Part shown: piece by piece, positions 1-64,000 of the stretch
Numbering within the stretch: position 1 is the first letter of the stretch
How the letters are laid out: each line of letters begins with the position of its first letter
Assembly (NCBI GenBank): GCA_016187335.1
Contig: JACPJW010000001.1
Location: 404,170 to 468,169 of the forward strand
Origin: Candidatus Aenigmatarchaeota archaeon
GTDB taxonomy: Archaea > Aenigmatarchaeota > Aenigmatarchaeia > GW2011-AR5
Reading direction: 5' to 3'
DNA length: 64,000 bases
Made by a program: the position numbers and the translations under genes
Notes under the pieces: model-generated
What the model saw: the letters and a program-made list of their open reading frames with translations, nothing else
Told to the model about the DNA's origin: nothing
Database searches by the model: none

Positions 1-436
1 CGGCGGCTTTACTTTGTCCAGATCATGGATACCTATGGCTATTTTCTTTCTTTTCCTGCCGAAGGTCTCGTGTATCTTTTCCTGCAGCTGTATCAGCGAG
101 CCAATCACGTAATCGTTGAGCTTTGCATTGCGCACGACAGCGGCAACAACATAAGGCCTGGACTCAACATTTTTTGCAGCCAGCTTTATGCCGCTTGACT
201 TTGACTTGTATTTGGAAAGTCCCTTGCTCAACCCCAGAAACGTCCGCAAGGCACGCGCAAACCCCTCGGGGCTCAGCAAATCAGGCCTGTTAGGGAATAT
301 CTCGTAATAAATCTTGCCGTCTTCCAGCTTCTCAAAGGGGCATCCCATCATGGGTATCAGTTCCGTTAATTCCTTTTCTGATAACTTCTTGCCTACAAGA
401 TTTTCTAGGTCGCTCAGGAAAAATTCTACTACTGCC
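1..436 (-). CDS. pheT: Phenylalanyl-tRNA synthetase beta subunit, N-terminal fragment (gene runs off window start)
   Basis: Minus-strand ATG near 434; hand translation MAVVEFFLSDLENLVGKKL...IFPNRPDLLSPEGFARALRTFLGL resembles archaeal PheT N-terminus; starts a few nt before the pheS stop (operon-like overlap). Confidence 0.65.
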
Positions 437-1658
437 ATAACACCGCTTCCCTCAGCAATTTCAGGTCATTCTTGTAATAGAAATTCCTGATATCATTCAT
501 ACCCATCTTGAGCATTATCAGCCGCTCAAGTCCAAGCCCCCACGCAAGTACAGGAACGTCAATGCCTACGGCTTTGCACATTTCCGGCCTGAATATCCCG
601 GACCCGCCCATCTCAATCCACTCCCCCTTTTCTTCAAAATATATCTCCGGCTCCGTTGACATCTCCGTGTAAGGGAAGTAAGCCGGACGAAACCTTACTT
701 TGAAGCCCATCCTCTGGTAGAATTCCTTCAGGTAGCCCAGCAAATCGCGGAAACCTATGTTTTCATCAAGAACTATGCCTTCTATCTGGGTGAATTCTGC
801 CGTATGCTTGTAATCTATGCTTTCATTGCGAAATGTCTTGCCTATGCAGAAGACCTTTGCAGGCGGCGTAAGCTTGCTCATCTCGCGGATGGAAACTGCT
901 GTCGTGTGCGTCCTTAACACAGCTTGTTTTGCAATTTCCTCGCTCCATTTGTAGCGCCATCCCAGCGAGCCTGTGCCGCCTCCGTTTTCATGAGCAGCCT
1001 TGACCTGATTAACAAGATTTTTGTCAGGTAATTTACATTTTTTAGGGTTTTTCATGTAGAAAGTATCCTGCAATTCCCTGCCTGGATGATCCTGCGGCAC
1101 GAACAGCGCGTCAAAGTTCCAGAAAGAGCTTTCTATCAACGGACCCGACGCTTCCTTAAAACCGAGGTCAAAAAATATATCTCTTATTTTCTGGATATAG
1201 AAAGAAACGATATGCTTTTTGCCGGGCTGAATTTTCTGACCGGGAACTTCAACATTATACGGTCTGAATTTCCCTAGACGCCAGTCCCGGGTTTTTATCA
1301 TTTCTTCCGTAAGAAATATAATTTCCTTTTCAATTTTTCTCGATTTTTCCGCAAGCTTCCTCTGGATCAGGACAGAAAGGATGTTTTCGTCAACTTTCTC
1401 CCCTCTGGATATTTTCTCCAGCGCCAGCTGCTCGGGGAAGCTTTTCGGTTCTTTGGCAAGATGGATTTTGCCTCCCTTCACTTCCACCCAGCCCTTTTTC
1501 TTCGCCCATTGTATGGCTATGGAAAAATTCTTCATCCTCCCTTTCAGCAGGTCAAAGGAAACTGGACCCTCTATAAGCAGCTCAACAAGGTTTTTTTCAG
1601 GCAAGCCTTCTTCTAGGTATTCTTTGCCCTCCTCTGTCAGCGCATACATGATAATCAC
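429..1658 (-). CDS. pheS: Phenylalanyl-tRNA synthetase alpha subunit (archaeal/eukaryotic type)
   Basis: 409 aa ORF; class II aaRS core motifs (FRPAYFPYTEMSTEPE, GWGLGLERL) and archaeal PheS N-terminal domain. Confidence 0.9.
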   Translation of the reverse strand: MIIMYALTEEGKEYLEEGLPEKNLVELLIEGPVSFDLLKGRMKNFSIAIQWAKKKGWVEVKGGKIHLAKEPKSFPEQLALEKISRGEKVDENILSVLIQRKLAEKSRKIEKEIIFLTEEMIKTRDWRLGKFRPYNVEVPGQKIQPGKKHIVSFYIQKIRDIFFDLGFKEASGPLIESSFWNFDALFVPQDHPGRELQDTFYMKNPKKCKLPDKNLVNQVKAAHENGGGTGSLGWRYKWSEEIAKQAVLRTHTTAVSIREMSKLTPPAKVFCIGKTFRNESIDYKHTAEFTQIEGIVLDENIGFRDLLGYLKEFYQRMGFKVRFRPAYFPYTEMSTEPEIYFEEKGEWIEMGGSGIFRPEMCKAVGIDVPVLAWGLGLERLIMLKMGMNDIRNFYYKNDLKLLREAVLWQ

Positions 1659-1702
1659 TTGCTTTTCCGAGTCTTAAATATTGGATTCTGGTAAATTTTT
1701 TA

Positions 1703-2059
1703 TCAGCGGATAAATCCCCATCCACGTCTTCGAGGCATTTGATCTGGATTTTCTGCCTTTGGATAAGCAGCATGCAGGCACCCGCCTGTGCACTCATTAT
1801 CCAGTACAGGCCTTATACTTACCAGTTCATCTCCACGTACCAAACCAGCACGAATGACGGAACCATAAGGACATCCTTTATGGCATTTAATTCCTCTGAC
1901 AGTAGCGCCATCATATGTGACAGCTTCGCATTCATGCGTGCCCTCGGGTAGAGACGCTCCGGTCAATATAGTTGCCTTGTCTCTTCTACTTCCTGCTTGT
2001 TCTATTTGTTTTGCAATGTATCCGCTTATTCTTGGGATTCCGTTTCCATCTGAACTCAT
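1703..2059 (-). CDS. Small Cys-rich hypothetical protein
   Basis: 118 aa ORF upstream of pheS on the same strand; several Cys/His (HECE, CHKGCPYG, CTGGC) suggest metal binding; no family recognised. Confidence 0.4.
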   Translation of the reverse strand: MSSDGNGIPRISGYIAKQIEQAGSRRDKATILTGASLPEGTHECEAVTYDGATVRGIKCHKGCPYGSVIRAGLVRGDELVSIRPVLDNECTGGCLHAAYPKAENPDQMPRRRGWGFIR

Positions 2060-2317
2060 TTCTCAGCACCTCTTTTCTATTTTCCTGCCTAACTGCTTAT
2101 CGGGCACAGCAGAACGCTGTGCCTAGATGTAAAAGAAAAACTCAAAAAATTCCGTGCAGAAGTTAGACAAGAAATCAGTATAACAACTAATCAGAACATT
2201 CCGGTTTAGCGAAGAAATTGGTACGGCATCAGTCCACCCTTGTAACATAATAATGAAGCGCTCAAATATATAAATTTATCTGAGCCGCTTTTAAAAACAT
2301 CTTGGCAAAATAAGATT

Positions 2318-3778
2318 ATGTCAAATACAGCGGAGATAGAAAAGATAGCGCTGCGAAGAGGCTTTTTCTTCCCGTCATCAGAAATTTACGGGGGGCTGTC
2401 CGGCTTATATGATTACGGCCCTCTGGGAACGCTGATGAAAAGGAAATGGGAGGGACTGTGGAGAAGGTTCTTTCTCGGACTGGACGAGAATTTCTACGAG
2501 ATAGAAGCAGCTGACATAATGCATGAAGGAGTTTTCATTGCTTCCGGCCATCTTCAGAGCTTTGTTGACCCTGTCGTGAAATGCAAGAAATGCGGTTATG
2601 CGGAAAGAGCTGACCACATCCTCGAAGATGTCCTGCAGGAAAAGTTTGAAGGACTTTCGCCGCAGCAGCTTGACGAGATAATAAAGAAGCACAATATAAA
2701 ATGCCCGAAATGCGGCGGCGCGTTTCAGGAAGTTGGAATTCTGAATATGATGTTCCCGCTGAATGTCGGCGTGGACAAGCCAGCTCGTGCCTATCTAAGG
2801 CCCGAAACGGCGCAGGGTGCCTATGTAAACTTCCGTAGAGCCTTTGAGGTATTACGCAAAAAACTTCCGTTGGGCTTGGCAATTATAGGCAAAGCCTACC
2901 GCAACGAGATATCGCCGCGTAATCTGCTGATAAGGATGAGGGAATTCACGCAAGCAGAATTACAGATCTTTTTCAATCCGAAGAAAATAGACGAGCATCC
3001 TGATTTCAACGAAGTGAAGGATTACCCGTTGCGTATTTATTCCGAAGAAAAAAAGCTGAAGTTCACCGAAGAGCTGTCGTCCTCACAGGTTTGCAAGGAG
3101 CAGAATTTGCCGGAATTCTACGTTTATTACATGGCGAAAATCCAGCAGTTTTATCTTGACGTGCTCAAGATAGACCCCAAGAAATTCCGCTTTCGTGAAT
3201 TAAGCAAAGAAGAAAGGGCGTTTTACAACAAGTACCACTGGGATGTAGAGTTAGAGCTGAGCGATGGTTTCAGGGAAGTCGGCGGCATCCACTACAGGAC
3301 TGACCATGATTTATCAGGGCATCAGAAAGTGTCGAAGCAGGACATGTCTGTTTTTGCTGACGCCGAGAAGTTTGTTCCCCATGTCCTTGAACTGAGCTTC
3401 GGGGTGGACAGGAATATTTTTGCCCTGATGGATTTGTCTCTGAAGAAAGGAAAAGAAGGAATGATTTTCGCTTTCCCGAAGATAGCTGCGCCTTATGACG
3501 CTGCCGTGTTTCCGCTGGTAAGCAAGAACGGCCTTCCTGAAAAGGCCCGGGAAATATTCGGAATCCTCTCAGGCTTCACCATGCTGTACGACGAGTCAGG
3601 CAGCATCGGCCGCAGATACGCTCGGCAGGACGAGGCAGGAACGCCTTTCTGCATCACCGTGGACCATCAGACGCTTGAGGACAATACCGTCACGGTCCGC
3701 GACAGGGATACTACAAAGCAGGTAAGGGTGGGCATAAACGAGCTAGCAGAAAAAATATCAGAAATGCTTTCCGAATAG
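2318..3778 (+). CDS. glyS: Glycyl-tRNA synthetase (archaeal/eukaryotic-type class II)
   Basis: 486 aa; N-terminal GFFFPSSEIYGGLSGLYDYGPLG signature and class II motifs; TATA-like AAATATATAAATTTAT about 40 nt upstream. Confidence 0.9.
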   Translation: MSNTAEIEKIALRRGFFFPSSEIYGGLSGLYDYGPLGTLMKRKWEGLWRRFFLGLDENFYEIEAADIMHEGVFIASGHLQSFVDPVVKCKKCGYAERADHILEDVLQEKFEGLSPQQLDEIIKKHNIKCPKCGGAFQEVGILNMMFPLNVGVDKPARAYLRPETAQGAYVNFRRAFEVLRKKLPLGLAIIGKAYRNEISPRNLLIRMREFTQAELQIFFNPKKIDEHPDFNEVKDYPLRIYSEEKKLKFTEELSSSQVCKEQNLPEFYVYYMAKIQQFYLDVLKIDPKKFRFRELSKEERAFYNKYHWDVELELSDGFREVGGIHYRTDHDLSGHQKVSKQDMSVFADAEKFVPHVLELSFGVDRNIFALMDLSLKKGKEGMIFAFPKIAAPYDAAVFPLVSKNGLPEKAREIFGILSGFTMLYDESGSIGRRYARQDEAGTPFCITVDHQTLEDNTVTVRDRDTTKQVRVGINELAEKISEMLSE

Positions 3779-3804
3779 ATTTTTGATTAAACTTTTTAAA
3801 AAGT

Positions 3805-4947
3805 TCACCTGAACTTTCTCAGCTGCCCGCTTTTCTTGGCGGCTTCGTGCCTTTGTACCTTCCCGTATTTTTTCTTTATTTCCCGTTCCAGCTTGCCCAG
3901 AACATCCTGCGCAACGTCAAGAGGCTTCCAGCCCATTGAGTGAGACACGAAAAGCCCCAGCGGCGTGCCTATTCTCGCGCGCATCACATAGCGGATTTTC
4001 TTATCGCCACCGCCATGGTCGTTCTGCCTCTCTACATGAACAAAGAGATATTGTACGCTGTCCATCATCCTCCCGATTTTCTGGACAAATCTTGTTGTTG
4101 CCTCGTCCACGCCGGCAATCAGTTCGCTGCTTTCGCCGTGAAGCCCAGTGACTTGCACGTAAACCTGTTTTTTAGGGCCTGAAACGAGCAGTTCAAGGAT
4201 ATCCTTTGGGGTTATTATTCCCGGCTCGCCGTTCATGACGATAACTTCTTCGCTTTTCTGCAGTAAGTCCAAAGCCCTTTCCAGAGGAGAGTTTTCTTTC
4301 AGTATGGCAGCAGCATGCATGAAAGATTCCACGCCAGCACTTTCAGTGGACATCTTTTCGCTGGCGCCCCGCTCCTTTGTTTTTCCTCTCATCTCCATTT
4401 TTTCTTTTCCTTCGAGCAGCTTTATCATGTCCAGCGTCCCTACGACCCCGAGAACCTTTTGGCCGTCGATAACAGGGACGCGCGATACGTTTTTGTTGAA
4501 CATGATTTTTTTGACTTTCCCGGCATTGTCACCTTTCGACACGCACTCACACTTGACAGCAATATCCCCGCAGGTTTTCTTCGTGTTCATCAGTTTTGAT
4601 GCAACCTTGACAACATCATATTCGGAAACAATACCCACCAGATTCCCTTTGTCCACAACAGGAACAGCCCTTAATCCCGTGTTCAGTAGGAGTTCTATGA
4701 TTTTCTGCAAGTCATGCTCCGGCGAAGCAGTGGAAGTGCTCGTTACGTAGTTCTCAACCTTTGTTGACTGTATGTCTATGTCCTTTGTAACAATGTTTTT
4801 CAATTCAAGCAGCCCGAGAACATTCTTCCCTTCAACGACAGGAAGCCGGTGGATATTGTATTTTTTCATCTTGGCCAATGCCGTGTTCAATGTGTCGCCC
4901 CTTCCGCAGGTTATCACGTTTCTGGTCATGATTTCGCTTACTTTCAT
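3805..4947 (-). CDS. CBS-domain protein (tandem CBS pairs plus C-terminal domain)
   Basis: 380 aa; repeated CBS-like segments (RLPVV, RAVPVVD, RVPVID with hydrophobic cores). Confidence 0.7.
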   Translation of the reverse strand: MKVSEIMTRNVITCGRGDTLNTALAKMKKYNIHRLPVVEGKNVLGLLELKNIVTKDIDIQSTKVENYVTSTSTASPEHDLQKIIELLLNTGLRAVPVVDKGNLVGIVSEYDVVKVASKLMNTKKTCGDIAVKCECVSKGDNAGKVKKIMFNKNVSRVPVIDGQKVLGVVGTLDMIKLLEGKEKMEMRGKTKERGASEKMSTESAGVESFMHAAAILKENSPLERALDLLQKSEEVIVMNGEPGIITPKDILELLVSGPKKQVYVQVTGLHGESSELIAGVDEATTRFVQKIGRMMDSVQYLFVHVERQNDHGGGDKKIRYVMRARIGTPLGLFVSHSMGWKPLDVAQDVLGKLEREIKKKYGKVQRHEAAKKSGQLRKFR

Positions 4948-4970
4948 GAAAACACCTAGGGTTTATGCCT

Positions 4971-4989
4971 TACTCTATAGAATAGAGTA
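4971..4989. promoter_or_regulatory. Perfect inverted repeat TACTCTAT-AGA-ATAGAGTA in divergent promoter region
   Basis: Lies between divergently transcribed CBS gene and DAHP synthase gene, next to A/T-rich TATA-like AAATAAATTTATA. Confidence 0.4.
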
Positions 4990-5054
4990 AATAAATTTAT
5001 ACAGATGAAATCTGGGAAAAATTTCTTTTTAAGGTTAATTGTTGTCGTTTATTT

Positions 5055-6335
5055 ATGGCTAAAGACGGTAAATCCAAAAAAGAACATGTAAGAGTCATGG
5101 TAAGAAATTTTGAAGTAGGTAGTGACGAATTATTCATAATAGCAGGCCCTTGTTCTGTTGAAAGCCGAGACCATATCATAGAAATGGCTTATTTAGTTAG
5201 AGGTGCTGGTGCTGATGCCCTACGTGGCGGTGCTTTCAAACCACGCACAGAAGCTGGTAAATTTGATGGCTTGAAAGAAAATGGTTTAAGGTATCTGGTT
5301 GAAGCTAGAGAAAAGACAGGATTGCCGATAGTTACTGAGATAATGGCAATAGAAGATATCCCATTATTTCAACAATACGGTGTTGATGTATATCAAGTAG
5401 GAACAAGAAATGCCCAGAACTTCCCCCTATTACATGCACTCGGAGATCTTGGTGTAACTGTTTTGCTGAAGAGAGGAATGGGAAACAAAGTTGAGGAATG
5501 GCTAGGTGCTGCAAGTCATGTAGTTTCAAGAAGGAATAAAAATCTGATTTTGTGTGAACGAGGAGTGTCTACATTTGATTCTAAGTTATTCAGAAACATG
5601 GCGGATATTGCAGGAATGGCTTACGCAGAAATGGAAGATAAATATCCGGTTTTATTTGACCCAAGCCACGCAACCGGTATTAGAAAACTTGTTCGTCCAA
5701 TGTCTCGCGCTGCTGTTACAGCAGGCGCTGACGGGCTTTTAATAGAAGTTCATGATGATCCGAATTACGCAAAAACAGATGGTCAACAGAGCATATACCC
5801 ACGTGAGCTTGAATTTTTAATAAAGGAAGCTAGGCGACTTAGAGCAGAATATATTGATTCGACGGCAGGACATGAAAAATGGATGGAAAAGCTGCAACCT
5901 AACATGACAATATACTTTCAGAAGGAATATCTAGATGATGTATGCGCTTTATTGGGATCTGATGCAGAGAGATTGAGGGTCAGGTCATACGGAGAAGACA
6001 CAGGAATTCTTCAGGCAAGGGTAAAGACAGGTCATGTAGGAAAATTAAAACAAAAAGGCGGTTATGCTATCGGAAGACTTTCGATGTGGAGTTCAGGTCC
6101 TGGAGAACCAGCTACAATACCGATGGCGAGTGTTGAGGCAGGGGGTCAACCAAAAACAATTCTAACCCTTTACGACAAAGAATTATTAGAAGACGCAGGT
6201 AAAAAGACAATAGACCAACGATACACACATCTTAGAAGATTACAAGTGAGACAATCGCACCCGGGAGATTTAGAACTTATAGCAAAAGCCTTTACGACTT
6301 ATACGGATAGACCTCTTATTCTATATCAACCATAG
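5055..6335 (+). CDS. 3-deoxy-7-phosphoheptulonate (DAHP) synthase, KDO8P-synthase-like class, with ~165 aa C-terminal extension
   Basis: 426 aa; FIIAGPCSVES and DPSHATG motifs typical of class I-beta DAHP synthase; codon third positions visibly more A/T-rich than neighbours. Confidence 0.75.
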   Translation: MAKDGKSKKEHVRVMVRNFEVGSDELFIIAGPCSVESRDHIIEMAYLVRGAGADALRGGAFKPRTEAGKFDGLKENGLRYLVEAREKTGLPIVTEIMAIEDIPLFQQYGVDVYQVGTRNAQNFPLLHALGDLGVTVLLKRGMGNKVEEWLGAASHVVSRRNKNLILCERGVSTFDSKLFRNMADIAGMAYAEMEDKYPVLFDPSHATGIRKLVRPMSRAAVTAGADGLLIEVHDDPNYAKTDGQQSIYPRELEFLIKEARRLRAEYIDSTAGHEKWMEKLQPNMTIYFQKEYLDDVCALLGSDAERLRVRSYGEDTGILQARVKTGHVGKLKQKGGYAIGRLSMWSSGPGEPATIPMASVEAGGQPKTILTLYDKELLEDAGKKTIDQRYTHLRRLQVRQSHPGDLELIAKAFTTYTDRPLILYQP

Positions 6336-6944
6336 TCAAGGCTTATGTCTTGTAATAGCGTAGTAGGTCACGTCTCCTTCGTTATCCACAATCGCCCATA
6401 ACATCCTTGCTCGTATGTTGTGGGCAAGCCTGACAGAGCGCGAAAGTTCCTGGAACGACATGGTGAAATCCTCCGGCACCGAGAAAACTATCCATTTCGT
6501 GTGCTCTTTGGCGGATTTCGGCCCTTTCTTCAGCTGCACGCCCCTTTCATACACGCGGAAGTCGCAGCCGAACTTGAATCCTGTCCTGACAAGCAGCCCG
6601 CGCTCCCTGAGGTCTTCGTAAACGCGGTAGCGCTCCGTGAACCTTTTGTCCAGAGCAGAAGAATGCCTGAACAGCTCGTCGAATGTTATTTGTTTCTTGC
6701 TGCTGTCAAAGACCCTTATCCTGCCGCGCTTCAGCAGCAGGCACGCTTCTACCAGAGCCAGTTCAAGCCTGTCAGGAAGAATTTTGCCGTAATAGCCGGG
6801 CTCGTAAACGCTTTCAAAGTTTTTCCATGCAACTGCTTTGTTCTCTTCCAGCGTTGTATCCACAACTTCTTTGAAAGGCTCCGGCTCCACGTATTCCGGT
6901 CTATCCTCTTCAGAATCATGCTTTTTCTTGGACATTTTGAACAC
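6336..6944 (-). CDS. endA: tRNA-splicing endonuclease subunit
   Basis: 202 aa; GFKFGCDFRVYERG and EHTKW segments match the EndA catalytic-domain fold (Tyr/His/Lys region). Confidence 0.7.
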   Translation of the reverse strand: MFKMSKKKHDSEEDRPEYVEPEPFKEVVDTTLEENKAVAWKNFESVYEPGYYGKILPDRLELALVEACLLLKRGRIRVFDSSKKQITFDELFRHSSALDKRFTERYRVYEDLRERGLLVRTGFKFGCDFRVYERGVQLKKGPKSAKEHTKWIVFSVPEDFTMSFQELSRSVRLAHNIRARMLWAIVDNEGDVTYYAITRHKP

Positions 6945-7079
6945 CTGAGAGGATTATGGATTACCAAAGCCTAGAGTATTCCTTATCATCAATGAAAATT
7001 ATTTCCGTTTGACAGAAGCAAGGTATGGGTCTATGCCCCCTTACTTCATGTTTTTGTTTTTATGACAAAGCTTAAAAGA

Positions 7080-7643
7080 TTAAGCGTAGTTTGTCTCGCC
7101 CGTTGCGCAATTGACGGTCAGATTTCCGCTGCATATGATTTTGTCATTCTCGATGCGCCACTGCTTCACCGTTGCGCTGTCCACATCGGATATTGTGCAG
7201 CATATGGATTTCACTGAGTTTTTCACAAGGTTCTTGTAGCCTATTGCAGATGCAGACTGGTTGGATTTTATGCTGTTTAACTCATTTCTGCATTCGTTCA
7301 GGCTGCTTTCCGACGAAGTTCTCAGGCTTGACAAATCGCCCTCGCACTTGCCAAGGCTTGCCGAATTACTCTGCAGATTCCCGGAACACTCGTTATAAAG
7401 AGCCGTTTTGTCATTAAGGCTTTTTGCGCAATCCACGCGCGCAGTTGAAATAATCTTCAGGTCCTCTTTGGTGTTGTTGAGCTCCGATTCAAGCTTTGTG
7501 GTGTAGGTCGTGTAGCCTGTAAAAACAGTTCCTACGGAATAAAGCACAAAAACAACAAGCACGGCAATAAGCGCGATTCCTATTTTTTTAGTATCTATAT
7601 TCATCTTGCCCGGCGGCGCGTATTCGTAACCCATAATTACCAT
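7080..7643 (-). CDS. Membrane-anchored Cys-rich extracellular protein
   Basis: 187 aa; N-terminal TM helix (IGIALIAVLVVFVLYSVG) followed by Cys-containing repeats. Confidence 0.5.
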   Translation of the reverse strand: MVIMGYEYAPPGKMNIDTKKIGIALIAVLVVFVLYSVGTVFTGYTTYTTKLESELNNTKEDLKIISTARVDCAKSLNDKTALYNECSGNLQSNSASLGKCEGDLSSLRTSSESSLNECRNELNSIKSNQSASAIGYKNLVKNSVKSICCTISDVDSATVKQWRIENDKIICSGNLTVNCATGETNYA

Positions 7644-7743
7644 TTCGCCGGGGCGATATTAATAGGTTGCCTTTAGAAAGCAGCAAAGAAAGCGTAATGC
7701 GGGTGTGATTTAACCCTTTTAGAAAAAGCGTCACGGAAAAAGA

Positions 7744-7980
7744 TGGGAAGGGAGGGATTTCCAGAACTTTTCATCGTTTTCCTCGAAGAACATCAGTTCT
7801 TCGGTATCTCGGAGAACTATCGTTCTCCGCAGATGATCGAACTTTTCTGAAAAGTTCGTTTGGACCCTCGACATTCCCGGCGTAGCACCAATCAAGTGCT
7901 ATGCTCCACGGTCTTCAGCCGTGTGCTCTCCCAGGCTTTGCCAACCGAAAAAATCATTCTCGGTTTTGAGCTACCTTCCC
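7744..7980 (-). tRNA. tRNA-Phe (anticodon GAA) with three putative introns (D-loop, variable loop, T-loop)
   Basis: Minus-strand acceptor GGGAAGG/CCTTCCC with discriminator A; D-stem GCTC/GAGC with AGCCUGGGA loop; anticodon arm CACGG-CUGAAGA-CCGTG; exons sum to about 73 nt; T-loop junction uncertain. Confidence 0.5.
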
Positions 7981-8399
7981 ATGGATGGAAAATATACTTT
8001 TTTCGTTTTCAAAGCTTCCAACGCTATTTTTACCGGTTCGAAAAGCGGTTTAGGCAGATTTTTCAGGTCAAACCACTTAAGTTCGCTGATATTTTCTTTG
8101 TCGACAATCCTTGGCTTGCCGGATTTTATTTTCGCAGTAAATTCCACATCAACGTAGTGTTTTTTGCCGTATTTCATTATGTCGCTGATGCACAGCAGCC
8201 TTAGATTACCGACTTCAAGTCCGACCTCTTCCTTTACCTCTCTCTTGGCGCATTCTTCCAGCGTCTCGCCAAATTCAACATGGCCGCCGAACCCTGACCA
8301 TTCTCCTTCGCCGTGAGAGCCCTTTCTCCTGCCCAGCAAAATCTTGTTGCCCTGTATTATCTGGCATCCTACGCCTACCAGAGGCCTTTCCTTTCTCAT
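7971..8399 (-). CDS. NUDIX hydrolase
   Basis: Nudix box GGHVEFGETLEECAKREVKEEVG; start taken at the internal Met (MRKERPL) because the track ORF extends over an upstream tRNA. Confidence 0.75.
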   Translation of the reverse strand: MRKERPLVGVGCQIIQGNKILLGRRKGSHGEGEWSGFGGHVEFGETLEECAKREVKEEVGLEVGNLRLLCISDIMKYGKKHYVDVEFTAKIKSGKPRIVDKENISELKWFDLKNLPKPLFEPVKIALEALKTKKVYFPSMGR

Positions 8400-8402
8400 G
8401 AG

Positions 8403-8521
8403 CGCCCCGGGACGGACTCGAACCGTCGACCTTCTGCAATTAGTCAAGAAATCCAAAAACTTGCTTGACTGTTAACAGCCAGACGCTTTAGGCGTCTATC
8501 TACCTGCTGAGCTACCAGGGC
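8403..8521 (-). tRNA. tRNA, anticodon unresolved, with D-arm intron and a second 27-nt hairpin intron
   Basis: Minus-strand 5' GCCCTGG TAGCTCAGCAGGTAG and 3' GACGG-TTCGAGT-CCGTC-CCGGGGC-G; removing a 19-nt hairpin restores D-stem GAGC; two parses give 73-nt exons but neither yields a canonical anticodon loop. Confidence 0.5.
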
Positions 8522-8558
8522 ATGCGTAGAAATAATCTGAGAATTAATATTTAAAACG

Positions 8559-9407
8559 TTAGAAGAAAGGCCTTATTACAAGCGCGGTTCCTGCGATAAT
8601 GAACAATGCGCCAATGAGCCTTCTTATCAGGTCTCCTTCCTTGTGGAACAGGTATCCGCCGAGAACGCTTATGACAATGCTCATCTGAACTACTATGGCT
8701 ACGTTGCTCACGTCCGTCAAATTATACGCCGTTATCTGCGAGAAATACCCGGCGGCAGCCAGCAAAGAAACGGCTATCATAGGCATTTTCATCTTATGAA
8801 ATGAAGCCTTAACTCTGTCGGCCCTGCCAAGCGCGGCTGGGGTAAGTATCATTGTAGGAAAAAGAAATACGAGAAATCCGTAGAATGCCGGGGTGAAATA
8901 AGCCAGACCTGTTTTGTCGATTACCGCTACCAAGCCCATAAGAAATGCGTTAATCAAAGTCAGAATTATACCCTTCTTGGAAATCCTTTTCAGCGGGTCT
9001 TTGTGCCATGCAAGGATTACAGCGCCTATCAGCAGCAAAAAGACGCCGAGGAACTTGTTAATCGTTAGCGATTCCTTCAGAATCAGCATAGAAAATATCA
9101 GCGTGAATAAAACGCTGGTCTTGGACAGCGGATCCCTTACAGAAATATCAGTATGCTTGTAAGCTTCGAGGCCCGTCACGTTGGCCAAAACGTACAATGA
9201 ACTCGCAAGCAGGACAATCAGCCACGCAATGTAGCTGGGCGGGAAGCTGGCTTCCCTCACAAACAGGAGAAAAAAGAAAGCCGCTGAAAAGACGTTGAAG
9301 AACCATGCATACACTATGGTGTTTTCCGTCTTCATTATATGCTTCTGGACAAGATTCCCCGCGCCGTAGCAAAGAGCCGCGAAAAGCGCGAGCAGTTCCC
9401 ATGACAT
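8559..9407 (-). CDS. EamA/DMT-family membrane transporter
   Basis: 282 aa, about 10 predicted TM helices in two-repeat arrangement typical of drug/metabolite transporters. Confidence 0.75.
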   Translation of the reverse strand: MSWELLALFAALCYGAGNLVQKHIMKTENTIVYAWFFNVFSAAFFFLLFVREASFPPSYIAWLIVLLASSLYVLANVTGLEAYKHTDISVRDPLSKTSVLFTLIFSMLILKESLTINKFLGVFLLLIGAVILAWHKDPLKRISKKGIILTLINAFLMGLVAVIDKTGLAYFTPAFYGFLVFLFPTMILTPAALGRADRVKASFHKMKMPMIAVSLLAAAGYFSQITAYNLTDVSNVAIVVQMSIVISVLGGYLFHKEGDLIRRLIGALFIIAGTALVIRPFF

Positions 9408-9431
9408 TAGAATACCTTGAGAAACAGGCTT

Positions 9432-12146
9432 TTAATCCAGGAAATCGCCCTTCTTCAGCTTATTAGGAAGGTAGGTCTCGGACATGAACTTAAGGCCGCG
9501 GTGCGACAAAGCTTCTATCTCGGCTTTTATTCCTTTTTCTATCATCAGGTTGATTTCCTTCTTCCATCTCGGGTTCTTGCTAAACCACTCGTAGTTGAGT
9601 AGTTCCTTCGCGCGCTTTATGTCAACTTCCTTGCATTTTATTGTCGCTTTTTTCAGGTCATACTCAAATATATCCGATATAGTAAGACCTATGTATCTGG
9701 CTTCCGGTGTCGCAATCCGATCTGAGACGTGAGCTAGGCTTATGGATCCGGATTTGATAACTGAATAAATATAGAAGCCGTACGAATCACTGTCGCAGCA
9801 TACATATACAGGCAGCTTGTGATCTTGGTTCAGCCTTTGTATCAGCAGCCTTGTTCCGCGTGATGGCTGCCCGCCTGTGCCGATCAAAACGCACTTCTGT
9901 TTCTGCCAGAACTTGTCCTCATGAAGCCGCTCAAAGCCTGCGTTCTTCTCCACGACCAAGACAAAGTCCGCGTTGACTTTTTTGAAATCTATTTCATCCA
10001 CGGTGCTCGGTATGGACCATCCCCCGCTTCCGAGCTTTGACCAGTCTATGCTGTCGCCGCGGTCTTCAATAATAACGTTGCCGGCGACAATGCCCTTTCT
10101 GTCGGTGGTGAGGTGCAATTGCTCGCGCAGAACGTCTATAGCCACTTCTATGTCAACAATTATAGGGTCAGAATTATGTAGAATTATAAATCCATTACCA
10201 CCAATGAAATTCTCAGTAGGTTCGACTGAAAGATCAACTGTATATTCAGGAGTTGGAGCGTCATTTATTTCAACTATCTTGTCCCACATAATGTCACTAT
10301 TAGCTATGGTTTCAAGTTCGGATACCAGCTGTAAATCTGGAGAATACTTTTGTAACTGCATCAAGGCGTTATATAACACAGGTCTGCTTATCGATTCGTT
10401 TTTATTTTCTATATAACTCCATGAAAAGTGGTTCCATTCAACACGATCCTTACAGGACTTTCTGACTTTTTCTACCAATTTCCCTATGTTTGGTATCCTG
10501 TCAGAAGATACGTCGTGTTTCCGCGGCTTACTGAATCTTTTATCATTGATTATTTCAGCCATCAATTTTACATCTTCTCTATTACCTATTCTAATTTCAT
10601 ATGCGTTATGGTGATTAGGATTTTGGACGCTTCTTTTATAGCGATAAATTCTTGCAAAAATTCCAAGCCTAAGCAGTAAAAATACCAATCCGTTAGCCAG
10701 CTTTTCGCTAGTTGTGTGGTACCTTAATCTAAATTTTGGAAGAAAAGTACTACCGTCTCCAAGCATAAACGAGAAAAGAAACATCTGTATACAATTTTCA
10801 GGTGAATCAAGCAAAACACGCGGTATTTCTTTATTCCATGCTCTGCAAGGCTTATACCCAATAACATAAGTCAATATGTGACTCAAAGTATCGTAACCTA
10901 CATTTAGCTTATAAACTCCATCTTTACCTAAACGTATCTTTCCGCTTACACAGCTTTTACCAAATGATTTTTCAAAGCAAATCATAAACTGCTTGAGAAG
11001 CTCTGAAGATTTGTTAGAAATAGCTACATGGTATGATTTTCGTGGTTCAAAAAGTGAATGCGAGCCTTCGCTCAAAAGAAGCCCTAGTACAAATCCTAAA
11101 TTTTCATCTTTTTTTATTAAAGCGTTGTAATAGTTCTTTGCACCCCTTCTTCCAATTTTTATTTTAGGAAGCAGATCTGAAATATCAATTCCGGTCGTTT
11201 TTACGACTTTAATTGGAATTGTTTTCCAGTTAATCCAGTTGGCTTTAACGTCAGACCATACATTCTTGTATCCGAAGTCATTTGAAATATTTTTTAGCTT
11301 ATCATTACCTATAAGCCTGATTATTTCTTTTATCGTGTCTTTATCCGATTTTATGTAAAATTCTTTTAATACACTTTCAGGGCAATTTTCAATAAGCTTT
11401 TCTAAAATATTTATATGATCAGAATTAACACCGACTTCTATTTTTCTTGGGATGGCTATCCAGTCTCCTATCTTTAGTTCTGATGTTTTTATGGATACAG
11501 GTTTTCCTTCAGAATTTGTAAACAAGCTGTGAGATTTAGTTACTTTGACACGCCTGCCACTTGATGTGATTATTTCCTTTACAATGTTAGGCGGGTGTTT
11601 CATTACCATCAGAACTTTCTGCTCCTTAATCCTGTAATTTTCATCGAAAGCGCAAACCTTAATGTCGCCAACTAAAATCTTCTTTTTATTACCATCATCA
11701 TAAATAATTCTCCCAAATTTTTCAGCATGGTCTACGACTTCGCTTGCTTGAGCTATTCTGAGTTCATCGTTTATTCTTACCAACAAAGGTTCATCGGGGC
11801 ATACAGACTCGCTCTGCTCGTCAAAGGTATTCTCGTTGCTGTCCGGCAGTGTCCTTTTCAGGTTGTAGTACATGTCTCGGATGCTGGCATGGATTTTCTC
11901 ATCAATGAGCGATTTACAGAAAGCACCGACCATAAGCGTCTGCATGAACTTCTTGGAGTGCGCGACGTTGAAGTAATACCTTTTTGCTGTCTTGGTGCCA
12001 AGCCTGAGCTGGCCGGTTTTCCTGTCGTAAACTACGTTGGAAAGAGCGCGTATTGGTATCTCTATGTTCGGGTTCTCGCCTTTCTCTATGTCATGCACGA
12101 CTTTCTTGCCCAGAACATTCAGTTCCTTTCTTACGTCTTTTTCCAT
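9432..12146 (-). CDS. top6A: DNA topoisomerase VI subunit A (Spo11-like) interrupted by an intein
   Basis: 904 aa; extein N-part (IPIRALSNVVYD...RDMYY) and C-part (WSKLGSGGWSIPS, Toprim LIGTGGQPSRGTR) match Top6A; central 543 aa has intein/LAGLIDADG blocks. Confidence 0.85.
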   Translation of the reverse strand: MEKDVRKELNVLGKKVVHDIEKGENPNIEIPIRALSNVVYDRKTGQLRLGTKTAKRYYFNVAHSKKFMQTLMVGAFCKSLIDEKIHASIRDMYYNLKRTLPDSNENTFDEQSESVCPDEPLLVRINDELRIAQASEVVDHAEKFGRIIYDDGNKKKILVGDIKVCAFDENYRIKEQKVLMVMKHPPNIVKEIITSSGRRVKVTKSHSLFTNSEGKPVSIKTSELKIGDWIAIPRKIEVGVNSDHINILEKLIENCPESVLKEFYIKSDKDTIKEIIRLIGNDKLKNISNDFGYKNVWSDVKANWINWKTIPIKVVKTTGIDISDLLPKIKIGRRGAKNYYNALIKKDENLGFVLGLLLSEGSHSLFEPRKSYHVAISNKSSELLKQFMICFEKSFGKSCVSGKIRLGKDGVYKLNVGYDTLSHILTYVIGYKPCRAWNKEIPRVLLDSPENCIQMFLFSFMLGDGSTFLPKFRLRYHTTSEKLANGLVFLLLRLGIFARIYRYKRSVQNPNHHNAYEIRIGNREDVKLMAEIINDKRFSKPRKHDVSSDRIPNIGKLVEKVRKSCKDRVEWNHFSWSYIENKNESISRPVLYNALMQLQKYSPDLQLVSELETIANSDIMWDKIVEINDAPTPEYTVDLSVEPTENFIGGNGFIILHNSDPIIVDIEVAIDVLREQLHLTTDRKGIVAGNVIIEDRGDSIDWSKLGSGGWSIPSTVDEIDFKKVNADFVLVVEKNAGFERLHEDKFWQKQKCVLIGTGGQPSRGTRLLIQRLNQDHKLPVYVCCDSDSYGFYIYSVIKSGSISLAHVSDRIATPEARYIGLTISDIFEYDLKKATIKCKEVDIKRAKELLNYEWFSKNPRWKKEINLMIEKGIKAEIEALSHRGLKFMSETYLPNKLKKGDFLD
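10173..11801 (-). mobile_element. Intein with LAGLIDADG homing-endonuclease domain inside top6A
   Basis: Begins with Cys after ...DEQSESV, block B GRRVKVTKSHSLFT, LAGLIDADG-like LGFVLGLLLSEGS and FLFSFMLGDGS, ends GFIILHN followed by Ser; region is A/T-rich relative to exteins. Confidence 0.7.
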
Positions 12147-12184
12147 AGAATCACTTTCCCAAAATATGGTTCCATTCCGCTTTA

Positions 12185-13837
12185 CTATTCTTCTTCAGCT
12201 TCTTCAGGCTTTTCTTTTTTAGGGTTCGACTGCGCAGCCGCCAGCTGCGGCGGCTGGACCGTTTCCAGCTCTTCGAAATCTTTCATCTTGTTCTTGTTTT
12301 CTATTATGGACAGCAGCTTCTTTTCTATAACAGCATCCTTGTCGCCCGTGAGAACGGACAGCGACGAGGCAACCTCCTTTGCGTACCTTTCAAAAATCTG
12401 TATCCTGCGTTTCTGCTCGCCGGCGCGCCGCTTTCCCGAAAGGTAGCGGGACAGCTCACGTGCCGCGTCCTGTATTGCCAGCTTCATTTCCTTGACAATT
12501 TCCGGGTACGGCGCAATGGCTTCTTTGCTTTCCGAAACGAAGGGCACCCACACGGACGACATGTGTATTACGAGAATCATGGGGCCTGATGGCAGCGAGT
12601 TCTTCGGATGCTGCAAGCCATACCGCTTCCAGTCCACGTCCTTGGCAGCTTCCGTCGTTGCGCAAGCGCCTGCTTGGTAGAGAAGAGGCACCCTGTTTGC
12701 AATTCTTATCACGTCTATCTGCTCTTCCAAAGCGCCTACATTGCCGAAAACGATGCCGATTTCAATCTGGAAAGGCATGCCGCGATAAACTTCACTTTCC
12801 CTTCCAATCACGGTTATAAATTCAGCCTGCGGATATTCCTTTTTCAGGCTTTTCTCGAGCTCTGCTTTCCCTACAGGCGACAGGCAATCCAAAGGAGGCC
12901 TTTGTATCTTGACTTTCTGCATGGCGCTGAGCAGTTTTTCTATTCCCGCCCTGTCAAGCGCCTGGGGCTTTCCGTTCGGATCTATTTTTGCCGTTTTGCA
13001 TATTTCCTTTGCTGTCTGCGACCCCACGGAAGAGAACTCGTTTACAAGAAATGACTGCACGGTCTTTGAATTTGTTTTTGACAGGAACCGCTGCAGAATT
13101 CCGAACTCAACGCCGTAGGGGTGCATTCTCATTTCCTTCGGCGGCTTCGGGAGATCGTCAAAGCTCCTTGGAAATGCCATCTTTGTTCCGTCGGGGGCGT
13201 GATAATTTATCTTTGCGAAAGGGTTTGAGATGCTCGTCTGCTTGAGATAGTCGTCAACGCCCTGCGTTTTCCTGTAGCGCCCGACAACATCAATTTCAAC
13301 TTTAACGCCGCGCTCCAGCCCGTCTTCCAGCGTTTCTTCCTTCACGATTTCCGGCTCGTTCTTGCTTGTGTTGATAAAAAGCTCGTAGTAACTGACCTTT
13401 TTCTTTTCGTCGGTCCTGGACCATACCTTTGTGGGGGAGCCTGTTGTAAGCTGCGAATAGAGCACCACAGCGGAAATTCCTATGCCCTGCTGGCCTCTTG
13501 ACTGGCGAAGACGGTGGAACTTGCTGCCATAAAGCAGTTTTCCGAAAATTCTGGGCACTTGTTCTTTCACGATGCCCGGTCCGTTGTCCTGTACGGTCAC
13601 GCGGAAGCGGTCCTCCCCGGTCTGCTTTATTTTCACGTTGATGTCCGGCAGAATGCCTGCTTCCTCGCATGCGTCTAGGGAGTTGTCCACGGCTTCCTTT
13701 ACGGTCATCAGCAGCGCTTTTGTCGGGTTGTCAAAGCCCAAGAGATGCTTGTTTTTTTCAAAGAACTCGCTTATTGATATTTCCTTCTGCTCTTTAGCAA
13801 ACTCCTCAGCGGTTTTTTTCGGGGATTTGTCAGACAT
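12185..13837 (-). CDS. top6B: DNA topoisomerase VI subunit B (GHKL ATPase)
   Basis: 550 aa; Bergerat-fold motifs (EAVDNSLDA, DNGPGI, GQQGIG) and transducer domain; directly upstream of top6A. Confidence 0.9.
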   Translation of the reverse strand: MSDKSPKKTAEEFAKEQKEISISEFFEKNKHLLGFDNPTKALLMTVKEAVDNSLDACEEAGILPDINVKIKQTGEDRFRVTVQDNGPGIVKEQVPRIFGKLLYGSKFHRLRQSRGQQGIGISAVVLYSQLTTGSPTKVWSRTDEKKKVSYYELFINTSKNEPEIVKEETLEDGLERGVKVEIDVVGRYRKTQGVDDYLKQTSISNPFAKINYHAPDGTKMAFPRSFDDLPKPPKEMRMHPYGVEFGILQRFLSKTNSKTVQSFLVNEFSSVGSQTAKEICKTAKIDPNGKPQALDRAGIEKLLSAMQKVKIQRPPLDCLSPVGKAELEKSLKKEYPQAEFITVIGRESEVYRGMPFQIEIGIVFGNVGALEEQIDVIRIANRVPLLYQAGACATTEAAKDVDWKRYGLQHPKNSLPSGPMILVIHMSSVWVPFVSESKEAIAPYPEIVKEMKLAIQDAARELSRYLSGKRRAGEQKRRIQIFERYAKEVASSLSVLTGDKDAVIEKKLLSIIENKNKMKDFEELETVQPPQLAAAQSNPKKEKPEEAEEE

Positions 13838-13921
13838 TATTCCGGACTCCTAAGGTTTGAAAGTCGCCGAAACTTCTCTGAAGTTTCGTGCGAAATGCTT
13901 TTGCCTGCAATGCATTTTATT

Positions 13922-14416
13922 TTATACGAGGAGATGAATTCTTTTTATGCCAATGGATTTGTAAACACTTTTATGCGAGTGCCCTATAATTAATCTCTCA
14001 ACGGCGCCTCTGGCCTTTTCTGCATCCTCGTATCTGCCTATAATCGAGACAGTTCTGCCGTAAACGGATATGAACGTCTTCGTCATAATCTCTATGTTTT
14101 TTCTGGCCTTGCCTCTGGTTCCAATTATCCTTGAGCGAACCCTTTTTAATGCTTTTTCGTTTTTCGGAAGCGGTATCATGTCAAGGGTGTATTCCTCGTC
14201 CAGCAGGTACATGGACCTCTCAGGAGAAAACCCGCGCCCTATGGCCTTCACTATGTTTTCCGCGTTCATTACGCGGAGCGCATCGCCCTCTATTTCAACA
14301 TCTTCATTCACAGATATTTTTACTTCTGCAAGATTTTCTATCTCCTTTTTTACCAGGCCGCCTTTTCCTATCAGAACGGCAAGTCTCTCTTTTGGTATCT
14401 TGACAACCCTGAGCAT
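13922..14416 (-). CDS. KH-domain RNA-binding protein (Dim2/Pno1-like)
   Basis: 164 aa; two KH-like segments with GXXG loops (VLIGKGG, IIGTRG). Confidence 0.65.
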   Translation of the reverse strand: MLRVVKIPKERLAVLIGKGGLVKKEIENLAEVKISVNEDVEIEGDALRVMNAENIVKAIGRGFSPERSMYLLDEEYTLDMIPLPKNEKALKRVRSRIIGTRGKARKNIEIMTKTFISVYGRTVSIIGRYEDAEKARGAVERLIIGHSHKSVYKSIGIKRIHLLV

Positions 14417-14420
14417 AAAA

Positions 14421-14711
14421 TCACTCTACGAGAAGTATGCCTTTCCTTTTCAGCCACGAAGCCTCTGTGGGGTTGTATTTCCATATTATGTCGCCGCTTT
14501 TCTCTCCTTGCACGCTCCACGGCTCTACGAGGACGGCATCGTCCTTCCTTATCCATATCCTTTTTCTCAGCTTGCCCGGTATCCTGCATATCCGCATTCT
14601 GTTGTCCTGGCACCGGACCATGAGCTTGTTGGAGCCTAGCATGGATTCTACTATGCCCAAAACTTCCTTGCCCCTCGGGATCCTCACGCGGAATACAGGC
14701 TGCTCAACCAT
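14421..14711 (-). CDS. Translation initiation factor 1A (aIF-1A)
   Basis: 96 aa; S1-like OB fold signature (RCQDNRMRICRIPGKLRKRIWIRKDDAVLVEPW). Confidence 0.8.
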   Translation of the reverse strand: MVEQPVFRVRIPRGKEVLGIVESMLGSNKLMVRCQDNRMRICRIPGKLRKRIWIRKDDAVLVEPWSVQGEKSGDIIWKYNPTEASWLKRKGILLVE

Positions 14712-14715
14712 GAAA

Positions 14716-15336
14716 TCACCTTATGGAATAATAGTCCCTGTAAAGCTTCTTTCCTTTCTTCTCCGTTATAAGCTTGTAGCTTTTCTTTATCTGAAAATTT
14801 TTAAGCATGCCAGCAATCCTTGCCGCGGTTCTTTTGTCGATAAATTTAACGTTGCAGCCGTCTTTGTCGCTTTCCGAAAACGCTTCGCCTTCCCCGGTCA
14901 GGAGAGAAACCTTTCTGATTATTTTTTTCATTCTGTCGCCTCTTATCTGGAAGATTGCCTGGTAGTATCCGCTCAGCAATTTAATGCAGGAATCGCACTT
15001 TCCCCTTTCTATAAGGAGCGGCACTGTTTTTTTCTCTCCCTTTATTTTTTTGCTGGGTTTAACGTAACCGCTGCATGAAAATTCCGCCTTGCCGTTGCCA
15101 ACCCTGATATTCATGTCCGATATCCTGTTTCTGGAAGATACCTTGCTTTCCAGTATTTTTTCCAGAGTGTTTTTTACCCACCCTTTGTCGTAATAAGCGC
15201 CGCAGCTGGTGCAGTGCCTGAGGAGTATTTTCTCCGGCACTTCAAAAAGGCTCCTGCTTTTCAGGAAGCATTTTTCACAGTAGTTGCTGGAGAAAACAGG
15301 CGAGCCGCAAACTATGCATATCTGCTGCGTTTTCAT
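14716..15336 (-). CDS. Zinc-ribbon protein, possible NMD3-like factor
   Basis: Four CxxC pairs (CIVCG..CEKC, CTSCG, CDSC) near N-terminus; start taken at the second Met (MKTQQICIVCG); family assignment tentative. Confidence 0.4.
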   Translation of the reverse strand: MKTQQICIVCGSPVFSSNYCEKCFLKSRSLFEVPEKILLRHCTSCGAYYDKGWVKNTLEKILESKVSSRNRISDMNIRVGNGKAEFSCSGYVKPSKKIKGEKKTVPLLIERGKCDSCIKLLSGYYQAIFQIRGDRMKKIIRKVSLLTGEGEAFSESDKDGCNVKFIDKRTAARIAGMLKNFQIKKSYKLITEKKGKKLYRDYYSIR

Positions 15337-15392
15337 GCGATGAAATTTGCTGTAAAGTATAAGAACACATGACGGATACATTTTTTTGACAG

Positions 15393-15473
15393 AACTTTTT
15401 CCTAAAAAGTTCTTTTTGATTAAACTTTTTCCTAAAAAGTTCTTTTTGATTAAACTTTTTCCTAAAAAGTTTA
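15393..15473. repeat. Tandem array (about 2.7 copies) of 30-bp unit AACTTTTTCCTAAAAAGTTCTTTTTGATTA
   Basis: Direct repeats read from sequence; each unit contains the palindrome AACTTTTT-CCT-AAAAAGTT; lies immediately upstream of the zinc-ribbon gene start. Confidence 0.85.
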
Positions 15474-16526
15474 GAAGAAGACCTTCCAGAACAACAGGCT
15501 CAATTCAAACTGATCGCCGCCAATTGATGAAAGGAGAGAGCTTTCCGAAAAAGACGGCGCCGGTGTTTTCTTGAAATTGTCCATTTTGTAATGTTCACCG
15601 GAAGCCCACATAAGCGCCGCCTTCGTAAGGTTCTTCGTCTCCTGCGCGCCCTGAGTGTCTTTTGCATAGTCGTATCCCGAAAACCACACGGTTCGCCCAT
15701 GGTTGTTCACAATGAACTGGTTTATCTTCACATAGGATATCTGGTTTCCTGGCGATGTTATTATAACGGACTTGTCCGTTACTTCAATCTGGTTTACGCC
15801 GCCGCCTGAAAATTCGCTGAATGCCGCGCTGGCGGGGTCTTTGCCAGTTAAGCCTCTGTAATATTTCGCTATCTTGTAAGAAACCTTTGAAGGCGTTACG
15901 GTGCTGTAAAATATTCCTTCGCCCCCGCCGCTCCCGGTCCACCTCAAATCAAAGACGCTGTTCATGAATCCGTCGCTTACCTGGTTTTCCGTCAGGTGCC
16001 CGAGCATGAATATTGTCCCGCCGCCGTCAAGGAAGCTGTTCAGCGCTGACATGTACGGATTGAGATTCTCATACCCGATTATGAAGGCAACGTCGGTCCG
16101 GGGGTTTATGTTGTTCAGGTTGTCGAGCCTCTGGATCCTCACGTCTATTTCCCTGTCCTTGTAGCCGAAGCGAAGAGGTGCAAGGAGAGATTCAAGGTCA
16201 TCTTTCTCTGTTTCACTGCAGAAGCATTCGACGTAAATTATGTCGTTGGGAATATCCCTGACTTCCAGCGAGAATTCTATGTTAGGGGGAAGGGTTTTCC
16301 TAAGGTCGTTGTTCAGCGAAGCTGCGTCATTGTTCTTCACATAGCCGGCAAGTTTGCCGCTTTTTTCCAAAGCAATAAGCGATTCCTTTGTCCTGGTGCT
16401 CAGAACCACGTCGTCCCACGAAGTCTGCTGCGTTGTGGGCAGGAAAAAATAGGATACTGAGGCTATGAGGATTATGGAAGCTATGATGGCTTCAAGCACC
16501 CTTATGAAACCTTTCATTATACCCAC
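15471..16526 (-). CDS. Pilin-like protein with class III (type IV pilin-like) signal peptide
   Basis: 351 aa; N-terminus MGIMKG-FIRVLEAIIASIILIASV (basic residues, Gly, hydrophobic helix). Confidence 0.5.
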   Translation of the reverse strand: MGIMKGFIRVLEAIIASIILIASVSYFFLPTTQQTSWDDVVLSTRTKESLIALEKSGKLAGYVKNNDAASLNNDLRKTLPPNIEFSLEVRDIPNDIIYVECFCSETEKDDLESLLAPLRFGYKDREIDVRIQRLDNLNNINPRTDVAFIIGYENLNPYMSALNSFLDGGGTIFMLGHLTENQVSDGFMNSVFDLRWTGSGGGEGIFYSTVTPSKVSYKIAKYYRGLTGKDPASAAFSEFSGGGVNQIEVTDKSVIITSPGNQISYVKINQFIVNNHGRTVWFSGYDYAKDTQGAQETKNLTKAALMWASGEHYKMDNFKKTPAPSFSESSLLSSIGGDQFELSLLFWKVFF

Positions 16527-16560
16527 CTTCGTCCTTGCTGCGACCCCATTTCATTTTTCA

Positions 16561-17058
16561 TCATGCGACGCCTACTTCTATGCTCACCCTTTCTTTGCTT
16601 TCCAAGACCCCGTATCTTTTCACGAGCGACTGCGGCAAAACAAGCGTAGCGACGGGCGGGGCGCAGTAAACATAAACCTCGTTTGTTTCCACGTTGGTTA
16701 TGTTTATGACGACAGCGAAATTGGGGTCGCCAGTTACCAGGTCCCTCACATTGTTGTAGTTATCGCTGCACATCCCCTTCAGGGCGTTTATTTTCTGCAT
16801 TGATATGACATATTTTTCCGGGGTTGACAGCCCGATTCTCTTCACGTTGCCGCTGTTCCAGTTTTTTGGTGCTCCCTCGTCCAGAAGAAGCGCTTCGGAC
16901 ATGGAAAAGCTTCTTGACCTCAGGGAAGATACCAGGGAGCCCTCGTGAAACTGCGGCACGTTGTTGGCCACGCTTATAATCAGAAAAAAAACCGTGCCTA
17001 AAAACACAAGGACAGAAATGATAAACTCTATGTTCACTACTCCCTTCATTTTGAACAC
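16561..17058 (-). CDS. Small pilin-like protein with class III signal peptide
   Basis: 165 aa; MFKMKG-VVNIEFIISVLVFLGTVFFLII. Confidence 0.45.
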   Translation of the reverse strand: MFKMKGVVNIEFIISVLVFLGTVFFLIISVANNVPQFHEGSLVSSLRSRSFSMSEALLLDEGAPKNWNSGNVKRIGLSTPEKYVISMQKINALKGMCSDNYNNVRDLVTGDPNFAVVINITNVETNEVYVYCAPPVATLVLPQSLVKRYGVLESKERVSIEVGVA

Positions 17059-17076
17059 CGATACGATTCTCTGTCT

Positions 17077-18027
17077 TCACGCGAACCCGGCTTTTATGAC
17101 CAGTACGAATATGAAGAAGCCGCTCAGCGTCATTATCAGGCTGTGCTTTATTCCCGCGGAAACGGAATCGGACACTATCTGGCCAGCTATAAGCCCGGAA
17201 AAGAATCCCTGGATGATTATCATGACAAGGAACAGCGAGCGGTAGTAAGACTCCGGCGCCTTTGCCGGGCCGAAATCAAGCGAGGACGAAACGCCCATGA
17301 ACAATGAGCATCCCAGGCATTCCGGGCTGTTCGACGAGATGCATGGCGTGCACGGGTTCGGGTTGAATTCCTGGAATATGCCGGCGATGCTTCCGCCTGT
17401 GCCGCCCGGCTGCAGGAGCGGTATAAGGAATTTGAGCAGCGCTATGCTGATTCCCAGGAATATGAAGAATATTGCGTACATCATAAGCACCTGCTGGTTA
17501 AGCAGGGAGGATTTTTCTTCCTGGACTTCCTTTATCATTTCAATGTTTTTCGCAAGCGACTCCATCGTATCTTCTATGCTGCCGCCGGATTTGTTCGCCT
17601 CATGGATTATCATTATGGACCTGACGATTATCCTGCTGTGCCTCATCCTTTTCGCCCAGTCATTGAGCACCTTTTCCAGCGGGATGTTCCAGCTGAGCTG
17701 GTTGTCTATCCTTTTTATCTCGGCGGTGAGCGGCCCGTAATCGGATTTTGCCGCGGATTTTATTGCCTGCAATACAGTAAGGCCAGCCCTTTGCGATTCC
17801 GACAAATCCCTGAGGAAGTTCGGGAACTCTTTTTCGTACGCCCGCACTTTCTTGAATTCAAAGAACCTGTAAAGGCTGTAAGGTATTGTCAGGACTGCAA
17901 GACCGATAAATACAAGGTTCAGCGCAAGAACTATGTCGCCGGAAAGGATTCCCATGGCCAGCAGGGAAATAAAAATAGCCGATGAAACCAGGATAATCTT
18001 CCTGCCATGGCTTAGTTTTTTCAGCAT
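17077..18027 (-). CDS. Pilus/secretion platform membrane protein (TadC/FlaJ-like, T2SS-F domain)
   Basis: 316 aa polytopic membrane protein with cytoplasmic helical domain; adjacent to TadB-like gene and secretion ATPase. Confidence 0.6.
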   Translation of the reverse strand: MLKKLSHGRKIILVSSAIFISLLAMGILSGDIVLALNLVFIGLAVLTIPYSLYRFFEFKKVRAYEKEFPNFLRDLSESQRAGLTVLQAIKSAAKSDYGPLTAEIKRIDNQLSWNIPLEKVLNDWAKRMRHSRIIVRSIMIIHEANKSGGSIEDTMESLAKNIEMIKEVQEEKSSLLNQQVLMMYAIFFIFLGISIALLKFLIPLLQPGGTGGSIAGIFQEFNPNPCTPCISSNSPECLGCSLFMGVSSSLDFGPAKAPESYYRSLFLVMIIIQGFFSGLIAGQIVSDSVSAGIKHSLIMTLSGFFIFVLVIKAGFA

Positions 18028-18033
18028 GATGAT

Positions 18034-18906
18034 CTACTCTTCTATAGGCGATATTGACTTTATCAAAAGGATAAAGCCCACGGAGATAAGCGGTATCAGT
18101 ATGAACACTATGAATGTCTGTATTGCTATCGTACCGAGTCCGCCCGAAAGCGCCGCCACTATTGACGACAGTATTATAAAAAATATTGAGCCGGTTATTA
18201 TCAGCGTCAGGTATATCTCCATGAACAGCGAAAGGTCCTGAGAATATTTTCTTATTTTTCTTCTGTACTCGCCCATAAGCTCTTCGGATTTCTTTTCAAG
18301 GTATTCCGCAAGGTTTCCCCCGGAAGAAGTGACGTTGTCTATGCCCCAGAAAAGCTCTCTCAACTCCGAGGACGGCGTCCTTCTGGCCTGCCTCCTCATG
18401 GCGTTTGAAAAAGTCATTCCGAACACTTCAACATTCTGGACTATTTCCCTTGCTTCCCTGCTCACTTCGCCGTACTCTTCAAAGCCTGCCAGCGTCCTGA
18501 AAGAGTCTATAGGCGGCAGACGCGACGAAGACATTGTGGCAAGGTATGAAACGGCGAAAGGCAGGGCCTTGTTAATCTTGCTGCTCCGGTTTTTCGATGC
18601 GGTCACGGGGTAAGAATAAAACAGGAAAAAAAGAATTCCCGACAGCGTAAAGGAAAGAGTGAGGCCAAGAATGATTGATGTCACAACAGGGAATCCCAGA
18701 AGCCCGAAGATGAAAGCGGACAGGGCTGCCTCAACGAGAAAGGTTACGGAAACGGCAAACAGCGCTATGGAAATGTATTCTTCCAACGTGTACTTGATGC
18801 CCGCCTTCTGCAAGTCGTCCTGCAAATCGCTCAGGTAATTCTTCAAGGACTTGCTGAGGCTGCCGAATATTTTGTAGGCAATAGCAGCATAATTAGGCAT
18901 ATTCAA
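18034..18906 (-). CDS. Pilus/secretion platform membrane protein (TadB/FlaJ-like, T2SS-F domain)
   Basis: 290 aa; TM helices flanking a cytoplasmic domain; start overlaps the ATPase stop. Confidence 0.6.
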   Translation of the reverse strand: MNMPNYAAIAYKIFGSLSKSLKNYLSDLQDDLQKAGIKYTLEEYISIALFAVSVTFLVEAALSAFIFGLLGFPVVTSIILGLTLSFTLSGILFFLFYSYPVTASKNRSSKINKALPFAVSYLATMSSSRLPPIDSFRTLAGFEEYGEVSREAREIVQNVEVFGMTFSNAMRRQARRTPSSELRELFWGIDNVTSSGGNLAEYLEKKSEELMGEYRRKIRKYSQDLSLFMEIYLTLIITGSIFFIILSSIVAALSGGLGTIAIQTFIVFILIPLISVGFILLIKSISPIEE

Positions 18907-20740
18907 TCCTCTGCAGCAAGAACTCGGGAGCAGTATAGAACAAATTGAATACGGAACCTAATTTCTGGTAGTCGTTGAGGTTTTTTTCAGCAGACCACTT
19001 CAGGACATTTGATTTTCTTTTTATGTCCTCGTTTATTTCTTCTTCTGATGCTCCGGTTGTTTCGGAGATTTTCTTAAGCAGCGAACTCTTGTTAACTACA
19101 GTGTAGGAATCATTTTTGGGGTTCCACCTGAAAACCTCGTTGGATACCACGGAATTGCTTCTCCTGTCGTACCCGAGGATTTCTATTACAGAAGAAATCC
19201 TCCTCTTGTAGACGCGTCCGTACTTCACCCTTTTGACGAATATTATCACGTCCAGGTTCTGTATAAGCCCTATAGGAAGGCTTATCGGCGGCGTTGAAAG
19301 CCTGTCCATAAGCTTGTTGAAATTTTCCGCATGTATTGTCGACAGGCCGGCATGGCCCACGGCCATCTGCTGGAAAAGAACGTACGCTTCGCGCCCGCGG
19401 ACCTCGCCGACGATTATGTAGTCAGGCCTCTGCCTCAGTGATTCTCTGAGCAATTCAAACATGTCAACCTTGCCTTCTTCCGACAGCGGAGTTCTTGCCA
19501 CTTCCGATATCCAGTGGGAATGCGGCAGCCTCAGTTCCGGCGTGTCCTCTATGCTCACTATTTTCATCTGCGGCTTGATGAACAGGGAAAGCGCGTTGAG
19601 GAGCGACGTCTTTCCGGTAGCAGTTCCCCCGGATATGAGCAGGCTCTGGTTGTGCTCTATAAGGTACCAGAAATACGAGAGCATCTTCAGGTCGCACGTC
19701 CCGAACTTTACCATGTCCACGGGTGTTAGCGGCTTTTCCGTGAACATTCTTATGGTGAAATTGCTGCCGTGCATTGCAACGTCGCTGCTCAGGGTTGCCT
19801 GGACCCTTGAGCCGTCGGGCAGCGCCCCGTCAAGGAGCGGCTTCGCGACAGAGATAAGCTTTCCGCACCTTTCGGCAAGCTTGTTTGCAAAGGAATCAAG
19901 GGAGTCCTTGTCGGAGAACTTTATGTTAGTCCTCATTGAGCCGAGCCGCGGGTCCCTGTGGTAAATAAAAATAGGGATGTTCATGCCGTCGCAGGATATG
20001 TCCTCTATCTGCTTGTCCTTCAGGAGGGGCTCTATTTTTTCCAGCCCGACAAAATCCCTTATAACGTAATACATGAGGACGTCTACATCCACGTCAGGCC
20101 CGGCGCGGAAATAAGAGAGCGCACCCTCAAATATTTTTTTGATGTAGCTCGTGGCGTCGCCCCTTACTTCCCCGAAGTTCACGTCAATCTTTTCCTGTAC
20201 ATACTCCTTTATTTCCCTGAGCAGCGCAGAGCTTTTCTCGTCAAGCTGCGGCTCAACAATGTCGTAGACAATTTCATTTATTTTCGGATTGAAGTAAATA
20301 TGGGCGTAAGCGAAGACGCGCTCGCCCTTTTTCGGCTCCGAGGGTATTAGCGGATATGTGATGTTGATTCTTCTCATCTCAATTGTTTCTTCAGTCATGC
20401 CGACGCTTTCAATAGTCGGGGACTCGGCGGTTTCAGGTATTTTTATCCCGCCTTTTACGAATTCCTTCATATCGTAATCTTCCGTCAGTATAACAGGTAT
20501 GGGGCCTGCCGGAAGCGCTGCAGCAGGCGGCGTTGAATACCCGCGGAATTCTGAAGAAGAATCAGGCTGCGAAGAATGCGGGCTGATATCCTGGGAAATT
20601 ATACCGGGTTGTTCTTTGGCTGGCTGGGTTTTCACTTTTAGCCTTATTTTCTTCAGGCCGGTGGAAGTTTTCATGGAAATTAACACGGTCTTTTCCGGCC
20701 ATGCTTCCTTTTTAGCGAGTTTTATCTTCATTCCAAACAC
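18893..20740 (-). CDS. Type IV pilus/archaellum-family secretion ATPase (FlaI/TadA/VirB11-like)
   Basis: 615 aa; Walker A LLISGGTATGKTSLLNAL, Walker B and His box region; low-complexity N-terminal extension. Confidence 0.85.
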   Translation of the reverse strand: MFGMKIKLAKKEAWPEKTVLISMKTSTGLKKIRLKVKTQPAKEQPGIISQDISPHSSQPDSSSEFRGYSTPPAAALPAGPIPVILTEDYDMKEFVKGGIKIPETAESPTIESVGMTEETIEMRRINITYPLIPSEPKKGERVFAYAHIYFNPKINEIVYDIVEPQLDEKSSALLREIKEYVQEKIDVNFGEVRGDATSYIKKIFEGALSYFRAGPDVDVDVLMYYVIRDFVGLEKIEPLLKDKQIEDISCDGMNIPIFIYHRDPRLGSMRTNIKFSDKDSLDSFANKLAERCGKLISVAKPLLDGALPDGSRVQATLSSDVAMHGSNFTIRMFTEKPLTPVDMVKFGTCDLKMLSYFWYLIEHNQSLLISGGTATGKTSLLNALSLFIKPQMKIVSIEDTPELRLPHSHWISEVARTPLSEEGKVDMFELLRESLRQRPDYIIVGEVRGREAYVLFQQMAVGHAGLSTIHAENFNKLMDRLSTPPISLPIGLIQNLDVIIFVKRVKYGRVYKRRISSVIEILGYDRRSNSVVSNEVFRWNPKNDSYTVVNKSSLLKKISETTGASEEEINEDIKRKSNVLKWSAEKNLNDYQKLGSVFNLFYTAPEFLLQRIEYA

Positions 20741-20748
20741 CAGAACGC

Positions 20749-21219
20749 TTACCCGCGCCTTATTTTTATTGTCTTCCCGTCCAAGTATATTTCTGCCCTG
20801 CCGGCTGTACTCAGGACCTCACCGCTCAGGCAGAAAATACCTTCAATACTACAATCTGTCTGGGCTATGTTAAATAGTTTTTGAGATACTTTTGTTTCCG
20901 GATCGCTGAAATCGTAAACTATAACGGAATCATCCTTGAGGGACACGACATAAACCTTTCCCGATATTTTATCCGGCAAACTTATCACTGCAGAAGAATT
21001 CTGGGCTGCTGTCCTGACAACGCCTGCTGCCACGACATCCCCGATGTTGCGGAAATGGTCCTTTGTGGAGACGCTGTTAAGCGATGCCTGTATTGTGCTG
21101 AAGCTGAGAGCAACATGGGCGGTTATCAGGACTCCTATGGCAAACAGTAGAACTTCGTTGACGACGAGATGCTGGCCCTTCATTCCCTTATTAAGAATAT
21201 TATTTTTCCTTTTTTTCAT
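20749..21219 (-). CDS. Pilin with class III signal peptide
   Basis: 156 aa; KGMKGQ-HLVVNEVLLFAIGVLITAHVALS (KGQ motif before hydrophobic helix). Confidence 0.6.
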   Translation of the reverse strand: MKKRKNNILNKGMKGQHLVVNEVLLFAIGVLITAHVALSFSTIQASLNSVSTKDHFRNIGDVVAAGVVRTAAQNSSAVISLPDKISGKVYVVSLKDDSVIVYDFSDPETKVSQKLFNIAQTDCSIEGIFCLSGEVLSTAGRAEIYLDGKTIKIRRG

Positions 21220-21261
21220 AAATATTCTTTATTGAGGCCGATAATAAAGATGCGGAATAAA

Positions 21262-21981
21262 TCAGATTAAGTCCAGATTTATGACGGTTTTTGTTATGAT
21301 CTTGCCGTTTTCTTCCGTTTCCGACGTGCCTTTGCTTTCAATTATGATTGAGTGGTCAAGGCCGGCGCTTTTGACCTGGTCTGAAGTGAGCACAAGAGAA
21401 TAAACCCTTATAGTCTGCGTTTTCAGCGGCACATATCGCAGCGTATAAGATGTCAGGTACTTGTTTTCGTCAAGCTTCACGCTCTTGACGCACAGGATGC
21501 CTGCGTCGTCAGAGCCCCATGCCCCTTCCGAAGCCGTGCACGTGCTGTTCTTCAGCGGTATCTCCGCGCCCGTGGCGTATATCGTCCCTTGCGTATCTGC
21601 GTCGAGCTGGATTACCCAGCCGTTCGGGCTGCTGTCTATTTTCACGATGCCTGACGCCGTGATTTTCAGCTGGTCTCGTCCGCCGGTGTTTGCAACTGTC
21701 TTTATCTTGCTGTCCAGGGTTTTCATGAACTGCTCGCTGCTCTGCAGCAGCGAGACGTCCTTGTTTTTCTGTATAAGGGGTATTCCCCAAAGATAGACGG
21801 ATCCCACGATGCCGATCAGTATCCCGCTCAGGAGTATCGCCGTGACAGCCTGTTCCTGGCCTTTAGAGGAGAAAAACCAAGGTTTTTCTCCCTCTACCCT
21901 CTTTTCCTTATTATTTTTTGATAGAACTTTTTTGTAAAAAGTTCTTCTCATTCCCTTATTAGAAATATTATTTGACATCAA
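21262..21981 (-). CDS. Pilin-like protein with class III signal peptide
   Basis: 239 aa; SSKGQEQAVTAILLSGILIGIVGSV; true start uncertain, an AACTTTTTT-AAAAAGTT palindrome sits in the first codons. Confidence 0.5.
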   Translation of the reverse strand: MMSNNISNKGMRRTFYKKVLSKNNKEKRVEGEKPWFFSSKGQEQAVTAILLSGILIGIVGSVYLWGIPLIQKNKDVSLLQSSEQFMKTLDSKIKTVANTGGRDQLKITASGIVKIDSSPNGWVIQLDADTQGTIYATGAEIPLKNSTCTASEGAWGSDDAGILCVKSVKLDENKYLTSYTLRYVPLKTQTIRVYSLVLTSDQVKSAGLDHSIIIESKGTSETEENGKIITKTVINLDLI

Positions 21982-22083
21982 AACCTAATTGTTTTCAAGG
22001 GTAATTAAGCTTTTCCAGATTTGGTAAAGCAAAGCTTTCCAAATCTTCAAGATGAATCAAAGATTTATCTTAGAAGAAAAAGT

Positions 22084-22491
22084 TCACACTATGGGCGCGG
22101 CTGGCATTCTTGGTCTTGCCATTTTCTTGGACATCGCTGACATGAGGATGGCATTAACGCGCTTTTCTAATTTTGCCAGACGCTCGTCCATCTTCCTTTC
22201 AAGCTGTGGCGACTCTTCCTTTACTTCCTCGCCTTCTATCTCAACCCGTGCCATGAAATCATCCAGTCTTGCCGTCAGCGCGCTCACGGACTGAATAGTG
22301 CTGTTCACCCTGTCAACCATCTCCGAGTTGCTTTTCACTATTTCATCCACAATCTGCTGGTTTGTCTTGACTATTTCCATCAAATCCTTCATCAATTCCT
22401 CGGAACCGCCGGACCGCTCAATCTTGTCAACCCTTTTTTCCAGCCGCCTTACCGGATTCATAGGCACAAGCTCGTATTCGTCTTCTTCCAT
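22084..22491 (-). CDS. Coiled-coil hypothetical protein
   Basis: Start taken at MEEDEYELVP because the track N-terminus (ELFKKVLSK) is the translation of an upstream palindromic element. Confidence 0.45.
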   Translation of the reverse strand: MEEDEYELVPMNPVRRLEKRVDKIERSGGSEELMKDLMEIVKTNQQIVDEIVKSNSEMVDRVNSTIQSVSALTARLDDFMARVEIEGEEVKEESPQLERKMDERLAKLEKRVNAILMSAMSKKMARPRMPAAPIV

Positions 22492-22577
22492 GAACAATAC
22501 ACCACATATCCGTTTTGATAGAACTTTTTTGAAAAGTTCTCTTTTATTATATTTGCAAAAGCGGTATAAATAGGTTT

Positions 22578-22895
22578 TCACGATCTCAAAGAGCTTCGCT
22601 CTTTGAGAATGTCCCCGAAAGCCCGGCAGAAATATTCCTTTGCACGCATAACGGCTTTCTTGCCCTCAGGCGTCAGCGAGTACACAATTATTTTGCCCCT
22701 TTTATCCCCCTTTATGAGGCCCTTGCTTTTCATGTCCTTCAGCGCAGGGTATATCGTTCCTGCCTTGGGCTTCTCGCCCCGGCGCTTCCCTATCTCCCCG
22801 GCAAGCTGCTCGCCGTTCATCTCCTTCTTTGACAGAAGCCATAAAACCTGGAAGGACAGCATCCCCCGCATGTCGCAGCCGTGATCATGTTTCAT
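22578..22895 (-). CDS. PadR-family transcriptional regulator
   Basis: Winged-helix core GEKPKAGTIYPALKDMKSKGLI; start taken at an internal Met (MKHDHG or MRGMLSFQ). Confidence 0.65.
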   Translation of the reverse strand: MKHDHGCDMRGMLSFQVLWLLSKKEMNGEQLAGEIGKRRGEKPKAGTIYPALKDMKSKGLIKGDKRGKIIVYSLTPEGKKAVMRAKEYFCRAFGDILKERSSLRS

Positions 22896-22931
22896 AGCAA
22901 TTATAGGGCATCCTATATATTTAAATACATG

Positions 22932-22948
22932 ACCGATACATAATATCG
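22932..22948. promoter_or_regulatory. Inverted repeat CCGATA-CATAA-TATCGG, candidate PadR operator
   Basis: In the ~80 bp spacer between divergent PadR and LUD-domain genes, flanked by two ATCCTATAT copies. Confidence 0.35.
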
Positions 22949-22975
22949 GATATCCTATATGCAGGAAGTGATGAA

Positions 22976-23578
22976 ATGGCGTTTGACAAATTGGGAAGCG
23001 ATGAAAGCATTGAAAAGGCTGTGGCTTCCTTGAAAGCCAACGGCATAGAAGCCTTTGTGGTTGAGAACGGCGAGCAGGCAAAGCAGAAAGCCCTGGAAAT
23101 GATACCGGAGGGTGCGGAAGTGATGAACATGACCTCCGTCACGCTTGATGCAATCGGCTTGACGGAAGAAATAATGTCTGGAAGGAATTCCGTCCGCAAA
23201 AAACTTATGAGCATGGACAGGACCAAGCATGGCAGCGAGATGAAAAAACTGGGGATTGCGCCTGATTACGCTGTCGGAAGCGTCCACGCCATTACCGAAG
23301 ACGGCAAGGTGCTTATCGCTTCCGCTTCCGGGAGCCAGCTTCCCGCTTACGCTTACGGGGCAGGCAAGGTTATCTGGATAGCAGGCACCCAGAAGATTGT
23401 GAAAAATCTGGAGGAAGGCATGAAGCGGATTTATGAGTATACATTGCCGCTGGAGGACCAGAGGGCGAGGATAGCATACGGCGTCGGGAGCGGCGTCAAC
23501 AAACTGCTGGTTGTAAACAAAGAATTCGCGCCCGGAAGGATAACCCTGATACTAGTGAAAGAAAAGCTCGGTTTCTGA
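22976..23578 (+). CDS. LUD-domain (YkgG/LutC-like) protein
   Basis: 200 aa; overall pattern consistent with lactate-utilisation LutC-like DUF162 fold. Confidence 0.6.
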   Translation: MAFDKLGSDESIEKAVASLKANGIEAFVVENGEQAKQKALEMIPEGAEVMNMTSVTLDAIGLTEEIMSGRNSVRKKLMSMDRTKHGSEMKKLGIAPDYAVGSVHAITEDGKVLIASASGSQLPAYAYGAGKVIWIAGTQKIVKNLEEGMKRIYEYTLPLEDQRARIAYGVGSGVNKLLVVNKEFAPGRITLILVKEKLGF

Positions 23579-23617
23579 TGTCTGTTTTGATGCTTAAACA
23601 AAAAGGAGTTGGTTGAA

Positions 23618-23749
23618 ATGTGCGTTGGTGCAATGAGAGGCTTCCTTACAAAGGAGGAAAAAATAGAAATGCTCAAGGAATACAAGGACTCCCTGGAAAA
23701 GGAAGCCGACGGGGTTGAGGAAAGAATCAAGGAACTGGAAAAAGACTGA
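23618..23749 (+). CDS. Small 43-aa hypothetical protein (not in ORF track)
   Basis: ATG preceded by GGAG; MCVGAMRGFLTKEEKIEMLKEYKDSLEKEADGVEERIKELEKD; charged helical. Confidence 0.3.
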   Translation: MCVGAMRGFLTKEEKIEMLKEYKDSLEKEADGVEERIKELEKD

Positions 23750-23951
23750 TTTTTTCTTTGTTTTTTATAAATTTTTTCTGCTGCTCAGGCATGAAAGGGA
23801 GCTGGAAAAAAACCAGCAGCCTGTCGAGAAGCGCAGGAAGAAATGAAAAAAGAACTCTGAGAAGTTCTGCCCTTTTGGTTAAACTCCTTCGAAGAACAAA
23901 GTTCTTCGAGGTCTCAGAGAAACTTCGTTTCTCTGCAGATTTTGGAAAAGT

Positions 23952-25598
23952 TTACTCCATGTCCATGTCTTCGCCGCCGGGCATTCCGCCAGGGCCGCCT
24001 CTCGGCATGCCGCCGCCGGACTTTGACGTTATGACGTCGTCTATGCGCAGTATCATTTCCGCCGCTTCCGTTGCGGACTTGATGGCCTGCGTCTTTATCT
24101 TCAGCGGCTCGACGACGCCGTTCTTCTTCATATCCTCTACTTTTCCGTTGACAACATCTATGCCGTAAGCGGATTTTCCTTTGTCGTGCAGCGTCCTTAA
24201 CTCTACAAGAAGATCAATAGGATCGCGTCCAGTGCTTTCAGCCAGCGTTCTTGGAATTATTTCAACAGCCTCGGCAAACGAATTTATTGCCAGCTGTTCT
24301 CTTCCGCCGACGGATTCTGCGTATTCCCTGAGCTTGCGGGCGATCTCTATCTCTACGGCTCCGCCGCCGTAGACAACCTTGCCTACTTCCAGGGCAGAAA
24401 TAACACCCAGGACTGCGTCGTCCATTGCGCGCTTCGCCTCGTCAACAACATGCTCCGTTCCGCCGCGCACAAGAATGCTTACTGATTTAGGATCCTTGCA
24501 GTCGCGGACAAAGATCATCTCTTCGCCGGCAATCTTCTGCTCCTCAACTAATCCGGCATAGCCTAAATCATCCTTTGATATCTCTTCCAGGTTCGAAACG
24601 ATGTTGGCGCCCGTGGCTTTTGCCAGCTTTTCCATGTCGCTTTTCTTCACGCGCCTTGCAGCTATAGTGCCTTCCTTGGCAAGATAATGCTGCGCTAAAT
24701 CATCAATGCCTTTCTGGCAGAAAACAACATTGCATCCTGTCGCTGACACCTTCTTTACCATTTCCTTGAGCATCTTTGTTTCCTGCTCGAGAAACGCCTG
24801 AAGCTGGTCAGGTGATGTTATTCTTATTTCCGCGTTCGTTTCGGTTTCCTTTACCTCCAGAGCCACATCCAGCAGCACTATTTTCGCATCCTTGACGCGC
24901 TTTGGCATGTTAGGATGCACAACTTCCTTGTCAATGACAATTCCCTTTATCAGTTCCGTGTCGTCAATTGAGCCGCCCTGCTTCTTCTCTATTTTCACAT
25001 CGTCCTTGTCGATGACAACCTTGCCGTTGTCCTGTTCCGCGACCATCTTGACAGCTTCAACGGCTAATTTCGCCAGGGATTCCTTTGCCGCTTCGCCGCC
25101 CTTCCCTGTCATTGCTGTCATCGCTATTTTCTGCAGCATTTCCGTGTCATTAATGTCAATGTCTTCGCCTATTTCCTGCAAAACTTCCAGCGCTTTTGTC
25201 TTCGAAAGCCTGTAACCCCTTACGATCATCGTGGGATGTATTTCCTGCTCCAGAAGACCCTCTGCTTTCTTCAGCAATTCACCAGCAAGAATTACTGCCG
25301 TGGTCGTGCCGTCGCCGACCTCGTCTTCCTGCGTCTTCGCCACTTCAACAATCATCTTTGCGGCAGGATGCTCTATTTCCATGTCCTCCAGTATTGTCGC
25401 GCCGTCGTTGGTTATGGTGACGTCACCTATAGAATTAACAAGCATCTTGTCCATGCCGCGCGGGCCCAGCGTAGTCCTTACAGACTCAGCAACGGCTTTC
25501 GCTGCCATTATGTTGCGCGACTGCGCGTCCCTTCCAGTGTTCCTCAAAGTGCCTTCCGGCAGGATGAATATAGGCTGTCCGCCAAGCTGGTTCACCAT
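23952..25598 (-). CDS. ths: Thermosome subunit (group II chaperonin)
   Basis: 548 aa; [27 protein letters not shown] and C-terminal GGMPGG repeats. Confidence 0.95.
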
Positions 25599-25750
25599 TT
25601 CAAATACACCTCGTTAATAGAATTTCTTTCCATGCACGCTTTCATTTTTGACGCAACTTTTTCCTAAAAGTTGCCGTATACTTTCATGCACATACATAGA
25701 AGAAGCTAATCTTTAAAAGGGTTGCGGTGCGGCTTAGCGTGTCACACAAT

Positions 25751-26329
25751 TCACAGGAACGACAGGCCGTAGCTTCCCAGATGAAGCCTGTAGTGAGACC
25801 TTACGTTATCGCTTCCAAAATAGTTCAGCAGGCCGAGACTTCTTGCCGCTTTCAGCGCATGAGTCCATGCGAACCTCTCTGAAAATCTTTCGTATTCCTC
25901 ATCCCCGAACGCTTTTATGCAGAATTCATGCACGGCCGCCAGCTGCTCAGAGTAAGACCCTGACAGGCTGCCGTGGCATAGTAAGGCATGGAGCGAGTCG
26001 TAAGTTTTTGCATGTCCTATTTCATGAAAAGACGACAGGATCCTTATCTCCCTTTCCCGCAGTTTCGGAATGCTTATTTGTATCTCCGGCACTGGCCTTA
26101 TGACGCCGTTCTCCCTTATGCAAATTTTGAAATTGGACCTGACAGGAATGAAAGTCCATCTGCCATTTTCCAGCAGATCGTTGAGCCTTATTACGCTTCC
26201 ATTTACACGGTAGTCGAAGAAATAGTTGCCACCTTCATGGGATTTGTCTTTGTAGAATGAAACCCCGTTTCCATTTTGATATTCGATTGAGCCCTCTTCG
26301 TATATTCTTGATGTAGGATTAGTATTCAC
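25751..26329 (-). CDS. HExxH-motif protein, putative zinc metallopeptidase
   Basis: 192 aa; FHEIGHAKTY motif; directly downstream of HTH regulator on same strand. Confidence 0.45.
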   Translation of the reverse strand: MNTNPTSRIYEEGSIEYQNGNGVSFYKDKSHEGGNYFFDYRVNGSVIRLNDLLENGRWTFIPVRSNFKICIRENGVIRPVPEIQISIPKLREREIRILSSFHEIGHAKTYDSLHALLCHGSLSGSYSEQLAAVHEFCIKAFGDEEYERFSERFAWTHALKAARSLGLLNYFGSDNVRSHYRLHLGSYGLSFL

Positions 26330-26331
26330 GT

Positions 26332-27312
26332 TTAGCTTCCATCACCCTTCTTTGCTGCTCTGACAATGTCCCGCTTTGTCATCTCCTTCAGCTCATCGGC
26401 AGGAATAACCGGGATTTCCAGTTCCATTCTTTTCTTCGTGACAACAATGACGGGTTTTTCGGTTATTTCTGAAAACGCCAGCATATATCCCTCGTTCTTC
26501 TCCACTCTTTTCTCGTTTTCTTCAGCATCGGAGAATACCAGAAAACGCTCCTTGTCATGCGTTTTGGCAATGATGTTGAAAGGCGCCTGGTAAACAAAGG
26601 AAGTTCCAAAGCCCTTCCTTTTCAGCTCTTTTGATATTGCCCTTTCAAATGCAGTCCTCGGCTCTTTGCCTGCCTCTTCAAAAGAGAAAGAAGTGAAGTC
26701 AATGCTTCTCGTTACGGAGCCCAGCAGCCGCTCCATTTTCTTCGCTATAACATATTTTGATTTCATCATTTTCCTTTCATGTTCGTAGACGTTCTTCTTT
26801 GTCGTGCCCAGTTTTTCCGCCAGTTCGCTCTGAGAGAATCCCCTGCCCTCTCTGGCATCCCGCAGCAGTTCTGGATCCACTTCGGCAAAAAAGCCGCCCC
26901 TGAACCTGTAAATCAGCGGGTTTATGTTGTGCACAAGAATATTTTCAAGCGTCTTAGGCGTGAAGGTGGGTATATCAAACCTGTCGTATATCACATTGTC
27001 ATGGAGCTTCTCGCGCCTTGTCCAGATGCCTACCAGGGCGGGCGAGGCGTCCAGATTTGATGACAGCGTTTTCAGGTTGTCTGATTGCTCTTCCTGGAAA
27101 GAATCAACGTTCTCAAGAACCTTCAGCAGAATCACTTCCTGCTTCCTGGCTATTATGTCAAAGCACCCGCTGTATTCGCTGTAATCGTAGTCAGACCTTT
27201 CCAGGATACGCCCGATTTCCTCCCTTAGCATGCATAACGTTTTCGGGAAAACTTTAAAACAATAATATCCAAGCAGATATTCAAAGAGCCAATTCAAAAG
27301 AGCTTGAAGCAC
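26332..27312 (-). CDS. HTH (XRE-like) transcriptional regulator with extra domains
   Basis: 326 aa; helix-turn-helix GRGFSQSELAEKLGTTKKNVYEHERKM in the middle of the protein. Confidence 0.6.
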   Translation of the reverse strand: MLQALLNWLFEYLLGYYCFKVFPKTLCMLREEIGRILERSDYDYSEYSGCFDIIARKQEVILLKVLENVDSFQEEQSDNLKTLSSNLDASPALVGIWTRREKLHDNVIYDRFDIPTFTPKTLENILVHNINPLIYRFRGGFFAEVDPELLRDAREGRGFSQSELAEKLGTTKKNVYEHERKMMKSKYVIAKKMERLLGSVTRSIDFTSFSFEEAGKEPRTAFERAISKELKRKGFGTSFVYQAPFNIIAKTHDKERFLVFSDAEENEKRVEKNEGYMLAFSEITEKPVIVVTKKRMELEIPVIPADELKEMTKRDIVRAAKKGDGS

Positions 27313-27332
27313 TTTGTGCTTCGTTCGGCTAT

Positions 27333-27491
27333 GGGCCGGTAGCTCAGTGGTAGAGCACCTGTCTTATACGACGTGTTTTCTTAATTGGAAAAAGAAAACA
27401 TTGCTAAGCCAGCAGGGGGTCGAGAGTCCGATACAAACTTTTCCAAAAAGTTTGATCAAAAGGGAAAGTTGCGGAATCCTCTCCCGGCCCA
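27333..27491 (+). tRNA. tRNA-Ile (anticodon UAU) with anticodon-loop intron and T-loop intron
   Basis: GGGCCGG-TA-GCTC-AGTGGTA-GAGC-A-CCTGT-CTTATA then ~42-nt intron, A-GCAGG; 3' end CTCTC-CCGGCCC-A; exons sum to about 72 nt; T-loop junction ambiguous. Confidence 0.6.
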
Positions 27492-27534
27492 TTCGGCTCT
27501 TTCAGAAAATGGCGGAAAATGTAGCAGAATAAAT

Positions 27535-28008
27535 TTATCCCTGGTACGTTTGCCTTCTTTCCCTGAACTCCAGTTTTTGCCACGAATCAGAAAGCTTTTT
27601 AGAAACCTTCGACAGATCCGGTTCAAATTCTCCGTTCCAGAAGTCCCAGACCTTCTTGATCCATTCGGCTGTCGCGTTTTCATCCGGCTTGAGCGTCAGC
27701 ATGGTGTTTTCCCATTTCAGGACCTGTATTTTCTTGTACAGCCTGAAAAGCTGCGTTACTTCCCTTTCCGTGAGCATGTTCTGCTCGTAAATGCCGGAAA
27801 ACGAATCGTAACCGGAAATTATGGGCTCTATTATCTTTTCCGTGAACATGAACAGTTTGTCTGACATCTCCGTTCTTATCTCGTCAAACGTCACTTCCTC
27901 GTCCTCAAGCTCCAGCTTGAACGCGGCTTTAAGGTCCGTCAGCTGGGGGAGCCCGAAGCGCTCTTGGATATTTTTGTATTTCTGAAAAGTAGGCTGCATT
28001 TTAGGCAC
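27535..28008 (-). CDS. Hypothetical protein
   Basis: 157 aa ORF with coherent codon usage, no recognised motif. Confidence 0.45.
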   Translation of the reverse strand: MPKMQPTFQKYKNIQERFGLPQLTDLKAAFKLELEDEEVTFDEIRTEMSDKLFMFTEKIIEPIISGYDSFSGIYEQNMLTEREVTQLFRLYKKIQVLKWENTMLTLKPDENATAEWIKKVWDFWNGEFEPDLSKVSKKLSDSWQKLEFRERRQTYQG

Positions 28009-28295
28009 CTTCAGCGTTATTTTTTTCTAAATCCAGGCAAAAATAAAAAAAGACTGATTTAATTGATAACAAATAAAGTATTAAAGCCTATTTCTGAAAA
28101 AGCACGAAGAAAATTTTGGAAAATTTTTCAATGTTGCCGCATTTTCAGGAATCAAAAGGCTATTTCAAACCTCAGAAGGAAAAAAAGAAGCAGTAAGTAT
28201 ATGGCAATCATCCCGAGCACAACGTATTTTTCTTCTTTTGGCATAATTTTATTTCTTTGCCACGCTTAAAAAGATTTTTGCCTTATTTTTTCGGT

Positions 28296-28802
28296 ATGAC
28301 AGAATATTTTGATGTCGTGGACGAAGGAAACAGCGTAATAGGAAGGGCAGCAAGGGAAGAATGCCACTCCAAAGGCTTGTGGCACAGGGCTTCGCACGTA
28401 ATTATAGTTAATTCTAAGGGCGAGCTGTTATTGCAGAAAAGGAGCATGAAGAAGGATCTGTACAAGGGGTACTGGATTGACGCAGCAGCGGGCCATGTGG
28501 ACAGCGGAGAAGCCTATGAACACGCAGCAAAAAGGGAGCTGAAGGAAGAAATTGGAGTAACCGCTGCATTGATGCAGCTTTTTGATTTCAAGAAACAAAC
28601 GGGCAATGACAATGAAATAATTAGGGTATTTGCAGCGAGGCACGACGGGCCGTTTTTTCCCAACAAGGAAGAAGTCGATTTTGTCAAGTTTTTCACTCTT
28701 GAGGAAATAAACGAGATGCTGAAAAAAGACAAATTCACCCCGGCAACCCTGGATATTCTCAAGGAAATAAACAGGGACCCGTCAATACTAAGCAGGTTTT
28801 AA
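28296..28802 (+). CDS. NUDIX hydrolase
   Basis: Nudix box GHVDSGEAYEHAAKRELKEEIGV; start taken at MTEYFDVVDEG; lacks the Cys motif of type-1 IPP isomerase. Confidence 0.7.
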   Translation: MTEYFDVVDEGNSVIGRAAREECHSKGLWHRASHVIIVNSKGELLLQKRSMKKDLYKGYWIDAAAGHVDSGEAYEHAAKRELKEEIGVTAALMQLFDFKKQTGNDNEIIRVFAARHDGPFFPNKEEVDFVKFFTLEEINEMLKKDKFTPATLDILKEINRDPSILSRF

Positions 28803-28827
28803 TCCTATTCTTCCGTAATTTTAGAAA

Positions 28828-28940
28828 GGGCTTGTAGTCTAGAGACCCTTTAGAAAAAGCGTCTACGAAAAGGGTTGGAAAATGGTTATGACGTCGCCTT
28901 CACACGGCGAAGGTCGGCGGTTCGAATCCGCCCGAGCCCA
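28828..28940 (+). tRNA. tRNA-Val (anticodon CAC) with 40-nt D-loop intron
   Basis: GGGCTTG-TA-GTCT-AG [intron 28843-28882] TGGTTA-TGAC-G-TCGCC-TTCACAC-GGCGA-AGGTC-GGCGG-TTCGAAT-CCGCC-CGAGCCC-A; exons sum to 73 nt. Confidence 0.8.
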
Positions 28941-28993
28941 TAGCAACTTTCTGGAAAAAAGTTGCATTTAAGCATTACGATATTAGTGGAAAT

Positions 28994-29983
28994 ATGAAAT
29001 CAACAGCGGCAGCCAACGCGAATATTGCGCTGGTGAAATACTGGGGCAAAAGGGACAGCAGGCTCATTCTGCCACAGAACAGCAGCATATCCATGACCTG
29101 CGACGGTCTCACGACAAAGACAACTGTAGAATTTTCCGAAAAATACGGCAAAGATACTGTGCTGATAAACGACGAGGAGCTTGTGAAGGACGAGCGTGAC
29201 ATATTAGGCCACATAGAGCGTATCCGAAGCATGGCTGGAATAAAGGAAAAGGCAAAGGTGATTTCTGAATCTAATTTCCCTGTAGCTGCAGGGCTTGCCA
29301 GCAGCGCTAGTGGCTTTGCTGCCCTGACGCTTGCAGCAGCAACAGCTGCAGGTTTGAAGTTAAGTGAAAAAGAATTGACAATACTTTCAAGGCAGGGATC
29401 CGGTTCTTCATGCCGCTCAATTCCTGAAGGCTTTGTGGAATGGCACAAAGGAATCGCCGCGGACGGCAGCGACAGCTATGCGGAAAGCATTGCCGGCAAA
29501 AATCACTGGCATGATTTCAGTATGATAGCCTGCATTGTGTCAGAAGCGAAAAAGAAGGTCAGCAGCCGCGCAGGCATGGCGCAGACCGTTGCAACATCGC
29601 CTTATTATGACGGATGGCTGAGAACGGTTGATGAAGACCTGAGAAAAATCAGGGAAGGAATATTGAACAAAGACTTTTCTTTGGTCGGCATTACAGCAGA
29701 GCAGAACTGCCTGAAGATGCATGCGCTGATGATGACAACGAGGCCTTCCATAATCTACTGGATTCCTGCAACGCTTGAAATTATCCATCACGTTCAGGCG
29801 TGGAGAGAAGAAGGAATAGAGTGCTATTTCACGATAGACGGCGGACCGCAGGTGAAGGTCATGTGCCTAGAAAAAGACGAAAAAGAATTAAACAAGAGAT
29901 TGCTGGATCTGGAAGGCGTCAAAAAAACCGTGTTATGCAAGCCCGGTGATGGCGCCCAGCTTATAGGAGAACATTTGTTCTGA
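28994..29983 (+). CDS. Diphosphomevalonate decarboxylase-family GHMP enzyme (MVD/PMD)
   Basis: 329 aa; NIALVKYWGKRD N-terminal signature and GHMP Gly-rich loop (AAGLASSASGFAAL). Confidence 0.8.
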   Translation: MKSTAAANANIALVKYWGKRDSRLILPQNSSISMTCDGLTTKTTVEFSEKYGKDTVLINDEELVKDERDILGHIERIRSMAGIKEKAKVISESNFPVAAGLASSASGFAALTLAAATAAGLKLSEKELTILSRQGSGSSCRSIPEGFVEWHKGIAADGSDSYAESIAGKNHWHDFSMIACIVSEAKKKVSSRAGMAQTVATSPYYDGWLRTVDEDLRKIREGILNKDFSLVGITAEQNCLKMHALMMTTRPSIIYWIPATLEIIHHVQAWREEGIECYFTIDGGPQVKVMCLEKDEKELNKRLLDLEGVKKTVLCKPGDGAQLIGEHLF

Positions 29984-29988
29984 TTGGT

Positions 29989-30732
29989 ATGAAAGTAATC
30001 GCACTTGATTTTGACGGCGTCATTGTAGACAGCATCGGCGAGCACTATTACCTTGCTGTTTCAGCCTTTGAAGAGATGAGAAGGAACGCACAAAAATTCA
30101 GAAACCTCAGGAAGAACTTCGATTTTTTCCGCAGATTCGCAAAGGTAGCCGAGGATTTTTACGCATTTTTCGTCATGATGGAACGCGGCAAGATTCCAAA
30201 GGACGAAAAAAAGCTTGTCGCAATGCGCGATGAAATACTGAAAAAGGAAAAGAAAAACGCCGAAAGTTTTGCGAAAATTTATTTTGACATAAGAAAAAGA
30301 ACGAAAGGCAGCGAAAATTGGGCAAGGTTTTTCAAGCCAAATAAGAAGTTCGTGAGCATGGCAAGGAAGCTTTCTTTGGAACATCCCATATTCATAGCGA
30401 CAACAAGAGACGGAGAAACCGCTTACAGCATTCTCCAAAGACTCGGCGTTGAAATATCCATGGGAAATATTTTATCAAAGGATGACACTACAAACAAAGG
30501 AGAGCAGATGAGAATAATAGCCCAAAGAAGCGGCGCCAGTCTTGGCGACATAATCTTCATTGAGGATAACTTCGAGAATCTCGTGGAATCTTCCAAGACA
30601 GGCATAAAGCCCGTCCTTGTTGAATGGGGTTACAACACGCCTAGCCAGAGAAAAGAAGCCAGGAAACTCGGCATACCTGTCCTTAAGAAAAAAGGATTTG
30701 AGAAGCAGCTTATGGAAATAATTGGGAATTGA
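29989..30732 (+). CDS. HAD-superfamily hydrolase
   Basis: 247 aa; motif I ALDFDGVIVDS; embedded between decarboxylase and mevalonate kinase genes. Confidence 0.65.
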   Translation: MKVIALDFDGVIVDSIGEHYYLAVSAFEEMRRNAQKFRNLRKNFDFFRRFAKVAEDFYAFFVMMERGKIPKDEKKLVAMRDEILKKEKKNAESFAKIYFDIRKRTKGSENWARFFKPNKKFVSMARKLSLEHPIFIATTRDGETAYSILQRLGVEISMGNILSKDDTTNKGEQMRIIAQRSGASLGDIIFIEDNFENLVESSKTGIKPVLVEWGYNTPSQRKEARKLGIPVLKKKGFEKQLMEIIGN

Positions 30733-31765
30733 TAGAATGATTACCGTCTCCGCACCGGGAAAGGTTCACCTGATAGGCGAGCACGCTGTCGTATACGGCG
30801 AGCCTGCAATAATAGCTGCTATAGGTAAGAGAACTTTTGTAACACTGGAAAAATCCCCTTCATTTGTTTACAAAGACGGCAGGTTTGACGAAGCCACGGA
30901 ATTTTCCTTGGAAGAAGCCTTTGAGAAAGCCGGTGAGGCGAAAAAATTGTGGCAGGAATGTTTTGAAAAAAAGGACTTCTCGCAGCTTTTTGCTTTTGTA
31001 AAGAAGGATTACTACGGCAATTACAGAAAAGCCGCCGTCGGCTTGCTTGCGAAGAAATTCGGAATTGACCATGGACTGAAAATTCATATTCACTCAGAAA
31101 TCCCGGCAGGCTCCGGCCTGGGTTCTTCTGCCTCTCTTGCGGTTGCTTTAACAAAAGGGCTTGCAGAATTTGCCGGAAAGAGACTATCCTTGGAAGAAAT
31201 ATACAACACTGCCTTTGAGCTTGAGCATTTTATTCACGGCACTCCGTCAGGCGGCGACCATTCACCGCCATGTTATGGAGGCTTGATATGGTTCCAGAGA
31301 AGCCAGCCGAGAAACATAATAAAATCGCTGAAGCAGGAAATCCCATACCAGCTGGAAAACTTTGTTCTTGTTTACACAAAGGAGCCGGAAAAAAACACGG
31401 GCGAACTGGTGCAGGCAGTAAGAAACCTGCCTGAAGATTACAGAAACCCAAGAATTAAAGAAATAGGCTTGATGACGGAAGAAATGAAAGGCGCACTGAT
31501 CAGGAAAGATTTCTTTAAAGTGAAGGAACTGATGAATAAAACGCAAAGGATTCTGGCAGAGCTTGGCGTTTCCGTTCCGGAGATAGACGAGATTCACGAG
31601 GCTGTCAAAGCGATAGGCGGCGCGGCAAAGCTTTCGGGCGCAGGCGGAGGCGGCGTTATGATCTGCTATCACGAAGACAATGAAAAACTCAACGAAACAA
31701 TCCGCTCCCTGGGCTACGAGCCTTTGGAAACGGACTTGGGTGTGGAAGGAGTTAGGGTAGAATGA
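30722..31765 (+). CDS. mvk: Mevalonate kinase
   Basis: 347 aa; SAPGKVHLIGEHAVVYG and GHMP ATP loop PAGSGLGSSASLAVA. Confidence 0.85.
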   Translation: MGIDRMITVSAPGKVHLIGEHAVVYGEPAIIAAIGKRTFVTLEKSPSFVYKDGRFDEATEFSLEEAFEKAGEAKKLWQECFEKKDFSQLFAFVKKDYYGNYRKAAVGLLAKKFGIDHGLKIHIHSEIPAGSGLGSSASLAVALTKGLAEFAGKRLSLEEIYNTAFELEHFIHGTPSGGDHSPPCYGGLIWFQRSQPRNIIKSLKQEIPYQLENFVLVYTKEPEKNTGELVQAVRNLPEDYRNPRIKEIGLMTEEMKGALIRKDFFKVKELMNKTQRILAELGVSVPEIDEIHEAVKAIGGAAKLSGAGGGGVMICYHEDNEKLNETIRSLGYEPLETDLGVEGVRVE

Positions 31766-32865
31766 TTCATTATTCCGCTCCCGGCAAGCAGTTCATATCG
31801 GGCGAATGGTCTATCCTTGAAATGGGCAACGTAGGCGTCGTTGCGGCCGTGAACAAACGAGTGCACGCTGTTGTTCAGGCTGCTGAAAAAATTACAATAA
31901 GCATAGATGATTTTGCTATCAGCGGTCTGGAAGCGGATTGGAACGGGAAGGAGATTGTTATTTCAGGCGGCCATGAAAAAGAAAAGCTGCAGTTCATCAA
32001 GGAATCCATGGAGACAACGCTGCGTTTCCTGCAGGACAAAGGCATCAAAACAAAGCCGTTCAAAATCCGCAGCTGGGGCGAGCTTTCGCAAATAATTGTG
32101 AATGGCGAAGCCAAGAAAATCGGCTTCGGCTCGTCTGCTTCGGTTACAGTGGCTGTAACCGCGGTGCTTCTGGATTATCACGGGTATGAAGCAAGCAAGG
32201 AAGAAATATACAAATTAGCGACAATAGCTCATTACTTCGCGCAAGGAAAGGTCGGCTCTGCCTTTGATGTTGCCGCATCCACATATGGCGGCGTCTTTGC
32301 TTATTCCCGTTTTGATCCTGGCTGGCTGACAAGCAAAATAGAAAGAGTAGAAAGAATTGCAGACATAGTGAAGGAAAAGTGGCCCGGGTTCTTCGTGGAG
32401 CAGCTCGAAGTCCCTGCGGATTTTTACTTGCTTATTGCTTGGACAGGAGAATCCTTTTCCACGTCCGCAGCCATAAAAAAGATGAACGAGTTCAAGGCGG
32501 CAGATTCCGGGCAGTACCAGGAACTTATTGGAAGGGTTGCAAATACGGCCCGAAGCGTTGCTGATTACTGGAAAAGAAAAGAACGGTCTTCGGTGCTGGA
32601 ATTGCTGCGGAAGAACGAGGATTATTTGCGCGAGCTTGGGGAAAAATCCGGGGTTCCTATAGAAACGCCTGCGCTGAAGCTATTGGCAGATATTGCAAAC
32701 AAGTGCGGCGCTGCCGGGAAGCTCTCTGGCAGCGGCGGCGGAGACTGCGGCATCGGCGTATGCTTTGATGACAGGACGGCTGGAAAAGTTAAGGAAGAAT
32801 GGGAAAAAGCAGGTTTGTACTTTGTTGATGCCACAATAGACTATGAAGGCGTCAAGAAGCATTAG
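31762..32865 (+). CDS. Phosphomevalonate kinase (ERG8/bacterial type)
   Basis: 367 aa; SAPGKQFISGEWSILE, KIGFGSSASVTVAV, KLSGSGGGDCGIGV as in ERG8-type PMK. Confidence 0.8.
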   Translation: MIHYSAPGKQFISGEWSILEMGNVGVVAAVNKRVHAVVQAAEKITISIDDFAISGLEADWNGKEIVISGGHEKEKLQFIKESMETTLRFLQDKGIKTKPFKIRSWGELSQIIVNGEAKKIGFGSSASVTVAVTAVLLDYHGYEASKEEIYKLATIAHYFAQGKVGSAFDVAASTYGGVFAYSRFDPGWLTSKIERVERIADIVKEKWPGFFVEQLEVPADFYLLIAWTGESFSTSAAIKKMNEFKAADSGQYQELIGRVANTARSVADYWKRKERSSVLELLRKNEDYLRELGEKSGVPIETPALKLLADIANKCGAAGKLSGSGGGDCGIGVCFDDRTAGKVKEEWEKAGLYFVDATIDYEGVKKH

Positions 32866-33050
32866 GCCTTTCTTTTGGCTACCCGGGCGATGTAGCCGGC
32901 GACCTTGTTCCTTACTATCTTGCTTTCAAATAATTTCAGTTCCTCAAGGATTTTCTTGTTTGCTTCAAAATCCCTGGAAAATCTGTCAGGGAATTTTTCC
33001 AGCAGGTCGTTGCTTACGCCTTTGATGTCAGATGTCATTATATTGCCCAT
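32862..33050 (-). CDS. rps17e: Ribosomal protein S17e
   Basis: 62 aa; MGNIMTSDIKGVSNDLLEKFPDRFSRDFEANKKILEEL matches S17e; 3' end overlaps the PMK stop. Confidence 0.8.
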   Translation of the reverse strand: MGNIMTSDIKGVSNDLLEKFPDRFSRDFEANKKILEELKLFESKIVRNKVAGYIARVAKRKA

Positions 33051-33127
33051 TTTTTCACCGTGAACCTTCCATTTGGATTGCTTCTTTTCCCGAAGGTTTT
33101 AATAGTATATAAAAAACTTAAATATCC

Positions 33128-34102
33128 ATGAAAGCCTTTGTCGTAAAATCGCCAATAGGCGTCTTCGCCTTCAGCGAAAGCGGCGAACTGGTTTACTACA
33201 GGGTATTCAGCAGCGATCCGCCAAAGGCGCTGCAGGAGTTTGAAAGCGTTATCGACAAAGACTTCATAGACGACCTGAAGGACTATGAATTAGCAGAAGA
33301 CAAGGGCGCGCAAATGATTCTCAGAAAGCACTTCCGGGAATATGCATTGTCTCTGGGCTTTGCAAAAAGCAGCGAGGAACTGAATAAATTTCTTTCTTCT
33401 TTTGCTGCGCTGCTCTCGCGCAAGAGGATGAAGCAGCAGATGAGTCGCGACAGGCTCATTATACAGGCATCCAACGCTTTGGAGGACATAAAGAAGACAG
33501 AAAACCTGCTTTCAGAGCGGTTCAGGGAATGGTACACCCTTCATTATCCCGAGCTGAAGAGCGTTAAAGCAGAAGATGTCATCAAATACGGCCCGCGCGA
33601 AGCGTTCCCCGATTTTAGGGAAAGCGTCGGCGTTGATCTGGCGGAAAACGATTTAGAAATAATCCTGGAGCAGGCAAAGACCCTGAAATCCGTGCAAGAG
33701 CACAGGAAAAGCCTGGAAAGGTATATCCGGAATGCCGCAAGGGAAGTGATGCCGAATTTTTCATCTCTTATTGAACCCTTTTTGGCAGCGCGCTTTCTTT
33801 CACTGGCCGGCTCTCTGGAAAAGCTGGCCAAGATGCCTGCCTCGACGCTGCAGCTGCTTGGCGCAGAGAAGGCCTTGTTCAGGCATCTCCGTGAGAAAGG
33901 AAAGTCGCCGAAATACGGCATCCTGTTTTTGGACACCCGCATCCATACTGCGCCTGACGAGCAAAGGGGCAAAATAGCCCGCGCCATATCGTCAAAACTT
34001 ATGCAGGCCGCGCGCATAGATTTTTACTCAGGCAGGGAAGAGCCGCGCCTGAAAGCAGAGCTTGGTCAAGAAATAAAGAAAATCAATGAGGAAAGGAAAT
34101 GA
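33128..34102 (+). CDS. nop5: Nop5 (Nop56/58) box C/D snoRNP protein
   Basis: 324 aa; NOSIC/Nop domain; immediately upstream of and overlapping fibrillarin. Confidence 0.8.
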   Translation: MKAFVVKSPIGVFAFSESGELVYYRVFSSDPPKALQEFESVIDKDFIDDLKDYELAEDKGAQMILRKHFREYALSLGFAKSSEELNKFLSSFAALLSRKRMKQQMSRDRLIIQASNALEDIKKTENLLSERFREWYTLHYPELKSVKAEDVIKYGPREAFPDFRESVGVDLAENDLEIILEQAKTLKSVQEHRKSLERYIRNAAREVMPNFSSLIEPFLAARFLSLAGSLEKLAKMPASTLQLLGAEKALFRHLREKGKSPKYGILFLDTRIHTAPDEQRGKIARAISSKLMQAARIDFYSGREEPRLKAELGQEIKKINEERK

Positions 34103-34749
34103 AAGAGATTTTTCCCGGCGTGTTCAGGTCAGGCAAAGACTTGCTTACTGTTAATTTAGTTCCCGGAAAGAGGGTCTACGGCGAAAAGCTGCTTGCCAAA
34201 GGCAGGCAGGAATTCAGGGAATGGGTCCCCCAGAGGAGCAAGCTTGCCGCAGCGATAATGAACGGGCTACAGAACATGCCGATGAAGCAGGGCAGCAGGA
34301 TACTCTATCTAGGCGCAGCATCAGGGACAACGCCGTCGCACGTGAGCGATATTGTTGGCCATGACGGAATTGTCTATGCCCTGGAATTCTCTGAACGCCC
34401 GTTCAGGTCACTGATAGAGCTGGCGCGAACCCGCAAGAACATTGCCCCGCTGCTTGCTGACGCGCGGAAGACAGAGGATTATTACTGGGTCGAGGCGTGC
34501 GACATTCTATATTGCGACATCGCGGACCCCCAGCAGACTGAGATTGCTATCCGCAATTTTGAAGAATTCATTGCCGAAGGTTTTCTTTTACTTTCAATAA
34601 AATCACAGAGCATCGACGTTGTCAAGGAGCCGCTGCGCGTTTACGAAGAGGAAAAAAGGAAATTAGAGAAAGCGGGATTTGACGTTCTTGAACTGATCGA
34701 CCTAGAGCCATACGAGGAAAAGCACTGCTTCATCGTAGCGAAGAAATAA
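34099..34749 (+). CDS. flpA: Fibrillarin (rRNA/tRNA 2'-O-methyltransferase)
   Basis: 216 aa; SAM-binding VLYLGAASGTTPSHVSD and conserved fibrillarin N-terminus. Confidence 0.9.
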   Translation: MKEIFPGVFRSGKDLLTVNLVPGKRVYGEKLLAKGRQEFREWVPQRSKLAAAIMNGLQNMPMKQGSRILYLGAASGTTPSHVSDIVGHDGIVYALEFSERPFRSLIELARTRKNIAPLLADARKTEDYYWVEACDILYCDIADPQQTEIAIRNFEEFIAEGFLLLSIKSQSIDVVKEPLRVYEEEKRKLEKAGFDVLELIDLEPYEEKHCFIVAKK

Positions 34750-35802
34750 TCACTTGCACAGCTTCGCCAGGTGCTCCTTGAACTTTTCCCAGTCGCTGGT
34801 ATTCAGAGTCGCGCCGGCTGCGGCTTCGTGCCCGCCTGCCGATGCTTTCAGCCCACGAGCGGCTTTCTGCAGCAGCTTTGCCACATCCATGCCGCTGTGC
34901 GTTCTTGCGGACATCTTCGCTTTCGCGCCGCTTTTCTCGTAAACGACAATTATTTTGTTCTTGTGCTTTTCCGCCAGCTTTGTTGAAATTATGGAAGAAA
35001 TATTGTATCTTGATTTTATGCCGTACAAGACAAGTCTGCCTAAAATCTCCGAGTTAACTTCGGCATCGGCGAACGTCATGTCAATTTCCGACTGCAGTTC
35101 CCTGTAGGCTTCCGTCATCTTTTCCGCGTCTTTGCTTTCCAAGAATTCTTTGTAGTCTTCGTGCCTTGCCAGAACGTTCACGATTTCCTCGCACGTCATT
35201 TTTTTCGTTGCTCTTGACGACTCGATCATGAAAGAAATCATTGAAAAATCCCCCATCGCATCATGGCCGTATCTATTTTTCACTTCGTCAACAAGCTCCT
35301 TTGAGTGGGAAAGGTCGTAATCCGCAACCATGCCTATTGCGGCGACCCATAAATACTGCGAAATATCGTGGACCCTTGAGCAAATCTTGTAAGCTAAATA
35401 AGAAGTGGACTGGTAGATCTTTGGATTCCTGAATCGCGGGTTGTAATGCACGACGTTGCCGCTGTTTAAATTTTTGAAGACCTGGTGGTGGTCGATAATC
35501 AGGATGTCGCAGATGCCCTTCAGCTTTTTTACAACATCCTCTTTCTGGTCTATGGCCATGTCAAGAAATATCATCTTGTTGGGCAGAGAAGTCTGAACCC
35601 TTTTTATCAAATTTTTCTCGGGCGGCATAGGCTGCGCTATGATGAAAGGCTTCTTCACGCCGTTCTTTTCCAGGGTTTTCATGACGAGCAAACAGGAAGC
35701 AATGCCGTCGCTGTCGTTGTTGAATATGATGACTACGCCGTCTTTTGCCGTTGTGTTCTTCAGGAACTCTACGGTCTTGTCTGTTTCAGTCATGACAATC
35801 AA
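34750..35802 (-). CDS. DHH/DHHA1 phosphoesterase (RecJ/NrnA-like)
   Basis: 350 aa; DHH motifs (NNDSDGIASC, IIDHH) and DHHA1 GGHEAAAG. Confidence 0.75.
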   Translation of the reverse strand: MIVMTETDKTVEFLKNTTAKDGVVIIFNNDSDGIASCLLVMKTLEKNGVKKPFIIAQPMPPEKNLIKRVQTSLPNKMIFLDMAIDQKEDVVKKLKGICDILIIDHHQVFKNLNSGNVVHYNPRFRNPKIYQSTSYLAYKICSRVHDISQYLWVAAIGMVADYDLSHSKELVDEVKNRYGHDAMGDFSMISFMIESSRATKKMTCEEIVNVLARHEDYKEFLESKDAEKMTEAYRELQSEIDMTFADAEVNSEILGRLVLYGIKSRYNISSIISTKLAEKHKNKIIVVYEKSGAKAKMSARTHSGMDVAKLLQKAARGLKASAGGHEAAAGATLNTSDWEKFKEHLAKLCK

Positions 35803-35903
35803 CAGAATAATTGAAGGAAAGGCTTAAATGAAGTTCAGAATGTTGAGGCAGAAGTCCCGGGCAAAGCTCTGTTGGAGGCAGAAAACCAATCTCCCTTTTG
35901 TTC

Positions 35904-38900
35904 TTACTTTATTTTCTTTATCTCTATACCTATTTTCCTGCCTTCAAAGTCCAGTTTTTCCCCTTCCGCCTTCGCGAACACGACCTTCGCCGCCCCCACT
36001 TCGTTCTTTATTTCTTTTTCCCATTTCTTCAGTTCCCCGGCCCCTTCTATTTTCAAGGCAATTTTGTCCATGACAACAAGCCCTGATTTCTTGCGCATAT
36101 CCTGCACTTTTCTGACAACCTCGCGGAGCAGGGCCTCTTTTTTCAGCTCGTCGGTGAGCAGCGTGTCCAGTTCCAGCTTGCCGCCGTCAAAGGGAACGCC
36201 ATTGTTCGTGTTTGCAAAAACAGCGGCTTTGACATTGCACATATTCTTTATTATTTCTGCAAAAGGCTTGAGATTCTCTTTGCTGTCCACTGTAAGCTTT
36301 GCCAGGGGCCACCTTATTTTTATGTTGCTTTCATGCCTTTGCGAGTTGGATGCTTCGACAAGGTTTTTTACGATATTCATGGCTTTCTCCGCCTTTGCGC
36401 TGATGTATTTTGAATCGTACTTAGGCCAGTCCCTGGTATGCACGGATTCCTTTTCGCCGAGGATTTCGAGGTTTATCTGCTCGGCGAGATACGGCGTTAT
36501 AGGCGCTAAAAGCTGCGATGTTTTTTCTGCTATCTCGTATAAGGTGTAAAAGGCCGCTTCCTTGTCTTTCCCTGAATACGCCGGCCATACGCGGTCCCGG
36601 ATCAGCTTTATGTACCACCTTGAAAAGTCGTTTACTAGGAAATCATGCAGCTCTGTTACGGCCTTGTGGCCGTTGTAGCTGCAGAAATGCTGGGTGCAGT
36701 TCTTTATGGTGGTGTTCAGGCGCGAAAGAATCCATTTGTCCTCTATATTCAGTTTTTTTGGCATTGAACCGCTTGACGCGTCGGTCTGTTTCGGTTTTGT
36801 TGCGTAGGTCTTCACGAAATTAAAGCTGTTTTCTATCACAATAAGAGACCTCGCAATGGCTTCAACGTCCGGCCACTTGAAGTAGAAGTCATCCCACGGC
36901 GCGCTTGACAGCAGATAGAAGCGAAGCACGTCCCGGCCGTATTTTTTTATAATGTCCTCCGGCTCGACAATATTTCCTTTGCTCTTTGACATTTTCACGC
37001 CGTGAGCGTCAAGTATGAAGCCGTGGAAAAGTATGTTCGTGAAGGGCTTCTCATCAAATGTTATTACCGACGTTATCAGCTCGGCGTTCCACCAGCCTCT
37101 GATTTGATCCGGGCCTTCTGTCTGGAAGTCGCTTGGCCACAGTTTCTTGAACAACGCCTTGTTTTTCGGGTAGCCGAGGGATGCCCATCCGGCAAGGCCG
37201 GCGTCAAACCAGACATCAAGGACATCGGCTATCCGTTTCATCGCAGAGCCGCACCTGCATTTCAAAAAAACGTTATCAATGTAAGGCCTGTGCAAATCAC
37301 GGGGTATTTCCGGCAATTCGTCAGCGGAGCCGATGACCTTGACGCTTTCGCATTTCTCGCATATCCATATCGGCAGCGGTATGCCCCAGTAGCGCTGCCT
37401 TGATATAGGCCAGTCGCCGAGGTTTTCAAGCCAGTTGTTGAACCGTTGCTTTGCCCATTCAGGGTACCAGTTCACATTCTTGTTTTCCTTGATGAGCTTG
37501 TCCCTTATCTTCGTCACGCGGAAGAACCACTGCGACACGGATATCAGCAGCAGGGGAGTGCTGCAGCGCCAGCATTGCGGGTAGTCGTGCGTTATCGTTT
37601 CCTCCTTCAGCAGCAGGTCTTTTTCCTTCAGCAGTTCAATTATTTTTTTGTCGCTTGCCTTGACAGGATTTCCAGCAAAAGCACCGCATTTCTCGTCAAA
37701 AGTGCCGTTGATTTTCACCGGAGATATTATGGGCAATTTGTTTTCCAGACCGACTTTGTAGTCCTCCTGTCCGTGCCCGGGGGCGGTGTGGACAAGCCCG
37801 GTGCCGTCTTCCATGCTCACGTACTGCTCTGAAAGCACAACCTTGTGCGCGCCTTTGAGCTGCTGCTGGAATGTAAAAATGTCCCGGAGCGGATGCTCGT
37901 ATTCTGTCCCAGCCAGCTTTTTTCCGGGAAACGTTTCCACAATGCTGAATGGCAGTCCGGCTTTCTTCATAACAGCTTCAAGAAGCGGCTTTGCCAGGAT
38001 AAGAAATTCAGTTCCACCAGAACTTTCCACCATTACCTTGACATATTCGTGCTTCGGATGCGCCATGATGCCTGTATTAGCTGGTAACGTCCACGGCGTT
38101 GTCGTCCATATGACCAGGAACACGTTTTCTTGTCCTTTCACCGGAAACTTAACATAAATAGAAGGGTCCTTGGCTTTGCTGTATTCTATTTCGTTGTACG
38201 CAACGGCTGTTTCGCAATTATGTGTCAAGAAGCCGTTAGTTATAAAGTTGTGATGAGTTTCAACTGCTATATCACATACTTTCCGTTTCCCCTTATATTT
38301 TATAGAATTTATTTCATCCCAAATAAATCCGTCTCTGAGGTCTTTTGCAGCATTTTTTAACCATGCATCGAATGCAGGGGTATATTTGGCAGCACGAACT
38401 GACTTAGACTTGCCATAAACCACATGCCTTACATAAAGTTCAGGTAAGTTAAGCATAATTGCGATTTTGCTGCAAGGGATCTTAGAATGTCTTAGTGATA
38501 AGATCCTACCTTTCAATTTTCTGTATTGTTTCTCAAGTGATTTTTTGTACAGAAGATAGCCCAAAACATGCGAAGCCCTGATTTTTCTGTATTTACAGTA
38601 CTCGTATCCTAAATACCGTATGAATTTAATGAGGTTGTAATCGTTGCAATCTATACTGATAGTGGTCTTCGATTTTTCTATTTTATTAACAATATTTCTT
38701 TCTGTTTTTATTTCTCCTGTCGATACCCCAAACTTATTGATAAGCGCGCATATCTGTTTTGCAAATTCCATCCCGTTTTCTTCTAGATGTCTATTTTTTG
38801 TAAGGTAAAGCCTCAGGCATTCAAATCCCTTTCCATATTTTCTGGGGCTTATTATCTGGAGTTCGCTTCCGAAGTAAGATGCCAAAAATTCCCTTGTTAA

Positions 38901-40421
38901 TTTTTTATTGGACTTTATCCATTTTGGCACAAATGTCTTTGTTTCCGTCTTTTTTCCTATAGGACAGCCTAGCGTTATAAGCAAAACAGCCAAAGACAAA
39001 GAATAACATCTCATGGATGTTGTAAATCCCTTTATTGCTCTGCCATTTACGACAGATTTAGTTGGCACGGTTGAAATATCCGAATGGCTAAAGCCAAGAA
39101 TCTTTAGGTCTTTTTGGATTTCTTTTAAATCTTCCTCTTTTCCGCAGAAATCTATGCCAAATACCGGGAATTTTCTGTTTTTAGATGTACGTACAACAAT
39201 AGATCCATCACCAAAAATATGACCTGCCAATCTGGCTAAAATAAATGATTTTGTAGATTTACTGTGAAGAGGTATCAGTTCTTTATCTTTCAATTCATTT
39301 ATTATAGAATCGTAGCGCGTAAACGTATTTACTTTTAAAATTTTTGCTACCCATGATTTTGAAACTCTTATTTTGAAGGCGTTTTGTATTTCTTTAATAA
39401 TTTTAGTATATGAATAGTTATTTTTTCTAAGTTCGGCAACAAAGTTCTTAATTTTAATTTTCGAATGACTTGTAAGGTCGTTAAATTTATGCAGATCTCT
39501 GAAAACTATATTTTCTAAGTTCTGCAAAGTAAACATTACATTATTCTCATTTACAAGAGCTTTGCCTGTTTCCGTAATTTCCGGCAGTCTGCTTTCCACA
39601 TTATTATATACGGCCACTTTGGTTCCTATTCTGAGCTTAGAAAGAGTCATCCATCCATCTTGCGTCCAGAACGGATGATCACTCGAAGCGATTAGTTTCT
39701 TTCCTGTTAGCGTTTTTACAAGAAATACATTATCTTCCAATTCCACATAGCCCAGAGGTTTTGCCGTAGTTAGAAGTTTAGAATTAGTATCAACAGCTAC
39801 AACCGTGTTGTGTTTCCAGCAGCCTTTCAGTTCTCCTATTTTTCTTGTTCCCCCTTCAACAAGAATAGTAGAATTAGGATCAACGCATCTCGGGCATACA
39901 TGCACCGGATAAAGACCCTTGTAGAGCAGTCCCTTGTCGTAAGCGGTCTTGAACGTGTGCCACGCGCCCTCTATGTACTCGTTGTTGTACGTTATGTAAG
40001 GGTTGTCCCAGTCCATCCACACGCCAAGATTCAGGAACTGGTTATTCATGACAGAAATGAACTGGCTGACGAACGCCCTGCATTCCTTGTTGAATCTCTC
40101 GACGCCTAGCCTTTCTATATCAGCCTTTGATTTTATCTCCAGTTTTTGCTCGACCTTGTTTTCTATCGGCAGCCCGTGGGTGTCGTAGCCCGGCTGGTCC
40201 CATACGTCGAAGCCGGACATGCGCCAGAATCGGATGTAGCTATCCTTCAATATTTTGTTCCAGGCAGTGCCTATGTGTATGTAGCCCGTGGCGTAAGGCG
40301 GGCCGTCAAGGAAGTAGAATTTCTTCTTTCCTTTTCTTTTTGTCTTGGCCTTCTGGTAAATGCCGTCTTTTGCCCAGAACTCGGCGATTTCTTCTTCTTT
40401 TTTCTTGCGGCTTTCTATCAT
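35904..40421 (-). CDS. ileS: Isoleucyl-tRNA synthetase interrupted by an intein
   Basis: 1505 aa; HIGH (YIHIGT), KMSKS (KMSKSKGN), WPISRQRYWGIPLP; 557-aa insertion between CPR and CETA of the zinc-binding region. Confidence 0.9.
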   Translation of the reverse strand: MIESRKKKEEEIAEFWAKDGIYQKAKTKRKGKKKFYFLDGPPYATGYIHIGTAWNKILKDSYIRFWRMSGFDVWDQPGYDTHGLPIENKVEQKLEIKSKADIERLGVERFNKECRAFVSQFISVMNNQFLNLGVWMDWDNPYITYNNEYIEGAWHTFKTAYDKGLLYKGLYPVHVCPRCVDPNSTILVEGGTRKIGELKGCWKHNTVVAVDTNSKLLTTAKPLGYVELEDNVFLVKTLTGKKLIASSDHPFWTQDGWMTLSKLRIGTKVAVYNNVESRLPEITETGKALVNENNVMFTLQNLENIVFRDLHKFNDLTSHSKIKIKNFVAELRKNNYSYTKIIKEIQNAFKIRVSKSWVAKILKVNTFTRYDSIINELKDKELIPLHSKSTKSFILARLAGHIFGDGSIVVRTSKNRKFPVFGIDFCGKEEDLKEIQKDLKILGFSHSDISTVPTKSVVNGRAIKGFTTSMRCYSLSLAVLLITLGCPIGKKTETKTFVPKWIKSNKKLTREFLASYFGSELQIISPRKYGKGFECLRLYLTKNRHLEENGMEFAKQICALINKFGVSTGEIKTERNIVNKIEKSKTTISIDCNDYNLIKFIRYLGYEYCKYRKIRASHVLGYLLYKKSLEKQYRKLKGRILSLRHSKIPCSKIAIMLNLPELYVRHVVYGKSKSVRAAKYTPAFDAWLKNAAKDLRDGFIWDEINSIKYKGKRKVCDIAVETHHNFITNGFLTHNCETAVAYNEIEYSKAKDPSIYVKFPVKGQENVFLVIWTTTPWTLPANTGIMAHPKHEYVKVMVESSGGTEFLILAKPLLEAVMKKAGLPFSIVETFPGKKLAGTEYEHPLRDIFTFQQQLKGAHKVVLSEQYVSMEDGTGLVHTAPGHGQEDYKVGLENKLPIISPVKINGTFDEKCGAFAGNPVKASDKKIIELLKEKDLLLKEETITHDYPQCWRCSTPLLLISVSQWFFRVTKIRDKLIKENKNVNWYPEWAKQRFNNWLENLGDWPISRQRYWGIPLPIWICEKCESVKVIGSADELPEIPRDLHRPYIDNVFLKCRCGSAMKRIADVLDVWFDAGLAGWASLGYPKNKALFKKLWPSDFQTEGPDQIRGWWNAELITSVITFDEKPFTNILFHGFILDAHGVKMSKSKGNIVEPEDIIKKYGRDVLRFYLLSSAPWDDFYFKWPDVEAIARSLIVIENSFNFVKTYATKPKQTDASSGSMPKKLNIEDKWILSRLNTTIKNCTQHFCSYNGHKAVTELHDFLVNDFSRWYIKLIRDRVWPAYSGKDKEAAFYTLYEIAEKTSQLLAPITPYLAEQINLEILGEKESVHTRDWPKYDSKYISAKAEKAMNIVKNLVEASNSQRHESNIKIRWPLAKLTVDSKENLKPFAEIIKNMCNVKAAVFANTNNGVPFDGGKLELDTLLTDELKKEALLREVVRKVQDMRKKSGLVVMDKIALKIEGAGELKKWEKEIKNEVGAAKVVFAKAEGEKLDFEGRKIGIEIKKIK
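38217..39887 (-). mobile_element. Intein with LAGLIDADG homing-endonuclease domain inside ileS
   Basis: Starts CVDPNSTILVEGG, contains ILARLAGHIFGDGSI, ends FLTHN followed by Cys; A/T-rich relative to exteins. Confidence 0.7.
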
Positions 40422-40600
40422 CGTTGAACACCGGAAAATACCATAACGGAAAGAAAAGGGAAATCCCAGGCATAACCTTTCTTTTCCGCCTTAATTACCC
40501 TTTTAAACCTAACTCTGTTGCTTAATTTTTTAAGCATTGAATGGTACTCTTATTAATCAAAGCCAGTGAGGTCATGTAGTCAGTTCTCGATGGTGCTTTC

Positions 40601-41038
40601 ATGACAGAATGCGAAATGTGCGGCTGGAACGGCGATTTGGTCAGGGCCAACGTCGAGGGCACGATCCTGAGGGTCTGCAAAAAATGCTCCGTCCTGGGCG
40701 CAAAAATGGAAGAAGCGAAAACGGAGCAGAAGCCGCTGAGTTTAGCCAGAAAGATGGAAATCTCCGAATTCGTGCCGGATTTTGCCGAGAAAATAAGGCA
40801 CGCCAGGGAGTCAGCAGGAATGAACAAAAGCGACCTGGCGCGCAGGATTGGCGTGAGCCCGTCATTGCTGTCGCGCATCGAGAAGGGCATGCGCCCTACC
40901 GATGCTTTGGCAAGAAAGCTGGAAAAAGAGCTGAAGATAGGCTTGTTCTACACGGACACATTGACCACGGTAAAGGCGGAAAGAACGCCTGAAGTAACCC
41001 TAGGCGACGTCGTTGAGCTGAGGATAAGGAAGAAGTAG
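40601..41038 (+). CDS. mbf1: Archaeal multiprotein bridging factor 1 (zinc ribbon plus HTH)
   Basis: 145 aa; N-terminal CEMCG...CKKC ribbon and HTH MNKSDLARRIGVSPSLLSRIEKG. Confidence 0.75.
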   Translation: MTECEMCGWNGDLVRANVEGTILRVCKKCSVLGAKMEEAKTEQKPLSLARKMEISEFVPDFAEKIRHARESAGMNKSDLARRIGVSPSLLSRIEKGMRPTDALARKLEKELKIGLFYTDTLTTVKAERTPEVTLGDVVELRIRKK

Positions 41039-41195
41039 TTTTTTCTAAAGCGGACATTCCATTTCCGATGGTTATCCCACGTTTTCTTATTTAAGTCTTG
41101 GCAAATTATTAGCAAAAGCAAACTGACTGATACACTTTGTACGTCAGTCAGGAATGGCCATTAAGAATCGGCATTGCTGGTAATGACTTAATCAT

Positions 41196-41330
41196 GGCCG
41201 CCATGGTGTAGAAAGCCCTTTTTGACGCTTCGCTTATCAAAAAGCGCTTGCGGAAATAATTAGGGTTTGCAAATTGGTAGCATCGGAGCCTGTGGAGCTC
41301 CTTGGCTGGGTTCGAATCCCAGTGGCGGCC
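41196..41330 (+). tRNA. tRNA-His (anticodon GUG) with encoded G-1 and 63-nt D-loop intron
   Basis: G-1 plus GCCGCCA, D-stem GTGT/GCAT, D-loop AG [intron 41212-41274] TGGTA, anticodon arm GGAGC-CTGTGGA-GCTCC, T-arm CTGGG-TTCGAAT-CCCAG, acceptor TGGCGGC, discriminator C. Confidence 0.8.
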
Positions 41331-41360
41331 CTAAATTATTGTTATGATTAAGAAAATAAT

Positions 41361-42248
41361 TCAATAACATAAATTCAAGCCAAGATGTCTGTCCAACTGT
41401 TCTTTTGCCATTCTTTGTTCTCTGTTGTTAAGATGCCAATATCGAAATGATTCTCTACGACAAAGATCCGTTCCTTCGTAGCATTCCAATAAATGCGGAT
41501 ACCCTGCGCCTATTATTCTCGGCTTCCCACCGTATTGGGAAGCCACGATTATTGGCGTGTCAAGGCTGTTTGGCGACAAGTTTGCAGGATAGAAAGTGAT
41601 GTGCATTTTTGCCGGGTCAAATTCGAAATAGGGCACTATGGTAAATCCATTTCTCTTGTAATCAAGCTCTACAGGCCTTTGTTGTGCTCTTTTCCCCCGT
41701 CGCCTCAATCCTTCGACAAGATTTCTGTAAAACTTGGAAGTTTTTACAGGCGATGCCAACAGTGGCATGTTTGCACTCTTAACATATCCGCTTGGTGTAT
41801 CATAATTTGGTTCGATTTCACCAAAGCGGAAGGAATACCAGAAGAAGTGCTTACCGGTAGTTTCTACTGCAATGCCTCTTATGTGAGGAGTTTCATAAGA
41901 TGATGGCGGAAAGCCAAATTCATCCCTTCCTGAAATATCTAGTCGGGGCCAATGAGATGCCGGCTTAACAGAAATAAAACATGGGACATTCAATCCATCT
42001 ATATTGACGTCTCTGACCAATATAGGAACATCATTTCTTGTCCACAGGCGAAATTCCTTCTCATCTTTATCCCCACGTCTGTTAATGAATACATGCCACT
42101 TAACTGTTGTCAGGCCTGCGCTGAATTCATCTTCTGTAAAAATTCGCCTTCCTTCAAAACCAAGCTGCCACCAGAATAAGTACCTTTTGTCTATTATCTT
42201 TTCCCCATCTAGTTTGTCAACTAGGCTTCTGTCAATCATATATAACAA
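41361..42248 (-). CDS. Hypothetical protein (A/T-rich gene beside tRNA-His)
   Basis: 295 aa; no recognised motif; no tyrosine-recombinase signature seen. Confidence 0.45.
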   Translation of the reverse strand: MLYMIDRSLVDKLDGEKIIDKRYLFWWQLGFEGRRIFTEDEFSAGLTTVKWHVFINRRGDKDEKEFRLWTRNDVPILVRDVNIDGLNVPCFISVKPASHWPRLDISGRDEFGFPPSSYETPHIRGIAVETTGKHFFWYSFRFGEIEPNYDTPSGYVKSANMPLLASPVKTSKFYRNLVEGLRRRGKRAQQRPVELDYKRNGFTIVPYFEFDPAKMHITFYPANLSPNSLDTPIIVASQYGGKPRIIGAGYPHLLECYEGTDLCRRESFRYWHLNNREQRMAKEQLDRHLGLNLCY

Positions 42249-42300
42249 GAATCAGGAAAATATTTAGCTGTAAAATAAACCACAGAAAATAAAATCAGCC

Positions 42301-42576
42301 CTATCCAGTCCTCTTTATCACGTGCCAGCCGAACTCGGTTTTCACGGGCTGGGAAATCTGGTCCTTTTCCAGAGCGAATGCAGCCATCTCGAACGTCCTG
42401 ACCATCATGCCCCTTCCAAAAGAACCAAGGTCTCCGCCATGCTTTCTTGACGGGCATAAAGAATGCTGCTGCGCAAGCTCCGCGAAGCTCTCGCCTTTCT
42501 TGATCTTGTCAAGGATAAGCTTTACTTCCTGCTCAGTTTTCACAAGGATGTGCGAGCATCGCACTTGGGATGGCAT
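42301..42576 (-). CDS. Parvulin-type peptidyl-prolyl cis-trans isomerase
   Basis: 91 aa; CSHILVKT, GGDLGSFGRGMMV, TEFGWHVIKR. Confidence 0.8.
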   Translation of the reverse strand: MPSQVRCSHILVKTEQEVKLILDKIKKGESFAELAQQHSLCPSRKHGGDLGSFGRGMMVRTFEMAAFALEKDQISQPVKTEFGWHVIKRTG

Positions 42577-42696
42577 CGTTCAATTTACCCACAAAAACTT
42601 TATATATTTCTTAGTAGGTTAATACAGACGGTGACAGAATGACCGGCTCAAGAAGGGATCTACTTCACTCGGCGCAGGAAGCGCGGTTCAGTTAGT

Positions 42697-42870
42697 TTAC
42701 TTAATTCTCAAAACAGGTTTTCTGTCACCATTGATGACCGCGGAAGGATATTCATCCCGGCAGAGATACGAAGGTCTTTCGGAATGACCGCAGGCGAGAC
42801 GCTGTTCCTTTACCCGATTACTTCTGAGAATGCTGTTTTGATTAAGAGAGGTGTTGGAAATGCTAAATGA
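42697..42870 (+). CDS. AbrB/SpoVT (MazE-like) swapped-hairpin small protein, start codon unclear
   Basis: Hand translation ...SVTIDDRGRIFIPAEIRRSFGMTAGETLFLYPITSENAVLIKRG...; no in-frame ATG/GTG/TTG upstream of the domain before a TGA at about 42640. Confidence 0.35.
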   Translation, partial: LLNSQNRFSVTIDDRGRIFIPAEIRRSFGMTAGETLFLYPITSENAVLIKRGVGNAK

Positions 42871-43495
42871 TTGTCTACTTTTCATATTCGATCTTGATGG
42901 AACGCTGTATTCTAAGGATAGGGAAAAAAATTACTACAGAGAGCTTCAAAAATTGAGGAAAAGATTCATTGCTAAAACATTAGGCGTACCATTGAAAGAA
43001 GCGGATAGAATTCTTGCAGGTCTAATCAGCAATTATGGTGAAAATATAGATATCACCTTAGAAACCGAATATGGTGTACCAAAGCCGAGATACTATGCAG
43101 AAACTGCAGGTTCTGTTCCTGTTGAAGACATAATTTCTTATGACCCAAAACTACGTTGCATCTTATGTCAAATAGACTCTACGAAATCTGTTTTGACAAA
43201 TGCACCTAGTGTCTGGGCAGAAAAAGCGATAGGACAGCTAGGAATTGCAGACCAGTTTGGCTTGGTAATGACATGTGATGACGGCATCGTAAAGCCGCAG
43301 GAAGAAGCCTTTCTAAGGGTATGCAGAGGCGCCGCTGTGGAACCAAAAAGAGCCATTGCCGTAGGAGATAACCCTCAACGGGACTTATACGTTCCAAGAA
43401 AGCTCGGGATGAAAACTGTTTCTGTGGGTGTTTTTGACACAAATGCAGATTTCTTCATAGATTCCATTTACGGGTTGCCAGAAATTTTGAGGTGA
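42851..43495 (+). CDS. HAD-superfamily hydrolase
   Basis: 214 aa; motif I FIFDLDGTLYS, motif IV AVGDNPQRD; A/T-rich codons. Confidence 0.7.
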   Translation: MLEMLNDCLLFIFDLDGTLYSKDREKNYYRELQKLRKRFIAKTLGVPLKEADRILAGLISNYGENIDITLETEYGVPKPRYYAETAGSVPVEDIISYDPKLRCILCQIDSTKSVLTNAPSVWAEKAIGQLGIADQFGLVMTCDDGIVKPQEEAFLRVCRGAAVEPKRAIAVGDNPQRDLYVPRKLGMKTVSVGVFDTNADFFIDSIYGLPEILR

Positions 43496-43504
43496 TAGTC
43501 ATGG

Positions 43505-44254
43505 GTGAATTACTTCATCGGCGAGAAAGTTGAAGGCAGTATCTTTGTGCTAGATGACGCAAAGCCTTTTGGGATAAAGTTTCCAGATGATTACGAAAAA
43601 CTGCTCAGAAAAAATAACGGCACTCTGAGAGTCATTGATGCAGAAGAGCTTACTTTTTACTTGATGTATTTTATGGAAACATCAACTGGGCAGAAGCCTG
43701 TTACCCTTATAGGAAAGGGCGGTGCATTGACAGGAGTTCTTCTGAGGCGCAGAGGATTCTCAAAACAAATGAGTTTTGCGGATGTTGAAAGGACTTACAG
43801 CAGCGATGGAAATGGTACGAAGATAAACTACCGTATTATTTCCTGCGATGATGAACTATACCCTCGCATAGCTGACGATGTAATTGCAAGCGGGACGACT
43901 TTGAATTTTCTGATGAGAGAACTTGGCCTGAGGGAGTCTGATGTATATACATTGGTCCTGAGCGGAGATACGAACAGCGGCTGGAGAGATGCAACAGGCA
44001 GTACACTGGCGAATTCAAGGAATGTTTACGCAGCTGCTGTTGCACTACGTCCTAACGCAAAGCCTGCAATATTTTCTACACGATATCTTTTGTACGGCGT
44101 CAAAAACAATCCAAGATACAGGGATTATTTGGCAAAATACGTCGGCGGGGAGCAGAATGTTCGTAGTATTCTGCCAATGCTCAGGGAAATTGATTTGTCA
44201 CCTTTTGATTTGCTGTACAAAGAACCGCGAGAATTTCTCCGGAAATATGGATAG
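43505..44254 (+). CDS. Phosphoribosyltransferase-like protein
   Basis: 249 aa; PRPP-binding-like motif IADDVIASGTTL preceded by acidic residues; N-terminal domain unassigned. Confidence 0.5.
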   Translation: MNYFIGEKVEGSIFVLDDAKPFGIKFPDDYEKLLRKNNGTLRVIDAEELTFYLMYFMETSTGQKPVTLIGKGGALTGVLLRRRGFSKQMSFADVERTYSSDGNGTKINYRIISCDDELYPRIADDVIASGTTLNFLMRELGLRESDVYTLVLSGDTNSGWRDATGSTLANSRNVYAAAVALRPNAKPAIFSTRYLLYGVKNNPRYRDYLAKYVGGEQNVRSILPMLREIDLSPFDLLYKEPREFLRKYG

Positions 44255-44261
44255 TGATTCT

Positions 44262-44798
44262 ATGAAGATTCAGGTTGGAGTTATAGGTCCTGCGGAAGAA
44301 GAGTATTCTTCTGACAAAAAAATGCGCGAAAAAATTGAGATAACGGCAGAGAGATTAGGCGAACTTGTCGCAGAAAGCGGCGCTGTTTTGTTTACAGGCG
44401 GCATGAGCGGCGTAATGGAAGCTGCATCGCGGGGTGCAAAAAAGAAAGGAGGTTTGACCATCGGCACGCCCGGACGAGACAGAGGAATTTCAAACAAATA
44501 CGTGGATGTGGAAATATGCACGCCTATAGACATAGGCGACTTTTTGTTTGCCGGGACGTGGAGCTGTGACGCAATTATTGTTGTTCCCGGAAGCGCAGGA
44601 ACACTGGCGGAAATGTGCCTGGCTTACAGGGCTAAAAAACCTATAATCGTATTGAGAGGATTTGATGAAATATACGAAAAATGGATAGATAACTACATTG
44701 ACGAAGGAAAGTTCGTAAAAATCTTAGGGACAGAAACTCCAGAAGAAGCAGTTGAAATGGCTATTAAAATCGCCAAATTAAATCTAAATAAAAAGTGA
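44262..44798 (+). CDS. LOG/SLOG-family (TIGR00725-like) Rossmann protein
   Basis: Start taken at MKIQVGVIG; GGMSGVMEAASRGAKKKGGLTIG and PGSAGTLAE motifs typical of LOG-like proteins. Confidence 0.65.
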   Translation: MKIQVGVIGPAEEEYSSDKKMREKIEITAERLGELVAESGAVLFTGGMSGVMEAASRGAKKKGGLTIGTPGRDRGISNKYVDVEICTPIDIGDFLFAGTWSCDAIIVVPGSAGTLAEMCLAYRAKKPIIVLRGFDEIYEKWIDNYIDEGKFVKILGTETPEEAVEMAIKIAKLNLNKK

Positions 44799-46069
44799 TT
44801 ATCATGCCCAAATTCCAGACGCCACGAGGCACCAGGGACTTTTTGCCTGAGAAGATGCTCAGAAGGCAGTTCGTTCTGGATACGCTGCGCGCTGTCTTTG
44901 AGAAATGGGGCTACGAGCCTTTGGAAACGCCTGCATTCGAGGACTGGGCCTTGCTGTCGGCGAAGCAGGGCGGCGGAGAAGAGATCAAGAAAGAGATATT
45001 TTATTTCAAGGACAAGGGCGACAGAGAAGTTGGCTTGCGTTTTGACCTGACCGTGCCGCTTGCCCGCGTTGTTGCAGGCAATCCCCAGCTGCCTAAGCCT
45101 TTCAAAAGATACGCCATCGGCAGGGTGTGGCGCTACGACGAGCCGCAGGCCGGCAGGTACAGGGAATTCTGGCAGGCTGACGTTGATATTATAGGCTCGC
45201 CCGAGAGCGACGCTGACGCCGAAATAATTGCTATAGCCTGCGAAGCCCTGCTGGTTCTAGGTTTCAAGGAATTCCAGATACGGCTGAACAACAGGAAGAT
45301 TCTGGAATCCTTTGTGAAGTCTCTGGGCATCAAGGACCCTATGGCTGTTTTCCGCGCCGTTGACAAGCTGGAAAAGACAGGAGAGGAGCAGGTCAGAAAA
45401 GAGCTGAAAAAAACAGTCAGCAGCGCCCAGGCAGACGAAATAATGAAATTCCTGAAGATTAGGGAAACGGAAGAATTGCGTTCCTTGGCAAAAAGCGACG
45501 AGATGAGGGAAGCCATAGCGGAATTGGAATCGGTCCTTAACTCAATGAAGGGCTACGGCTATTCTGCTTTTGTTCGCAGCGACATGTCCCTGGTCCGCGG
45601 CCTTGAATATTATACAGGGCCGGTTTTCGAAATAAAGGTGGGCAAAGCCAGGCTAAGCATAGGCGGCGGCGGCAGGTATGACAAGCTCATAGAATTGTTC
45701 GGCGGCAAGCCAACGCCTGCCACGGGCATTTCCTTCGGCGTTGAAAGGCTTGTGGATATCATGGAAGCGGAGAAAATGCTGGACACGCCGAAAACCATTG
45801 CAAGGGTGTTTATTGCGAGCGCCGGCGACGTCCGTCCGGCTGTCCTGAAAGCCGCCAAGGAGCTGAGAAGGCTTGGCATCAATTGCGAATACGACGTCAT
45901 GCAGCGCGACTTGGGCAAGCAGCTGCAGTACGTCAACGCCAGAAGCGTTCCTTTCGTGCTGATTATCGGCGAGAAAGAGGTTAAGGAAGGCGTTTATCGG
46001 CTAAGGGACATGAAAAGCGGCGAAGAGCAGTTGTTGAAAAGCTTGGAAGACGTGAAAAAGTGGGGTTAA
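44795..46069 (+). CDS. hisS: Histidyl-tRNA synthetase
   Basis: 424 aa; class II motifs and HisRS signatures (GLRFDLTVPLARV, RYDEPQAGRYREFWQ, GGGGRYD). Confidence 0.9.
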   Translation: MIIMPKFQTPRGTRDFLPEKMLRRQFVLDTLRAVFEKWGYEPLETPAFEDWALLSAKQGGGEEIKKEIFYFKDKGDREVGLRFDLTVPLARVVAGNPQLPKPFKRYAIGRVWRYDEPQAGRYREFWQADVDIIGSPESDADAEIIAIACEALLVLGFKEFQIRLNNRKILESFVKSLGIKDPMAVFRAVDKLEKTGEEQVRKELKKTVSSAQADEIMKFLKIRETEELRSLAKSDEMREAIAELESVLNSMKGYGYSAFVRSDMSLVRGLEYYTGPVFEIKVGKARLSIGGGGRYDKLIELFGGKPTPATGISFGVERLVDIMEAEKMLDTPKTIARVFIASAGDVRPAVLKAAKELRRLGINCEYDVMQRDLGKQLQYVNARSVPFVLIIGEKEVKEGVYRLRDMKSGEEQLLKSLEDVKKWG

Positions 46070-46129
46070 AGGAAAAAATTTGCAGGCCAGAAAGAGTCTC
46101 TCCTGTATCAAAGCCCTGTATCGCTGTTT

Positions 46130-46261
46130 TTATGACTTAACCAAGATGTACGAGCACGCCATGCAGATGAATTCTTCATCCGCGCTGTAAGTCCTGTACG
46201 AGCCGCATCTCGGGCAGCCTTTTCTTGTTTTTGCTTCTGCAAGTCTTGTCTTTGCTTTCAT
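46130..46261 (-). CDS. Small zinc-ribbon protein (43 aa, not in ORF track)
   Basis: Hand translation MKAKTRLAEAKTRKGCPRCGSYRTYSADEEFICMACSYILVKS with CPRC...CMAC pairs. Confidence 0.3.
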   Translation of the reverse strand: MKAKTRLAEAKTRKGCPRCGSYRTYSADEEFICMACSYILVKS

Positions 46262-46533
46262 TTTCGTCAGCCCACCTGTTCCCACAATATCGGCATCAGA
46301 ATATAAAGCTTCTAGCGGCGGAAACTATCTTTTACCCTACAATAATGCTTTTATGCGTAGTCTCTGGCAAGGGGTGAAAGCTTTAAAAAGGTTCCAGCCA
46401 AGTATAAAATGCTCTTACTTCTACGGTGTTTTAGCCAATGACAGTAAGGTTAGACAAAAATATGCAAAGCGGAAGAGCAGAACCGATTTCCGGCTTTTGG
46501 TGAGCTTCCGCCTTAGAAAAAGGTGAAAATATT

Positions 46534-48327
46534 ATGGCAAAGGAAAAAATAGTGCCTGATACGTCAGTGATTATTTCAGGCATCTTAACGGATCTGATAG
46601 CCAAAGGCGAGCTGTCGGACGCGGAAATAATCATGCCGGAGTTCGTTGTGGAAGAGCTTCGCGCCCAGTCGTCAAAAGGCAGGGAAATAGGCTTCAAGGG
46701 CCTGGAAGAACTGAAGAAATTGCGGGAGCTCAGCGGCGAGAAAATCAAGCTTGTCAAAATAGGCCGCAGGCAGACGATGGAGGAAATACAATTGGCAAAA
46801 TACGGCAGGATAGACGCTCTAATCATTGATATTGCCAGGGAATACGATGCCGTTCTTTACACTGCTGACTATGTCCAGTTCCTCGTGTGCGATGCCGAGG
46901 GCATCAAGACGCGCTACTTCAAGCCTTACGAAAAAAAAATAGAAACAAAGCTTTCCTCGATGCTGACCAAGGATACAATGTCCCTGCATCTGAAGGAAGG
47001 GACGGTGCCGATGGCGAAGCGAGGCCTGCCCGGTAAGTTTTCTTTAGTCAAGCTGAGGGAGGAGCTGCTGACAGAGGACGAACTGGAAGAGATTATCAAG
47101 GAGGTCATGGACGCGGCCAGGTATGAAGAGGACACGTTCATAGAAGTGGGCGGCCACGTGGCTTCTGTCGTGCAGATGGGCGACATGAGGATAGCGATAG
47201 CACGTCCTCCTTTCTCCGACGGCGTAGAGATTACAGTGGTCAGGCCAATAATCAAGCTGACGCTGGAAGACTACAAGCTTTCTGAAAAGCTCAAAGAGCG
47301 CCTTGCAAAGCGCGCTGACGGAATTCTCATAGCCGGCCCGCCCGGCTCAGGAAAAAGCACTTTTGCCGCCTCCCTTGCGGAGTTTTATGAAAGACAGGGC
47401 AAGATTGTGAAGACAATGGAATCACCAAGGGACTTGCAGGTAGGCCCGGAGATAACGCAGTACAGCAAATTGAAGGGCTCTTTCGAGAATACAGCGGACA
47501 TGCTCCTGCTTGTGAGACCGGACTACACTGTTTTCGACGAGGTGCGGAAAACCGAGGACTTTCTTATATTCAGCGACATGCGCCTTGCGGGAATAGGCAT
47601 GATCGGCGTTGTCCATGCCACGGAGCCCGTTGACGCCGTGCAGCGCTTCATCGGCAGGATTGAACTGGGCATGGTGCCTCACATCATTGACACAATCATA
47701 TACATCAAGGACGGCGTCATCAAAAATGTTTACGTATTGTCTTTGGTCGTGAGGACGCCGACAGGCATGACAGAAGCTGACCTGGCAAGGCCTGTTGTTG
47801 AAGTCAGGGATTTTGAAACAGGAACAATGGAATACGAAATATACACCTACGGCGAGGAGAACGTAATCATACCGGTGAAAGAGAAAAAAGAATCAGCGCT
47901 GCAAAGGCTTGCCAAAAAACACATATTCGAGGAAATCAAGCGCTTCGACAGGGACGCGCAGGTGGAATTCATGAGCGACGAGAAGATCCTCGTCAAGGTG
48001 GACAACGAAATTATCCCAAGAATCATCGGCAAGGAAGGCGTGACTATAAAGCATCTGGAAGAAAAGCTGGGATTGCACATTGACATCCTGCCGAAGGTGG
48101 AAACATTCGGAAAGGAGACGAAGTTTGACCAGGAAGAGAGCGGCGCGTACATGCAGTTCGTTTTCAGCGAGAAGCAGGGCAGGATTGTCAACTTCTACGC
48201 AGGAAAGGATTATTTGTTCTCGGCAACAATAGGCAAGAACGGCCGCATCAAGGTCAGCAAGGATTCCGATATAGGCAAGGAAGCCATGAAGGCGCTGGCC
48301 AAAGGGACCCTGAAGACGTTTGTATAA
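46534..48327 (+). CDS. PIN-domain/PilT-family ATPase with C-terminal KH domain
   Basis: 597 aa; N-terminal PIN-like region, Walker A GPPGSGKST, KH motif IIGKEGVTIKHLEEKLG. Confidence 0.8.
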   Translation: MAKEKIVPDTSVIISGILTDLIAKGELSDAEIIMPEFVVEELRAQSSKGREIGFKGLEELKKLRELSGEKIKLVKIGRRQTMEEIQLAKYGRIDALIIDIAREYDAVLYTADYVQFLVCDAEGIKTRYFKPYEKKIETKLSSMLTKDTMSLHLKEGTVPMAKRGLPGKFSLVKLREELLTEDELEEIIKEVMDAARYEEDTFIEVGGHVASVVQMGDMRIAIARPPFSDGVEITVVRPIIKLTLEDYKLSEKLKERLAKRADGILIAGPPGSGKSTFAASLAEFYERQGKIVKTMESPRDLQVGPEITQYSKLKGSFENTADMLLLVRPDYTVFDEVRKTEDFLIFSDMRLAGIGMIGVVHATEPVDAVQRFIGRIELGMVPHIIDTIIYIKDGVIKNVYVLSLVVRTPTGMTEADLARPVVEVRDFETGTMEYEIYTYGEENVIIPVKEKKESALQRLAKKHIFEEIKRFDRDAQVEFMSDEKILVKVDNEIIPRIIGKEGVTIKHLEEKLGLHIDILPKVETFGKETKFDQEESGAYMQFVFSEKQGRIVNFYAGKDYLFSATIGKNGRIKVSKDSDIGKEAMKALAKGTLKTFV

Positions 48328-48374
48328 CGGGTTGATTCTACAAGTTTTAATACTTTAAAGTAGTAACGAGTCGT

Positions 48375-48962
48375 GTGGTTAGAATGCCCAATGAAGGTTC
48401 AGGTCTAATCGTATTTCTTAATGGCACAAGCAGTTCTGGAAAAACCAGTATAGCTGCTGAGCTGACCAGAACACTGTTTGGCTACGAGTACATGGGGGTA
48501 GATGAATATTTAACGCGTGACAGAAATTTAGACGAACAACTTCAAAGACAGGATGAGCAAGGCATAGTTAAAGCGGCTACAGATGCCATTTATAATTTCC
48601 ACAACTCAATTGCGGCCAGGGCTGCTGCAGGACGGAACGTTGTCGCGGATCATGTTCTTTGGGATTCCGAACTGACAGAGCACGCCGCGAGAACCCTAGG
48701 GCCTTACCATGTCCTTCTCGTGGGCGTATATTGCCCTCTTGATATCGCAAAGGAGAGGGAAAAGAAACGTGGTGACAGAATTCTAGGGATTGTGCAATGT
48801 CAATTTCCGGTTGTTCATGAAGGCAAGCTATATGATGTGACGGTCGATACTTCTGTTTTGAGACCCGAGCAGTGCGCAACAGAAATTATAGACGCAATTA
48901 ATAGTAGGCAGTATATTTCTCGGCCTACTCGTGAAAAATTTGTTGTACCAACTGAATTATAA
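48375..48962 (+). CDS. P-loop kinase of the chloramphenicol-phosphotransferase-like family
   Basis: 195 aa; Walker A FLNGTSSSGKTSIA; overall CPT-like layout; A/T-rich codons. Confidence 0.5.
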   Translation: MVRMPNEGSGLIVFLNGTSSSGKTSIAAELTRTLFGYEYMGVDEYLTRDRNLDEQLQRQDEQGIVKAATDAIYNFHNSIAARAAAGRNVVADHVLWDSELTEHAARTLGPYHVLLVGVYCPLDIAKEREKKRGDRILGIVQCQFPVVHEGKLYDVTVDTSVLRPEQCATEIIDAINSRQYISRPTREKFVVPTEL

Positions 48963-49000
48963 ATAATAAGAGAAAGAAATCAAGGAAAACAAAGGAGAGG

Positions 49001-49321
49001 TTGGTCTTGTCTATGGACATAGAGTTTTGTGGTTGCGGCGGCATGCTTGCGCCTGCCGGAAAGGGATTGCTAAGGTGCAGGTCCTGCGGCAAGGAACTGG
49101 AAAAAAAATTTCATGGCAAAATAACGGCAAAGTCCGAGAAAAAGGAAATCGTCGTGATAGAAGACAACGCTCCTGATCTGCCGACAACTGACAAGGAATG
49201 CCCGAAGTGCAAGCATGGAAAGGCTTACTGGTGGCTCATCCAGACAAGGAGCGCGGACGAGCCGCCCACGCAGTTCTTCCGATGCATAAAGTGCAGGCAC
49301 GTGTGGCGGGAGTACAAGTGA
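49001..49321 (+). CDS. tfs: Transcription factor S / RNA polymerase subunit M (TFIIS-type zinc ribbon)
   Basis: 106 aa; N-terminal CxxC ribbon and C-terminal CPKC...QTRSADEPPTQFFRCIKCRHVWRE with acidic hairpin. Confidence 0.75.
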   Translation: MVLSMDIEFCGCGGMLAPAGKGLLRCRSCGKELEKKFHGKITAKSEKKEIVVIEDNAPDLPTTDKECPKCKHGKAYWWLIQTRSADEPPTQFFRCIKCRHVWREYK

Positions 49322-49394
49322 TTTTTTCGCAGTCTTCACGTGATTAATTAAAGTTTTCAATTTCCTTTAAGAAAATTGTTTCCAAAGGAAATTC

Positions 49395-50465
49395 ATGAAT
49401 TCTTCAGATGCACTTCTCAGGGAGCTTTCTCCTTATTTCATACCGCCTGAAAAGACCCGTGCAAGGCAGCGTTTCGGCGGCTTTGATGCGGCGAAAACAA
49501 CATTCAGGGATGCGAAGGTCATCGTATACGGCGTGCCGTTTGAAGGCACACAGACATATCATGCGGGCAGTCACCTCGGGCCGTGGGCAATCAGGGACGT
49601 AACGGGCAACCAGCTTGAACCCTTTGTAATCGACCAGGGAATCGATCCTTATGCCGCAGTCGGAGTTTTTGATATCGGCGACTTCAAACTTCGCGTTTAT
49701 AGAAACGATAGAAAACTGATTTATGATGTAATGCATCCTTCTGTCAGGGCAACCAAAAGGCAGATAGAAGCAGCCAAAGCCAGAGTAAACAGGGCTGTTG
49801 AAAAGCTAGGTAGCCTGGAAAGAATTACCGAAATGCTGAGGAATGAAGGCAAAGTTCCGCTCATGCTTGGAGGCGAGCATCTGGTTTCTTTGTGGCCTAT
49901 CAGGGGCGTTTCCAGAGAAAATCCTGTAGTTCTTCATTTTGACGCTCATATGGACATGAAAAGACAGTATTTAGGCGTCGTTTATTCTCATACAACACCG
50001 ATGTATCATGTGATTTACGGCGACAAGCCTGTTGAGGGCAGGGATTTTGTCCAGATAGGAATAAGGCAGGCGTCACCTGATGAGATTGGTAACGCCAAGG
50101 AAAAAGGCGTAAATGTTTTTTATTCGCTGAAACACACATGGAGAGGAATAGAATCGCAGTTTTCGGATGAAATGATAGCTGATGTGAAAACCTTTGTAAG
50201 GGAAATCACGCATGGCAGGCGGGTTTACGTGACATTTGATATGGACGTTTTGGATTGCCCTTACGTCCCATTCAGTGGAACTCCCGAGCCTTTTGGAATA
50301 ACTCCGCTACAGGCTTACAAAATATTTCAGTCAATAGATGACGGTGCCGAAATAATAGGCATGGATTTTGTTGAAACAAGTTCTGATGGCAAAAGCACAA
50401 TAGAAGGAGCTGTTGCCTCGCATCTGATTCTAAGAATGCTCTGCCACCCTTCACTGAGGCGCTAA
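49395..50465 (+). CDS. Arginase/agmatinase-family ureohydrolase
   Basis: 356 aa; manganese-binding motifs GGEHLVS, HFDAHMD, TFDMDVLD. Confidence 0.8.
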   Translation: MNSSDALLRELSPYFIPPEKTRARQRFGGFDAAKTTFRDAKVIVYGVPFEGTQTYHAGSHLGPWAIRDVTGNQLEPFVIDQGIDPYAAVGVFDIGDFKLRVYRNDRKLIYDVMHPSVRATKRQIEAAKARVNRAVEKLGSLERITEMLRNEGKVPLMLGGEHLVSLWPIRGVSRENPVVLHFDAHMDMKRQYLGVVYSHTTPMYHVIYGDKPVEGRDFVQIGIRQASPDEIGNAKEKGVNVFYSLKHTWRGIESQFSDEMIADVKTFVREITHGRRVYVTFDMDVLDCPYVPFSGTPEPFGITPLQAYKIFQSIDDGAEIIGMDFVETSSDGKSTIEGAVASHLILRMLCHPSLRR

Positions 50466-51163
50466 ACCCAAACCCCCAGCAATGAGCCGATAAGGAAGCC
50501 TGTCAATGCCGCTGCCATCCCGACCAAGGACATCTCTATTCCGCTCTTCCACCATGTGCCCAGAGTCATCTTCGCCTTGACGGAGCCGGCGATGAACAAA
50601 GTGATAGTTGAAATTATTACGGAAACAATTATAGCATCCTTTATCGGTATGAAGAAGAAAGGCAGCAGCGGTATCAGCGAGCCGATGATAGCTGAGAATC
50701 CTACGACGAATGCGCTTTTTGTCGGGTTCTCAGAGTCCTCAGGCGATACGTGAAGTTCCTCTGTCATCATCGTGTCCAGCCACACCTTCTTGTCGGACGT
50801 GATTTTGTCCACTATTTTTTTCAGCGGGGCGCCGCGGAATCCTTTCCTGTAATAAATGTCGCGAATTTCCTTCCTTTCGACATGCGGCAGTTCCCTTATC
50901 TCCTTCATCTCCCTTTCCTTTTCGCTTTTGTAGAAATCCCTGCTTGCCTTGAAGGACGTGTAAGCGACAGCTGCCATGGAAATGCTCTCCGCAAAGGTGG
51001 CGGCAATGCCGGCAATAATGACTATTCTGGCGTCCTGCACGGCTGTCGCGACACCGAGAATGATTCCCAGAACATTGACGAGGCCGTCCTGCCCGCCGAG
51101 GATGAAGTCGCGCAGCGTAGAGCCGCTCTTGTGCATTTCCCTGTGAACGTCTGCTGACGACAT
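50462..51163 (-). CDS. VIT1/CCC1-family membrane protein (iron/manganese transporter-like)
   Basis: 233 aa; GGQDGLVNVLGIILG N-terminal helix, central cytoplasmic segment, C-terminal TM helices. Confidence 0.7.
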   Translation of the reverse strand: MSSADVHREMHKSGSTLRDFILGGQDGLVNVLGIILGVATAVQDARIVIIAGIAATFAESISMAAVAYTSFKASRDFYKSEKEREMKEIRELPHVERKEIRDIYYRKGFRGAPLKKIVDKITSDKKVWLDTMMTEELHVSPEDSENPTKSAFVVGFSAIIGSLIPLLPFFFIPIKDAIIVSVIISTITLFIAGSVKAKMTLGTWWKSGIEMSLVGMAAALTGFLIGSLLGVWV

Positions 51164-51228
51164 GGTTTTCTCTTGGCGAAAACGTGATTTAAAGATTTTA
51201 GTTGAGTTTTAGTGTAGCATTAGTTCAT

Positions 51229-51492
51229 GCGCCCGTAGCTCAGCTTGGCAAACTTTGCTACTCCAAAGTTTGATCAAAAGAGGTCTGTGACGAAGTTTGA
51301 GCAAATAGAGCACTTCTCTCCTAGAGGTGAATTGAGCGCAACGGAAGACTGAAGTTTCTGAAGAAACTTCAGCCGGTTTTGTGCGATGATAATTTCCTGA
51401 AGTGAGGAAGGGGCCGCGCGTTCGAATGCACCCTTTCTTGGAAAGAAAGCGTGCACGGAAAGAAAAGGGTGCCGAATATCGCGCCGGGCGCG
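51229..51492 (+). tRNA. tRNA-Arg (anticodon CCU) with three introns
   Basis: Exons GCGCCCG-TA-GCTC-AGCTTGG / TAGAGC-A-CTTCT-CTCCTA / A-GGAAG-GGGCC-GCGCG-TTCGAAT / CGCGC-CGGGCGC-G; introns about 51249-51305, 51324-51404, 51428-51479; exons sum to 74 nt. Confidence 0.8.
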
Positions 51493-51495
51493 CTT

Positions 51496-51798
51496 ATGTT
51501 CCATTACAGAGATCCGATAAGGGAAATAGCGGAAGAAGACGGATATTTCCTCACCGAGACAGCCGAAGGTATGAATCTTGCCTTGAAGACAATCTTAGGC
51601 TTTGCAAGCATAATACTCAGGGAACTGGAAGGGGGGAAATGTTATGTAAAAATAGTACTTGAGCCTCCTAGAGGTTTATCAAGGACAGCCGAAGAAATTT
51701 TTGAAAGTCCTTATTCCGCGGCCGGATATGTTGCAAAATGGATGTGCGGACCTATCTATACGGATCTGGTTCAAGAAGTTGAGGCGTTAATTCTCTAA
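51496..51798 (+). CDS. Hypothetical protein
   Basis: Start taken at MFHYRDPIRE because the track ORF overlaps the tRNA-Arg 3' exon. Confidence 0.4.
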   Translation: MFHYRDPIREIAEEDGYFLTETAEGMNLALKTILGFASIILRELEGGKCYVKIVLEPPRGLSRTAEEIFESPYSAAGYVAKWMCGPIYTDLVQEVEALIL

Positions 51799-51832
51799 TC
51801 TTTATATTCCGCCTTCGCACAAAAGATTCATT

Positions 51833-53170
51833 ATGAGGAAATATCTGTTATCAATAGTCCTGCTGCTGCTTTCGTCTGTACCTGTTTTTGCAGTGGGCAA
51901 CCTCACGGTTTTCAGCGTTCCTTTATCACAGCCGGCTGTCTACGCAAACACCAACCAGTCCGTTAACGTCCTTAACCTGACCCTGAACGTGACGGCGGGC
52001 AGCGGCGCGGACGGCGTCATCAACATAACTGTCATCAATATTACGGTGACCAACAGCAGCGAAGGCAACCTGTCAGCGGGCAATATATCAGCGGTTGAGG
52101 TCAGGAACAGCACGGGGTTCCCGATAGCAAGGAACACAACAGTCAATCCTGCAAACAACATGACGTTCACGATTTCAATCCCGGGAGGGCTGACCATAAA
52201 CACATCTAATGCGACCATATGGATTGCCATCAACATATCAAGGTCGGCGGCGCGCTTCCTGAACATATCAGTGAACATAACGGGTCCCGGGGAAATAGGC
52301 ACGAACAGCTCTGTGAACAATATCACGATATCAGGCGTTTCAATAAAGTCAAACGGCGTGCAGATACAGAATTTACATTCAAACTCAACAATATCGCCGC
52401 GCTTTGTGGACACGGGCGTTGAGAACCAGTCGTTCACTTACACCTTGGTTCCGCCGACTGGAACGGATGCAATAAAGAACGTCAGTATTTCGTTCCCGGC
52501 CAATTACACCTTGTCCAAGCTCATTTCAATAATGGTTGGCGGCGGCGTCCCGGACGGCGCGACAAACAATACAGCCGTCAACGGCATAAACATTTCCCTG
52601 AGCACGGCCACGACCCAGACAATACAGGTAAACTTCACCGCCAACACTTCCGTCAATCCTATCCAGAACAGGGCGTTCTCATCAACCCTGGACGGAGGAA
52701 ACCTCTCTGCCGTGTCAACTGATCCCACGCTGGAAGGGGTGAATGTAAGCACACAGCCCATACTGAACCTTACGAACGTCACCCTGGTAAAAAGCACTGC
52801 AATAATCAACGGCACCGATTACTGGGAATTCAATTTCACTTTGAATTACACTGCCAACATATCAACAGGAGGCCTGATTCAGTTCAGGCTCACGGACTGG
52901 AACACTTCTTCCGGCAGCACGCTTGCATTGAACAATTCATTGTGCGATGGCAGCAGGTGCGCGTCCCTGAGGAACGAGACAACCATGAACACCACAGGGA
53001 AATTCAACATAACGAATGATTACGAATCTTTCACAAAGGGAATCACCATATCGTCCATAACACAGGGCACCCTGACAATACTGGTCTTGAGAATGGTAAT
53101 ACCTTCAAATGCCCCGACATCATCCAACTGGCAGGCTGCTTACGGATTTTTGTTCAGGTCAAGCCCTTGA
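51833..53170 (+). CDS. Secreted surface protein, extremely N-glycosylation-sequon rich
   Basis: 445 aa; signal peptide MRKYLLSIVLLLLSSVPVFA; about 40 N-x-S/T sequons counted by hand. Confidence 0.6.
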   Translation: MRKYLLSIVLLLLSSVPVFAVGNLTVFSVPLSQPAVYANTNQSVNVLNLTLNVTAGSGADGVINITVINITVTNSSEGNLSAGNISAVEVRNSTGFPIARNTTVNPANNMTFTISIPGGLTINTSNATIWIAINISRSAARFLNISVNITGPGEIGTNSSVNNITISGVSIKSNGVQIQNLHSNSTISPRFVDTGVENQSFTYTLVPPTGTDAIKNVSISFPANYTLSKLISIMVGGGVPDGATNNTAVNGINISLSTATTQTIQVNFTANTSVNPIQNRAFSSTLDGGNLSAVSTDPTLEGVNVSTQPILNLTNVTLVKSTAIINGTDYWEFNFTLNYTANISTGGLIQFRLTDWNTSSGSTLALNNSLCDGSRCASLRNETTMNTTGKFNITNDYESFTKGITISSITQGTLTILVLRMVIPSNAPTSSNWQAAYGFLFRSSP

Positions 53171-53191
53171 CGTTTTTAATAGTGATGCTGA

Positions 53192-54403
53192 ATGGATTAT
53201 CGCCTTTCAATACTTTTAGCTGCGGCATGCCTGCTTCTGCTGTCCTTCGTTTCCAGAGGAGAAACAACCGGCAATGTAAGCATCTCAACGCAGGGAAATA
53301 TTTCCCCGTCAACAGGGGTTTACGGATATGTAGCTCCCGGCGGATGCAACAGCAACGCGGAGTGCTACGACTATAAATGCTTCCAGGATTTTTTGGTGCC
53401 ATCCGGAAACAAGACCGGCAGGTGCGACGTCCCGGCAACCACAAAATGCTTTCACAGCGGGACAGGCTATTCAACCGGCACTTATTATTGCTCGGCTAAC
53501 ACATCGTATTACCGGTGCGATACAGGCGGCAACGGAAGCTGGACAGGCGCGTTTTCGTGCTCGTCAGGCCAGACGTGTTCTGTTGATAGTACGTCGTCTT
53601 CAGCCCCTTGCTCAACATCGTCGCCTTCAAGCAGCTCAAGCAGCAGCGGAGGCGGAGGCACAGCAATAAAGAAAGCCTCTGTCCAGCTTGTCTCGGGCAT
53701 AGCCGGCTTTGAAATTTATCAGGAGGAAGATGTCAACAAAACGGTTATCGTGAAAAACAACGGCGATTATGTCCTTGGCAATGTCTACCTTGACATACAG
53801 GGAATTCCTTTTGCTTCCGTCCTTACGGGCAGCAGCGAGATCAATTTGTCAAAAAATTACAACTTCACCGTGTCTTTCATGCCCAAAAACTCTACTGAAA
53901 TCAGGACGTACCCCGCCAATGCAACGGTTTATACCAACTTCACCAATACGACGGCAAACTTTTCCTTCACAGTCAAAGTACTCCCAAGCAACAGGACCGT
54001 TTCAGAGTCAATCATTCCCGCGTACGCAGAATATATCAACCTTTCTCTGGAATACGAAAAGAACGTAACGGCCCTGGAAAAGGAAGGGCATAACCTCACG
54101 GATGCGAGGGCGATTCTTACGACAATAAAGGCAAAGATGCAGGACATCAACCAGTCGATATCCAAGAAGGACTACTTTTCTGCTGCATCCCAGATCAGCG
54201 AGGTGAAGGTTCTTTTTGATGAGCTCCAGAAAACCATTTCAAAATCCGAAAAGCCGAAAGGAACGGATATAATAATTTATCTGGCCGTCGCCGCTGCCAT
54301 TCTGGTGGCAGTTATTCTGGCCTACCTTCTGTGGCCGTCAAAGCAGCAAAGAAGAGTTTTTCAGGGCCAGCAGTATTCGCAAGCAGCAGTAATTAAGCAA
54401 TAG
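53192..54403 (+). CDS. Surface protein with Cys-rich N-domain, Ser-rich linker and C-terminal TM anchor
   Basis: 403 aa; signal peptide, Cys-rich segment, poly-Ser stretch, many sequons, C-terminal hydrophobic helix IIIYLAVAAAILVAVILAYLLW. Confidence 0.6.
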   Translation: MDYRLSILLAAACLLLLSFVSRGETTGNVSISTQGNISPSTGVYGYVAPGGCNSNAECYDYKCFQDFLVPSGNKTGRCDVPATTKCFHSGTGYSTGTYYCSANTSYYRCDTGGNGSWTGAFSCSSGQTCSVDSTSSSAPCSTSSPSSSSSSSGGGGTAIKKASVQLVSGIAGFEIYQEEDVNKTVIVKNNGDYVLGNVYLDIQGIPFASVLTGSSEINLSKNYNFTVSFMPKNSTEIRTYPANATVYTNFTNTTANFSFTVKVLPSNRTVSESIIPAYAEYINLSLEYEKNVTALEKEGHNLTDARAILTTIKAKMQDINQSISKKDYFSAASQISEVKVLFDELQKTISKSEKPKGTDIIIYLAVAAAILVAVILAYLLWPSKQQRRVFQGQQYSQAAVIKQ

Positions 54404-54758
54404 AGATCCGGCCGGCGTCAGCGGCTGGTGGTTTCTTTCCCTGAACCGACCTTTCTGCGGCAAACTTGCAGAGGATGACAAATCTGCTGTTCAGTTCGCC
54501 GCGGTCAAGCTTGTTTTCAAAAATCACGGAAGCCAGTTTTCTCGCCTCTGAAATTATTTCGTCGTTGGAAAAAACCCTGTCGTTTTTCCCCCTTATCCTG
54601 CGCAGGTATTGCGATATTGCCGGCTGCGATATTCCCATCAGCCTTGCGGCCTCGCTCTGGTTAAGATTGTAGCCCTCAATAAGCTCTCTGGCTATCAATG
54701 ATCTCAGAGACGGAACTATTTCGCTGGCAATCAGTTCCCATTCAATTTTCATTTTCAA
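54393..54758 (-). CDS. HTH transcriptional regulator
   Basis: 121 aa; helix-turn-helix NQSEAARLMGISQPAISQYL. Confidence 0.55.
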   Translation of the reverse strand: MKMKIEWELIASEIVPSLRSLIARELIEGYNLNQSEAARLMGISQPAISQYLRRIRGKNDRVFSNDEIISEARKLASVIFENKLDRGELNSRFVILCKFAAERSVQGKKPPAADAGRISIA

Positions 54759-54993
54759 TCACCGATGCAAGGAGAAGCAAAGCTTCTATGATAAGAGATT
54801 GAAACAAACGTTTTTAAGCCTGATAAGTTTCTAGAATTTTATTATACCGAGGGCTATGAGGCCTGTCACCAGAACGATGGCCGTTATGAGTATCCAGAAA
54901 TAAGTGTAAACGTAATCATGCGTCGACTTTTCTTTCATAATCAGAACCCATCATGTTAATTAATTTTATTTAGTCGGTTCCGGTACCTCCGAC

Positions 54994-55518
54994 TTATTTC
55001 TTCATCATCAGGGGCTCCCCTTTTTCAGGGTAATGCACGTCAATCAGCTCGTAATCCTGCAGTACGCGGGCCCACTGCTCTACAAGGCCTTCATGGACGC
55101 CGAATTTCTTCGCGGCGTCTTTCAGTTTCACCTTTTTGTTTTTCATCACCAGGTCAAACAGCTCGTCCAGAGGCGCCTTGTAATCCTTCTTCAAATCAGC
55201 AATAACCTTTTCATTGCTCACGATGCCTTCCTTGGCGACTCTTTCAAAGAACTTTGCATTATCAATGATTATCTGCTTTGCAGGCTTGACAATGCTTTCT
55301 TTTACCGGCTCTGAAATGCTTGGCAGCTTTCTCAGAATATCCTTGTATCTTTCAAGAAGAAAATCCCTGTCGCTTTTCAGCTCGATGTTTTCTTTTTTCA
55401 GCTTGATTATAGTATCCTTCATGATGGAGAAGGATTCCTCCATGCGCTGCATCCTCCTGTTCATTTCCCTTTCAAGTCTGGCAATTTTTTTTTCGGCGTC
55501 GTCAGCGAATAGAGGCAT
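54994..55518 (-). CDS. Coiled-coil hypothetical protein
   Basis: 174 aa; heptad-like charged N-terminal half. Confidence 0.45.
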   Translation of the reverse strand: MPLFADDAEKKIARLEREMNRRMQRMEESFSIMKDTIIKLKKENIELKSDRDFLLERYKDILRKLPSISEPVKESIVKPAKQIIIDNAKFFERVAKEGIVSNEKVIADLKKDYKAPLDELFDLVMKNKKVKLKDAAKKFGVHEGLVEQWARVLQDYELIDVHYPEKGEPLMMKK

Positions 55519-55578
55519 AAGAAAAAATTCTTTTGATATTTTTTAAAGCTTATAACGAACGGGAGCGAACACATATGC

Positions 55579-56379
55579 ATGTACGTTGTCAAGGCCGACG
55601 GCCGGCGCGAGACTTTCAGCAAAGAGAAAATAATAAATACATGCCTCAAGGCCGGAACCGACAGGAAGAAGGCTGAGGAAATATCAGGAAAAGTTTTTTC
55701 GTCCGTCAAAGACGGGATTGCCACGAAGGAAATATACAGAATGATTCTGAATCTTCTTGAAAAAGCGAGCCATAGGTCATCTTTCTTTTTCCGCCTCAGG
55801 GACGCAATAGCAAAGCTCGATTCTGAAAGCTATGAACTCTATGTAAAAGAGCTTTTGGAATCCATGGGCTACAAATGCTCGTGGAATAAAATCATTGCCG
55901 GAAAATCCGTGGAGCATCAGGTTGATATTGTTGCAAAAAACGCGAAAGGCAGAATGTTTCTTGTTGAATGCAAAAGGCACGTGAACCCCCACAGGTTCTG
56001 CGGCCTGGGCGTCATTTTGCAGGTCCAGGCGCGCCTTGAGGACATAGATGACGGCTTCGAATCAGGGAAAAATAATTGCAGGTTTGACCAGGCGTGGATA
56101 TTCAACAACACGAAATTCTCGGAGCACGCAAAGCAGTACGCTGCGGCAAAAAATATCCTCCTGAGCGGATGGGGGTACAAAGGAAGCATTTCTATAGAAA
56201 AGCTTGCTGGCAGGAACAGGATATATCCCGTGACGCTGCTGAAAGCAGACAATTCAACAATACAGCAGCTGCTCCGTCAGAAAATAATCACGGTGGAGGA
56301 TGTCCTGAAAGAAAAGATAAGCATGCCGAAGAGCGTTGCCGATGAGCTCAGGAAGCAGGCACGTATCATTCTTTCTTAA
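55579..56379 (+). CDS. ATP-cone domain fused to Mrr-like restriction-endonuclease domain
   Basis: 266 aa; ATP-cone start MYVVKADGRRETFSKEKI; nuclease-like core YELYVKELLESMGYK...QVDIVAKNAKGRMFLVECKRH. Confidence 0.6.
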   Translation: MYVVKADGRRETFSKEKIINTCLKAGTDRKKAEEISGKVFSSVKDGIATKEIYRMILNLLEKASHRSSFFFRLRDAIAKLDSESYELYVKELLESMGYKCSWNKIIAGKSVEHQVDIVAKNAKGRMFLVECKRHVNPHRFCGLGVILQVQARLEDIDDGFESGKNNCRFDQAWIFNNTKFSEHAKQYAAAKNILLSGWGYKGSISIEKLAGRNRIYPVTLLKADNSTIQQLLRQKIITVEDVLKEKISMPKSVADELRKQARIILS

Positions 56380-56404
56380 AAATTATCTGTGCAGTTATTA
56401 GCAG

Positions 56405-56509
56405 GCCGGCGTCGCATAATCTGGTGGTGCACTGATTGCATGCGAAGCAAGTGTATGTCTCGAAAACCAGCGGGCTCTGCCCATGCAGGTTCAAATCCTG
56501 CCGCCGGCG
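56405..56509 (+). tRNA. tRNA, anticodon unresolved, probably intron-containing
   Basis: Acceptor GCCGGCG/CGCCGGC with discriminator G; T-arm GCAGG-TTCAAAT-CCTGC; internal 73 nt could not be folded into a unique cloverleaf. Confidence 0.5.
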
Positions 56510-56513
56510 CTTT

Positions 56514-56981
56514 ATGATAGAAATAAAACTAGCTGCTGAAAAGGATAGGCAAGGCTTTGAAAATCTGGCTGCAGAAAGAGACAAAGAAATAAGGCAGCGC
56601 AGGGCAAAAAATTACTGGGGCAAAAAATTCACGAAGCTTGTCATGGAAAAGAGGCTGGTAATTAGCCTTGACAAAGGCAAGCCATCAGGATTTCTTTATT
56701 TTACATTCGAATTTATCGACTATCCTGCGGCGTACGTTGAGCTTATTTTTGTTTCAAAGAAGAGCCGGAGAAAGGGTTCAGCCTTGTATTTGTTGAATAG
56801 ATTCGAGCGGCTCGCGTCAGAAAACGGTTTTGTCAATGTATTTTCCAGCACAAATCCAAGCAACAGGATCTCGCTGAAATTGCACAAGAAGCTCGGCTAC
56901 AAAGAATGCGGCTTTATCTACGGCATAGAAAACAGGCGCAGCAAGGAGATTTTTCTCTCAAAAGAACTGAAAAAAACCTAA
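56514..56981 (+). CDS. GNAT-family N-acetyltransferase
   Basis: Start taken at MIEIKLAAEK; acetyl-CoA motif region VSKKSRRKGSALYLLNRFERLA. Confidence 0.6.
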   Translation: MIEIKLAAEKDRQGFENLAAERDKEIRQRRAKNYWGKKFTKLVMEKRLVISLDKGKPSGFLYFTFEFIDYPAAYVELIFVSKKSRRKGSALYLLNRFERLASENGFVNVFSSTNPSNRISLKLHKKLGYKECGFIYGIENRRSKEIFLSKELKKT

Positions 56982-57022
56982 ACTTCCTTTTTAAGTTTTG
57001 AAACAAGTTCTTAGTATTTCAT

Positions 57023-57282
57023 GCCGGGATACCGAAATCAGGTCTCTCAAGATAAGAGTGAAGAAATTCACGATGATTGCCTTTCATTGGTAAACGGGCC
57101 AGTGCAGTTCCGCTTCAAAGAAGCGGTGCGGCCAACCTTGAGAGCTGGTGCGCCTTCGGCGCGTGGGGGTTCAAAGCACCCTTTCTTTTTGCAAAAGAAA
57201 GCGTGCGCGGAAAGAAAAGCAACTTTTCAGAAAAGTTGCATCAAAAATAAAGGAAAGGGCTGTGAAATTCCCTCTCCCGGCG
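57023..57282 (+). tRNA. Class II tRNA, tentatively tRNA-Ser (UGA), with three putative introns
   Basis: Acceptor GCCGGGA/TCCCGGC, discriminator G; anticodon arm CCAGT [intron] CTTGAGA-GCTGG; variable arm GCGCC-TTC-GGCGC; T-arm GGGGG-TTCAAA [~93-nt intron] T-CCCTC; exons sum to about 87 nt. Confidence 0.5.
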
Positions 57283-57336
57283 CTTTTTTCTTGAAGATGC
57301 AAGAAGCTTTTAAAATAACCATTTCTAATTATAAAC

Positions 57337-57861
57337 ATGGCAAGCGATTTTTACCGCCAGCTGGGGTCAGGCGTTGCCAGCCTGACGTTCGGCGTTGCGC
57401 TTTCCGTATTCATTTACGCTGCCGCTTCTGGTGCGGCAAGCAGCCTGCAGTCATGGCTGCTCTTTGCGGCATCGTTCCTGCTGATGCTCAGGTTCTGGTG
57501 GCGGTACAGCGAACTTTTCGTGCAGTTCCTGCCGTCCCGCACGTTTTCGCATTTCCTGTTTGACTTTGCGATTTCATTCTTCGGCATTCTGGCAGTGCTT
57601 TTTGTAAGCGCTATGCAGACATGGGCAGCCTTGGGGGCACTGGCTATGCTTTCAAGCGCGATACGATGCAGGCTTTCGTGGAACGAAGCATCCAAGGATG
57701 TAAAGGCAAAGCTGAAAAGAACTTTTGCAGGAGCATTGGCGATGCTTTTTGTCTTCGCTGCGATATACGCCCTTGCACCGGTCTTTGATCAGATTTTGCT
57801 TGCTGCATTAGTATTTCTCATAGTTCTGCTGTTCGTTGTTTACGCCTCAAGAAAGCCGTGA
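57337..57861 (+). CDS. Integral membrane protein (four predicted TM helices)
   Basis: 174 aa; hydrophobic segments separated by short loops. Confidence 0.55.
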   Translation: MASDFYRQLGSGVASLTFGVALSVFIYAAASGAASSLQSWLLFAASFLLMLRFWWRYSELFVQFLPSRTFSHFLFDFAISFFGILAVLFVSAMQTWAALGALAMLSSAIRCRLSWNEASKDVKAKLKRTFAGALAMLFVFAAIYALAPVFDQILLAALVFLIVLLFVVYASRKP

Positions 57862-57966
57862 TTTTGAAATCTCCCGGCGCTTTTTATATTCTGAAGAATA
57901 TATGTCAGCCAAGACAAAAGTATTTAAATCTTTAATCACTAATAAGTAGTATCAAAATTATGAGGT

Positions 57967-58230
57967 GTGGATATGGTAGAACATTTCATTGGAAAGATAT
58001 CAACTCAAGTTCTTACGGATTTAAATAGAGGCAGGGATACGTGGGAAGTTCCATATGAAGCCGTGATTTATGTAAAGGAAGGTCCAGAAGCATGTGGACA
58101 GGTTCTTGGAATAGTTCCGGGACTTAGCCCTGATATGAGAATGCGTACAATGAGCGTTTATGCAGGCAGAAAATTCGTGTCAAAGCCTTCAGAACACGGC
58201 TACAAAGATATTTTCGAAATCGTGGAATAG
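57967..58230 (+). CDS. Small hypothetical protein
   Basis: 87 aa; A/T-rich codons; no motif recognised. Confidence 0.4.
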   Translation: MDMVEHFIGKISTQVLTDLNRGRDTWEVPYEAVIYVKEGPEACGQVLGIVPGLSPDMRMRTMSVYAGRKFVSKPSEHGYKDIFEIVE

Positions 58231-58431
58231 AAATTTTCTAACGTAAAACAAAAACGTTGATTATTTTACAATTCTCTTTTTTATTTCACTATTTATCTTT
58301 CTTTTATTTCAAATTATAAAATTCTTTGATTAATTCTTCAAAATCCCGTGCTTCTCTCGTGCTTTCTGCGTAATTTGCGCCTTGGAAAATCTTTATTAAT
58401 GGGTTTTTACAAGAACTATAAAGGTGAAGAA

Positions 58432-59067
58432 ATGGTATCCCAGATAGTAGATGTATTATCTCAGTTTACCGTTGGTACAGTGTCTTTCCTGCCAAGCCTG
58501 GTTGCTGCCGTCATTCTTCTGGTCATCGGCTTGGTTGTTGGAAAAATAGTGGGAAGGGTAGTCAAGGAAGCCTTGGAAAAGCTGAAGGTTGACTACTACG
58601 TTTCGGAAACCAAGAAGCCCGTTGTGATGCTGAGCGATTTGTTCGCCCTCATAGCAAGATGGTGGATATACCTTGCGTTCGTAACGGCGGCTTTGTCCAC
58701 GAACGTTCTTGGCATACCGTCATTGGCGTTGTGGGTTTCTGAAATCAATGCATTCATCCCGCGAATCATCGGCGCAGCCGTGATTCTGATTTCGGGCTAC
58801 ATCCTGGCTGAGTACATCAGGGGTCACTTGGTGTCATTGAAGAAACTCTATGCAGAGGTTGTCGGCAAGATGCTATTCTTCTTCGTCATGTACGTGGCGC
58901 TTGCGCTTGCCCTGCCTATTCTAGGGGTTTCAGCAATCCTGGTGAACAACATCCTGATAGTAATCATAGCCTCGATAGGGCTTGCAATGGCAATAGCCCT
59001 GGGCCTGGGATTGAAGGACGCTGTTTCTGACGTTTCCAAGAGATATGTCAAAAAGCTGAAAGTTTGA
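58432..59067 (+). CDS. Integral membrane protein
   Basis: Start taken at MVSQIVDVL; multiple TM helices. Confidence 0.55.
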   Translation: MVSQIVDVLSQFTVGTVSFLPSLVAAVILLVIGLVVGKIVGRVVKEALEKLKVDYYVSETKKPVVMLSDLFALIARWWIYLAFVTAALSTNVLGIPSLALWVSEINAFIPRIIGAAVILISGYILAEYIRGHLVSLKKLYAEVVGKMLFFFVMYVALALALPILGVSAILVNNILIVIIASIGLAMAIALGLGLKDAVSDVSKRYVKKLKV

Positions 59068-59097
59068 TTTTTTTGCTTTCATTTCAATTTTTCATTT

Positions 59098-59442
59098 CTA
59101 ATGACTAGGCCGCCAAGCAATGGGATTGAGGCCTGATATTTCCCACCATGAAAAATCCTTGCCGGTTAAAATTTCCCTCGGGTCGTGTATTCCCGCTTTT
59201 CCGGAATGAACCGGCAGTTCTACCCCTTCCAGTTCCTGCTCACTTACAACACAGTAGTGTTCGTCGGATCTGGCGTGGCTGAATACAAGCCTGATTGAAG
59301 CAATCCCCGGAGCGATATACCCTTTATCCCATAATTGCTGGTACGGCTCAAGCCCTCTGAAAGCAAAGGGAAGGTTCGTCTCCCTGCGGTTTTTCAGATA
59401 ATTTTCAATAGTTCCGTCCCTTTCAGGTTTATAAAATGGCAT
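59098..59442 (-). CDS. Hypothetical protein
   Basis: 114 aa ORF, no motif recognised. Confidence 0.4.
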   Translation of the reverse strand: MPFYKPERDGTIENYLKNRRETNLPFAFRGLEPYQQLWDKGYIAPGIASIRLVFSHARSDEHYCVVSEQELEGVELPVHSGKAGIHDPREILTGKDFSWWEISGLNPIAWRPSH

Positions 59443-59484
59443 ACCCTTAGTTCTTAAGAATTAAGCATAAATAGAAATCTTGAC

Positions 59485-59665
59485 GCGATGGTAGTCTAGG
59501 AACCCTTTTTCTCGTTGCGCTCGAAAAAGCGTTCACGGAAAATGGGTTGGAAGATGGTAGGATACAACCTTGCCAACGGCCCTTTTCAAAAAGCGCCGGC
59601 GGAAAATGCAAACAGGTTGAGAGGCGAAAGCCCGACAAACCCGGGTTCAAATCCCGGCCGTCGCA
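59485..59665 (+). tRNA. tRNA-Gly (anticodon GCC) with D-loop, anticodon-loop and variable-region introns
   Basis: GCGATGG-TA-GTCT-AG [intron] TGGTA-GGAT-A-CAACC-TTGCCA [intron] A-GGTTG ... CCGGG-TTCAAAT-CCCGG-CCGTCGC-A; exons sum to about 72 nt. Confidence 0.6.
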
Positions 59666-59759
59666 TAAACAAGAAAAAAATAGCCGGAAACAAGGGTCCC
59701 AGTCAGGCAACGCATCTCAATTATTTATATAGCCCCCTGACAAATATTGTATTGATATC

Positions 59760-60242
59760 ATGTTCTTCAAAAAGAAAGACAATTACGAGGAAATAAAGCG
59801 CGCCGTTGAAGAGCCTGTTTCTTCCGAGCCGACATTGCAGGACCTGGAAATAGAGGACCTGCCGCCGGAAATGCGCTACGACAAGAATTATGCGGAGCCC
59901 CGGGACAGCGCGCCTCTTTTCGTCAAGGTGGAGAAGTACAAGGAACTGATAGGCCTCATACAGGAAATGCGGGCATTTACAAACGGATTGAAGCAGACGT
60001 TTTCTGTGATACACGAGTCTGATGCGCTGCGCAACGATGCCGTTAAAATCATGCGCACGACGGTCCAGCGGCTGGACAAGACCTTGGCAGAAATTGACAG
60101 CGAGCTGGTAAGGCCGCGCGGCATTGACATGGAAAAGCCGCCTTACGCCGGCAGCGAAATGAAATACATTGAAGGATCGCTGTCAGAATTGCAGCGCCAT
60201 TTGGCTGTTTTGCGCAAGGATCTGCAGGAAATGAAGGAATGA
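59760..60242 (+). CDS. Coiled-coil hypothetical protein
   Basis: 160 aa; charged helical segments. Confidence 0.45.
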   Translation: MFFKKKDNYEEIKRAVEEPVSSEPTLQDLEIEDLPPEMRYDKNYAEPRDSAPLFVKVEKYKELIGLIQEMRAFTNGLKQTFSVIHESDALRNDAVKIMRTTVQRLDKTLAEIDSELVRPRGIDMEKPPYAGSEMKYIEGSLSELQRHLAVLRKDLQEMKE

Positions 60243-60291
60243 TCAGGTTATCTGGTTCTTAAATATTTCATCAAAAATTACTACATTCAGT

Positions 60292-60563
60292 GCGGCCGTC
60301 GCCAAGAGGCCCTTTTTAGAAAAAAGCGTCTACGGAAAAACTAAAAAGCGTCTGGAAATCTGGTCAAAGGCGCGGGTTTCACTTGAGTGTTGATGCGCAA
60401 GCAGGTGAAAGCGTAACTCAAGGCAGCTGACGAGGCTGACGCACTTCGTGCGTCATGCTGTTTGATATCCCGTCGGTTAGTCCGTTCGGCGGTTCGAATG
60501 CACCCTTTCTTAGAAAGAAAGCGTGCACGGAAAGAAATGGTGCCGAAAATCCGCCCGGCCGCA
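60292..60563 (+). tRNA. Class II tRNA, probably tRNA-Leu, with three introns (anticodon unresolved)
   Basis: GCGGCCG-TC-GCC-AAG [53-nt intron] CTGGTCAAA-GGC matches the tRNA-Leu D-arm; T-arm GGCGG-TTCGAAT [51-nt intron] CCGCC-CGGCCGC-A; a third ~83-nt intron in the anticodon region gives 85-nt exons. Confidence 0.55.
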
Positions 60564-60621
60564 TTTATTCAATTTTCGCTTCACCAAAACCCTTAAAACC
60601 GCTCACTTTAAAGTAGCAACC

Positions 60622-61395
60622 ATGGATGAGTACCTGCTGACAGTGGGCATCGGCGTATTGATTCTTGCGCTCCTGCTGCTGATAACGAATGCCCAGTTCA
60701 TAACCGGCGCCGCCCCTTCAAGGCAGCTTGTCCCGGCTACGAGCGTTTTTGACCTTGGCAGTTTCAGCTCAACCTTCGTCAAGGAAACGAAAACTTATGA
60801 TTTGGGCAGCAAGGAAGTGTCTAATGGTGTTTTGTTTGGCGAAAACAAGCTGGAGTTCCACGCAGAAGCGCCTGAGATCGAATCAGCACTGGTAAAATTC
60901 CGTGTCGCGCGCATGAATGACCTGGGACCTCTTTTCGTGAAGTACAACGGCGACGTCGTTGAAAAAAAGCGCTACGCTGCGGGGGATTATGCCGTAAGAG
61001 TGCCAAAAGAAATGCTTAACGAATCAAGCACCATTGAAATGTCTGCTTCATCATCGCTTTGGCAGTTCTGGGCGCCCAATATCTACAGCCTCAGGAATAT
61101 AAATCTTATAGTGAAATCCTTTGATTTCAGCCCCGCGGAGCTTAACTTCACGCTTGGCGAGGAATACACAACGCTGAAGCAGGGAAGGATTGAGTTCAGC
61201 TTAGAAGAAAACACTGGAAGAATGGCTGTTGTTCTCAACGGGAAAGAAATCATGAATGATTTTGCGCGCAACGAGCAGTCCGTGCCATTCAGCAAAGAGG
61301 AAGCGAGAGCAGGGGAAAACAAAATAAGGATTGTGCCGCTGCAGGGCTCGCGCTTCAGCGGAACTGCGCATGTTGTCGTGTTTTGGGAGAAATAG
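60622..61395 (+). CDS. Membrane-anchored extracellular protein
   Basis: Start taken at MDEYLLTVGIGVLILALLLLI because the track ORF overlaps the tRNA-Leu 3' exon. Confidence 0.5.
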   Translation: MDEYLLTVGIGVLILALLLLITNAQFITGAAPSRQLVPATSVFDLGSFSSTFVKETKTYDLGSKEVSNGVLFGENKLEFHAEAPEIESALVKFRVARMNDLGPLFVKYNGDVVEKKRYAAGDYAVRVPKEMLNESSTIEMSASSSLWQFWAPNIYSLRNINLIVKSFDFSPAELNFTLGEEYTTLKQGRIEFSLEENTGRMAVVLNGKEIMNDFARNEQSVPFSKEEARAGENKIRIVPLQGSRFSGTAHVVVFWEK

Positions 61396-61547
61396 AAATT
61401 CGTTTTCTGTGTAATGTTTTTGCCTTACTAGTTTTCTGGAAACCTATATATTGCGCTTCTCACAAATCTATTGCAGAACAAAGTTTCTGCAATTTGTGAA
61501 ACTATGGTTCCACAGTATTGCAGTTAGTCGTAACTATCTGTGGTAAA

Positions 61548-64000
61548 GATGACGCTTATACTAAGAATAAACGGGCATAACGTTGCAATAGCCCCGGGCG
61601 CTCCTTATCCGACAGGGGCGTTTCCGCCCGCAGGAGTTGTTTTGCCTGCCGGCGAGCAGGAGCTGGATTTTTATTGCGAAGTCCAGACTGGCGGTCCAGG
61701 TGCTATTCCTGCCGGCTACGGTGGAAACTGGTTCTTTAATTTCTTTTCAGTGGACGACGGGATTTCCATAAATCCCAATCCCGAAACTCCAAGGCCGACA
61801 AACGCTGTGAAATTCAAGGCAAAACTGAAGCCCGGGGCTCACCAGATACTTGTAAGGGTTCAGGGAAGCCTGAGATTGCCGGCAGGGTACCCTCCTGTTG
61901 AATACGTCATGTTAACAATAACAATCCCGCCGCCGATAACGACATTGACAGTCAAAATAAAAAGCCCTGAAAACAATTCCAACGTAGTCCTAAAAAGAAC
62001 TCCTGCAGGACTGCCTTATCACGACCCCCTGAATTTTCAGTGCGAAATAAAAGGCGGAAGGTCTCCTTACATTGTCAGATGGTTTTCATATTCTGAATCA
62101 AATTTTAATGTATACACCGTGTCCAAAATACTCGTACACGAGGAAACGACAAAAAGCGGTTCTGTATCTTTTTCGCGCGGAGGAGAAGAATACCCGGTTC
62201 CTGCAAAGACGCTTCCACCTCCTCCAGCGCTACCTCCACCGTTTCCACCGCCTCCGGATCCAAAAATTCCGTTCAGCCTGCTTGAAGGCAGGCATACAAT
62301 TAGTGTAAACGTAGTAGATTCAACTGCGCCTGCGCCAATAACAGTCGGTGATATGGTCAATATCACGGTGAGCACGGAGCCTAAAAAAGCAGGAGACATA
62401 CTTCCGGGCGGCGACGAAAGCCTGGGAGGCGCTGCCCGCGGCAGGGAAGGCATGGGGCTTGCGGGCCTTCCCGGAATCAGGAAAAGGCTCGGCAAAGAAG
62501 TGGGAAGGCTTGACTGGTCAAAGCGTGCGGCAAATCCTGCATTGCGCTCAGCTATCAACAGAGGCAAGAAACTGCTTGACCAGGCGACCAATGCCGCTTA
62601 CTACAGGCTCTTTGATGGCCCCGGCGGCGTCCAGCAAAGGCAGCAAAGAAGAATACGGGAGCTTGAGGACGCGAGAAAGGATTACGAAGCATCGATGAAC
62701 TCACTGAGAAAATATTTCCGGAAATACAAGATAAAGGCAGGCGTTCCGTTGCTCGTGACGGCAAGGATGGCATCCGCTCAGGACCTGACGAACATTGCAA
62801 ACACGATTGCGCAGGAGCAGCCCGCGCTTCAGGCGCAGATGCAGGAGCACCAGAACGCAATAAAAAGATACCTTGAGCTGCGGGACAAATTCGACGAGAC
62901 TTCCGAAAACGAAATTGATAAAGCAGGCAAGGAGCTTCAGGAATATGCAAAGCAAAGGGCAGGAACCTTTGCAACAAGGCTCGGATACCAGTACGGATTC
63001 CCTGCTAACCCTCCCGATGAAAGAAACGCCCTGAAAACCGAGCTTGAACAATACGCTGTTGATATTGCAGAAGAATTCCTGAGGCGCGGAAGGTCAAAAT
63101 TTTTTGCAGCGGCGAGGTTCATGCGCCGCGTCGGACTGGGAACGGAAACAATCGCAGAAAGTTATTATAACGTTATCCGCAGCCTGTGGGACCTGATAAC
63201 CGGTCCTTGGACAATCGCGTGGCTTTTCGTGGTTGCGCAGTTTTACTTCTCCTTGAGCTACATAGGCTACCAGCCTACCCTGTTGTTCACCATGCCGGCC
63301 GGCGGCGCCGTGATGATGTTCCTCATGAACTTTTCGCAGATAAAACGGCCTCTTGACGGCGTCACGCACGCGGGCGTCGGAGCGCTCTTAGGTCAGGGCA
63401 TCATAATCTTCATGTTCGCCCTGGGCATCACGCCGAACCTCTGGGGATGGGGATGGTTCGTTGGAATATGGTTCATCTTCGGCACCATAGGCGCGTTTGA
63501 GTTCTATCCCGTCGGCGGACCGCAGATAATGTTCCAGACAGCCGTGCTTGTCATCATTTTCGGCTACATAGCACTCGGCCCTTACAAGGGCTACTGGGAA
63601 CTTGTAAAAGACCAGCTGAGGGCGCCTTTGTACACCATGTACGTATCTATGAAAAACGCCGTCAATGACGTCTGGCTGCTGGCTACAAACCCCACTGCCT
63701 GGTACGCGAAGCAGCAGGTTATCAATGTCCGGCCCGAGCAGCCCATATCGTTCCCCGTGGAGATAGAAACGCCTGTTTTTGAAGGCCTGCCGCCGTCAGC
63801 GCCGGCAGGCACAGCTTTCTCCGTATCAATAGTTACGAAAAACAGCGGCAAGCTTGACGCGAAGAACATTGTCATAGAGCACGCATGCAACGAGTGGTGC
63901 GAGAACAGGGGCGCAATCGTGCCTGATGCATATCCGCTGCTGCATCCCGGAGAAAGCCAGGCGTTCTTCATGCAGAAGTTCGCAGCAAAGAAAGCCACGG
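61548..64000 (+). CDS. Large membrane protein, partial (runs off window end)
   Basis: Hand-translated open frame from ATG near 61548 with no stop to window end: N-terminal domain, proline-rich PPPPALPPPFPPPPDP segment, coiled-coil region, then several TM helices. Confidence 0.45.

What the first reader, a model, noticed from the sequence alone, without database searches (positions are those of the whole stretch)
38217..39887. Large LAGLIDADG intein in isoleucyl-tRNA synthetase
A 557-residue insertion splits the zinc-binding CPR/CETA region: it starts CVDPNSTIL, carries ILARLAGHIFGDGSI, and ends THN followed by Cys. Two intein-bearing essential genes in one 64-kb window indicates an intein-rich genome.
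Basis: partly seen in the sequence, partly recalled or inferred. Interest (0 to 1): 0.55.

Follow-up and report, generated by a model that had tools for sequence, protein, structure and literature searches.

The report
Mobile intein inside archaeal isoleucyl-tRNA synthetase
The isoleucyl-tRNA synthetase gene of this DPANN (Aenigmarchaeota) archaeon is interrupted, exactly inside a zinc-binding Cys-x-x-Cys motif, by a textbook self-splicing intein with a homing endonuclease; the mechanism is ordinary, but I found no paper describing an intein in this host protein.

Summary
Confirmed. One uninterrupted 1505-codon ORF (35904..40421, minus strand) encodes an archaeal-type IleRS. It carries a 557-residue in-frame insertion at exactly 38217..39887.

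- **Intein chemistry:** all class 1 intein residues are present: Cys1, block B S-x-x-H71, block F D539, and H556-N557 followed by Cys+1.
- **Exact insertion site:** intein-free orthologues, up to 89% identical, read VHVCPR|CETAVAYNE. The intein therefore sits between Arg and the second Cys of the CPRC zinc knuckle (Cys181/Cys184 in T. thermophilus IleRS).
- **Evidence of mobility:** twelve other Aenigmarchaeota-like IleRS carry an allelic intein at the same site. They are scattered over the IleRS tree, each next to an intein-free sister. GC3 is 0.31 in the intein against 0.62 in the exteins.
- **Evidence of function:** the catalytic D227 and E342 are invariant, and dN/dS is about 0.08.

Two helical modules flank the nuclease core. 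The first is modelled as a helix-turn-helix fold; the second is only inferred to be one.

A second intein sits in Top6A in the same window. This is a new member (new host and site) of a known kind, of modest interest.

The parts
35904..40421 (-). IleRS precursor ORF (1505 aa: 178-aa N-extein, 557-aa intein, 770-aa C-extein, plus stop codon)
   Evidence: It is a single ORF. TIGR00392 ileS scores 921 bits. Pfam finds tRNA-synt_1, Anticodon_1 and DUF5915. It is identical to P0001, which NCBI names 'MAG: isoleucine--tRNA ligase [Candidatus Aenigmarchaeota archaeon]'.
39888..40421 (-). N-extein (residues 1-178), ending ...VHVC(-3)-P-R(-1)
   Evidence: It aligns to solved IleRS structures continuously across the junction.
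38217..39887 (-). Intein, 557 aa, from Cys1 to Asn557
   Evidence: Boundaries come from the translation and from the alignment with four intein-free orthologues. Pfam and TIGRFAM intein profiles match. The AF2 model has pLDDT 91.4, and its best fold matches are HE-containing inteins.
39588..39887 (-). N-terminal half of the Hint splicing domain (blocks A and B; Cys1, S68-x-x-H71 within IASSDHPFW at 39666..39692)
39273..39578 (-). Accessory module 1 (residues 104-205), a small three-helix HTH-like domain with its core at 39333..39416
38595..39272 (-). LAGLIDADG endonuclease core (residues 206-431). Motif 1 is ILARLAGHIFGD227GSI at 39198..39242 and motif 2 is FLASYFGSE342LQI at 38853..38888
38343..38594 (-). 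Accessory module 2 (residues 432-515), a long helix plus an HTH-like pair of helices (IPCSKIAIMLNLPELYVRHVVYG at 38412..38480)
   Evidence: Secondary structure is from the model. The central part is absent from P0012 and P0013. Similarity to module 1 is weak (hhalign E 5e-4, probability 32%). The HTH assignment is an inference.
38217..38342 (-). C-terminal part of the Hint domain (block F VCD539IAVETHHNFI at 38241..38279; block G NGFLTH556N557 at 38217..38237)
   Evidence: TIGR01443 matches. It aligns to DnaB and DnaE inteins.
35904..38216 (-). C-extein (residues 736-1505) starting with Cys+1 (codon 38214..38216), the second Cys of the CPRC knuckle
   Evidence: C736 is invariant in 17 IleRS sequences. 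It aligns to Cys184 of 1ILE.
10173..11801 (-). Second, unrelated-site intein in the window (543 aa, in Top6A ORF 9432..12146).
   Evidence: Pfam Intein_splicing scores 81.6 bits and LAGLIDADG_3 60.3 bits. Boundaries are ESV|CPDEPLL...ILHN|SDP, and GC is 0.347 against 0.472.

Best explanation
This is a canonical class 1 intein with an embedded monomeric, two-motif LAGLIDADG homing endonuclease. It is inserted in frame in the IleRS gene of an Aenigmarchaeota (DPANN) archaeon, between Arg and the second Cys of the CPRC zinc knuckle at the base of the CP1/editing insertion.

**Splicing (inferred from the conserved residues).** The gene is translated as a 1505-aa precursor. Four steps then follow:
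1. Cys1 attacks the Arg(-1) carbonyl (N-S acyl shift, assisted by block B S68/H71 and block F D539).
2. Cys+1 takes over the N-extein by trans-thioesterification.
3. Asn557 cyclises, assisted by H556, and releases the intein.
4. An S-N shift restores the CPRC peptide.

This yields a 948-aa IleRS whose zinc knuckle can only form after splicing.

**Homing (inferred).** The freed 557-aa protein acts as a homing endonuclease. D227 and E342, at the ends of the two LAGLIDADG helices, bind Mg2+ and cut the intein-less IleRS allele around ...CATGTxTGCCCxCGx|TGxGAxACxGC.... The flanking HTH-type modules probably extend DNA contact. Repair from the intein-bearing copy spreads the element.

**Shown:** the anatomy, the precise insertion, the fold, the conservation of catalytic residues, purifying selection, and a patchy, host-incongruent distribution.

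**Inferred:** actual splicing, cleavage activity, and the DNA-binding role of the modules.
For: **Precise in-frame insertion.** There are no stops. Four intein-free orthologues read VHVCP[RH]|C[EQ]TAVAYNE, and 13 carriers all have C...HN|C at the same site.

**Profile matches.** Pfam Intein_splicing scores 58.5 bits. TIGR01445 and TIGR01443 are above cutoff, and the intein part of NF038162 scores 212 bits over residues 1-557.

**Conservation and selection.** Catalytic D227 and E342 and the splicing residues are invariant across alleles down to 37% identity. dN/dS is about 0.08 in every sub-region.

**Mobility.**
- The closest exteins (P0008 at 89%, P0014 at 70%) lack the intein.
- The inteins of P0002-P0010 are 58-75% identical to this one, although their exteins are only 52-62% identical.
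- The carriers are scattered on a 118-sequence extein NJ tree. Ten of the 13 pair with an intein-free sister, and P0009, P0010 and P0041 branch singly at the base.
- Synonymous difference between this window and L002 is lower in the intein (0.69) than in the exteins (0.81-0.87).
- Intein GC is about 0.35 in hosts with extein GC of 0.49 and 0.42.

**Genomic context.** The intein-free locus (L001) and an intein-bearing locus (L002) have the same gene order.
Against: - No experiment exists. Splicing and cleavage are inferred from sequence alone.
- The window's intein itself gets no Pfam LAGLIDADG_3 hit even at E<=10. Only the allelic P0013 and more distant relatives do. The LAGLIDADG assignment therefore rests on the motifs and the predicted fold.
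- Motif 2 ends in ...GSEL rather than ...DG.
- dS is close to saturation, so dN/dS and the pS comparison are rough.
- Higher intein than extein identity could partly reflect slower intein evolution rather than transfer.
- The intein-bearing sequences were enriched by the search design, because the query contained the intein.
Confidence: 0.85

Rival explanations
1. The intein is splicing-competent but its endonuclease is no longer active. The element would be fixed in this lineage and inherited vertically, with the nuclease domain kept only because the precursor needs it to fold and splice.
For: Motif 2 is atypical (GSEL). There is no Pfam LAGLIDADG_3 hit for this copy. Purifying selection could act on folding and splicing rather than on cleavage. 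Many full-length inteins in databases have inactive nucleases (general knowledge).
Against: Both metal-binding acidic residues are invariant in 13 alleles and in 7 non-IleRS relatives. The distribution is patchy, with an intein-free sister for 10 of the 13 carriers. The intein is less diverged than its host gene. Its codon composition has not been ameliorated (GC3 0.31 against 0.62).
Confidence: 0.15
2. The intein acts as a conditional (redox- or zinc-gated) switch for IleRS. In the precursor, extein Cys(-3) and intein Cys1 form a C-P-R-C motif. This could form a disulfide, or bind Zn2+ together with the CWRC pair, blocking step 1 of splicing until conditions become reducing or zinc-poor. That would tie translation capacity to the cell's state.
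For: The precursor sequence reads C(-3)-P-R-C1. This is the same Cys(-3)/Cys1 arrangement as the redox trap described for the P. abyssi MoaA intein. Zinc inhibition of inteins is documented (review PMC10663303). Cys(-3), Cys1 and Cys+1 are invariant in all carriers.
Against: The cysteines are all explained by their ordinary roles as IleRS zinc ligands and intein nucleophiles, so their conservation says nothing about regulation. The sporadic distribution with intein-free sisters argues for a selfish element rather than a retained regulator. There is no experimental data.
Confidence: 0.1
3. It is an artefact or a non-splicing insertion: a chimeric metagenome assembly joining low-GC foreign DNA into ileS, or a dead insertion that inactivates the gene.
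For: There is a sharp GC drop (0.35 against 0.49) exactly over the insert. The source is a metagenome-assembled genome.
Against: The insertion is codon-exact and in frame with no stops. It restores a perfect IleRS when removed. It recurs at the same codon in 12 other independently assembled proteins from ENA, JGI, NCBI and Logan. All catalytic residues are intact, and dN/dS is 0.08. No second ileS was found in the window.
Confidence: 0.02

Closest known systems
Archaeal HE-containing inteins with extra DNA-binding domains: PI-PfuI (1DQ3), PI-PkoII/PI-TkoII (2CW7/2CW8), and the Tli/Pho VMA inteins (7QSS/7QST)
   Different: Sequence identity is only 12-21%. Their hosts are RNR, DNA polymerase and V-ATPase, not an aminoacyl-tRNA synthetase. 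The accessory modules here are two small HTH-like helical units flanking the nuclease core, not the PI-PfuI 'stirrup' domain.
Inteins of RtcB-family proteins (NCBIfam NF038162) and their clade, which also includes inteins in Pus10, ribosomal protein S12, RFC, Rpb2 and MCM
   Same: They are the closest sequence relatives outside IleRS. NF038162 scores 212 bits over the whole intein. Identity is 25-38% across the nuclease and C-terminal parts. They share the same LAGLIDADG signature, and some also carry HTH or wHTH inserts.
   Different: The host proteins and insertion sites differ. The N-terminal splicing half and module 1 are much less conserved, and most matches start near residue 190.
Candida/Debaryomycetaceae ThrRS intein (PMC5056185)
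   Same: It is the one published intein in an aminoacyl-tRNA synthetase that my literature searches returned.
   Different: Its host is a class II enzyme in a eukaryote, at an unrelated site and of independent origin. The present host is a class I IleRS in a DPANN archaeon.
Free-standing monomeric LAGLIDADG endonucleases I-DmoI (2VS8) and I-Tsp061I (2DCH)
   Different: Those are intron-encoded, have no Hint domain and no HTH modules. Sequence identity is 13-18%.
P. abyssi MoaA intein 'redox trap' (Callahan et al. 2011, as reviewed in PMC10663303)
   Same: An N-extein Cys at -3 and the catalytic Cys1 form a CxxC motif in the precursor.
   Different: Redox control was demonstrated for MoaA. Here it is only a structural possibility, and the CxxC is a by-product of insertion into a zinc knuckle.

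Membership tests
Class 1 intein (Hint-fold protein-splicing element) | Nucleophile Cys/Ser at intein position 1 | tested here: met
   Cys1 is present and invariant in 13 alleles.
Class 1 intein (Hint-fold protein-splicing element) | Block B T/S-x-x-H motif | tested here: met
   The motif is S68-S-D-H71. H71 and P72 are invariant, and position H-3 is S or T in the alleles.
Class 1 intein (Hint-fold protein-splicing element) | Block F Asp, and block G penultimate His plus terminal Asn | tested here: met
   D539, H556 and N557 are present. TIGR01443 scores 22.6 bits against a cutoff of 15.6.
Class 1 intein (Hint-fold protein-splicing element) | Cys/Ser/Thr at C-extein position +1 | tested here: met
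   Cys+1 (C736) is invariant in all 17 IleRS sequences aligned.
Class 1 intein (Hint-fold protein-splicing element) | In-frame insertion whose removal restores a colinear host protein, with intein-free orthologues existing | tested here: met
   P0008, P0014, P0018 and P0101 read VHVCPR|CETAVAYNE. The spliced sequence aligns without a gap to solved IleRS structures.
Class 1 intein (Hint-fold protein-splicing element) | Hint fold and profile match | tested here: met
Class 1 intein (Hint-fold protein-splicing element) | Autocatalytic excision with extein ligation | not testable with these tools
   This needs expression of the precursor, followed by SDS-PAGE and mass spectrometry.
LAGLIDADG homing endonuclease (monomeric, two-motif) | Two LAGLIDADG helices, each ending in a conserved acidic residue | tested here: met
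   Motif 1 is LAGHIFGD227G and motif 2 is LASYFGSE342L. D227 and E342 are invariant in 20 sequences.
LAGLIDADG homing endonuclease (monomeric, two-motif) | Pseudo-dimeric alpha-beta-beta-alpha-beta-beta-alpha fold | tested here: met
LAGLIDADG homing endonuclease (monomeric, two-motif) | Match to a curated LAGLIDADG sequence profile (Pfam LAGLIDADG_3, PF14528) | tested here: inconclusive
   This copy gets no hit even at E<=10. The allelic intein in P0013 scores 32.3 bits against a cutoff of 22.5, and 9 of 52 relatives hit the profile.
LAGLIDADG homing endonuclease (monomeric, two-motif) | Mg2+-dependent site-specific cleavage of the intein-less allele | not testable with these tools
   There is only indirect support: a patchy, host-incongruent distribution and dN/dS of 0.08.
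Isoleucyl-tRNA synthetase (TIGR00392, class Ia) | Equivalog profile above the trusted cutoff, with class I HIGH-type and KMSKS motifs | tested here: met
   TIGR00392 scores 921.2 bits against a cutoff of 621.4. The sequence contains ...GYIHIGT... and ...VKMSKSKG.... The best PDB matches are IleRS structures, at E 1e-188.

The most novel reading that the evidence does not exclude
The intein is not only a selfish element. Because Cys(-3) and Cys1 recreate a CxxC motif in the precursor, at the very place where the mature enzyme binds zinc, splicing of this essential translation enzyme could be reversibly gated by redox state or zinc availability. That would give a tiny-genome DPANN archaeon a post-translational brake on translation.

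More broadly, this intein clade (IleRS, RtcB, Pus10, ribosomal protein S12) may preferentially target the translation and tRNA machinery. This would contrast with the replication-centred intein distribution described so far.
Probability: 0.1. Interest if true: 0.6.

Novelty: new member of a known kind. Interest (0 to 1): 0.3.

Why it matters
**New host and site.** It adds a class I aminoacyl-tRNA synthetase, and a zinc-knuckle site, to the list of intein hosts. Published surveys describe the translation core as intein-poor (PMC4760082). The only aaRS intein my searches found in the literature is the fungal ThrRS one.

**A natural test set.** The 13 carrier sequences, 10 of them paired with an intein-free sister, could be used to study the homing cycle in DPANN archaea.

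**Practical consequences.**
- Automatic annotation calls the 1505-aa protein simply 'isoleucine--tRNA ligase'. Alignments, phylogenies or marker-gene sets that use IleRS would be distorted by the 557-aa insert.
- The endonuclease, with its HTH modules, is a candidate new rare-cutting specificity.

None of this changes what is understood about intein mechanism.

Tried and rejected
- **Pfam scan of the intein alone at E<=10**. It gave no LAGLIDADG or HTH family, only sub-threshold noise (RNase_P p29, HTH_56). The nuclease and HTH assignments had to come from structure prediction.
- **The search for homologous proteins with the intein alone**. It returned only 7 proteins and missed the allelic IleRS inteins, presumably because of the word pre-filter. 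The exhaustive phmmer search was needed.
- **Genome-contig scan with the single intein**. It gave only 2 loci (L003, which is the P0004 contig, and an intein in a Methanosarcinales contig). This was too few for a taxonomic survey, and the source genome itself was not in that collection.
- **Literature searches**. I searched intein together with IleRS, isoleucyl-tRNA synthetase, tRNA ligase, DPANN, Aenigmarchaeota and ribosomal protein S12. No description of an IleRS intein turned up; the co-occurrences were incidental. The supplementary tables of Novikova et al. 2016 were not available, and InBase could not be consulted. 'Not described' therefore means 'not found in the searchable library'.
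- **hhalign of accessory module 1 against module 2**. Similarity was only weak (E 5e-4, probability 32%), so I do not claim that the two modules are a duplication.
- **Assembly chimera or pseudogene.** Considered and rejected (see the rival explanations).
- **Bacterial-intein-like or Hedgehog-type Hint domain.** Considered and rejected, because the +1 nucleophile, the terminal HN, and the exact restoration of the host sequence fit a true intein.


Full report
**1.

The minus strand carries one uninterrupted ORF, 35904..40421, of 1505 aa. Its residues 179-735 map to window 38217..39887. That is 557 residues, starting CVDPNSTIL and ending NGFLTHN. They are preceded by VHVCPR and followed by CETAVAYNE. 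ILARLAGHIFGDGSI lies at intein residues 216-230.

The insert is also visible in base composition. GC falls from about 0.49-0.52 to 0.30-0.37 across it. Overall GC is 0.348 in the intein against 0.489 in the exteins, and GC3 is 0.312 against 0.624.

**2. The host gene**

The whole protein matches the IleRS equivalog TIGR00392 at 921 bits against a cutoff of 621. Pfam finds tRNA-synt_1, Anticodon_1 and DUF5915.

The identical sequence is in NCBI as 'MAG: isoleucine--tRNA ligase [Candidatus Aenigmarchaeota archaeon]', on a 918-kb contig. The organism is therefore a DPANN archaeon.

With the 557 residues removed, the 948-aa product aligns without a gap across the junction to solved IleRS structures (8C9D at E 9e-189, 1ILE at 3e-184).

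In T. thermophilus IleRS the junction falls between Arg183 and Cys184 of C181-P-R-C184. The partner pair CWRC aligns to Cys389/Cys392. From memory of Nureki et al. 1998, these four cysteines hold a zinc ion where the CP1/editing domain leaves the Rossmann fold. Here the four Cys (C176, C736, C950, C953 in precursor numbering) are invariant in 17 aligned sequences.

**3. It is an intein**

- **Sequence profiles.** Pfam Intein_splicing scores 58.5 bits, E 9e-16, against a cutoff of 35.8. TIGR01445 (N-terminal splicing region) and TIGR01443 (C-terminal) both exceed their cutoffs. The intein portion of NF038162 (intein-containing RtcB) matches over the full 557 residues at 212 bits. Against PDB sequences, the two ends match the DnaB and DnaE mini-inteins.
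- **Catalytic residues.** All class 1 positions are present: Cys1, block B S68-x-x-H71, block F D539, and H556-N557 followed by Cys+1.
- **Precise insertion.** Four intein-free orthologues, including P0008 with 89% extein identity, read VHVCP[RH]|C[EQ]TAVAYNE. Twelve further IleRS proteins of 1416-1551 aa carry an insert at exactly this codon, each with C1 and HN|C.

**4. Anatomy from structure prediction**

An AlphaFold2 model built on a 20-sequence alignment is confident, with mean pLDDT 91.4 and pTM 0.89.

- **Whole chain.** The top Foldseek hits against the PDB are endonuclease-containing inteins: TliVMA (7QSS) at 8e-16, then PI-TkoII, PI-PfuI, PhoVMA and PI-SceI. Free LAGLIDADG enzymes and mini-inteins follow.
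- **LAGLIDADG motifs.** Motif 1 is LAGHIFGD227G and motif 2 is LASYFGSE342L. The Gly-Asp of motif 1 and the F-G-x-E of motif 2 are invariant in all 13 IleRS alleles and in 7 relatives from other hosts.
- **A weakness.** This copy gives no Pfam LAGLIDADG_3 hit. The allelic P0013 does, at 32 bits against a cutoff of 22.5, and so do 9 of 52 more distant relatives.

**5. Two accessory modules**

Two helical modules flank the nuclease core, at residues about 104-205 and 432-515.

- The short allelic inteins of P0012 and P0013 (457 and 461 aa) lack the centre of both modules. They keep the core and the catalytic residues.
- Module 2 contains an HTH-like helix pair. It resembles module 1 only weakly (hhalign E 5e-4, probability 32%).
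- I infer that they are extra DNA-contact domains for the endonuclease, comparable in role to the accessory domains of PI-PfuI and PI-SceI. This is not shown.

**6. Evidence that the element is or was recently mobile, and functional**

- **Identity pattern.** The nearest exteins (P0008 at 89%, P0014 at 70%) have no intein. Yet the inteins of P0002-P0010 are 58-75% identical to this one, while their exteins are only 52-62% identical.
- **Tree distribution.** On an NJ tree of 118 intein-stripped IleRS sequences, the 13 carriers are scattered. Ten of them sit next to an intein-free sister; P0009, P0010 and P0041 branch singly near the base.
- **Synonymous divergence.** Between this window and the P0002 contig (L002), the proportion of synonymous differences is lower in the intein (0.69) than in the exteins (0.81-0.87).
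- **Selection.** Between the same two loci, dN/dS is about 0.08 in every part of the intein, including the nuclease core (0.078).
- **Composition.** Intein GC is about 0.35 in both hosts, although their extein GC is 0.49 and 0.42.
- **Synteny.** Gene order (MBF1-like HTH gene, then IleRS, then a DHH phosphoesterase) is the same in the intein-free locus L001 and the intein-bearing locus L002. The insertion is therefore the only difference.

Caveats: dS is near saturation. The carriers were enriched because the query contained the intein.

**7. Relatives**

An exhaustive phmmer search of 1.84 billion representative proteins found 1225 at E<=1e-3 and 92 at E<=1e-30. Only two IleRS representatives were among them.

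The next relatives are 25-38% identical, mostly from residue 190 onward. They sit in:
- RtcB (13 of 52 examined);
- ribosomal protein S12 (9 of 52);
- thioredoxin (5), RFC (5), Rpb2 (4) and Pus10 (3);
- helicases, MCM, a radical-SAM protein and a methyltransferase.

**8. Is it known?**

Full-text searches found no description of an intein in IleRS or in Aenigmarchaeota.

- The only aaRS intein that surfaced is the fungal ThrRS intein (PMC5056185).
- Novikova et al. state that core transcription and translation components contain few inteins (PMC4760082).
- The protein itself is deposited and auto-annotated simply as IleRS.
- InBase and that survey's supplement could not be checked.

I therefore classify it as a new member (new host and site) of a thoroughly known kind.

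**9. A speculative extra**

In the precursor, extein Cys(-3) and intein Cys1 form C-P-R-C. This is the arrangement of the Cys(-3)/Cys1 disulfide 'redox trap' described for the P. abyssi MoaA intein. Zinc is also a documented splicing inhibitor (PMC10663303).

Redox or zinc gating of IleRS maturation is therefore possible. All the cysteines are already explained by their ordinary roles, however, and the patchy distribution looks selfish rather than regulatory. I give this reading about 10%.

**10. Verdict**

Both the observation and the interpretation are confirmed. The claim of an 'intein-rich genome' rests on only two inteins in 64 kb: IleRS, and Top6A at 10173..11801. Interest is modest.

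Noticed in passing
window 10173..11801 (-), inside ORF 9432..12146 (-): There is a second full-length intein (543 aa, ESV|CPDEPLL...FIILHN|SDP) in topoisomerase VI subunit A. It matches Pfam LAGLIDADG_3 (60 bits). It shows the same foreign low-GC signature as the IleRS intein: GC 0.347 and GC3 0.304, against 0.472 and 0.599 for its exteins. The adjacent Top6B ORF (12185..13837) has no intein. The survey table I read lists Top6B, not Top6A, as an intein host (PMC4760082).
   Followed up: partly
P0133, P0135, P0137 and six others (not in the window): Among the closest non-IleRS relatives of this intein are proteins of about 650 aa in which a roughly 500-aa intein splits ribosomal protein S12/S23 (Pfam PF00164, around profile position 35). 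A literature search for an S12 intein found nothing relevant.
   Followed up: partly
P0012 and P0013 against window 39273..39578 and 38343..38594: Two allelic IleRS inteins (457 and 461 aa) lack the centres of both helical accessory modules at once, but keep the LAGLIDADG core and the catalytic residues. The two modules seem to be gained or lost together.
   Followed up: partly
window 40601..41038 (+): The divergently oriented upstream neighbour encodes a small protein with an N-terminal Cys-rich (zinc-ribbon-like) segment and a C-terminal HTH_3-type domain. It looks like an archaeal MBF1. The same neighbour, and the downstream DHH/DHHA1 gene (34750..35802), are conserved next to ileS in L001 and L002.
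   Followed up: partly
window 51833..53170 (+): This 445-aa ORF has no Pfam family at E<=0.001.
   Followed up: no
window 46534..48327 (+): This 597-aa ORF combines an N-terminal PIN domain, a P-loop ATPase (T2SSE/AAA-like) and a KH domain. The fusion is unusual-looking and was not examined further.
   Followed up: no
L001 6590..7672 and L002 843..1682: The related contigs carry a Cas12f1/TnpB-like gene (L001) and a DDE transposase (L002) a few kb from ileS. These are other mobile elements in the same neighbourhoods.
   Followed up: no

Follow-up and report, generated by a model that had tools for sequence, protein, structure and literature searches.

A gene for a phosphoribosyltransferase-like (PRTase-like) protein and a gene for a SLOG cluster 4 (SLOG4) protein form a conserved pair, which is the core of a gene module and which, among the named genomes, is confined to DPANN archaea and CPR bacteria, both of them ultra-small. 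Its recurring adjacency to histidine genes argues that the pair probably has an uncharacterised, histidine-linked function rather than one in generic nucleotide turnover. We describe the module from a stretch of 64,000 nucleotides of a Candidatus Aenigmarchaeota MAG (the window), in which the ORF calls place a HAD gene, ORF2 and a SLOG gene head to tail. The three genes are adjacent and all on the plus strand, as the initial annotation of this DNA had them. The unit itself is longer than the three genes proposed there, with an AbrB-like gene before them and hisS overlapping their end. The features of the region are the following.

42599..42606, no strand assigned: TTTATATA, an element resembling an archaeal TATA box, which lies between the operon and the divergently oriented ppiC gene
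42639..42695, plus strand: short leader ORF MTGSRRDLLHSAQEARFS, which opens with ATG, closes with TAG and includes a single conserved His codon
42694..42870, plus strand: AbrB/SpoVT-like domain ORF (PF04014, E=1e-4), shifted by +1 from the frame of the leader
42851 (GTG) or 42860 (ATG)..43495, plus strand: HAD-IA phosphatase (PF00702, PF13419, four motifs)
43505..44254, plus strand: ORF2, a divergent type I phosphoribosyltransferase-fold protein ('prtA' family) of 249 aa, with no Pfam or NCBIfam model
44262..44798, plus strand: SLOG gene, TIGR00725/SLOG cluster 4, DPANN/CPR subclade, 178 aa (PF18306, TIGR00725)
44795..46069, plus strand: hisS, histidine--tRNA ligase (TIGR00442, 421 bits; cut-off 286.75)

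The start of ORF2 is the GTG at 43505, with GAGGTGA 10 nt upstream, and that of the SLOG gene is the ATG at 44262, where the deposited 178-aa protein P0002 also starts. The junctions within the trio are short, as first described: HAD and ORF2 lie 9 nt apart, and 7 nt separate ORF2 from SLOG. An overlap, which was described with them, arises only if an upstream ATG, at 43989 or 44247, is taken for the SLOG gene. The GTG start of hisS is overlapped by 4 nt by the SLOG stop, while the alternative hisS ATG at 44804 leaves a gap of 6 nt. The neighbouring HisRS is a full synthetase that includes the anticodon-binding domain. The genes around the unit are ordinary housekeeping genes with no mobile island, and no tRNA gene was found between 40000 and 47000. 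Tentatively, with a little less than even confidence in the whole, we read the window as one co-directional unit of AbrB-like regulator, HAD, PRTase-like protein, SLOG4 protein and HisRS, in which the PRTase-like and SLOG4 genes would be a core tied to histidine.

Conservation separates this core from the rest of the unit. The PRTase-like gene is adjacent and on the same strand in 24 of the 31 SLOG-subclade loci that were left after dereplication and had enough flank, and wherever these loci are named they belong to DPANN or CPR. In a genome scan of 65 more distant TIGR00725 loci (L022-L086) the PRTase was absent from every one. Reverse look-up from the divergent PRTase members P0140 and P0152 returned the order PRT-SLOG4-hisS again; for P0131 the contig ends first. 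The HAD gene is present in only 4 of the 31 loci, and these four come from different HAD subfamilies. Three distinct HAD types occur within the PRT-SLOG4 operons, and a fourth adjoins hisD in a locus that has no PRTase. The order is HAD-PRT-SLOG in the window and PRT-HAD-SLOG in L001 and L002. HAD is thus an occasional accessory of the module and not a core member, which leaves the pair as the part of the proposed three-gene module that stands. It had also been allowed that the genes might have orthologues with unrelated neighbours elsewhere; in the gene-neighbourhood comparison they form a conserved unit, so that objection fails. No earlier description of the pair or of its neighbourhood was found in the literature, with Burroughs et al. 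2015 lying outside that comparison.

The assignment of the first gene to the HAD phosphatases on its FDLDGTL motif is borne out. Both PF00702 (50.3 bits, E=5e-13) and PF13419 (42.1 bits, E=1.3e-10) match above their cut-offs, and the four motifs by which a HAD-superfamily phosphatase is recognised are all present (FDLDGTL, VLTNAP, KP and GDNPQRD). The nearest NCBIfam model is the Sdt1-type pyrimidine 5'-nucleotidase TIGR01993, and its score of 102.4 bits lies below the equivalog cut-off of 142.9. We also compared the window HAD with the HAD adjacent to hisD in L126, a candidate histidinol-phosphate phosphatase; orthology of the two is not supported (BLASTP E=0.18).

The middle protein, ORF2, had been called PRTase-like, and both fold and motif agree. 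It presents the PRTase core, predicted as a five-stranded parallel sheet flanked by helices, and a PRPP-binding motif (IADDVIASGTT) in which at least 90% of the 31 family members keep D125, S129, G130 and T132; the counterpart in the CPR family is VVDDVISSGxT. A regular-expression search of the window for other PRPP loops matched ORF2 alone. On this basis ORF2 is PRTase-like, with an intact PRPP/5-phosphoribosyl-binding loop and a predicted activity. Nothing in Pfam or NCBIfam reaches cut-off. The score of ORF2 against PF00156 is 11.4 bits where the cut-off is 26.3, so it is a member of the superfamily and not of the curated Pfam family; 25 of 31 relatives match this model weakly (best E=4.5e-9), nine family members weakly match PF24390 (PRTase-CE), and a weak match of ORF2 to SUKH/SMI1 (E=0.0017) is below cut-off. 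Homology between the archaeal prtA and CPR prtB families extends over 205 columns (hhalign probability 98.7%), with PRTase partners diverged to less than 30% identity or to similarity seen by profile only. The family alignment has no conserved stretch of 7-10 columns, a word-indexed homology search with ORF2 returned only ORF2 itself, and a single-sequence phmmer search against the PDB was uninformative. A single-sequence AF2 model (pLDDT 35) was set aside, and P0138, a 4104-aa cadherin with 10 matched stretches, was rejected as a spurious repeat match.

Structural comparison places ORF2 closest to the purine PRTases XGPRT and HGXPRT, with a Foldseek TM-score of ~0.4 as normalised by query length. 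With these small enzymes (PDB codes 5vog, 4z1o, 1vdm and 1a95) it has in common the type I core, the acidic pair and SGxT of the 5-phosphoribosyl loop, and a GxGG loop at the position of the PPi loop, at an identity of only 10-19%. The differences are at three places. The general-base Asp of the 'DTG' motif is, by our motif reading, replaced by Ala, as in APRT-type motifs; an extra element of ~60 residues stands at the N-terminus; and a C-terminal region of ~100 residues carries family-specific invariants (S153, R161, P187, S191 and R193).

The third protein belongs to the SLOG/LOG superfamily, as the label of LOG-family protein had implied, and it is not a LOG enzyme. The names that the sources give to P0002 and to one of its close relatives are 'LOG family protein' and 'TIGR00725 family protein'. 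The window protein matches PF18306 with 118 bits (E=3.7e-34; cut-off 26.3) and TIGR00725 with 101 bits, just under the cut-off of 106.9, whereas it falls under all three LOG cut-offs (NF058542, 26.7 against 300; TIGR00730, 32.7 against 96.35; PF03641, 16.8 against 27). SLOG cluster 4 itself is said to have been defined by Burroughs et al. in 2015. In common with LOG/PpnN-type nucleosidases the protein has the Rossmann-like superfamily fold, glycine-rich phosphate loops and PG[GS]xGTxxE with its final Glu. The motifs seen in the window are GGMSGVMEAA and PGSAGTLAE; G113, T114 and E117 of the latter are invariant in the subclade, in agreement with the LOG signature PGGxGTxxE and its catalytic Glu. 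The PGxxGTxxE motif is also kept in the non-catalytic Moco carrier proteins (MCPs) and therefore does not discriminate LOG enzymes. The catalytic Arg of LOG is Arg99 in CgLOG (PMC4979012). In a HMMER alignment with the LOG structure 5zi9, the RK pair of LOG (MHxRK) aligns with G92-D93 of the window protein; G92 is invariant, and no Arg or Lys occurs at residues 88-104. The invariant motifs of the subclade are TGGxxG, GTPGRxRG and PGxxGTxxE, and GTPGRxRG sets it apart from LOG/PpnN. By these sequence features the third gene is TIGR00725/SLOG cluster 4.

The nearest structures in the PDB are 1rcu (TM1055), 6y01 (Rippkaea MCP) and 2iz5 (Chlamydomonas MCP), with profile E-values of 4e-24 to 3e-22. 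The fold and length of the window protein are those of this family, TIGR00725, whose only characterised members are the Moco carriers, non-enzymatic binders of Moco (PMC7470044). As the catalytic Arg is missing and the nearest characterised relatives are non-catalytic carriers, the SLOG4 protein may be no enzyme. The subclade is distinct from the MCPs: its members score at least 156 bits against the subclade profile and other TIGR00725 proteins at most 125, and within TIGR00725 the PRTase partner and the histidine contexts are peculiar to this subclade.

These contexts are of several kinds. The pair is followed by hisS in all nine archaeal-type clusters as well as in L168 and L169, and in the Aenigmarchaeota, Pacearchaeota and Woesearchaeota loci hisS either overlaps it or follows within a few bases. 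A tRNA-His gene is directly upstream in L004, where the pair stands between tRNA-His and hisS, and in L156, where tRNA-His precedes hisS-SLOG4-hisI-hisG; both tRNA-His genes encode G-1. The order in L126 is SLOG4-...-hisD-HAD. The hisI-hisG and hisD links come from one dereplicated locus each. The initial annotation had passed over what is the strongest functional clue, the continuation into hisS and the tRNA-His, hisI-hisG, hisD and HisR contexts of the relatives. The module may still, as was proposed there, synthesise or degrade a modified nucleotide or base. A PRPP-using protein paired with a HisRS-family gene is also found in HisG/HisZ, although the fold of ORF2 is type I and not that of HisG.

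In most CPR loci neither hisS nor tRNA-His is close by, and here the link is through a regulator. The first gene of the CPR operons encodes a YerC/YecD (HisR) homologue (TIGR02531, 75-76 bits; cut-off 42.2) that matches the HisR structure 3g1c at E=4e-15. In B. subtilis the histidine repressor HisR is the product of yerC (PMC9413887), and the HisR family also includes paralogues that respond to different effectors (HisR2). A CTTTA-N6-TAAAG box, matching the published HisR consensus cacTTTAnnnnnnTAAAgtg, lies just upstream of the HisR homologue gene in 24 of 27 dereplicated loci, and 36 such sites occur in 156.6 kb against ~0.4 expected. Where it was read, the box sits between the -10 box and the gene start, and in L003 it is just 3' of a TTGACA-16-TATACT promoter. 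The CPR relatives thus have both regulator gene and palindromic operator of a HisR regulon, with binding predicted. The published HisR regulons compared here include genes for histidine biosynthesis and transport (PMC9413887) and none of the SLOG or PRTase kind. The archaeal window has no HisR box. A terminator-like hairpin stands between SLOG4 and prtB in L003, so the CPR pair may not always share one transcript.

Our best explanation, to which we give not quite an even chance, is that the module is a histidine-responsive, PRPP-dependent N-ribosyl unit tied to histidine supply, with a biochemistry that we infer. When histidine is scarce, the unit would be expressed together with HisRS. The PRTase-like enzyme would form an N-ribosidic bond with PRPP, or break it with PPi, at an imidazole-type nitrogen heterocycle; this could be a purine, AICA, or an imidazole of the histidine pathway or derived from histidine. 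The SLOG4 partner would bind the 5-phosphoribosyl compound and either hydrolyse its N-glycosidic bond or hold it, and HAD, where present, would remove the 5'-phosphate. As a rule, DPANN and CPR organisms are considered auxotrophic for amino acids, which makes a role inside histidine biosynthesis hard to place.

A narrower proposal, which we regard as rather improbable, is that the PRTase-like and SLOG4 proteins are a couple induced by histidine starvation, in which one forms and the other breaks an imidazole N-ribosidic bond. Such a couple could take the place, as non-orthologous enzymes, of early histidine-synthesis steps that are linked to nucleotides (HisG/HisE type or AICAR handling), or it could run a phosphoribosyl 'trap and release' cycle for host-derived histidine or a precursor. 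If this were true, CPR and DPANN symbionts would manage histidine by chemistry not yet described.

Other explanations have to be weighed against the histidine-tied unit. In a generic salvage pathway the PRTase would salvage a standard base, SLOG4 would be a PpnN/LOG-type NMP nucleosidase that frees ribose 5-phosphate and HAD a 5'-nucleotidase, and nucleotide pools would be rebalanced in organisms without de novo synthesis. The purine PRTases as best structural matches of ORF2, the proximity of HAD to TIGR01993, the PGxxGTxxE kept in SLOG4 and the restriction to CPR and DPANN among named genomes all fit. The LOG catalytic Arg is, however, absent from SLOG4, HAD occurs in so few loci, and the PRTase has its ~100 family-specific residues; forward and reverse enzymes on the same nucleotide would make a futile cycle, and the HisR operator and the hisS, tRNA-His, hisI-hisG and hisD contexts are left unexplained. 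We consider generic salvage unlikely, if worth keeping in view. The tight hisS junction across three archaeal lineages and the tRNA-His genes of L004 and L156 would suit instead an accessory of tRNA-His or HisRS, with the pair acting on or binding tRNA-His, or regulating HisRS, rather than handling a small metabolite. Nucleic-acid binders are known in both folds (DprA in the SLOG superfamily, PyrR and ComFC in the PRTase fold). With G-1 encoded in both tRNA-His genes no added-nucleotide step is obviously needed, though, and the intact PRPP-type loop suggests a small phosphoribosyl ligand; the absence of hisS and tRNA-His near most CPR loci and the biosynthesis and transport genes of known HisR regulons also make this accessory role decidedly unlikely.

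It is very unlikely that these are housekeeping genes without a functional relation, which stay side by side in small genomes through inherited order alone. Their surroundings are of the housekeeping kind, with ppiC and PIN-ATPase flanking genes common to the window and L002, and hisS adjacency among the DPANN lineages could be partly inherited synteny. But the pair persists in archaea and bacteria despite the divergence of the PRTase, the order within the unit is shuffled between relatives while the flanks stay, and different HAD subfamilies have been inserted into it. A nucleotide-signal or anti-virus conflict system is less probable still and hardly to be entertained, even though SLOG-PRTase pairing is known from the YpsA clade and from conflict systems and nine family members weakly match PRTase-CE. 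PADLOC defence models found none of the module proteins apart from a weak PsyrA match of the SLOG protein (E=0.003), and no relatives of the pair were found in viral contigs; both results disfavour anti-phage defence. The housekeeping context and overlapping hisS junction speak against it as well, and the unit has no effector, transmembrane or nuclease partner. The YpsA-PRTase gene pairs (Brzozowski et al. 2019, Burroughs et al. 2015) resemble the module in that a SLOG protein is linked by gene neighbourhood to a PRTase-domain protein. The module differs from them in its SLOG cluster 4 clade, its PRTase family and its DPANN/CPR hosts, and its context is histidine where theirs is NAD/ADP-ribose.

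A large part of microbial diversity belongs to the CPR bacteria and DPANN archaea, whose metabolism has been deduced almost wholly from gene annotation; conserved genes that are common to both and not found elsewhere are rare clues to the life of ultra-small symbionts. New here are a PRTase-fold family that escapes current libraries and a distinct SLOG cluster 4 subclade, together with a link to histidine, itself unexpected, by way of HisRS, tRNA-His, his genes and the HisR operator. Should the pair work on compounds of the histidine pathway or on imidazole compounds, it would be a new piece of amino-acid or nucleotide acquisition in these organisms, and TIGR00725 would gain its first function besides Moco carriage. 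Three small soluble proteins and a defined operator are at hand as testable reagents.

A riboswitch reading (ZTP, PRPP and others) was dropped, as no Rfam family reaches its gathering score in the window or in any of 19 CPR loci, and around 42400-43000 of the window Rfam gives only a chance-level match. The TATA-box-like element, a putative promoter, is kept in L002 as CTTTAAATA. Leaders ending in TAG and equivalent to that of the window are present in L002, L001 and L117, and between window and L002 the substitutions at the 3'-end of the leader are synonymous in its frame. The ORF listing has no ATG, GTG or TTG ahead of the AbrB-like domain in its own frame, and the stop of this ORF overlaps the HAD start. 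The Aenigmarchaeota module may be controlled through a leader with a His codon and a putative +1 frameshift in the upstream AbrB-like regulator. The leader 14-mer GCGCAGGAAGCGCG is seen only in the window and L002 (two sequences), and an HMM of the AbrB-like domain built from four loci gives E ~1e-24 in each.

A PRPP-loop protein and a SLOG protein of the phosphoribosyl-ligand type form a conserved pair that, among named genomes, is confined to CPR and DPANN, where it sits in settings tied to histidine supply. In the window, which derives from a Candidatus Aenigmarchaeota MAG, the pair belongs to the trio of adjacent genes (HAD, PRTase-like and LOG-like) that the initial annotation had read as a candidate nucleotide-processing module; the open reading frames, their motifs and the gaps of 9 nt (HAD/ORF2) and 7 nt (ORF2/SLOG) bear out the trio at 42851-44798.

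42851 (GTG) or 42860 (ATG) to 43495, plus strand: HAD hydrolase with FDLDGTL and the four HAD motifs (PF00702 and PF13419)
43505-44254, plus strand: ORF2, the PRTase-like gene, with the motif IADDVIASGTT
44262 (ATG) to 44798, plus strand: SLOG protein, here SLOG4, with GGMSGVMEAA and PGSAGTLAE (PF18306, E=3.7e-34)

The ATG at 44262 is the true SLOG start, matching the deposited 178-aa protein, and ORF2 is identical to an NCBI hypothetical protein (locus tag HYW26_02685). The unit is longer than three genes: a small AbrB/SpoVT-like ORF overlaps the HAD start on its upstream side, and downstream the SLOG stop codon runs into the GTG that opens a genuine hisS (TIGR00442, 421 bits). The surrounding genes are housekeeping, with a mevalonate-pathway cluster, Nop5/fibrillarin, a DHH protein, an isoleucyl-tRNA synthetase (IleRS) with an intein-like insertion, aMBF1 and PpiC upstream, and a PIN-ATPase, an arginase-family gene and a VIT1-family gene downstream.

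ORF2 has no assignment in Pfam or NCBIfam, and a word-indexed homology search found no match besides ORF2 itself. HMMER, run exhaustively over 1.84 billion representatives, yielded 34 relatives, whose alignment shows near-invariant GxGG, RxY and DD[IV][IV]ASGxT motifs and invariant S153, R161, P187, S191 and R193. The AlphaFold model built with this alignment reached pLDDT 92.9 and pTM 0.91 (pLDDT 35 without it). Because this model, Foldseek, the match of the family profile to the HGXPRT structure 1hgx (E=3e-6) and weak PF00156 matches in 25 of 31 family members all agree, ORF2 is a very divergent PRTase-fold protein with its 5-phosphoribosyl/PRPP loop intact, in keeping with the PRTase-like label first given to it. 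Approximately 100 ORF2 residues are specific to the family.

The third gene is SLOG as proposed, but not a LOG proper: its scores against LOG family models fall far under the cut-offs. Among solved structures it is closest to TM1055 (1rcu) and to two Moco carrier proteins, 6y01 and 2iz5; Moco carriers bind their ligand and do not transform it (PMC7470044). The catalytic residues of CgLOG are Arg99 and Glu122 (PMC4979012). SLOG4 retains the Glu as E117, whereas the Arg position aligns with an invariant Gly throughout the SLOG4 subclade, the DPANN/CPR branch of TIGR00725 to which the window protein belongs. The subclade has its own invariant motif, GTPGRxRG, and is distinct from the Moco carriers.

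Loci around SLOG relatives were gathered from encoding-contig look-ups, GTDB species genomes and metagenomes, and their ORFs were scored with profiles purpose-built in this analysis. A clear score gap separates the subclade (at least 156 bits) from other TIGR00725 proteins (at most 125 bits). All named members are CPR (Saccharibacteria, Staskawicz-, Shapiro-, Falkow- and Parcubacteria, Patescibacteria) or DPANN (Aenigm-, Pace- and Woesearchaeota). Clustering at 90% identity reduces the 93 subclade loci to 49 clusters, 31 of them with at least 900 nt on each flank, and an adjacent same-strand PRTase-like gene is present in 24 of these 31. The neighbourhood holds across archaea and bacteria. Nine clusters have the archaeal-type order prtA-SLOG4-hisS (three with HAD-IA) and 14 the CPR-type order TrpR-like gene, SLOG4, prtB (one with a Cof-type HAD-IIB between SLOG4 and prtB), prtA and prtB being the archaeal and CPR families of the partner; the remaining cluster has prtB alone. 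The order prtB-SLOG4-hisS occurs on a few short contigs. The two families are homologous over their full length (hhalign probability 98.7%, 205 columns), while BLAST between them detects the PRPP loop alone. Reverse look-ups from divergent prtA members returned PRT-SLOG4-hisS twice, and the third ran off its contig. A PRTase neighbour is missing from all 65 more distant TIGR00725 loci taken from the genome scan (L022-L086). The window order HAD-PRT-SLOG becomes PRT-HAD-SLOG in the close relatives L001 and L002, the latter also keeping the flanking ppiC and PIN-ATPase genes; the order varies and the pair is kept, and the core is therefore PRTase-like plus SLOG4.

The HAD enzyme of the window is real, but it is accessory to the module and not a core member. 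It is a competent-looking HAD-IA, nearest to TIGR01993 (pyrimidine 5'-nucleotidase) but below cut-off. HADs occur in 4 of 31 loci and are non-orthologous: the window and L002 enzymes match solely over the C-terminal 77 residues, that of L018 is HAD-IIB, and a fourth type adjoins hisD in L126. That HADs were recruited repeatedly and independently speaks for a phosphatase step that benefits the module without being indispensable.

Histidine is the common thread of five independent contexts. In all archaeal-type loci the next gene after the pair is hisS, with boundaries that overlap or almost touch, and this adjacency persists despite PRTases less than 30% identical. In the Pacearchaeota locus L004 the PRTase gene is directly preceded by a tRNA-His gene, and in L156 another tRNA-His gene lies upstream of hisS-SLOG4. 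Two arrangements represent one dereplicated locus each: tRNA-His, hisS, SLOG4, hisI (PRA-CH) and long-form hisG in L156 and L157, which have no PRTase-like gene, and GNAT, M20 hydrolase, SLOG4 paralogue, SLOG4, small kinase-like gene, hisD and HAD in the Pacearchaeota loci L013, L125 and L126. Divergent second SLOG cluster 4 paralogues stand beside the subclade SLOG4 at L126 3311-3937 and L148 3197-3757 (minus strand), loci that likewise lack a PRTase-like gene. L156 also carries two full-length HisRS genes less than 4 kb apart (2703-3992 and 6661-8208, minus strand), both above the TIGR00442 cut-off, one in the tRNA-His, hisS, SLOG4, hisI, hisG operon and the other, with an insertion, on the opposite strand.

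In the CPR operons, the TrpR-like first gene scores 75 bits with TIGR02531, whose cut-off is 42, which places it in the YerC/YecD family, and it matches structure 3g1c (E=4e-15). B. subtilis yerC and 3g1c are HisR, a histidine-dependent repressor with operator consensus cacTTTAnnnnnnTAAAgtg (PMC9413887). Of 27 dereplicated CPR loci, 24 have a TTTA-N6-TAAA palindrome, usually aCTTTA-N6-TAAAGtg, no more than about 60 nt before the hisR-like start codon; in most loci it sits between the -10 box and that codon. CTTTA-N6-TAAAG turns up 36 times in the 156.6 kb, where base composition would predict approximately 0.4, and the box of L003 is directly 3' of a TTGACA-16-TATACT promoter. HisR-type boxes upstream of the hisR-like gene are located as follows.

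L003 1497-1512: HisR-type box
L005 4693-4708: HisR-type box
L011 4282 and 4368: HisR-type boxes
20 other CPR loci: HisR-type boxes

Since a YerC/YecD gene comes first and a HisR-type box precedes it, the CPR module is predicted to be a histidine-repressed, autoregulated operon; HisR paralogues responding to other effectors exist. A terminator-like hairpin with a T-run between SLOG4 and prtB (L003 2404-2424), which has no Rfam match, may be an internal terminator or attenuator, and no known riboswitch was found within the unit. Boxes are in tandem upstream of the hisR-like gene in L011, L089, L105, L092 and L118; L100, L105, L106 and L108 have a further box between hisR and SLOG4, and one lies just 3' of prtB at L011 6427, L092 2525 and L118 2570. 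L005 7342-7835 (also L113) is a tRNA-Arg array, five genes each with its own anticodon, situated approximately 1 kb downstream of the CPR module and beyond an acetyltransferase gene. A glmS ribozyme was seen at L021 3151-3310.

The AbrB-like ORF of the archaeal unit is preceded by a short ORF of 18-30 codons in four independent assemblies.

Window 42639-42870: short ORF plus AbrB domain
L002 1650-1889: short ORF plus AbrB domain
L001 3190-3557: short ORF plus AbrB domain
L117 440-833: short ORF plus AbrB domain

The leader has a normal start codon and ends in TAG, and the AbrB domain resumes in the +1 frame, with no canonical in-frame start in three loci and two candidates in L117. All four junctions read TTY-NNY-TAG-Y, and skipping the T gives an AGY codon each time. 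The leader peptides are otherwise divergent, sharing one His codon (CAC) 7-8 codons before the TAG. Between the window (42650-42696) and L002 (1680-1726), some 50 nt of the leader (CAAGAAGGGRTCTACTTCAC...GCGCAGGAAGCGCG...) are approximately 90% identical, visibly more conserved than the AbrB coding sequence that comes later in this alignment, and substitutions at the leader 3' end are synonymous in the leader frame only. The 14-mer GCGCAGGAAGCGCG is single-copy in the window and absent from the 168 loci besides L002. Overlapping reading frames or an RNA/DNA element could account for this conservation. From these four sequences, the gene looks like a candidate for programmed +1 frameshifting or a regulatory leader peptide, one that possibly senses His-tRNA.

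We tentatively read the pair, at a little short of an even chance, as an N-ribosyl module that depends on PRPP and responds to histidine. The PRTase-like enzyme would join ribose 5-phosphate to, or release it from, a nitrogen of imidazole type (N9 of a purine, AICA, or an imidazole that belongs to the histidine pathway or derives from histidine), SLOG4 would hydrolyse or sequester the resulting ribotide, and the optional HAD would take off the phosphate. Plain nucleobase or nucleotide salvage, which the folds and the auxotrophic hosts would allow, seems unlikely, as it leaves unexplained the histidine links, the absent LOG Arg and why forward enzymes should be futilely paired with reverse ones. 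An accessory role in tRNA-His/HisRS fits hisS after the archaeal-type pair and the tRNA-His genes upstream in L004 and L156, yet most CPR loci do not suit it and we consider it quite improbable. Mere synteny is disfavoured, and we think it very improbable; a defence system deserves scarcely any weight, given a negative PADLOC result, no viral relatives found and the housekeeping context.

SLOG-PRTase pairing is a recognised theme (the YpsA clade), and Pfam has a named family for SLOG cluster 4. In the literature compared, outside which the 2015 SLOG cluster 4 paper lies, no prior description was found of the PRTase family uncaptured by Pfam/NCBIfam or of the separateness of the SLOG4 subclade from Moco carriers; the published HisR regulons examined are without SLOG4/PRTase-like genes. 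Concrete, testable proteins and an operator are supplied for a conserved CPR/DPANN-specific function.

Elsewhere in the window, the minus-strand IleRS ORF (35904-40421, 1505 aa) has an apparent intein-like insertion of approximately 480 residues, running from ...CPR followed by CVDPNSTILVEGG... to ...THHNFITNGFLTHN followed by CETAVAY, and a GC drop to 0.37 at 38001-40000 coincides with it. A mevalonate-pathway-type run at 28994-32865 (a diphosphomevalonate decarboxylase-like gene and two GHMP kinases) is followed by Nop5 and fibrillarin at 33128-34749. Rfam finds three tRNA matches, at 8403-8521, 28872-28940 and 56405-56509; the length of two of them, 105-119 nt, suggests intron-containing archaeal tRNA genes.

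Follow-up and report, generated by a model that had tools for sequence, protein, structure and literature searches.

How three tRNA genes with unrelated bodies come to carry nearly the same intron at the same site in the T-loop is the question raised by a stretch of Aenigmarchaeota (DPANN) DNA of 64,000 nucleotides, hereafter the window. Its tRNA-Arg, tRNA-Ser and tRNA-Leu genes share such an intron, and each carries further introns in the D-loop and the anticodon arm (Table 1). With a probability of roughly 80%, we read the three loci as genuine multi-intron tRNA genes whose introns at position 59/60 are of the BHB type and are built from a mobile or copy-prone module, here called X. The T-loop introns would then be homologous because they are made from one small repeat module.

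Intron-rich tRNA genes of the window

As the original prediction held, the three loci are distinct genes, since their acceptor stems differ and Arg belongs to class I whereas Ser and Leu belong to class II. In-silico splicing of seven loci (Arg, Ser, Leu, Gly, His, Val and Ile) gives products that are all called by ARAGORN; the tRNA-Arg(cct) call is obtained with any choice of D-loop boundary, and removal of the D-loop intron gives a valid tRNA-Leu. Run on the raw window, ARAGORN reports no tRNA, and the Arg, Ser and Leu loci are missed by Rfam as well because each gene is interrupted by three to four introns. For tRNA-Val the Rfam search finds the 3′ part alone. Standard tRNA finders thus miss nine of the at least ten tRNA genes of the window, and missed intron-rich genes of this kind are part of why DPANN genomes seem short of tRNAs. 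A VIT1 protein gene adjoins tRNA-Arg, and its product is 100% identical to a protein of an Aenigmarchaeota MAG.

Table 1 Features of the window discussed in the text. Positions count from the first nucleotide of the window; acceptor sequences are given as 5′/3′ strands.
Feature	Position	Strand	Description and evidence
tRNA splicing endonuclease EndA	6336..6944	-	202 aa; Pfam tRNA_int_endo_N + tRNA_int_endo
Degenerate X core (AAAGCGTGCATGGAAAG) beside H-type hairpin	25626..25674	-	upstream of thermosome gene; outside any tRNA
tRNA-Ile(UAU) gene	27333..27491	+	37/38 intron and T-loop (59/60) intron; ARAGORN tRNA-Ile(tat) after splicing
tRNA-Val(CAC) gene	28828..28940	+	X-type D-loop intron ~28844-28881; pattern match 28846-28871; ARAGORN tRNA-Val(cac) after splicing
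tRNA-His(GUG) gene	41196..41330	+	G-1; X-type D-loop intron ~41215-41271; pattern match 41216-41256; ARAGORN tRNA-His(gtg) after splicing
tRNA-Arg(CCU) gene	51229..51492	+	three introns (D-loop, 37/38, T-loop); acceptor GCGCCCG/CGGGCGC pairs; ARAGORN after splicing
T-loop (59/60) BHB intron, tRNA-Arg	51427..51478	+	52 nt; X-type core; strict hBHBh′
tRNA-Ser(UGA) gene	57023..57282	+	three introns (D-loop, 30/31, T-loop); acceptor GCCGGGA/TCCCGGC pairs; ARAGORN tRNA-Ser(tga) after splicing
T-loop (59/60) intron, tRNA-Ser	57176..57268	+	93 nt; X-type unit, then H-type hairpin unit
tRNA-Gly(GCC) gene	59485..59665	+	three introns; core pattern matches; ARAGORN tRNA-Gly(gcc) after splicing
X-type D-loop intron, tRNA-Gly	59501-59553	+	
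X-type 37/38 intron, tRNA-Gly	59576-59613	+	
Small variable-region intron, tRNA-Gly		+	
tRNA-Leu(CAA) gene	60292..60563	+	four introns (D-loop, two in anticodon arm, T-loop); acceptor GCGGCCG/CGGCCGC pairs; ARAGORN tRNA-Leu(caa) after splicing
D-loop intron, tRNA-Leu	60308..60360 (approximate boundaries)	+	X-type core and partial second copy; pattern match 60310-60338
T-loop (59/60) BHB intron, tRNA-Leu	60499..60549	+	51 nt; X-type core; strict hBHBh′

Position, anatomy and predicted splicing of the T-loop introns

All three elements lie within 1 nt of where they had been placed, and at the same site in the three tRNAs; this site is inside the T-loop, between nucleotides 59 and 60, and not directly after the loop as had been proposed. 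Position 59/60 is a known non-canonical tRNA intron position (PMC4090602). The common start of the introns, GCACCCTTTCTT, is exact at 51428, 57176 and 60500, in a window that holds 19 matches to it at up to two mismatches against 8 expected, while the internal AAAGCGTGC(A/G)CGGAAAG is exact at 51446, 57198 and 60518 where 0.6 matches are expected. Of the proposed common end, CGAA(T/A)AT, the CGAA is found in the Arg and Leu introns, and the Ser intron ends in TGAAATT. This end had been taken for a T-loop-like mimic. The Ser TGAA is the complement of that tRNA's own TTCA and does not repeat it, so that the relation between intron end and loop is one of complementarity and not of duplication, and target-site duplication is ruled out as its source. 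What looked like a mimic is one strand, contributed by the intron, of the central 4-bp helix; the BHB motif needs it in order to function, and it is not a relic.

The BHB folds anticipated at the junctions do form in silico. In Arg and Leu they are strict hBHBh′ motifs by our own scanner, in agreement with the RNAfold minimum-energy structures, and in Ser the motif is near-strict. The scanner resolves the Arg junction into a T-stem of 5 bp, a 4-bp TTCG:CGAA helix flanked by the bulges AAT and TAT, and an inner helix of 9 bp, and the RNAfold minimum-energy structure is the same motif (−24.5 kcal/mol, z = −2.7); the Leu junction likewise has TTCG:CGAA, with the bulges AAT and AAT. Read from the sequence, the Ser junction places TTCA:TGAA between the bulges AAG and ATT, and a single C bulges from its inner helix, CACCCTTTC/GAAAGGGCTG. 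The longer Ser intron comprises an X-type unit (~57176–57218) and an H-type hairpin (57219–57239) plus ATCAAAAAT. A fourth T-loop intron, in tRNA-Ile(UAU) at 27433–27477, has a related H-type core, a central helix TCCG:CGGA and the bulges ATA and ATC. Restored T-loops after in-silico excision read TTCGAAT or TTCAAAT. By our own reading of the sequence, the BHB motif is relaxed rather than strict at the D-loop junctions and at some of those at 37/38. The introns of 51–93 nt hold no ribozyme core and no endonuclease ORF, and between 51000 and 61000 no Rfam intron family matches at E-values up to 10. Homing, which had been offered as one route of spread, is not supported: these introns encode no homing endonuclease and no ORF at all.

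The pre-tRNA is predicted to fold with the T-stem, the 4-bp helix and the intron-internal helix stacked, the 4-bp helix being formed by T-loop nucleotides 54–57 and the 3′ end of the intron, such that two 3-nt bulges would be exposed. The EndA encoded in the window would cut within each bulge, and an RtcB-type ligase would join the exons into a normal 7-nt T-loop; no RtcB ligase was found within the 64-kb window. In vivo splicing of the T-loop introns is thus predicted from the known archaeal pathway, with the window's EndA, judged by its sequence, as the enzyme expected to excise them. Compared with M. jannaschii EndA, this protein carries a Lys-rich insert of six residues, KKGPKS, which lines up with KKGKRS in the alpha subunit of N. 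equitans. DPANN-specific EndA loops have been tied to disrupted tRNA genes (PMC5829648).

That the raw loci go uncalled by both programs, and that one core-like copy lies upstream of a thermosome gene, would also fit loci that are not spliced at all, namely decayed tRNA pseudogenes, pieces of split or permuted tRNAs that have a promoter inside them, or a repeat arisen by chance. Such an origin is barely credible given the canonical tRNAs with paired acceptor stems that every splicing yields, the conservation of the exons in relatives (one mismatch in Arg) and the strict (Arg, Leu) or near-strict (Ser) BHB motifs at the T-loop junctions. An internal promoter and a split or permuted tRNA were each rejected: the core contains no TATA-like box, the genes have TATA-like boxes of their own upstream, and their halves follow one another directly in the usual order.

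The X core within and beyond tRNA introns

The X core, searched with the pattern CCCTTT..AAAGCG NNNN CGRAAA, has eight matches in the window against none expected. All lie in tRNA genes, one each in Val, His, Arg and Ser and two each in Gly and Leu, and they occupy three kinds of intron, in the D-loop, at 37/38 and in the T-loop. The core, ~30–45 nt in all, consists of an extended hairpin whose C·C mismatch is invariant; N-CG-GAAA (CGGAAA) comes next, and then a purine tract mirroring the stem. Partial tandem duplications and nested copies occur.

This structure was evaluated in an alignment of 104 distinct copies taken from contigs of archaeal, metagenomic and viral origin. The outer stem columns 1–26 pair as CG in 35 copies, AU in 31, GC in 21 and UA in 12. 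Across the stem, the share of paired cells is 85% (73% in shuffles) and covariation scores 0.346 (0.123 in shuffles); for both measures 0/500 shuffles reached the observed value. G·U pairs are very rare (~1–2%), and the covariation is almost purely Watson-Crick. A mini-hairpin of the form 'CG NNNN CG' was replaced when the alignment placed G-N1N2N3 in pairing with three bases and the first C upstream of CCC. Among 20 informative sequence types, 15 have a purine tract that mirrors the stem, and 0/5000 shuffles reached that proportion. Symmetric tracts can be read as a direct repeat of the stem strand, as can the tract of the Arg intron once one indel is allowed, but this reading fails for asymmetric tracts, where the exact mirror relation is found (L001, L002, L019, L121 and the window's Ser intron). 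Hairpin and mirror tract together are compatible with an intramolecular purine·purine-pyrimidine triplex. By inspection, the core has neither the tandem G·A arrangement of a K-turn nor C/D or H/ACA boxes. Searches against Rfam 15 return tRNA hits alone, none of them over the X core, and the literature searched, literal core strings included, gave no description of it.

A scan of genome contigs gave at least 120 matches to the core (taxon labels of MAGs as in their records), and among the matches listed it is present in many archaeal lineages, represented by MAGs, as well as on IMG/VR contigs. Its contexts are tRNA introns, 23S rRNA genes, tRNA 3′ trailers, UTRs and protein genes. In the last, copies lie in frame with the reading left open, as in ABCE1 on DAIDAN010000016, a 356-aa ORF (L013), a membrane protein and, three times over, a single IS200-like transposase gene. 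These ORF-embedded copies were rejected as BHB introns, having no BHB motif at a consistent position. Copies in tRNA and rRNA genes whose flanks were read are all in sense orientation, and many copies have an A-rich 5′ flank. Comparison of filled with empty sites (the Gly D-loop and 37/38 sites; TnpA in L117 versus L092) reveals no target-site duplication. Nucleases of the HUH (histidine-hydrophobic-histidine) family act on single-stranded DNA; neither these nor a transposase or reverse transcriptase was found among the 53 window ORFs scanned with Pfam. Beside the Thermococcus trailer copies there is no mobile-element gene, housekeeping genes alone being present.

An alternative is that X is no selfish element but an RNA motif under selection for a function, such as a binding site or a structural cassette serving precursor folding, intron-circle stability, processing or regulation. 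Introns, trailers and UTRs would then each have kept or acquired the core on their own, and the similarity between tRNAs would reflect constraint. Conservation of the core across archaeal phyla with its invariant C·C mismatch and CGGAAA, the strong covariation of the hairpin, the mirror relation in 15 of the 20 types and the strictly sense orientation of transcribed copies argue for such a role. We nevertheless regard it as unlikely, since the in-frame copies sit at unrelated positions of unrelated proteins (ABCE1, the L013 ORF, the membrane protein and the transposase with its three), presence and absence vary among close relatives, copies are partially duplicated in tandem or nested, no Rfam family is matched, and so low a share of G·U pairs is unusual for a selected RNA helix.

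Turnover of introns, proposed mobility of X and known systems

Sequence identities among the T-loop introns bear directly on whether they descended with their genes. The Arg and Leu introns are identical at 48 of 52 positions (92%), and either is 90% identical to the aligned part of the Ser intron; a homologous intron at the same 59/60 site in three distinct tRNAs, as originally proposed, is therefore confirmed. By contrast, the Arg intron is only 65% identical to that at the same site of its syntenic ortholog (L121), whose exons differ at one base. The L121 gene has a different type of D-loop intron and an extra intron, and its D-loop holds a near-identical counterpart of the D-loop intron of the window's tRNA-His. 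The tRNA-Leu ortholog in L124 is without D-loop and T-loop introns, whereas that in L123 is without the X-type D-loop intron and has a T-loop intron of different content. Neither X intron of tRNA-Gly is present in its L123, L124 or L128 ortholog. For tRNA-Ser, the orthologs in L124 and L128 have a T-loop intron that occupies the same site but lacks the X core.

The proposal of spread in place of vertical descent is thus upheld for the intron sequence and not for the site in at least tRNA-Ser and tRNA-Arg. The orthologs divide accordingly, with the Leu intron absent (L124) or of other content (L123), and the site kept in Ser (L124, L128) and in Arg (L121). Judging from these comparisons, the 59/60 site dates far back and has been inherited vertically, at least in tRNA-Ser(UGA) and tRNA-Arg, and some of the movement was of what fills the site, a small hairpin module, and not of the site itself. 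The orthologous loci point to intron gain, loss and replacement, the direction of gain versus loss being judged from three to four relatives. Filled and empty sites also agree with what defines a 'transposed tRNA intron group', that is, more than ~70% identity across unrelated tRNA bodies together with presence and absence among orthologs. Purely vertical descent, in which an ancestral T-loop intron passed through tRNA gene duplication and divergence and the similarity is residual, would account for the 59/60 introns common to relatives in tRNA-Ser and tRNA-Arg. It is very improbable as the whole explanation: the class I body of Arg is unrelated to the class II bodies of Leu and Ser, yet the introns are 90–92% identical while that of the Arg ortholog stands at 65%; in L124 the Leu ortholog has no such intron; and the same core recurs in D-loop and 37/38 introns and within 23S rRNA genes.

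Under the preferred reading of a mobile or copy-prone module, X would create new introns, as in the D-loop and 37/38 introns of tRNA-Gly and the D-loop intron of tRNA-Leu, and would overwrite or nest in existing ones, as in the T-loop of tRNA-Ser and in the D-loop of tRNA-Arg, which differs between relatives. Whole introns, complete with their exon-complementary 3′ ends, may also be copied between tRNAs of the same loop sequence, which would be why the Arg and Leu introns are near-identical. On the distribution of its copies, X looks like a mobile element. Candidate routes of copying are, for DNA, gene conversion or transposition of a single-stranded hairpin and, for RNA, ligation or reverse splicing followed by reverse transcription. 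A broader and more tentative possibility, to which we give less than even odds, is that X and its H-type relative constitute an undescribed pan-archaeal mobile structured element that inserts always in sense into tRNA loops, 23S rRNA, UTRs and coding sequence and is domesticated as a BHB intron in RNA genes. If so, new introns in archaeal tRNA and rRNA genes would have a concrete source in X, and the sense bias with near-pure Watson-Crick covariation would point to single-stranded-DNA hairpin transposition, or to RtcB-type RNA ligation into cleaved loops followed by reverse transcription. The mobile reading is weakened by the vertical sharing of the Ser and Arg position, and the cross-phylum conservation of the core with its strict sense orientation could mean a selected RNA function.

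Among known repeats, Rickettsia palindromic elements, reportedly described by Ogata et al. in 2000, are said to be selfish palindromic repeats of 100–150 nt that lie in frame in protein genes. X resembles them as a short dispersed hairpin repeat that is in frame and stop-free in ORFs and also occurs in RNA genes and intergenic DNA, and differs in being ~30–45 nt long instead of 100–150, archaeal, strictly sense in RNA genes and housed inside BHB introns in tRNA genes. REP elements and palindrome-associated transposable elements (PATEs) are mobilised by IS200/IS605-type HUH transposases. With these X shares a small imperfect hairpin in which a mismatch is conserved, as is the flanking motif, a strand or orientation bias, the lack of classical terminal inverted repeats and, at the sites compared, of target duplication, and the almost purely Watson-Crick covariation expected for a DNA hairpin. 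Unlike REP and PATE, it has no cognate HUH gene in the window, its stem is much shorter than known transposase-bound hairpins, and what links it to IS200-like genes (L092, L117) is confined to its insertions within them. Many dispersed copies with a conserved structured core, as expected of a MITE/REP/PATE-like element, are seen for X, and no cognate transposase was found among the 53 window ORFs scanned.

The closest precedent lies in tRNA introns themselves. Similar introns common to different tRNAs have already been described (Fujishima et al. 2010, Mol Biol Evol 27:2233, as summarised in PMC4090602 and PMC10714607), and the Thermoproteales intron groups were read, according to these summaries, as recent intron gain by 'transposition' of unknown mechanism (PMC4090602, PMC10714607). 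The present case differs in its lineage, Aenigmarchaeota, and in that the shared sequence is a defined covarying hairpin module found also outside tRNA introns and across several phyla, on which the same summaries are silent. The 59/60 position, the hBHBh′ geometry and the presence of up to three or more introns per gene are as in the tRNA introns described in 2007 and 2008 and reviewed in PMC4090602, and such multi-intron genes are associated with splicing endonucleases bearing extra loops (PMC5829648). Compared with the introns in that review, tRNA-Leu here has four in one gene, and the endonuclease, judged by its sequence, would be of the alpha type with a single subunit, carrying a Lys-rich loop like that of Nanoarchaeum. 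The origin of archaeal tRNA introns at new positions has been open since the Thermoproteales report of 'intron transposition', which inferred it from similarity and identified no vehicle. Here, similar introns resolve into a small defined hairpin module that can be traced across genomes, through filled and empty orthologous sites and into non-intron contexts, thereby making the question testable.

Interrupted tRNA genes and their predicted splicing

Flank reading of the tRNA-Arg(CCU), tRNA-Ser(UGA) and tRNA-Leu(CAA) regions reveals complete tRNA genes, each interrupted by several introns. ARAGORN calls no tRNA in the raw window, and the three tRNAs that Rfam finds there do not include these genes, although the repeat strings by which the original prediction linked them are exact matches at all three places, far above chance. 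Once spliced in silico, each gene is called by ARAGORN with the expected anticodon; the boundary of the Arg D-loop intron is uncertain, the call being obtained with all tested boundaries except one.

The T-loop junctions form the bulge-helix-bulge (BHB) motif of archaeal splicing. Using our own scanner with strict BHB geometry (a central helix of 4 bp, a 3-nt bulge on each strand and flanking helices), the Arg and Leu junctions both score as strict. In Arg, the T-stem GCGCG/CGCGC is followed by the central helix TTCG:CGAA, bulges AAT and TAT and a 9-bp inner helix; in Leu, T-stem GGCGG/CCGCC is followed by the same central helix, two AAT bulges and a 5-bp inner helix. The RNAfold minimum-energy structures of T-arm plus intron for these two genes are exactly the scanner's motif. 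The Ser junction, read from the sequence, has the central helix TTCA:TGAA, bulges AAG and ATT, and one bulged C in the inner helix. Archaeal tRNA splicing endonuclease (EndA) cuts between bulge nucleotides 2 and 3, and the intron ends were set by assuming this cleavage. Predicted excision, between positions 59 and 60, restores the T-loops TTCGAAT (Arg), TTCAAAT (Ser) and TTCGAAT (Leu); PMC4090602 lists 59/60 among the non-canonical intron positions. Because of the BHB geometry, the intron-terminal element previously described as a T-loop mimic is the intron strand of the central helix, and in Ser the element TGAA relates to the T-loop TTCA by complementarity, not duplication. We conclude with high confidence that the three T-loop elements are homologous BHB introns at 59/60 in different tRNAs, with excision predicted by the standard archaeal pathway.

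The EndA encoded in the window carries, relative to M. jannaschii EndA, a six-residue insert, KKGPKS, whose counterpart in the alignment is KKGKRS in the catalytic subunit of Nanoarchaeum equitans. A DPANN-wide extra EndA loop has been linked to more tRNA gene disruption (PMC5829648), and the insert is a candidate for this loop. The 81-nt 37/38 intron of tRNA-Arg (51264-51344 region; about 51313-51393) keeps its ends, GGTGAATTGAGC... and ...GTGCGATGATAATTTCCTGAAGTGA, in the ortholog from a related genome; their CUGA and GAUGAU strings recall C/D boxes, with atypical spacing.

Coordinates of features in the window and in compared loci (L-numbers, from other genomes, metagenomes and IMG/VR)
Feature	Coordinates	Strand	Details
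tRNA splicing endonuclease	6336-6944	-	202 aa
tRNA-Leu(taa)	8403-8521	-	without X core; Rfam, and ARAGORN once 35-nt intron removed
Topoisomerase VI subunit A	9432-12146	-	intein, LAGLIDADG domain
H-type tandem array	15393-15471	-	three head-to-tail copies, 30-nt period, between two minus-strand genes
tRNA-Ile(UAU) T-loop intron	27433-27477		related (H-type) core
Nop5 and fibrillarin genes	33128-34749
Class I tRNA synthetase (Ile/Val/Leu type)	35904-40421	-	1505 aa, intein
GCTTCGC heptamer	41227-41233
tRNA-Arg(CCU)	51229-51492		three introns; predicted T-loop intron 51427-51478
tRNA-Ser(cga)	56405-56509	+	intron, without X core; Rfam, and ARAGORN with intron option
tRNA-Ser(UGA)	57023-57282		three introns; predicted T-loop intron 57176-57268
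tRNA-Leu(CAA)	60292-60563		four introns; predicted T-loop intron 60499-60549
X copy in ABCE1	L044 3597-3635		Aenigmatarchaeota MAG DAIDAN010000016.1; in frame, right after KPQ motif
IS200-like transposase gene	L117 1-462		MAG 'archaeon Yes46-13'
Transposase homolog	L092 (rc) 1784-2290		another MAG
23S rRNA gene with X copy	L018 5838-9125		genome scan
X copy between tRNA 3' repeats	L140 709-738		IMG/VR contig

A hairpin module in the introns and across archaea

The pattern CCCTTT N(2-24) AAAGCG NNNN CGRAAA, the X core, has eight matches in the window where none is expected, all eight on the plus strand and within tRNA genes. These lie in D-loop introns of tRNA-Val(CAC), tRNA-His(GUG), tRNA-Gly(GCC) and tRNA-Leu(CAA), in the 37/38 intron of tRNA-Gly(GCC), and in the T-loop introns of tRNA-Arg, tRNA-Ser and tRNA-Leu, and every X-bearing gene yields a valid tRNA after in-silico splicing. 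The related H-type core of a fourth T-loop intron, in tRNA-Ile, is the hairpin AACTTTT..AAAAGTT followed by ATCAAAA. This hairpin occurs 12 times in the window (0.2 expected). Among its sites are introns in the Arg D-loop and the Ser T-loop, the trailer of tRNA-Val, sequence upstream of the thermosome gene, and a threefold tandem array with the unit AACTTTTTAGGAAAAAGTT-TAATCAAAAAG.

The X core was aligned over 104 distinct copies, cut to a fixed frame, from the window and from archaeal genome, metagenome and IMG/VR contigs. G-N1N2N3, within the NNNN region, pairs with the first C and the three bases upstream of CCC, and the resulting outer stem shows covariation with all four Watson-Crick pairs: CG 35, AU 31, GC 21 and UA 12 at columns 1-26; AU 84, CG 9 and GC 8 at columns 2-25; AU 72 and GC 26 at columns 3-24. 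Overall, 85% of stem cells are paired versus 73% in shuffles, and the covariation score is 0.346 versus 0.123, both reached in 0 of 500 shuffles and all slid controls being much lower; G·U pairs fill only about 1-2% of outer-stem cells. Therefore, the X module is one extended hairpin, consisting of the outer stem, an invariant C·C mismatch, an inner stem starting C-U3-4 / A3-4-G, and then N-CG-GAAA. The purine tract after CG mirrors the 3' stem strand and so complements the 5' pyrimidine strand in parallel orientation. Of 20 informative sequence types, 15 show the mirror match over the whole tract (7-14 nt); it holds for at least eight distinct tract types and extends to clearly asymmetric tracts such as CUUUUCUCUUUCCC / GAAAAGAGAAAGGG; with tracts shuffled among copies, the observed total was reached in 0 of 5000 trials, a kind of test that kinship of copies inflates. 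An intramolecular purine·purine-pyrimidine triplex would be expected to have this arrangement, and the module may form one. Copies in tRNA introns have an additional strand, AAAGGGU.., that makes the BHB inner helix with the 5' strand, so that the local X hairpin and the splicing-competent fold are alternatives. The heptamer GCTTCGC recurs at many loci (among them L012, L013, L047, L052, L117 and the window), either in the X hairpin's apical loop or directly 3' of the purine tract, with mild enrichment in the whole window (23 versus 14.5 expected). Its opposite strand is GCGAAGC, known as a DNA mini-hairpin of unusual stability.

Scanning a single genome for each species yields at least 120 loci that match the X core. 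About 85 of the matches listed are archaeal, often several per genome, and the labels in their database records include Aenigmatarchaeota, Woesearchaeota, Diapherotrites, Micrarchaeota, Altiarchaeota, Nanohaloarchaea, Bathyarchaeota, Thermococcus, Methanocellales, Methanosarcinales, Methanophagales and Nitrosotalea; the bacterial matches, without the hairpin, look like chance. Contexts are 37/38, D-loop and T-loop introns, tRNA 3' trailers, 5' UTR-like positions and long ORFs. Further tRNA introns, at 37/38 and at 59/60, come from a metagenome scan for the T-loop subfamily; among the genes is a Leu ortholog that shares the T-loop intron of the window gene. Three Rfam-confirmed archaeal 23S rRNA genes (L163 and L164 from metagenomes, L018 from the genome scan) hold sense-oriented copies in the domain V region after ...CAAGAGTACAC; the L018 gene additionally holds a group I intron. 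In Thermococcus-labelled MAGs (L052-L057, L025), the core starts 4-6 nt past the encoded CCA of several tRNA genes and is followed by a conserved ~60-nt stretch (..GCGTGCTTTCTGAAAA..TTTCAAGGGGTTTA..), the neighbouring genes being housekeeping genes. IMG/VR contigs also hold copies that are likely genuine. On one such contig a tRNA 3' end (GTTCAAATCCCTCCGGGCCC, other strand) is directly repeated with an X copy between the two repeats; this is the only case seen with X antisense to tRNA pieces, and it looks like an integration junction. No description of the module was found in Rfam or in the literature searched, literal sequence strings included, and a defined pan-archaeal hairpin module appears to be undescribed.

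Intron turnover and possible routes of spread

Orthologous tRNA loci were found by synteny, with relatedness given as protein identity to the window. Proteins encoded in the window are archaeal, among them topoisomerase VI A and the class I tRNA synthetase, each with an intein, the thermosome, and Nop5/fibrillarin. A VIT1 transporter gene adjoins tRNA-Arg; its product matches a protein of a 'Candidatus Aenigmarchaeota archaeon' MAG at 100% identity, and graded homologs of a neighbouring membrane protein are nearly all labelled Aenigmarchaeota. In L121 (VIT1 82%) the Arg exons differ at one base, yet the T-loop intron at the same site is only 65% identical, with indels, versus 92% between the window Arg and Leu T-loop introns; thus the genome's paralogous introns resemble each other far more closely than orthologous introns do. 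The L121 D-loop intron is X-type and near-identical to the window tRNA-His intron, whereas the window Arg D-loop intron is H-type, and L121 has an extra 28-nt anticodon-stem intron. Neither X intron of tRNA-Gly(GCC) is present in L123 (85%), L124 (83%) or L128 (67%). The tRNA-Leu(CAA) gene of L124 lacks the D-loop and T-loop introns, while that of L123 lacks the former and has H-type content in the latter. In tRNA-Ser(UGA), L124 and L128 have a T-loop intron without X core, and the window intron looks like an X unit added onto an older H-type intron. Even between close relatives, intron sites thus appear to arise, disappear and be overwritten. With high confidence, the T-loop intron sequence did not descend with the tRNA bodies but was copied or homogenised inside the genome. 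The original observation holds and is broadened here, and its interpretation is supported in part: non-vertical spread is upheld, homing is not, and some of the sites are old.

Copies embedded in ORFs are in sense orientation, in frame and stop-free, and all four genuine cases in which the open frame runs for more than 240 nt to either side keep the frame. Among the conserved proteins that they interrupt is ABCE1, an essential ribosome-recycling factor, with the copy beside its KPQ motif. At the insert, L044 ABCE1 is 8 residues longer than that of P. abyssi, and the translated element, PFLSKRAKSAGGK, aligns loosely with native DLLPKAVKGK, a hint that it was inserted by microhomology or replaced part of that segment. 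Compared with its L092 homolog, the L117 transposase gene is interrupted in frame three times, by two X-type inserts and one H-type insert of 39-45 nt; the homolog has one X insert of its own, opening with an in-frame TAA. No consistent BHB motif was seen around ORF-embedded and intergenic copies.

A small hairpin element, widespread and prone to copying, is with moderate confidence the vehicle, invading introns that already exist as well as founding new ones. As single-stranded DNA, it might insert where a strand is exposed, in genes undergoing replication or heavy transcription. Its strict sense orientation, together with covariation that is almost wholly Watson-Crick, agrees with this route and also with an RNA-level one. 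Bearing on the former, H-type orientation, like that of X-type repeats, switches with gene orientation, from mostly minus to mostly plus, at a cumulative GC-skew minimum at about 27000-28500 that could be a replication origin. Separately, both intein genes coincide with GC-content dips to about 0.37. No transposase or reverse transcriptase was seen within the 64-kb window. The main rival, that the core is a selected RNA motif, is weakened by the in-frame ORF copies and by the turnover of X introns between relatives. A pan-archaeal hairpin module behind intron sharing is what makes the locus worth following up. The sharing itself adds another instance to a phenomenon already known: the pattern matches the 'tRNA intron transposition' inferred in Thermoproteales by Fujishima et al. 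2010, as summarised in PMC4090602 and PMC10714607, but in a different lineage.
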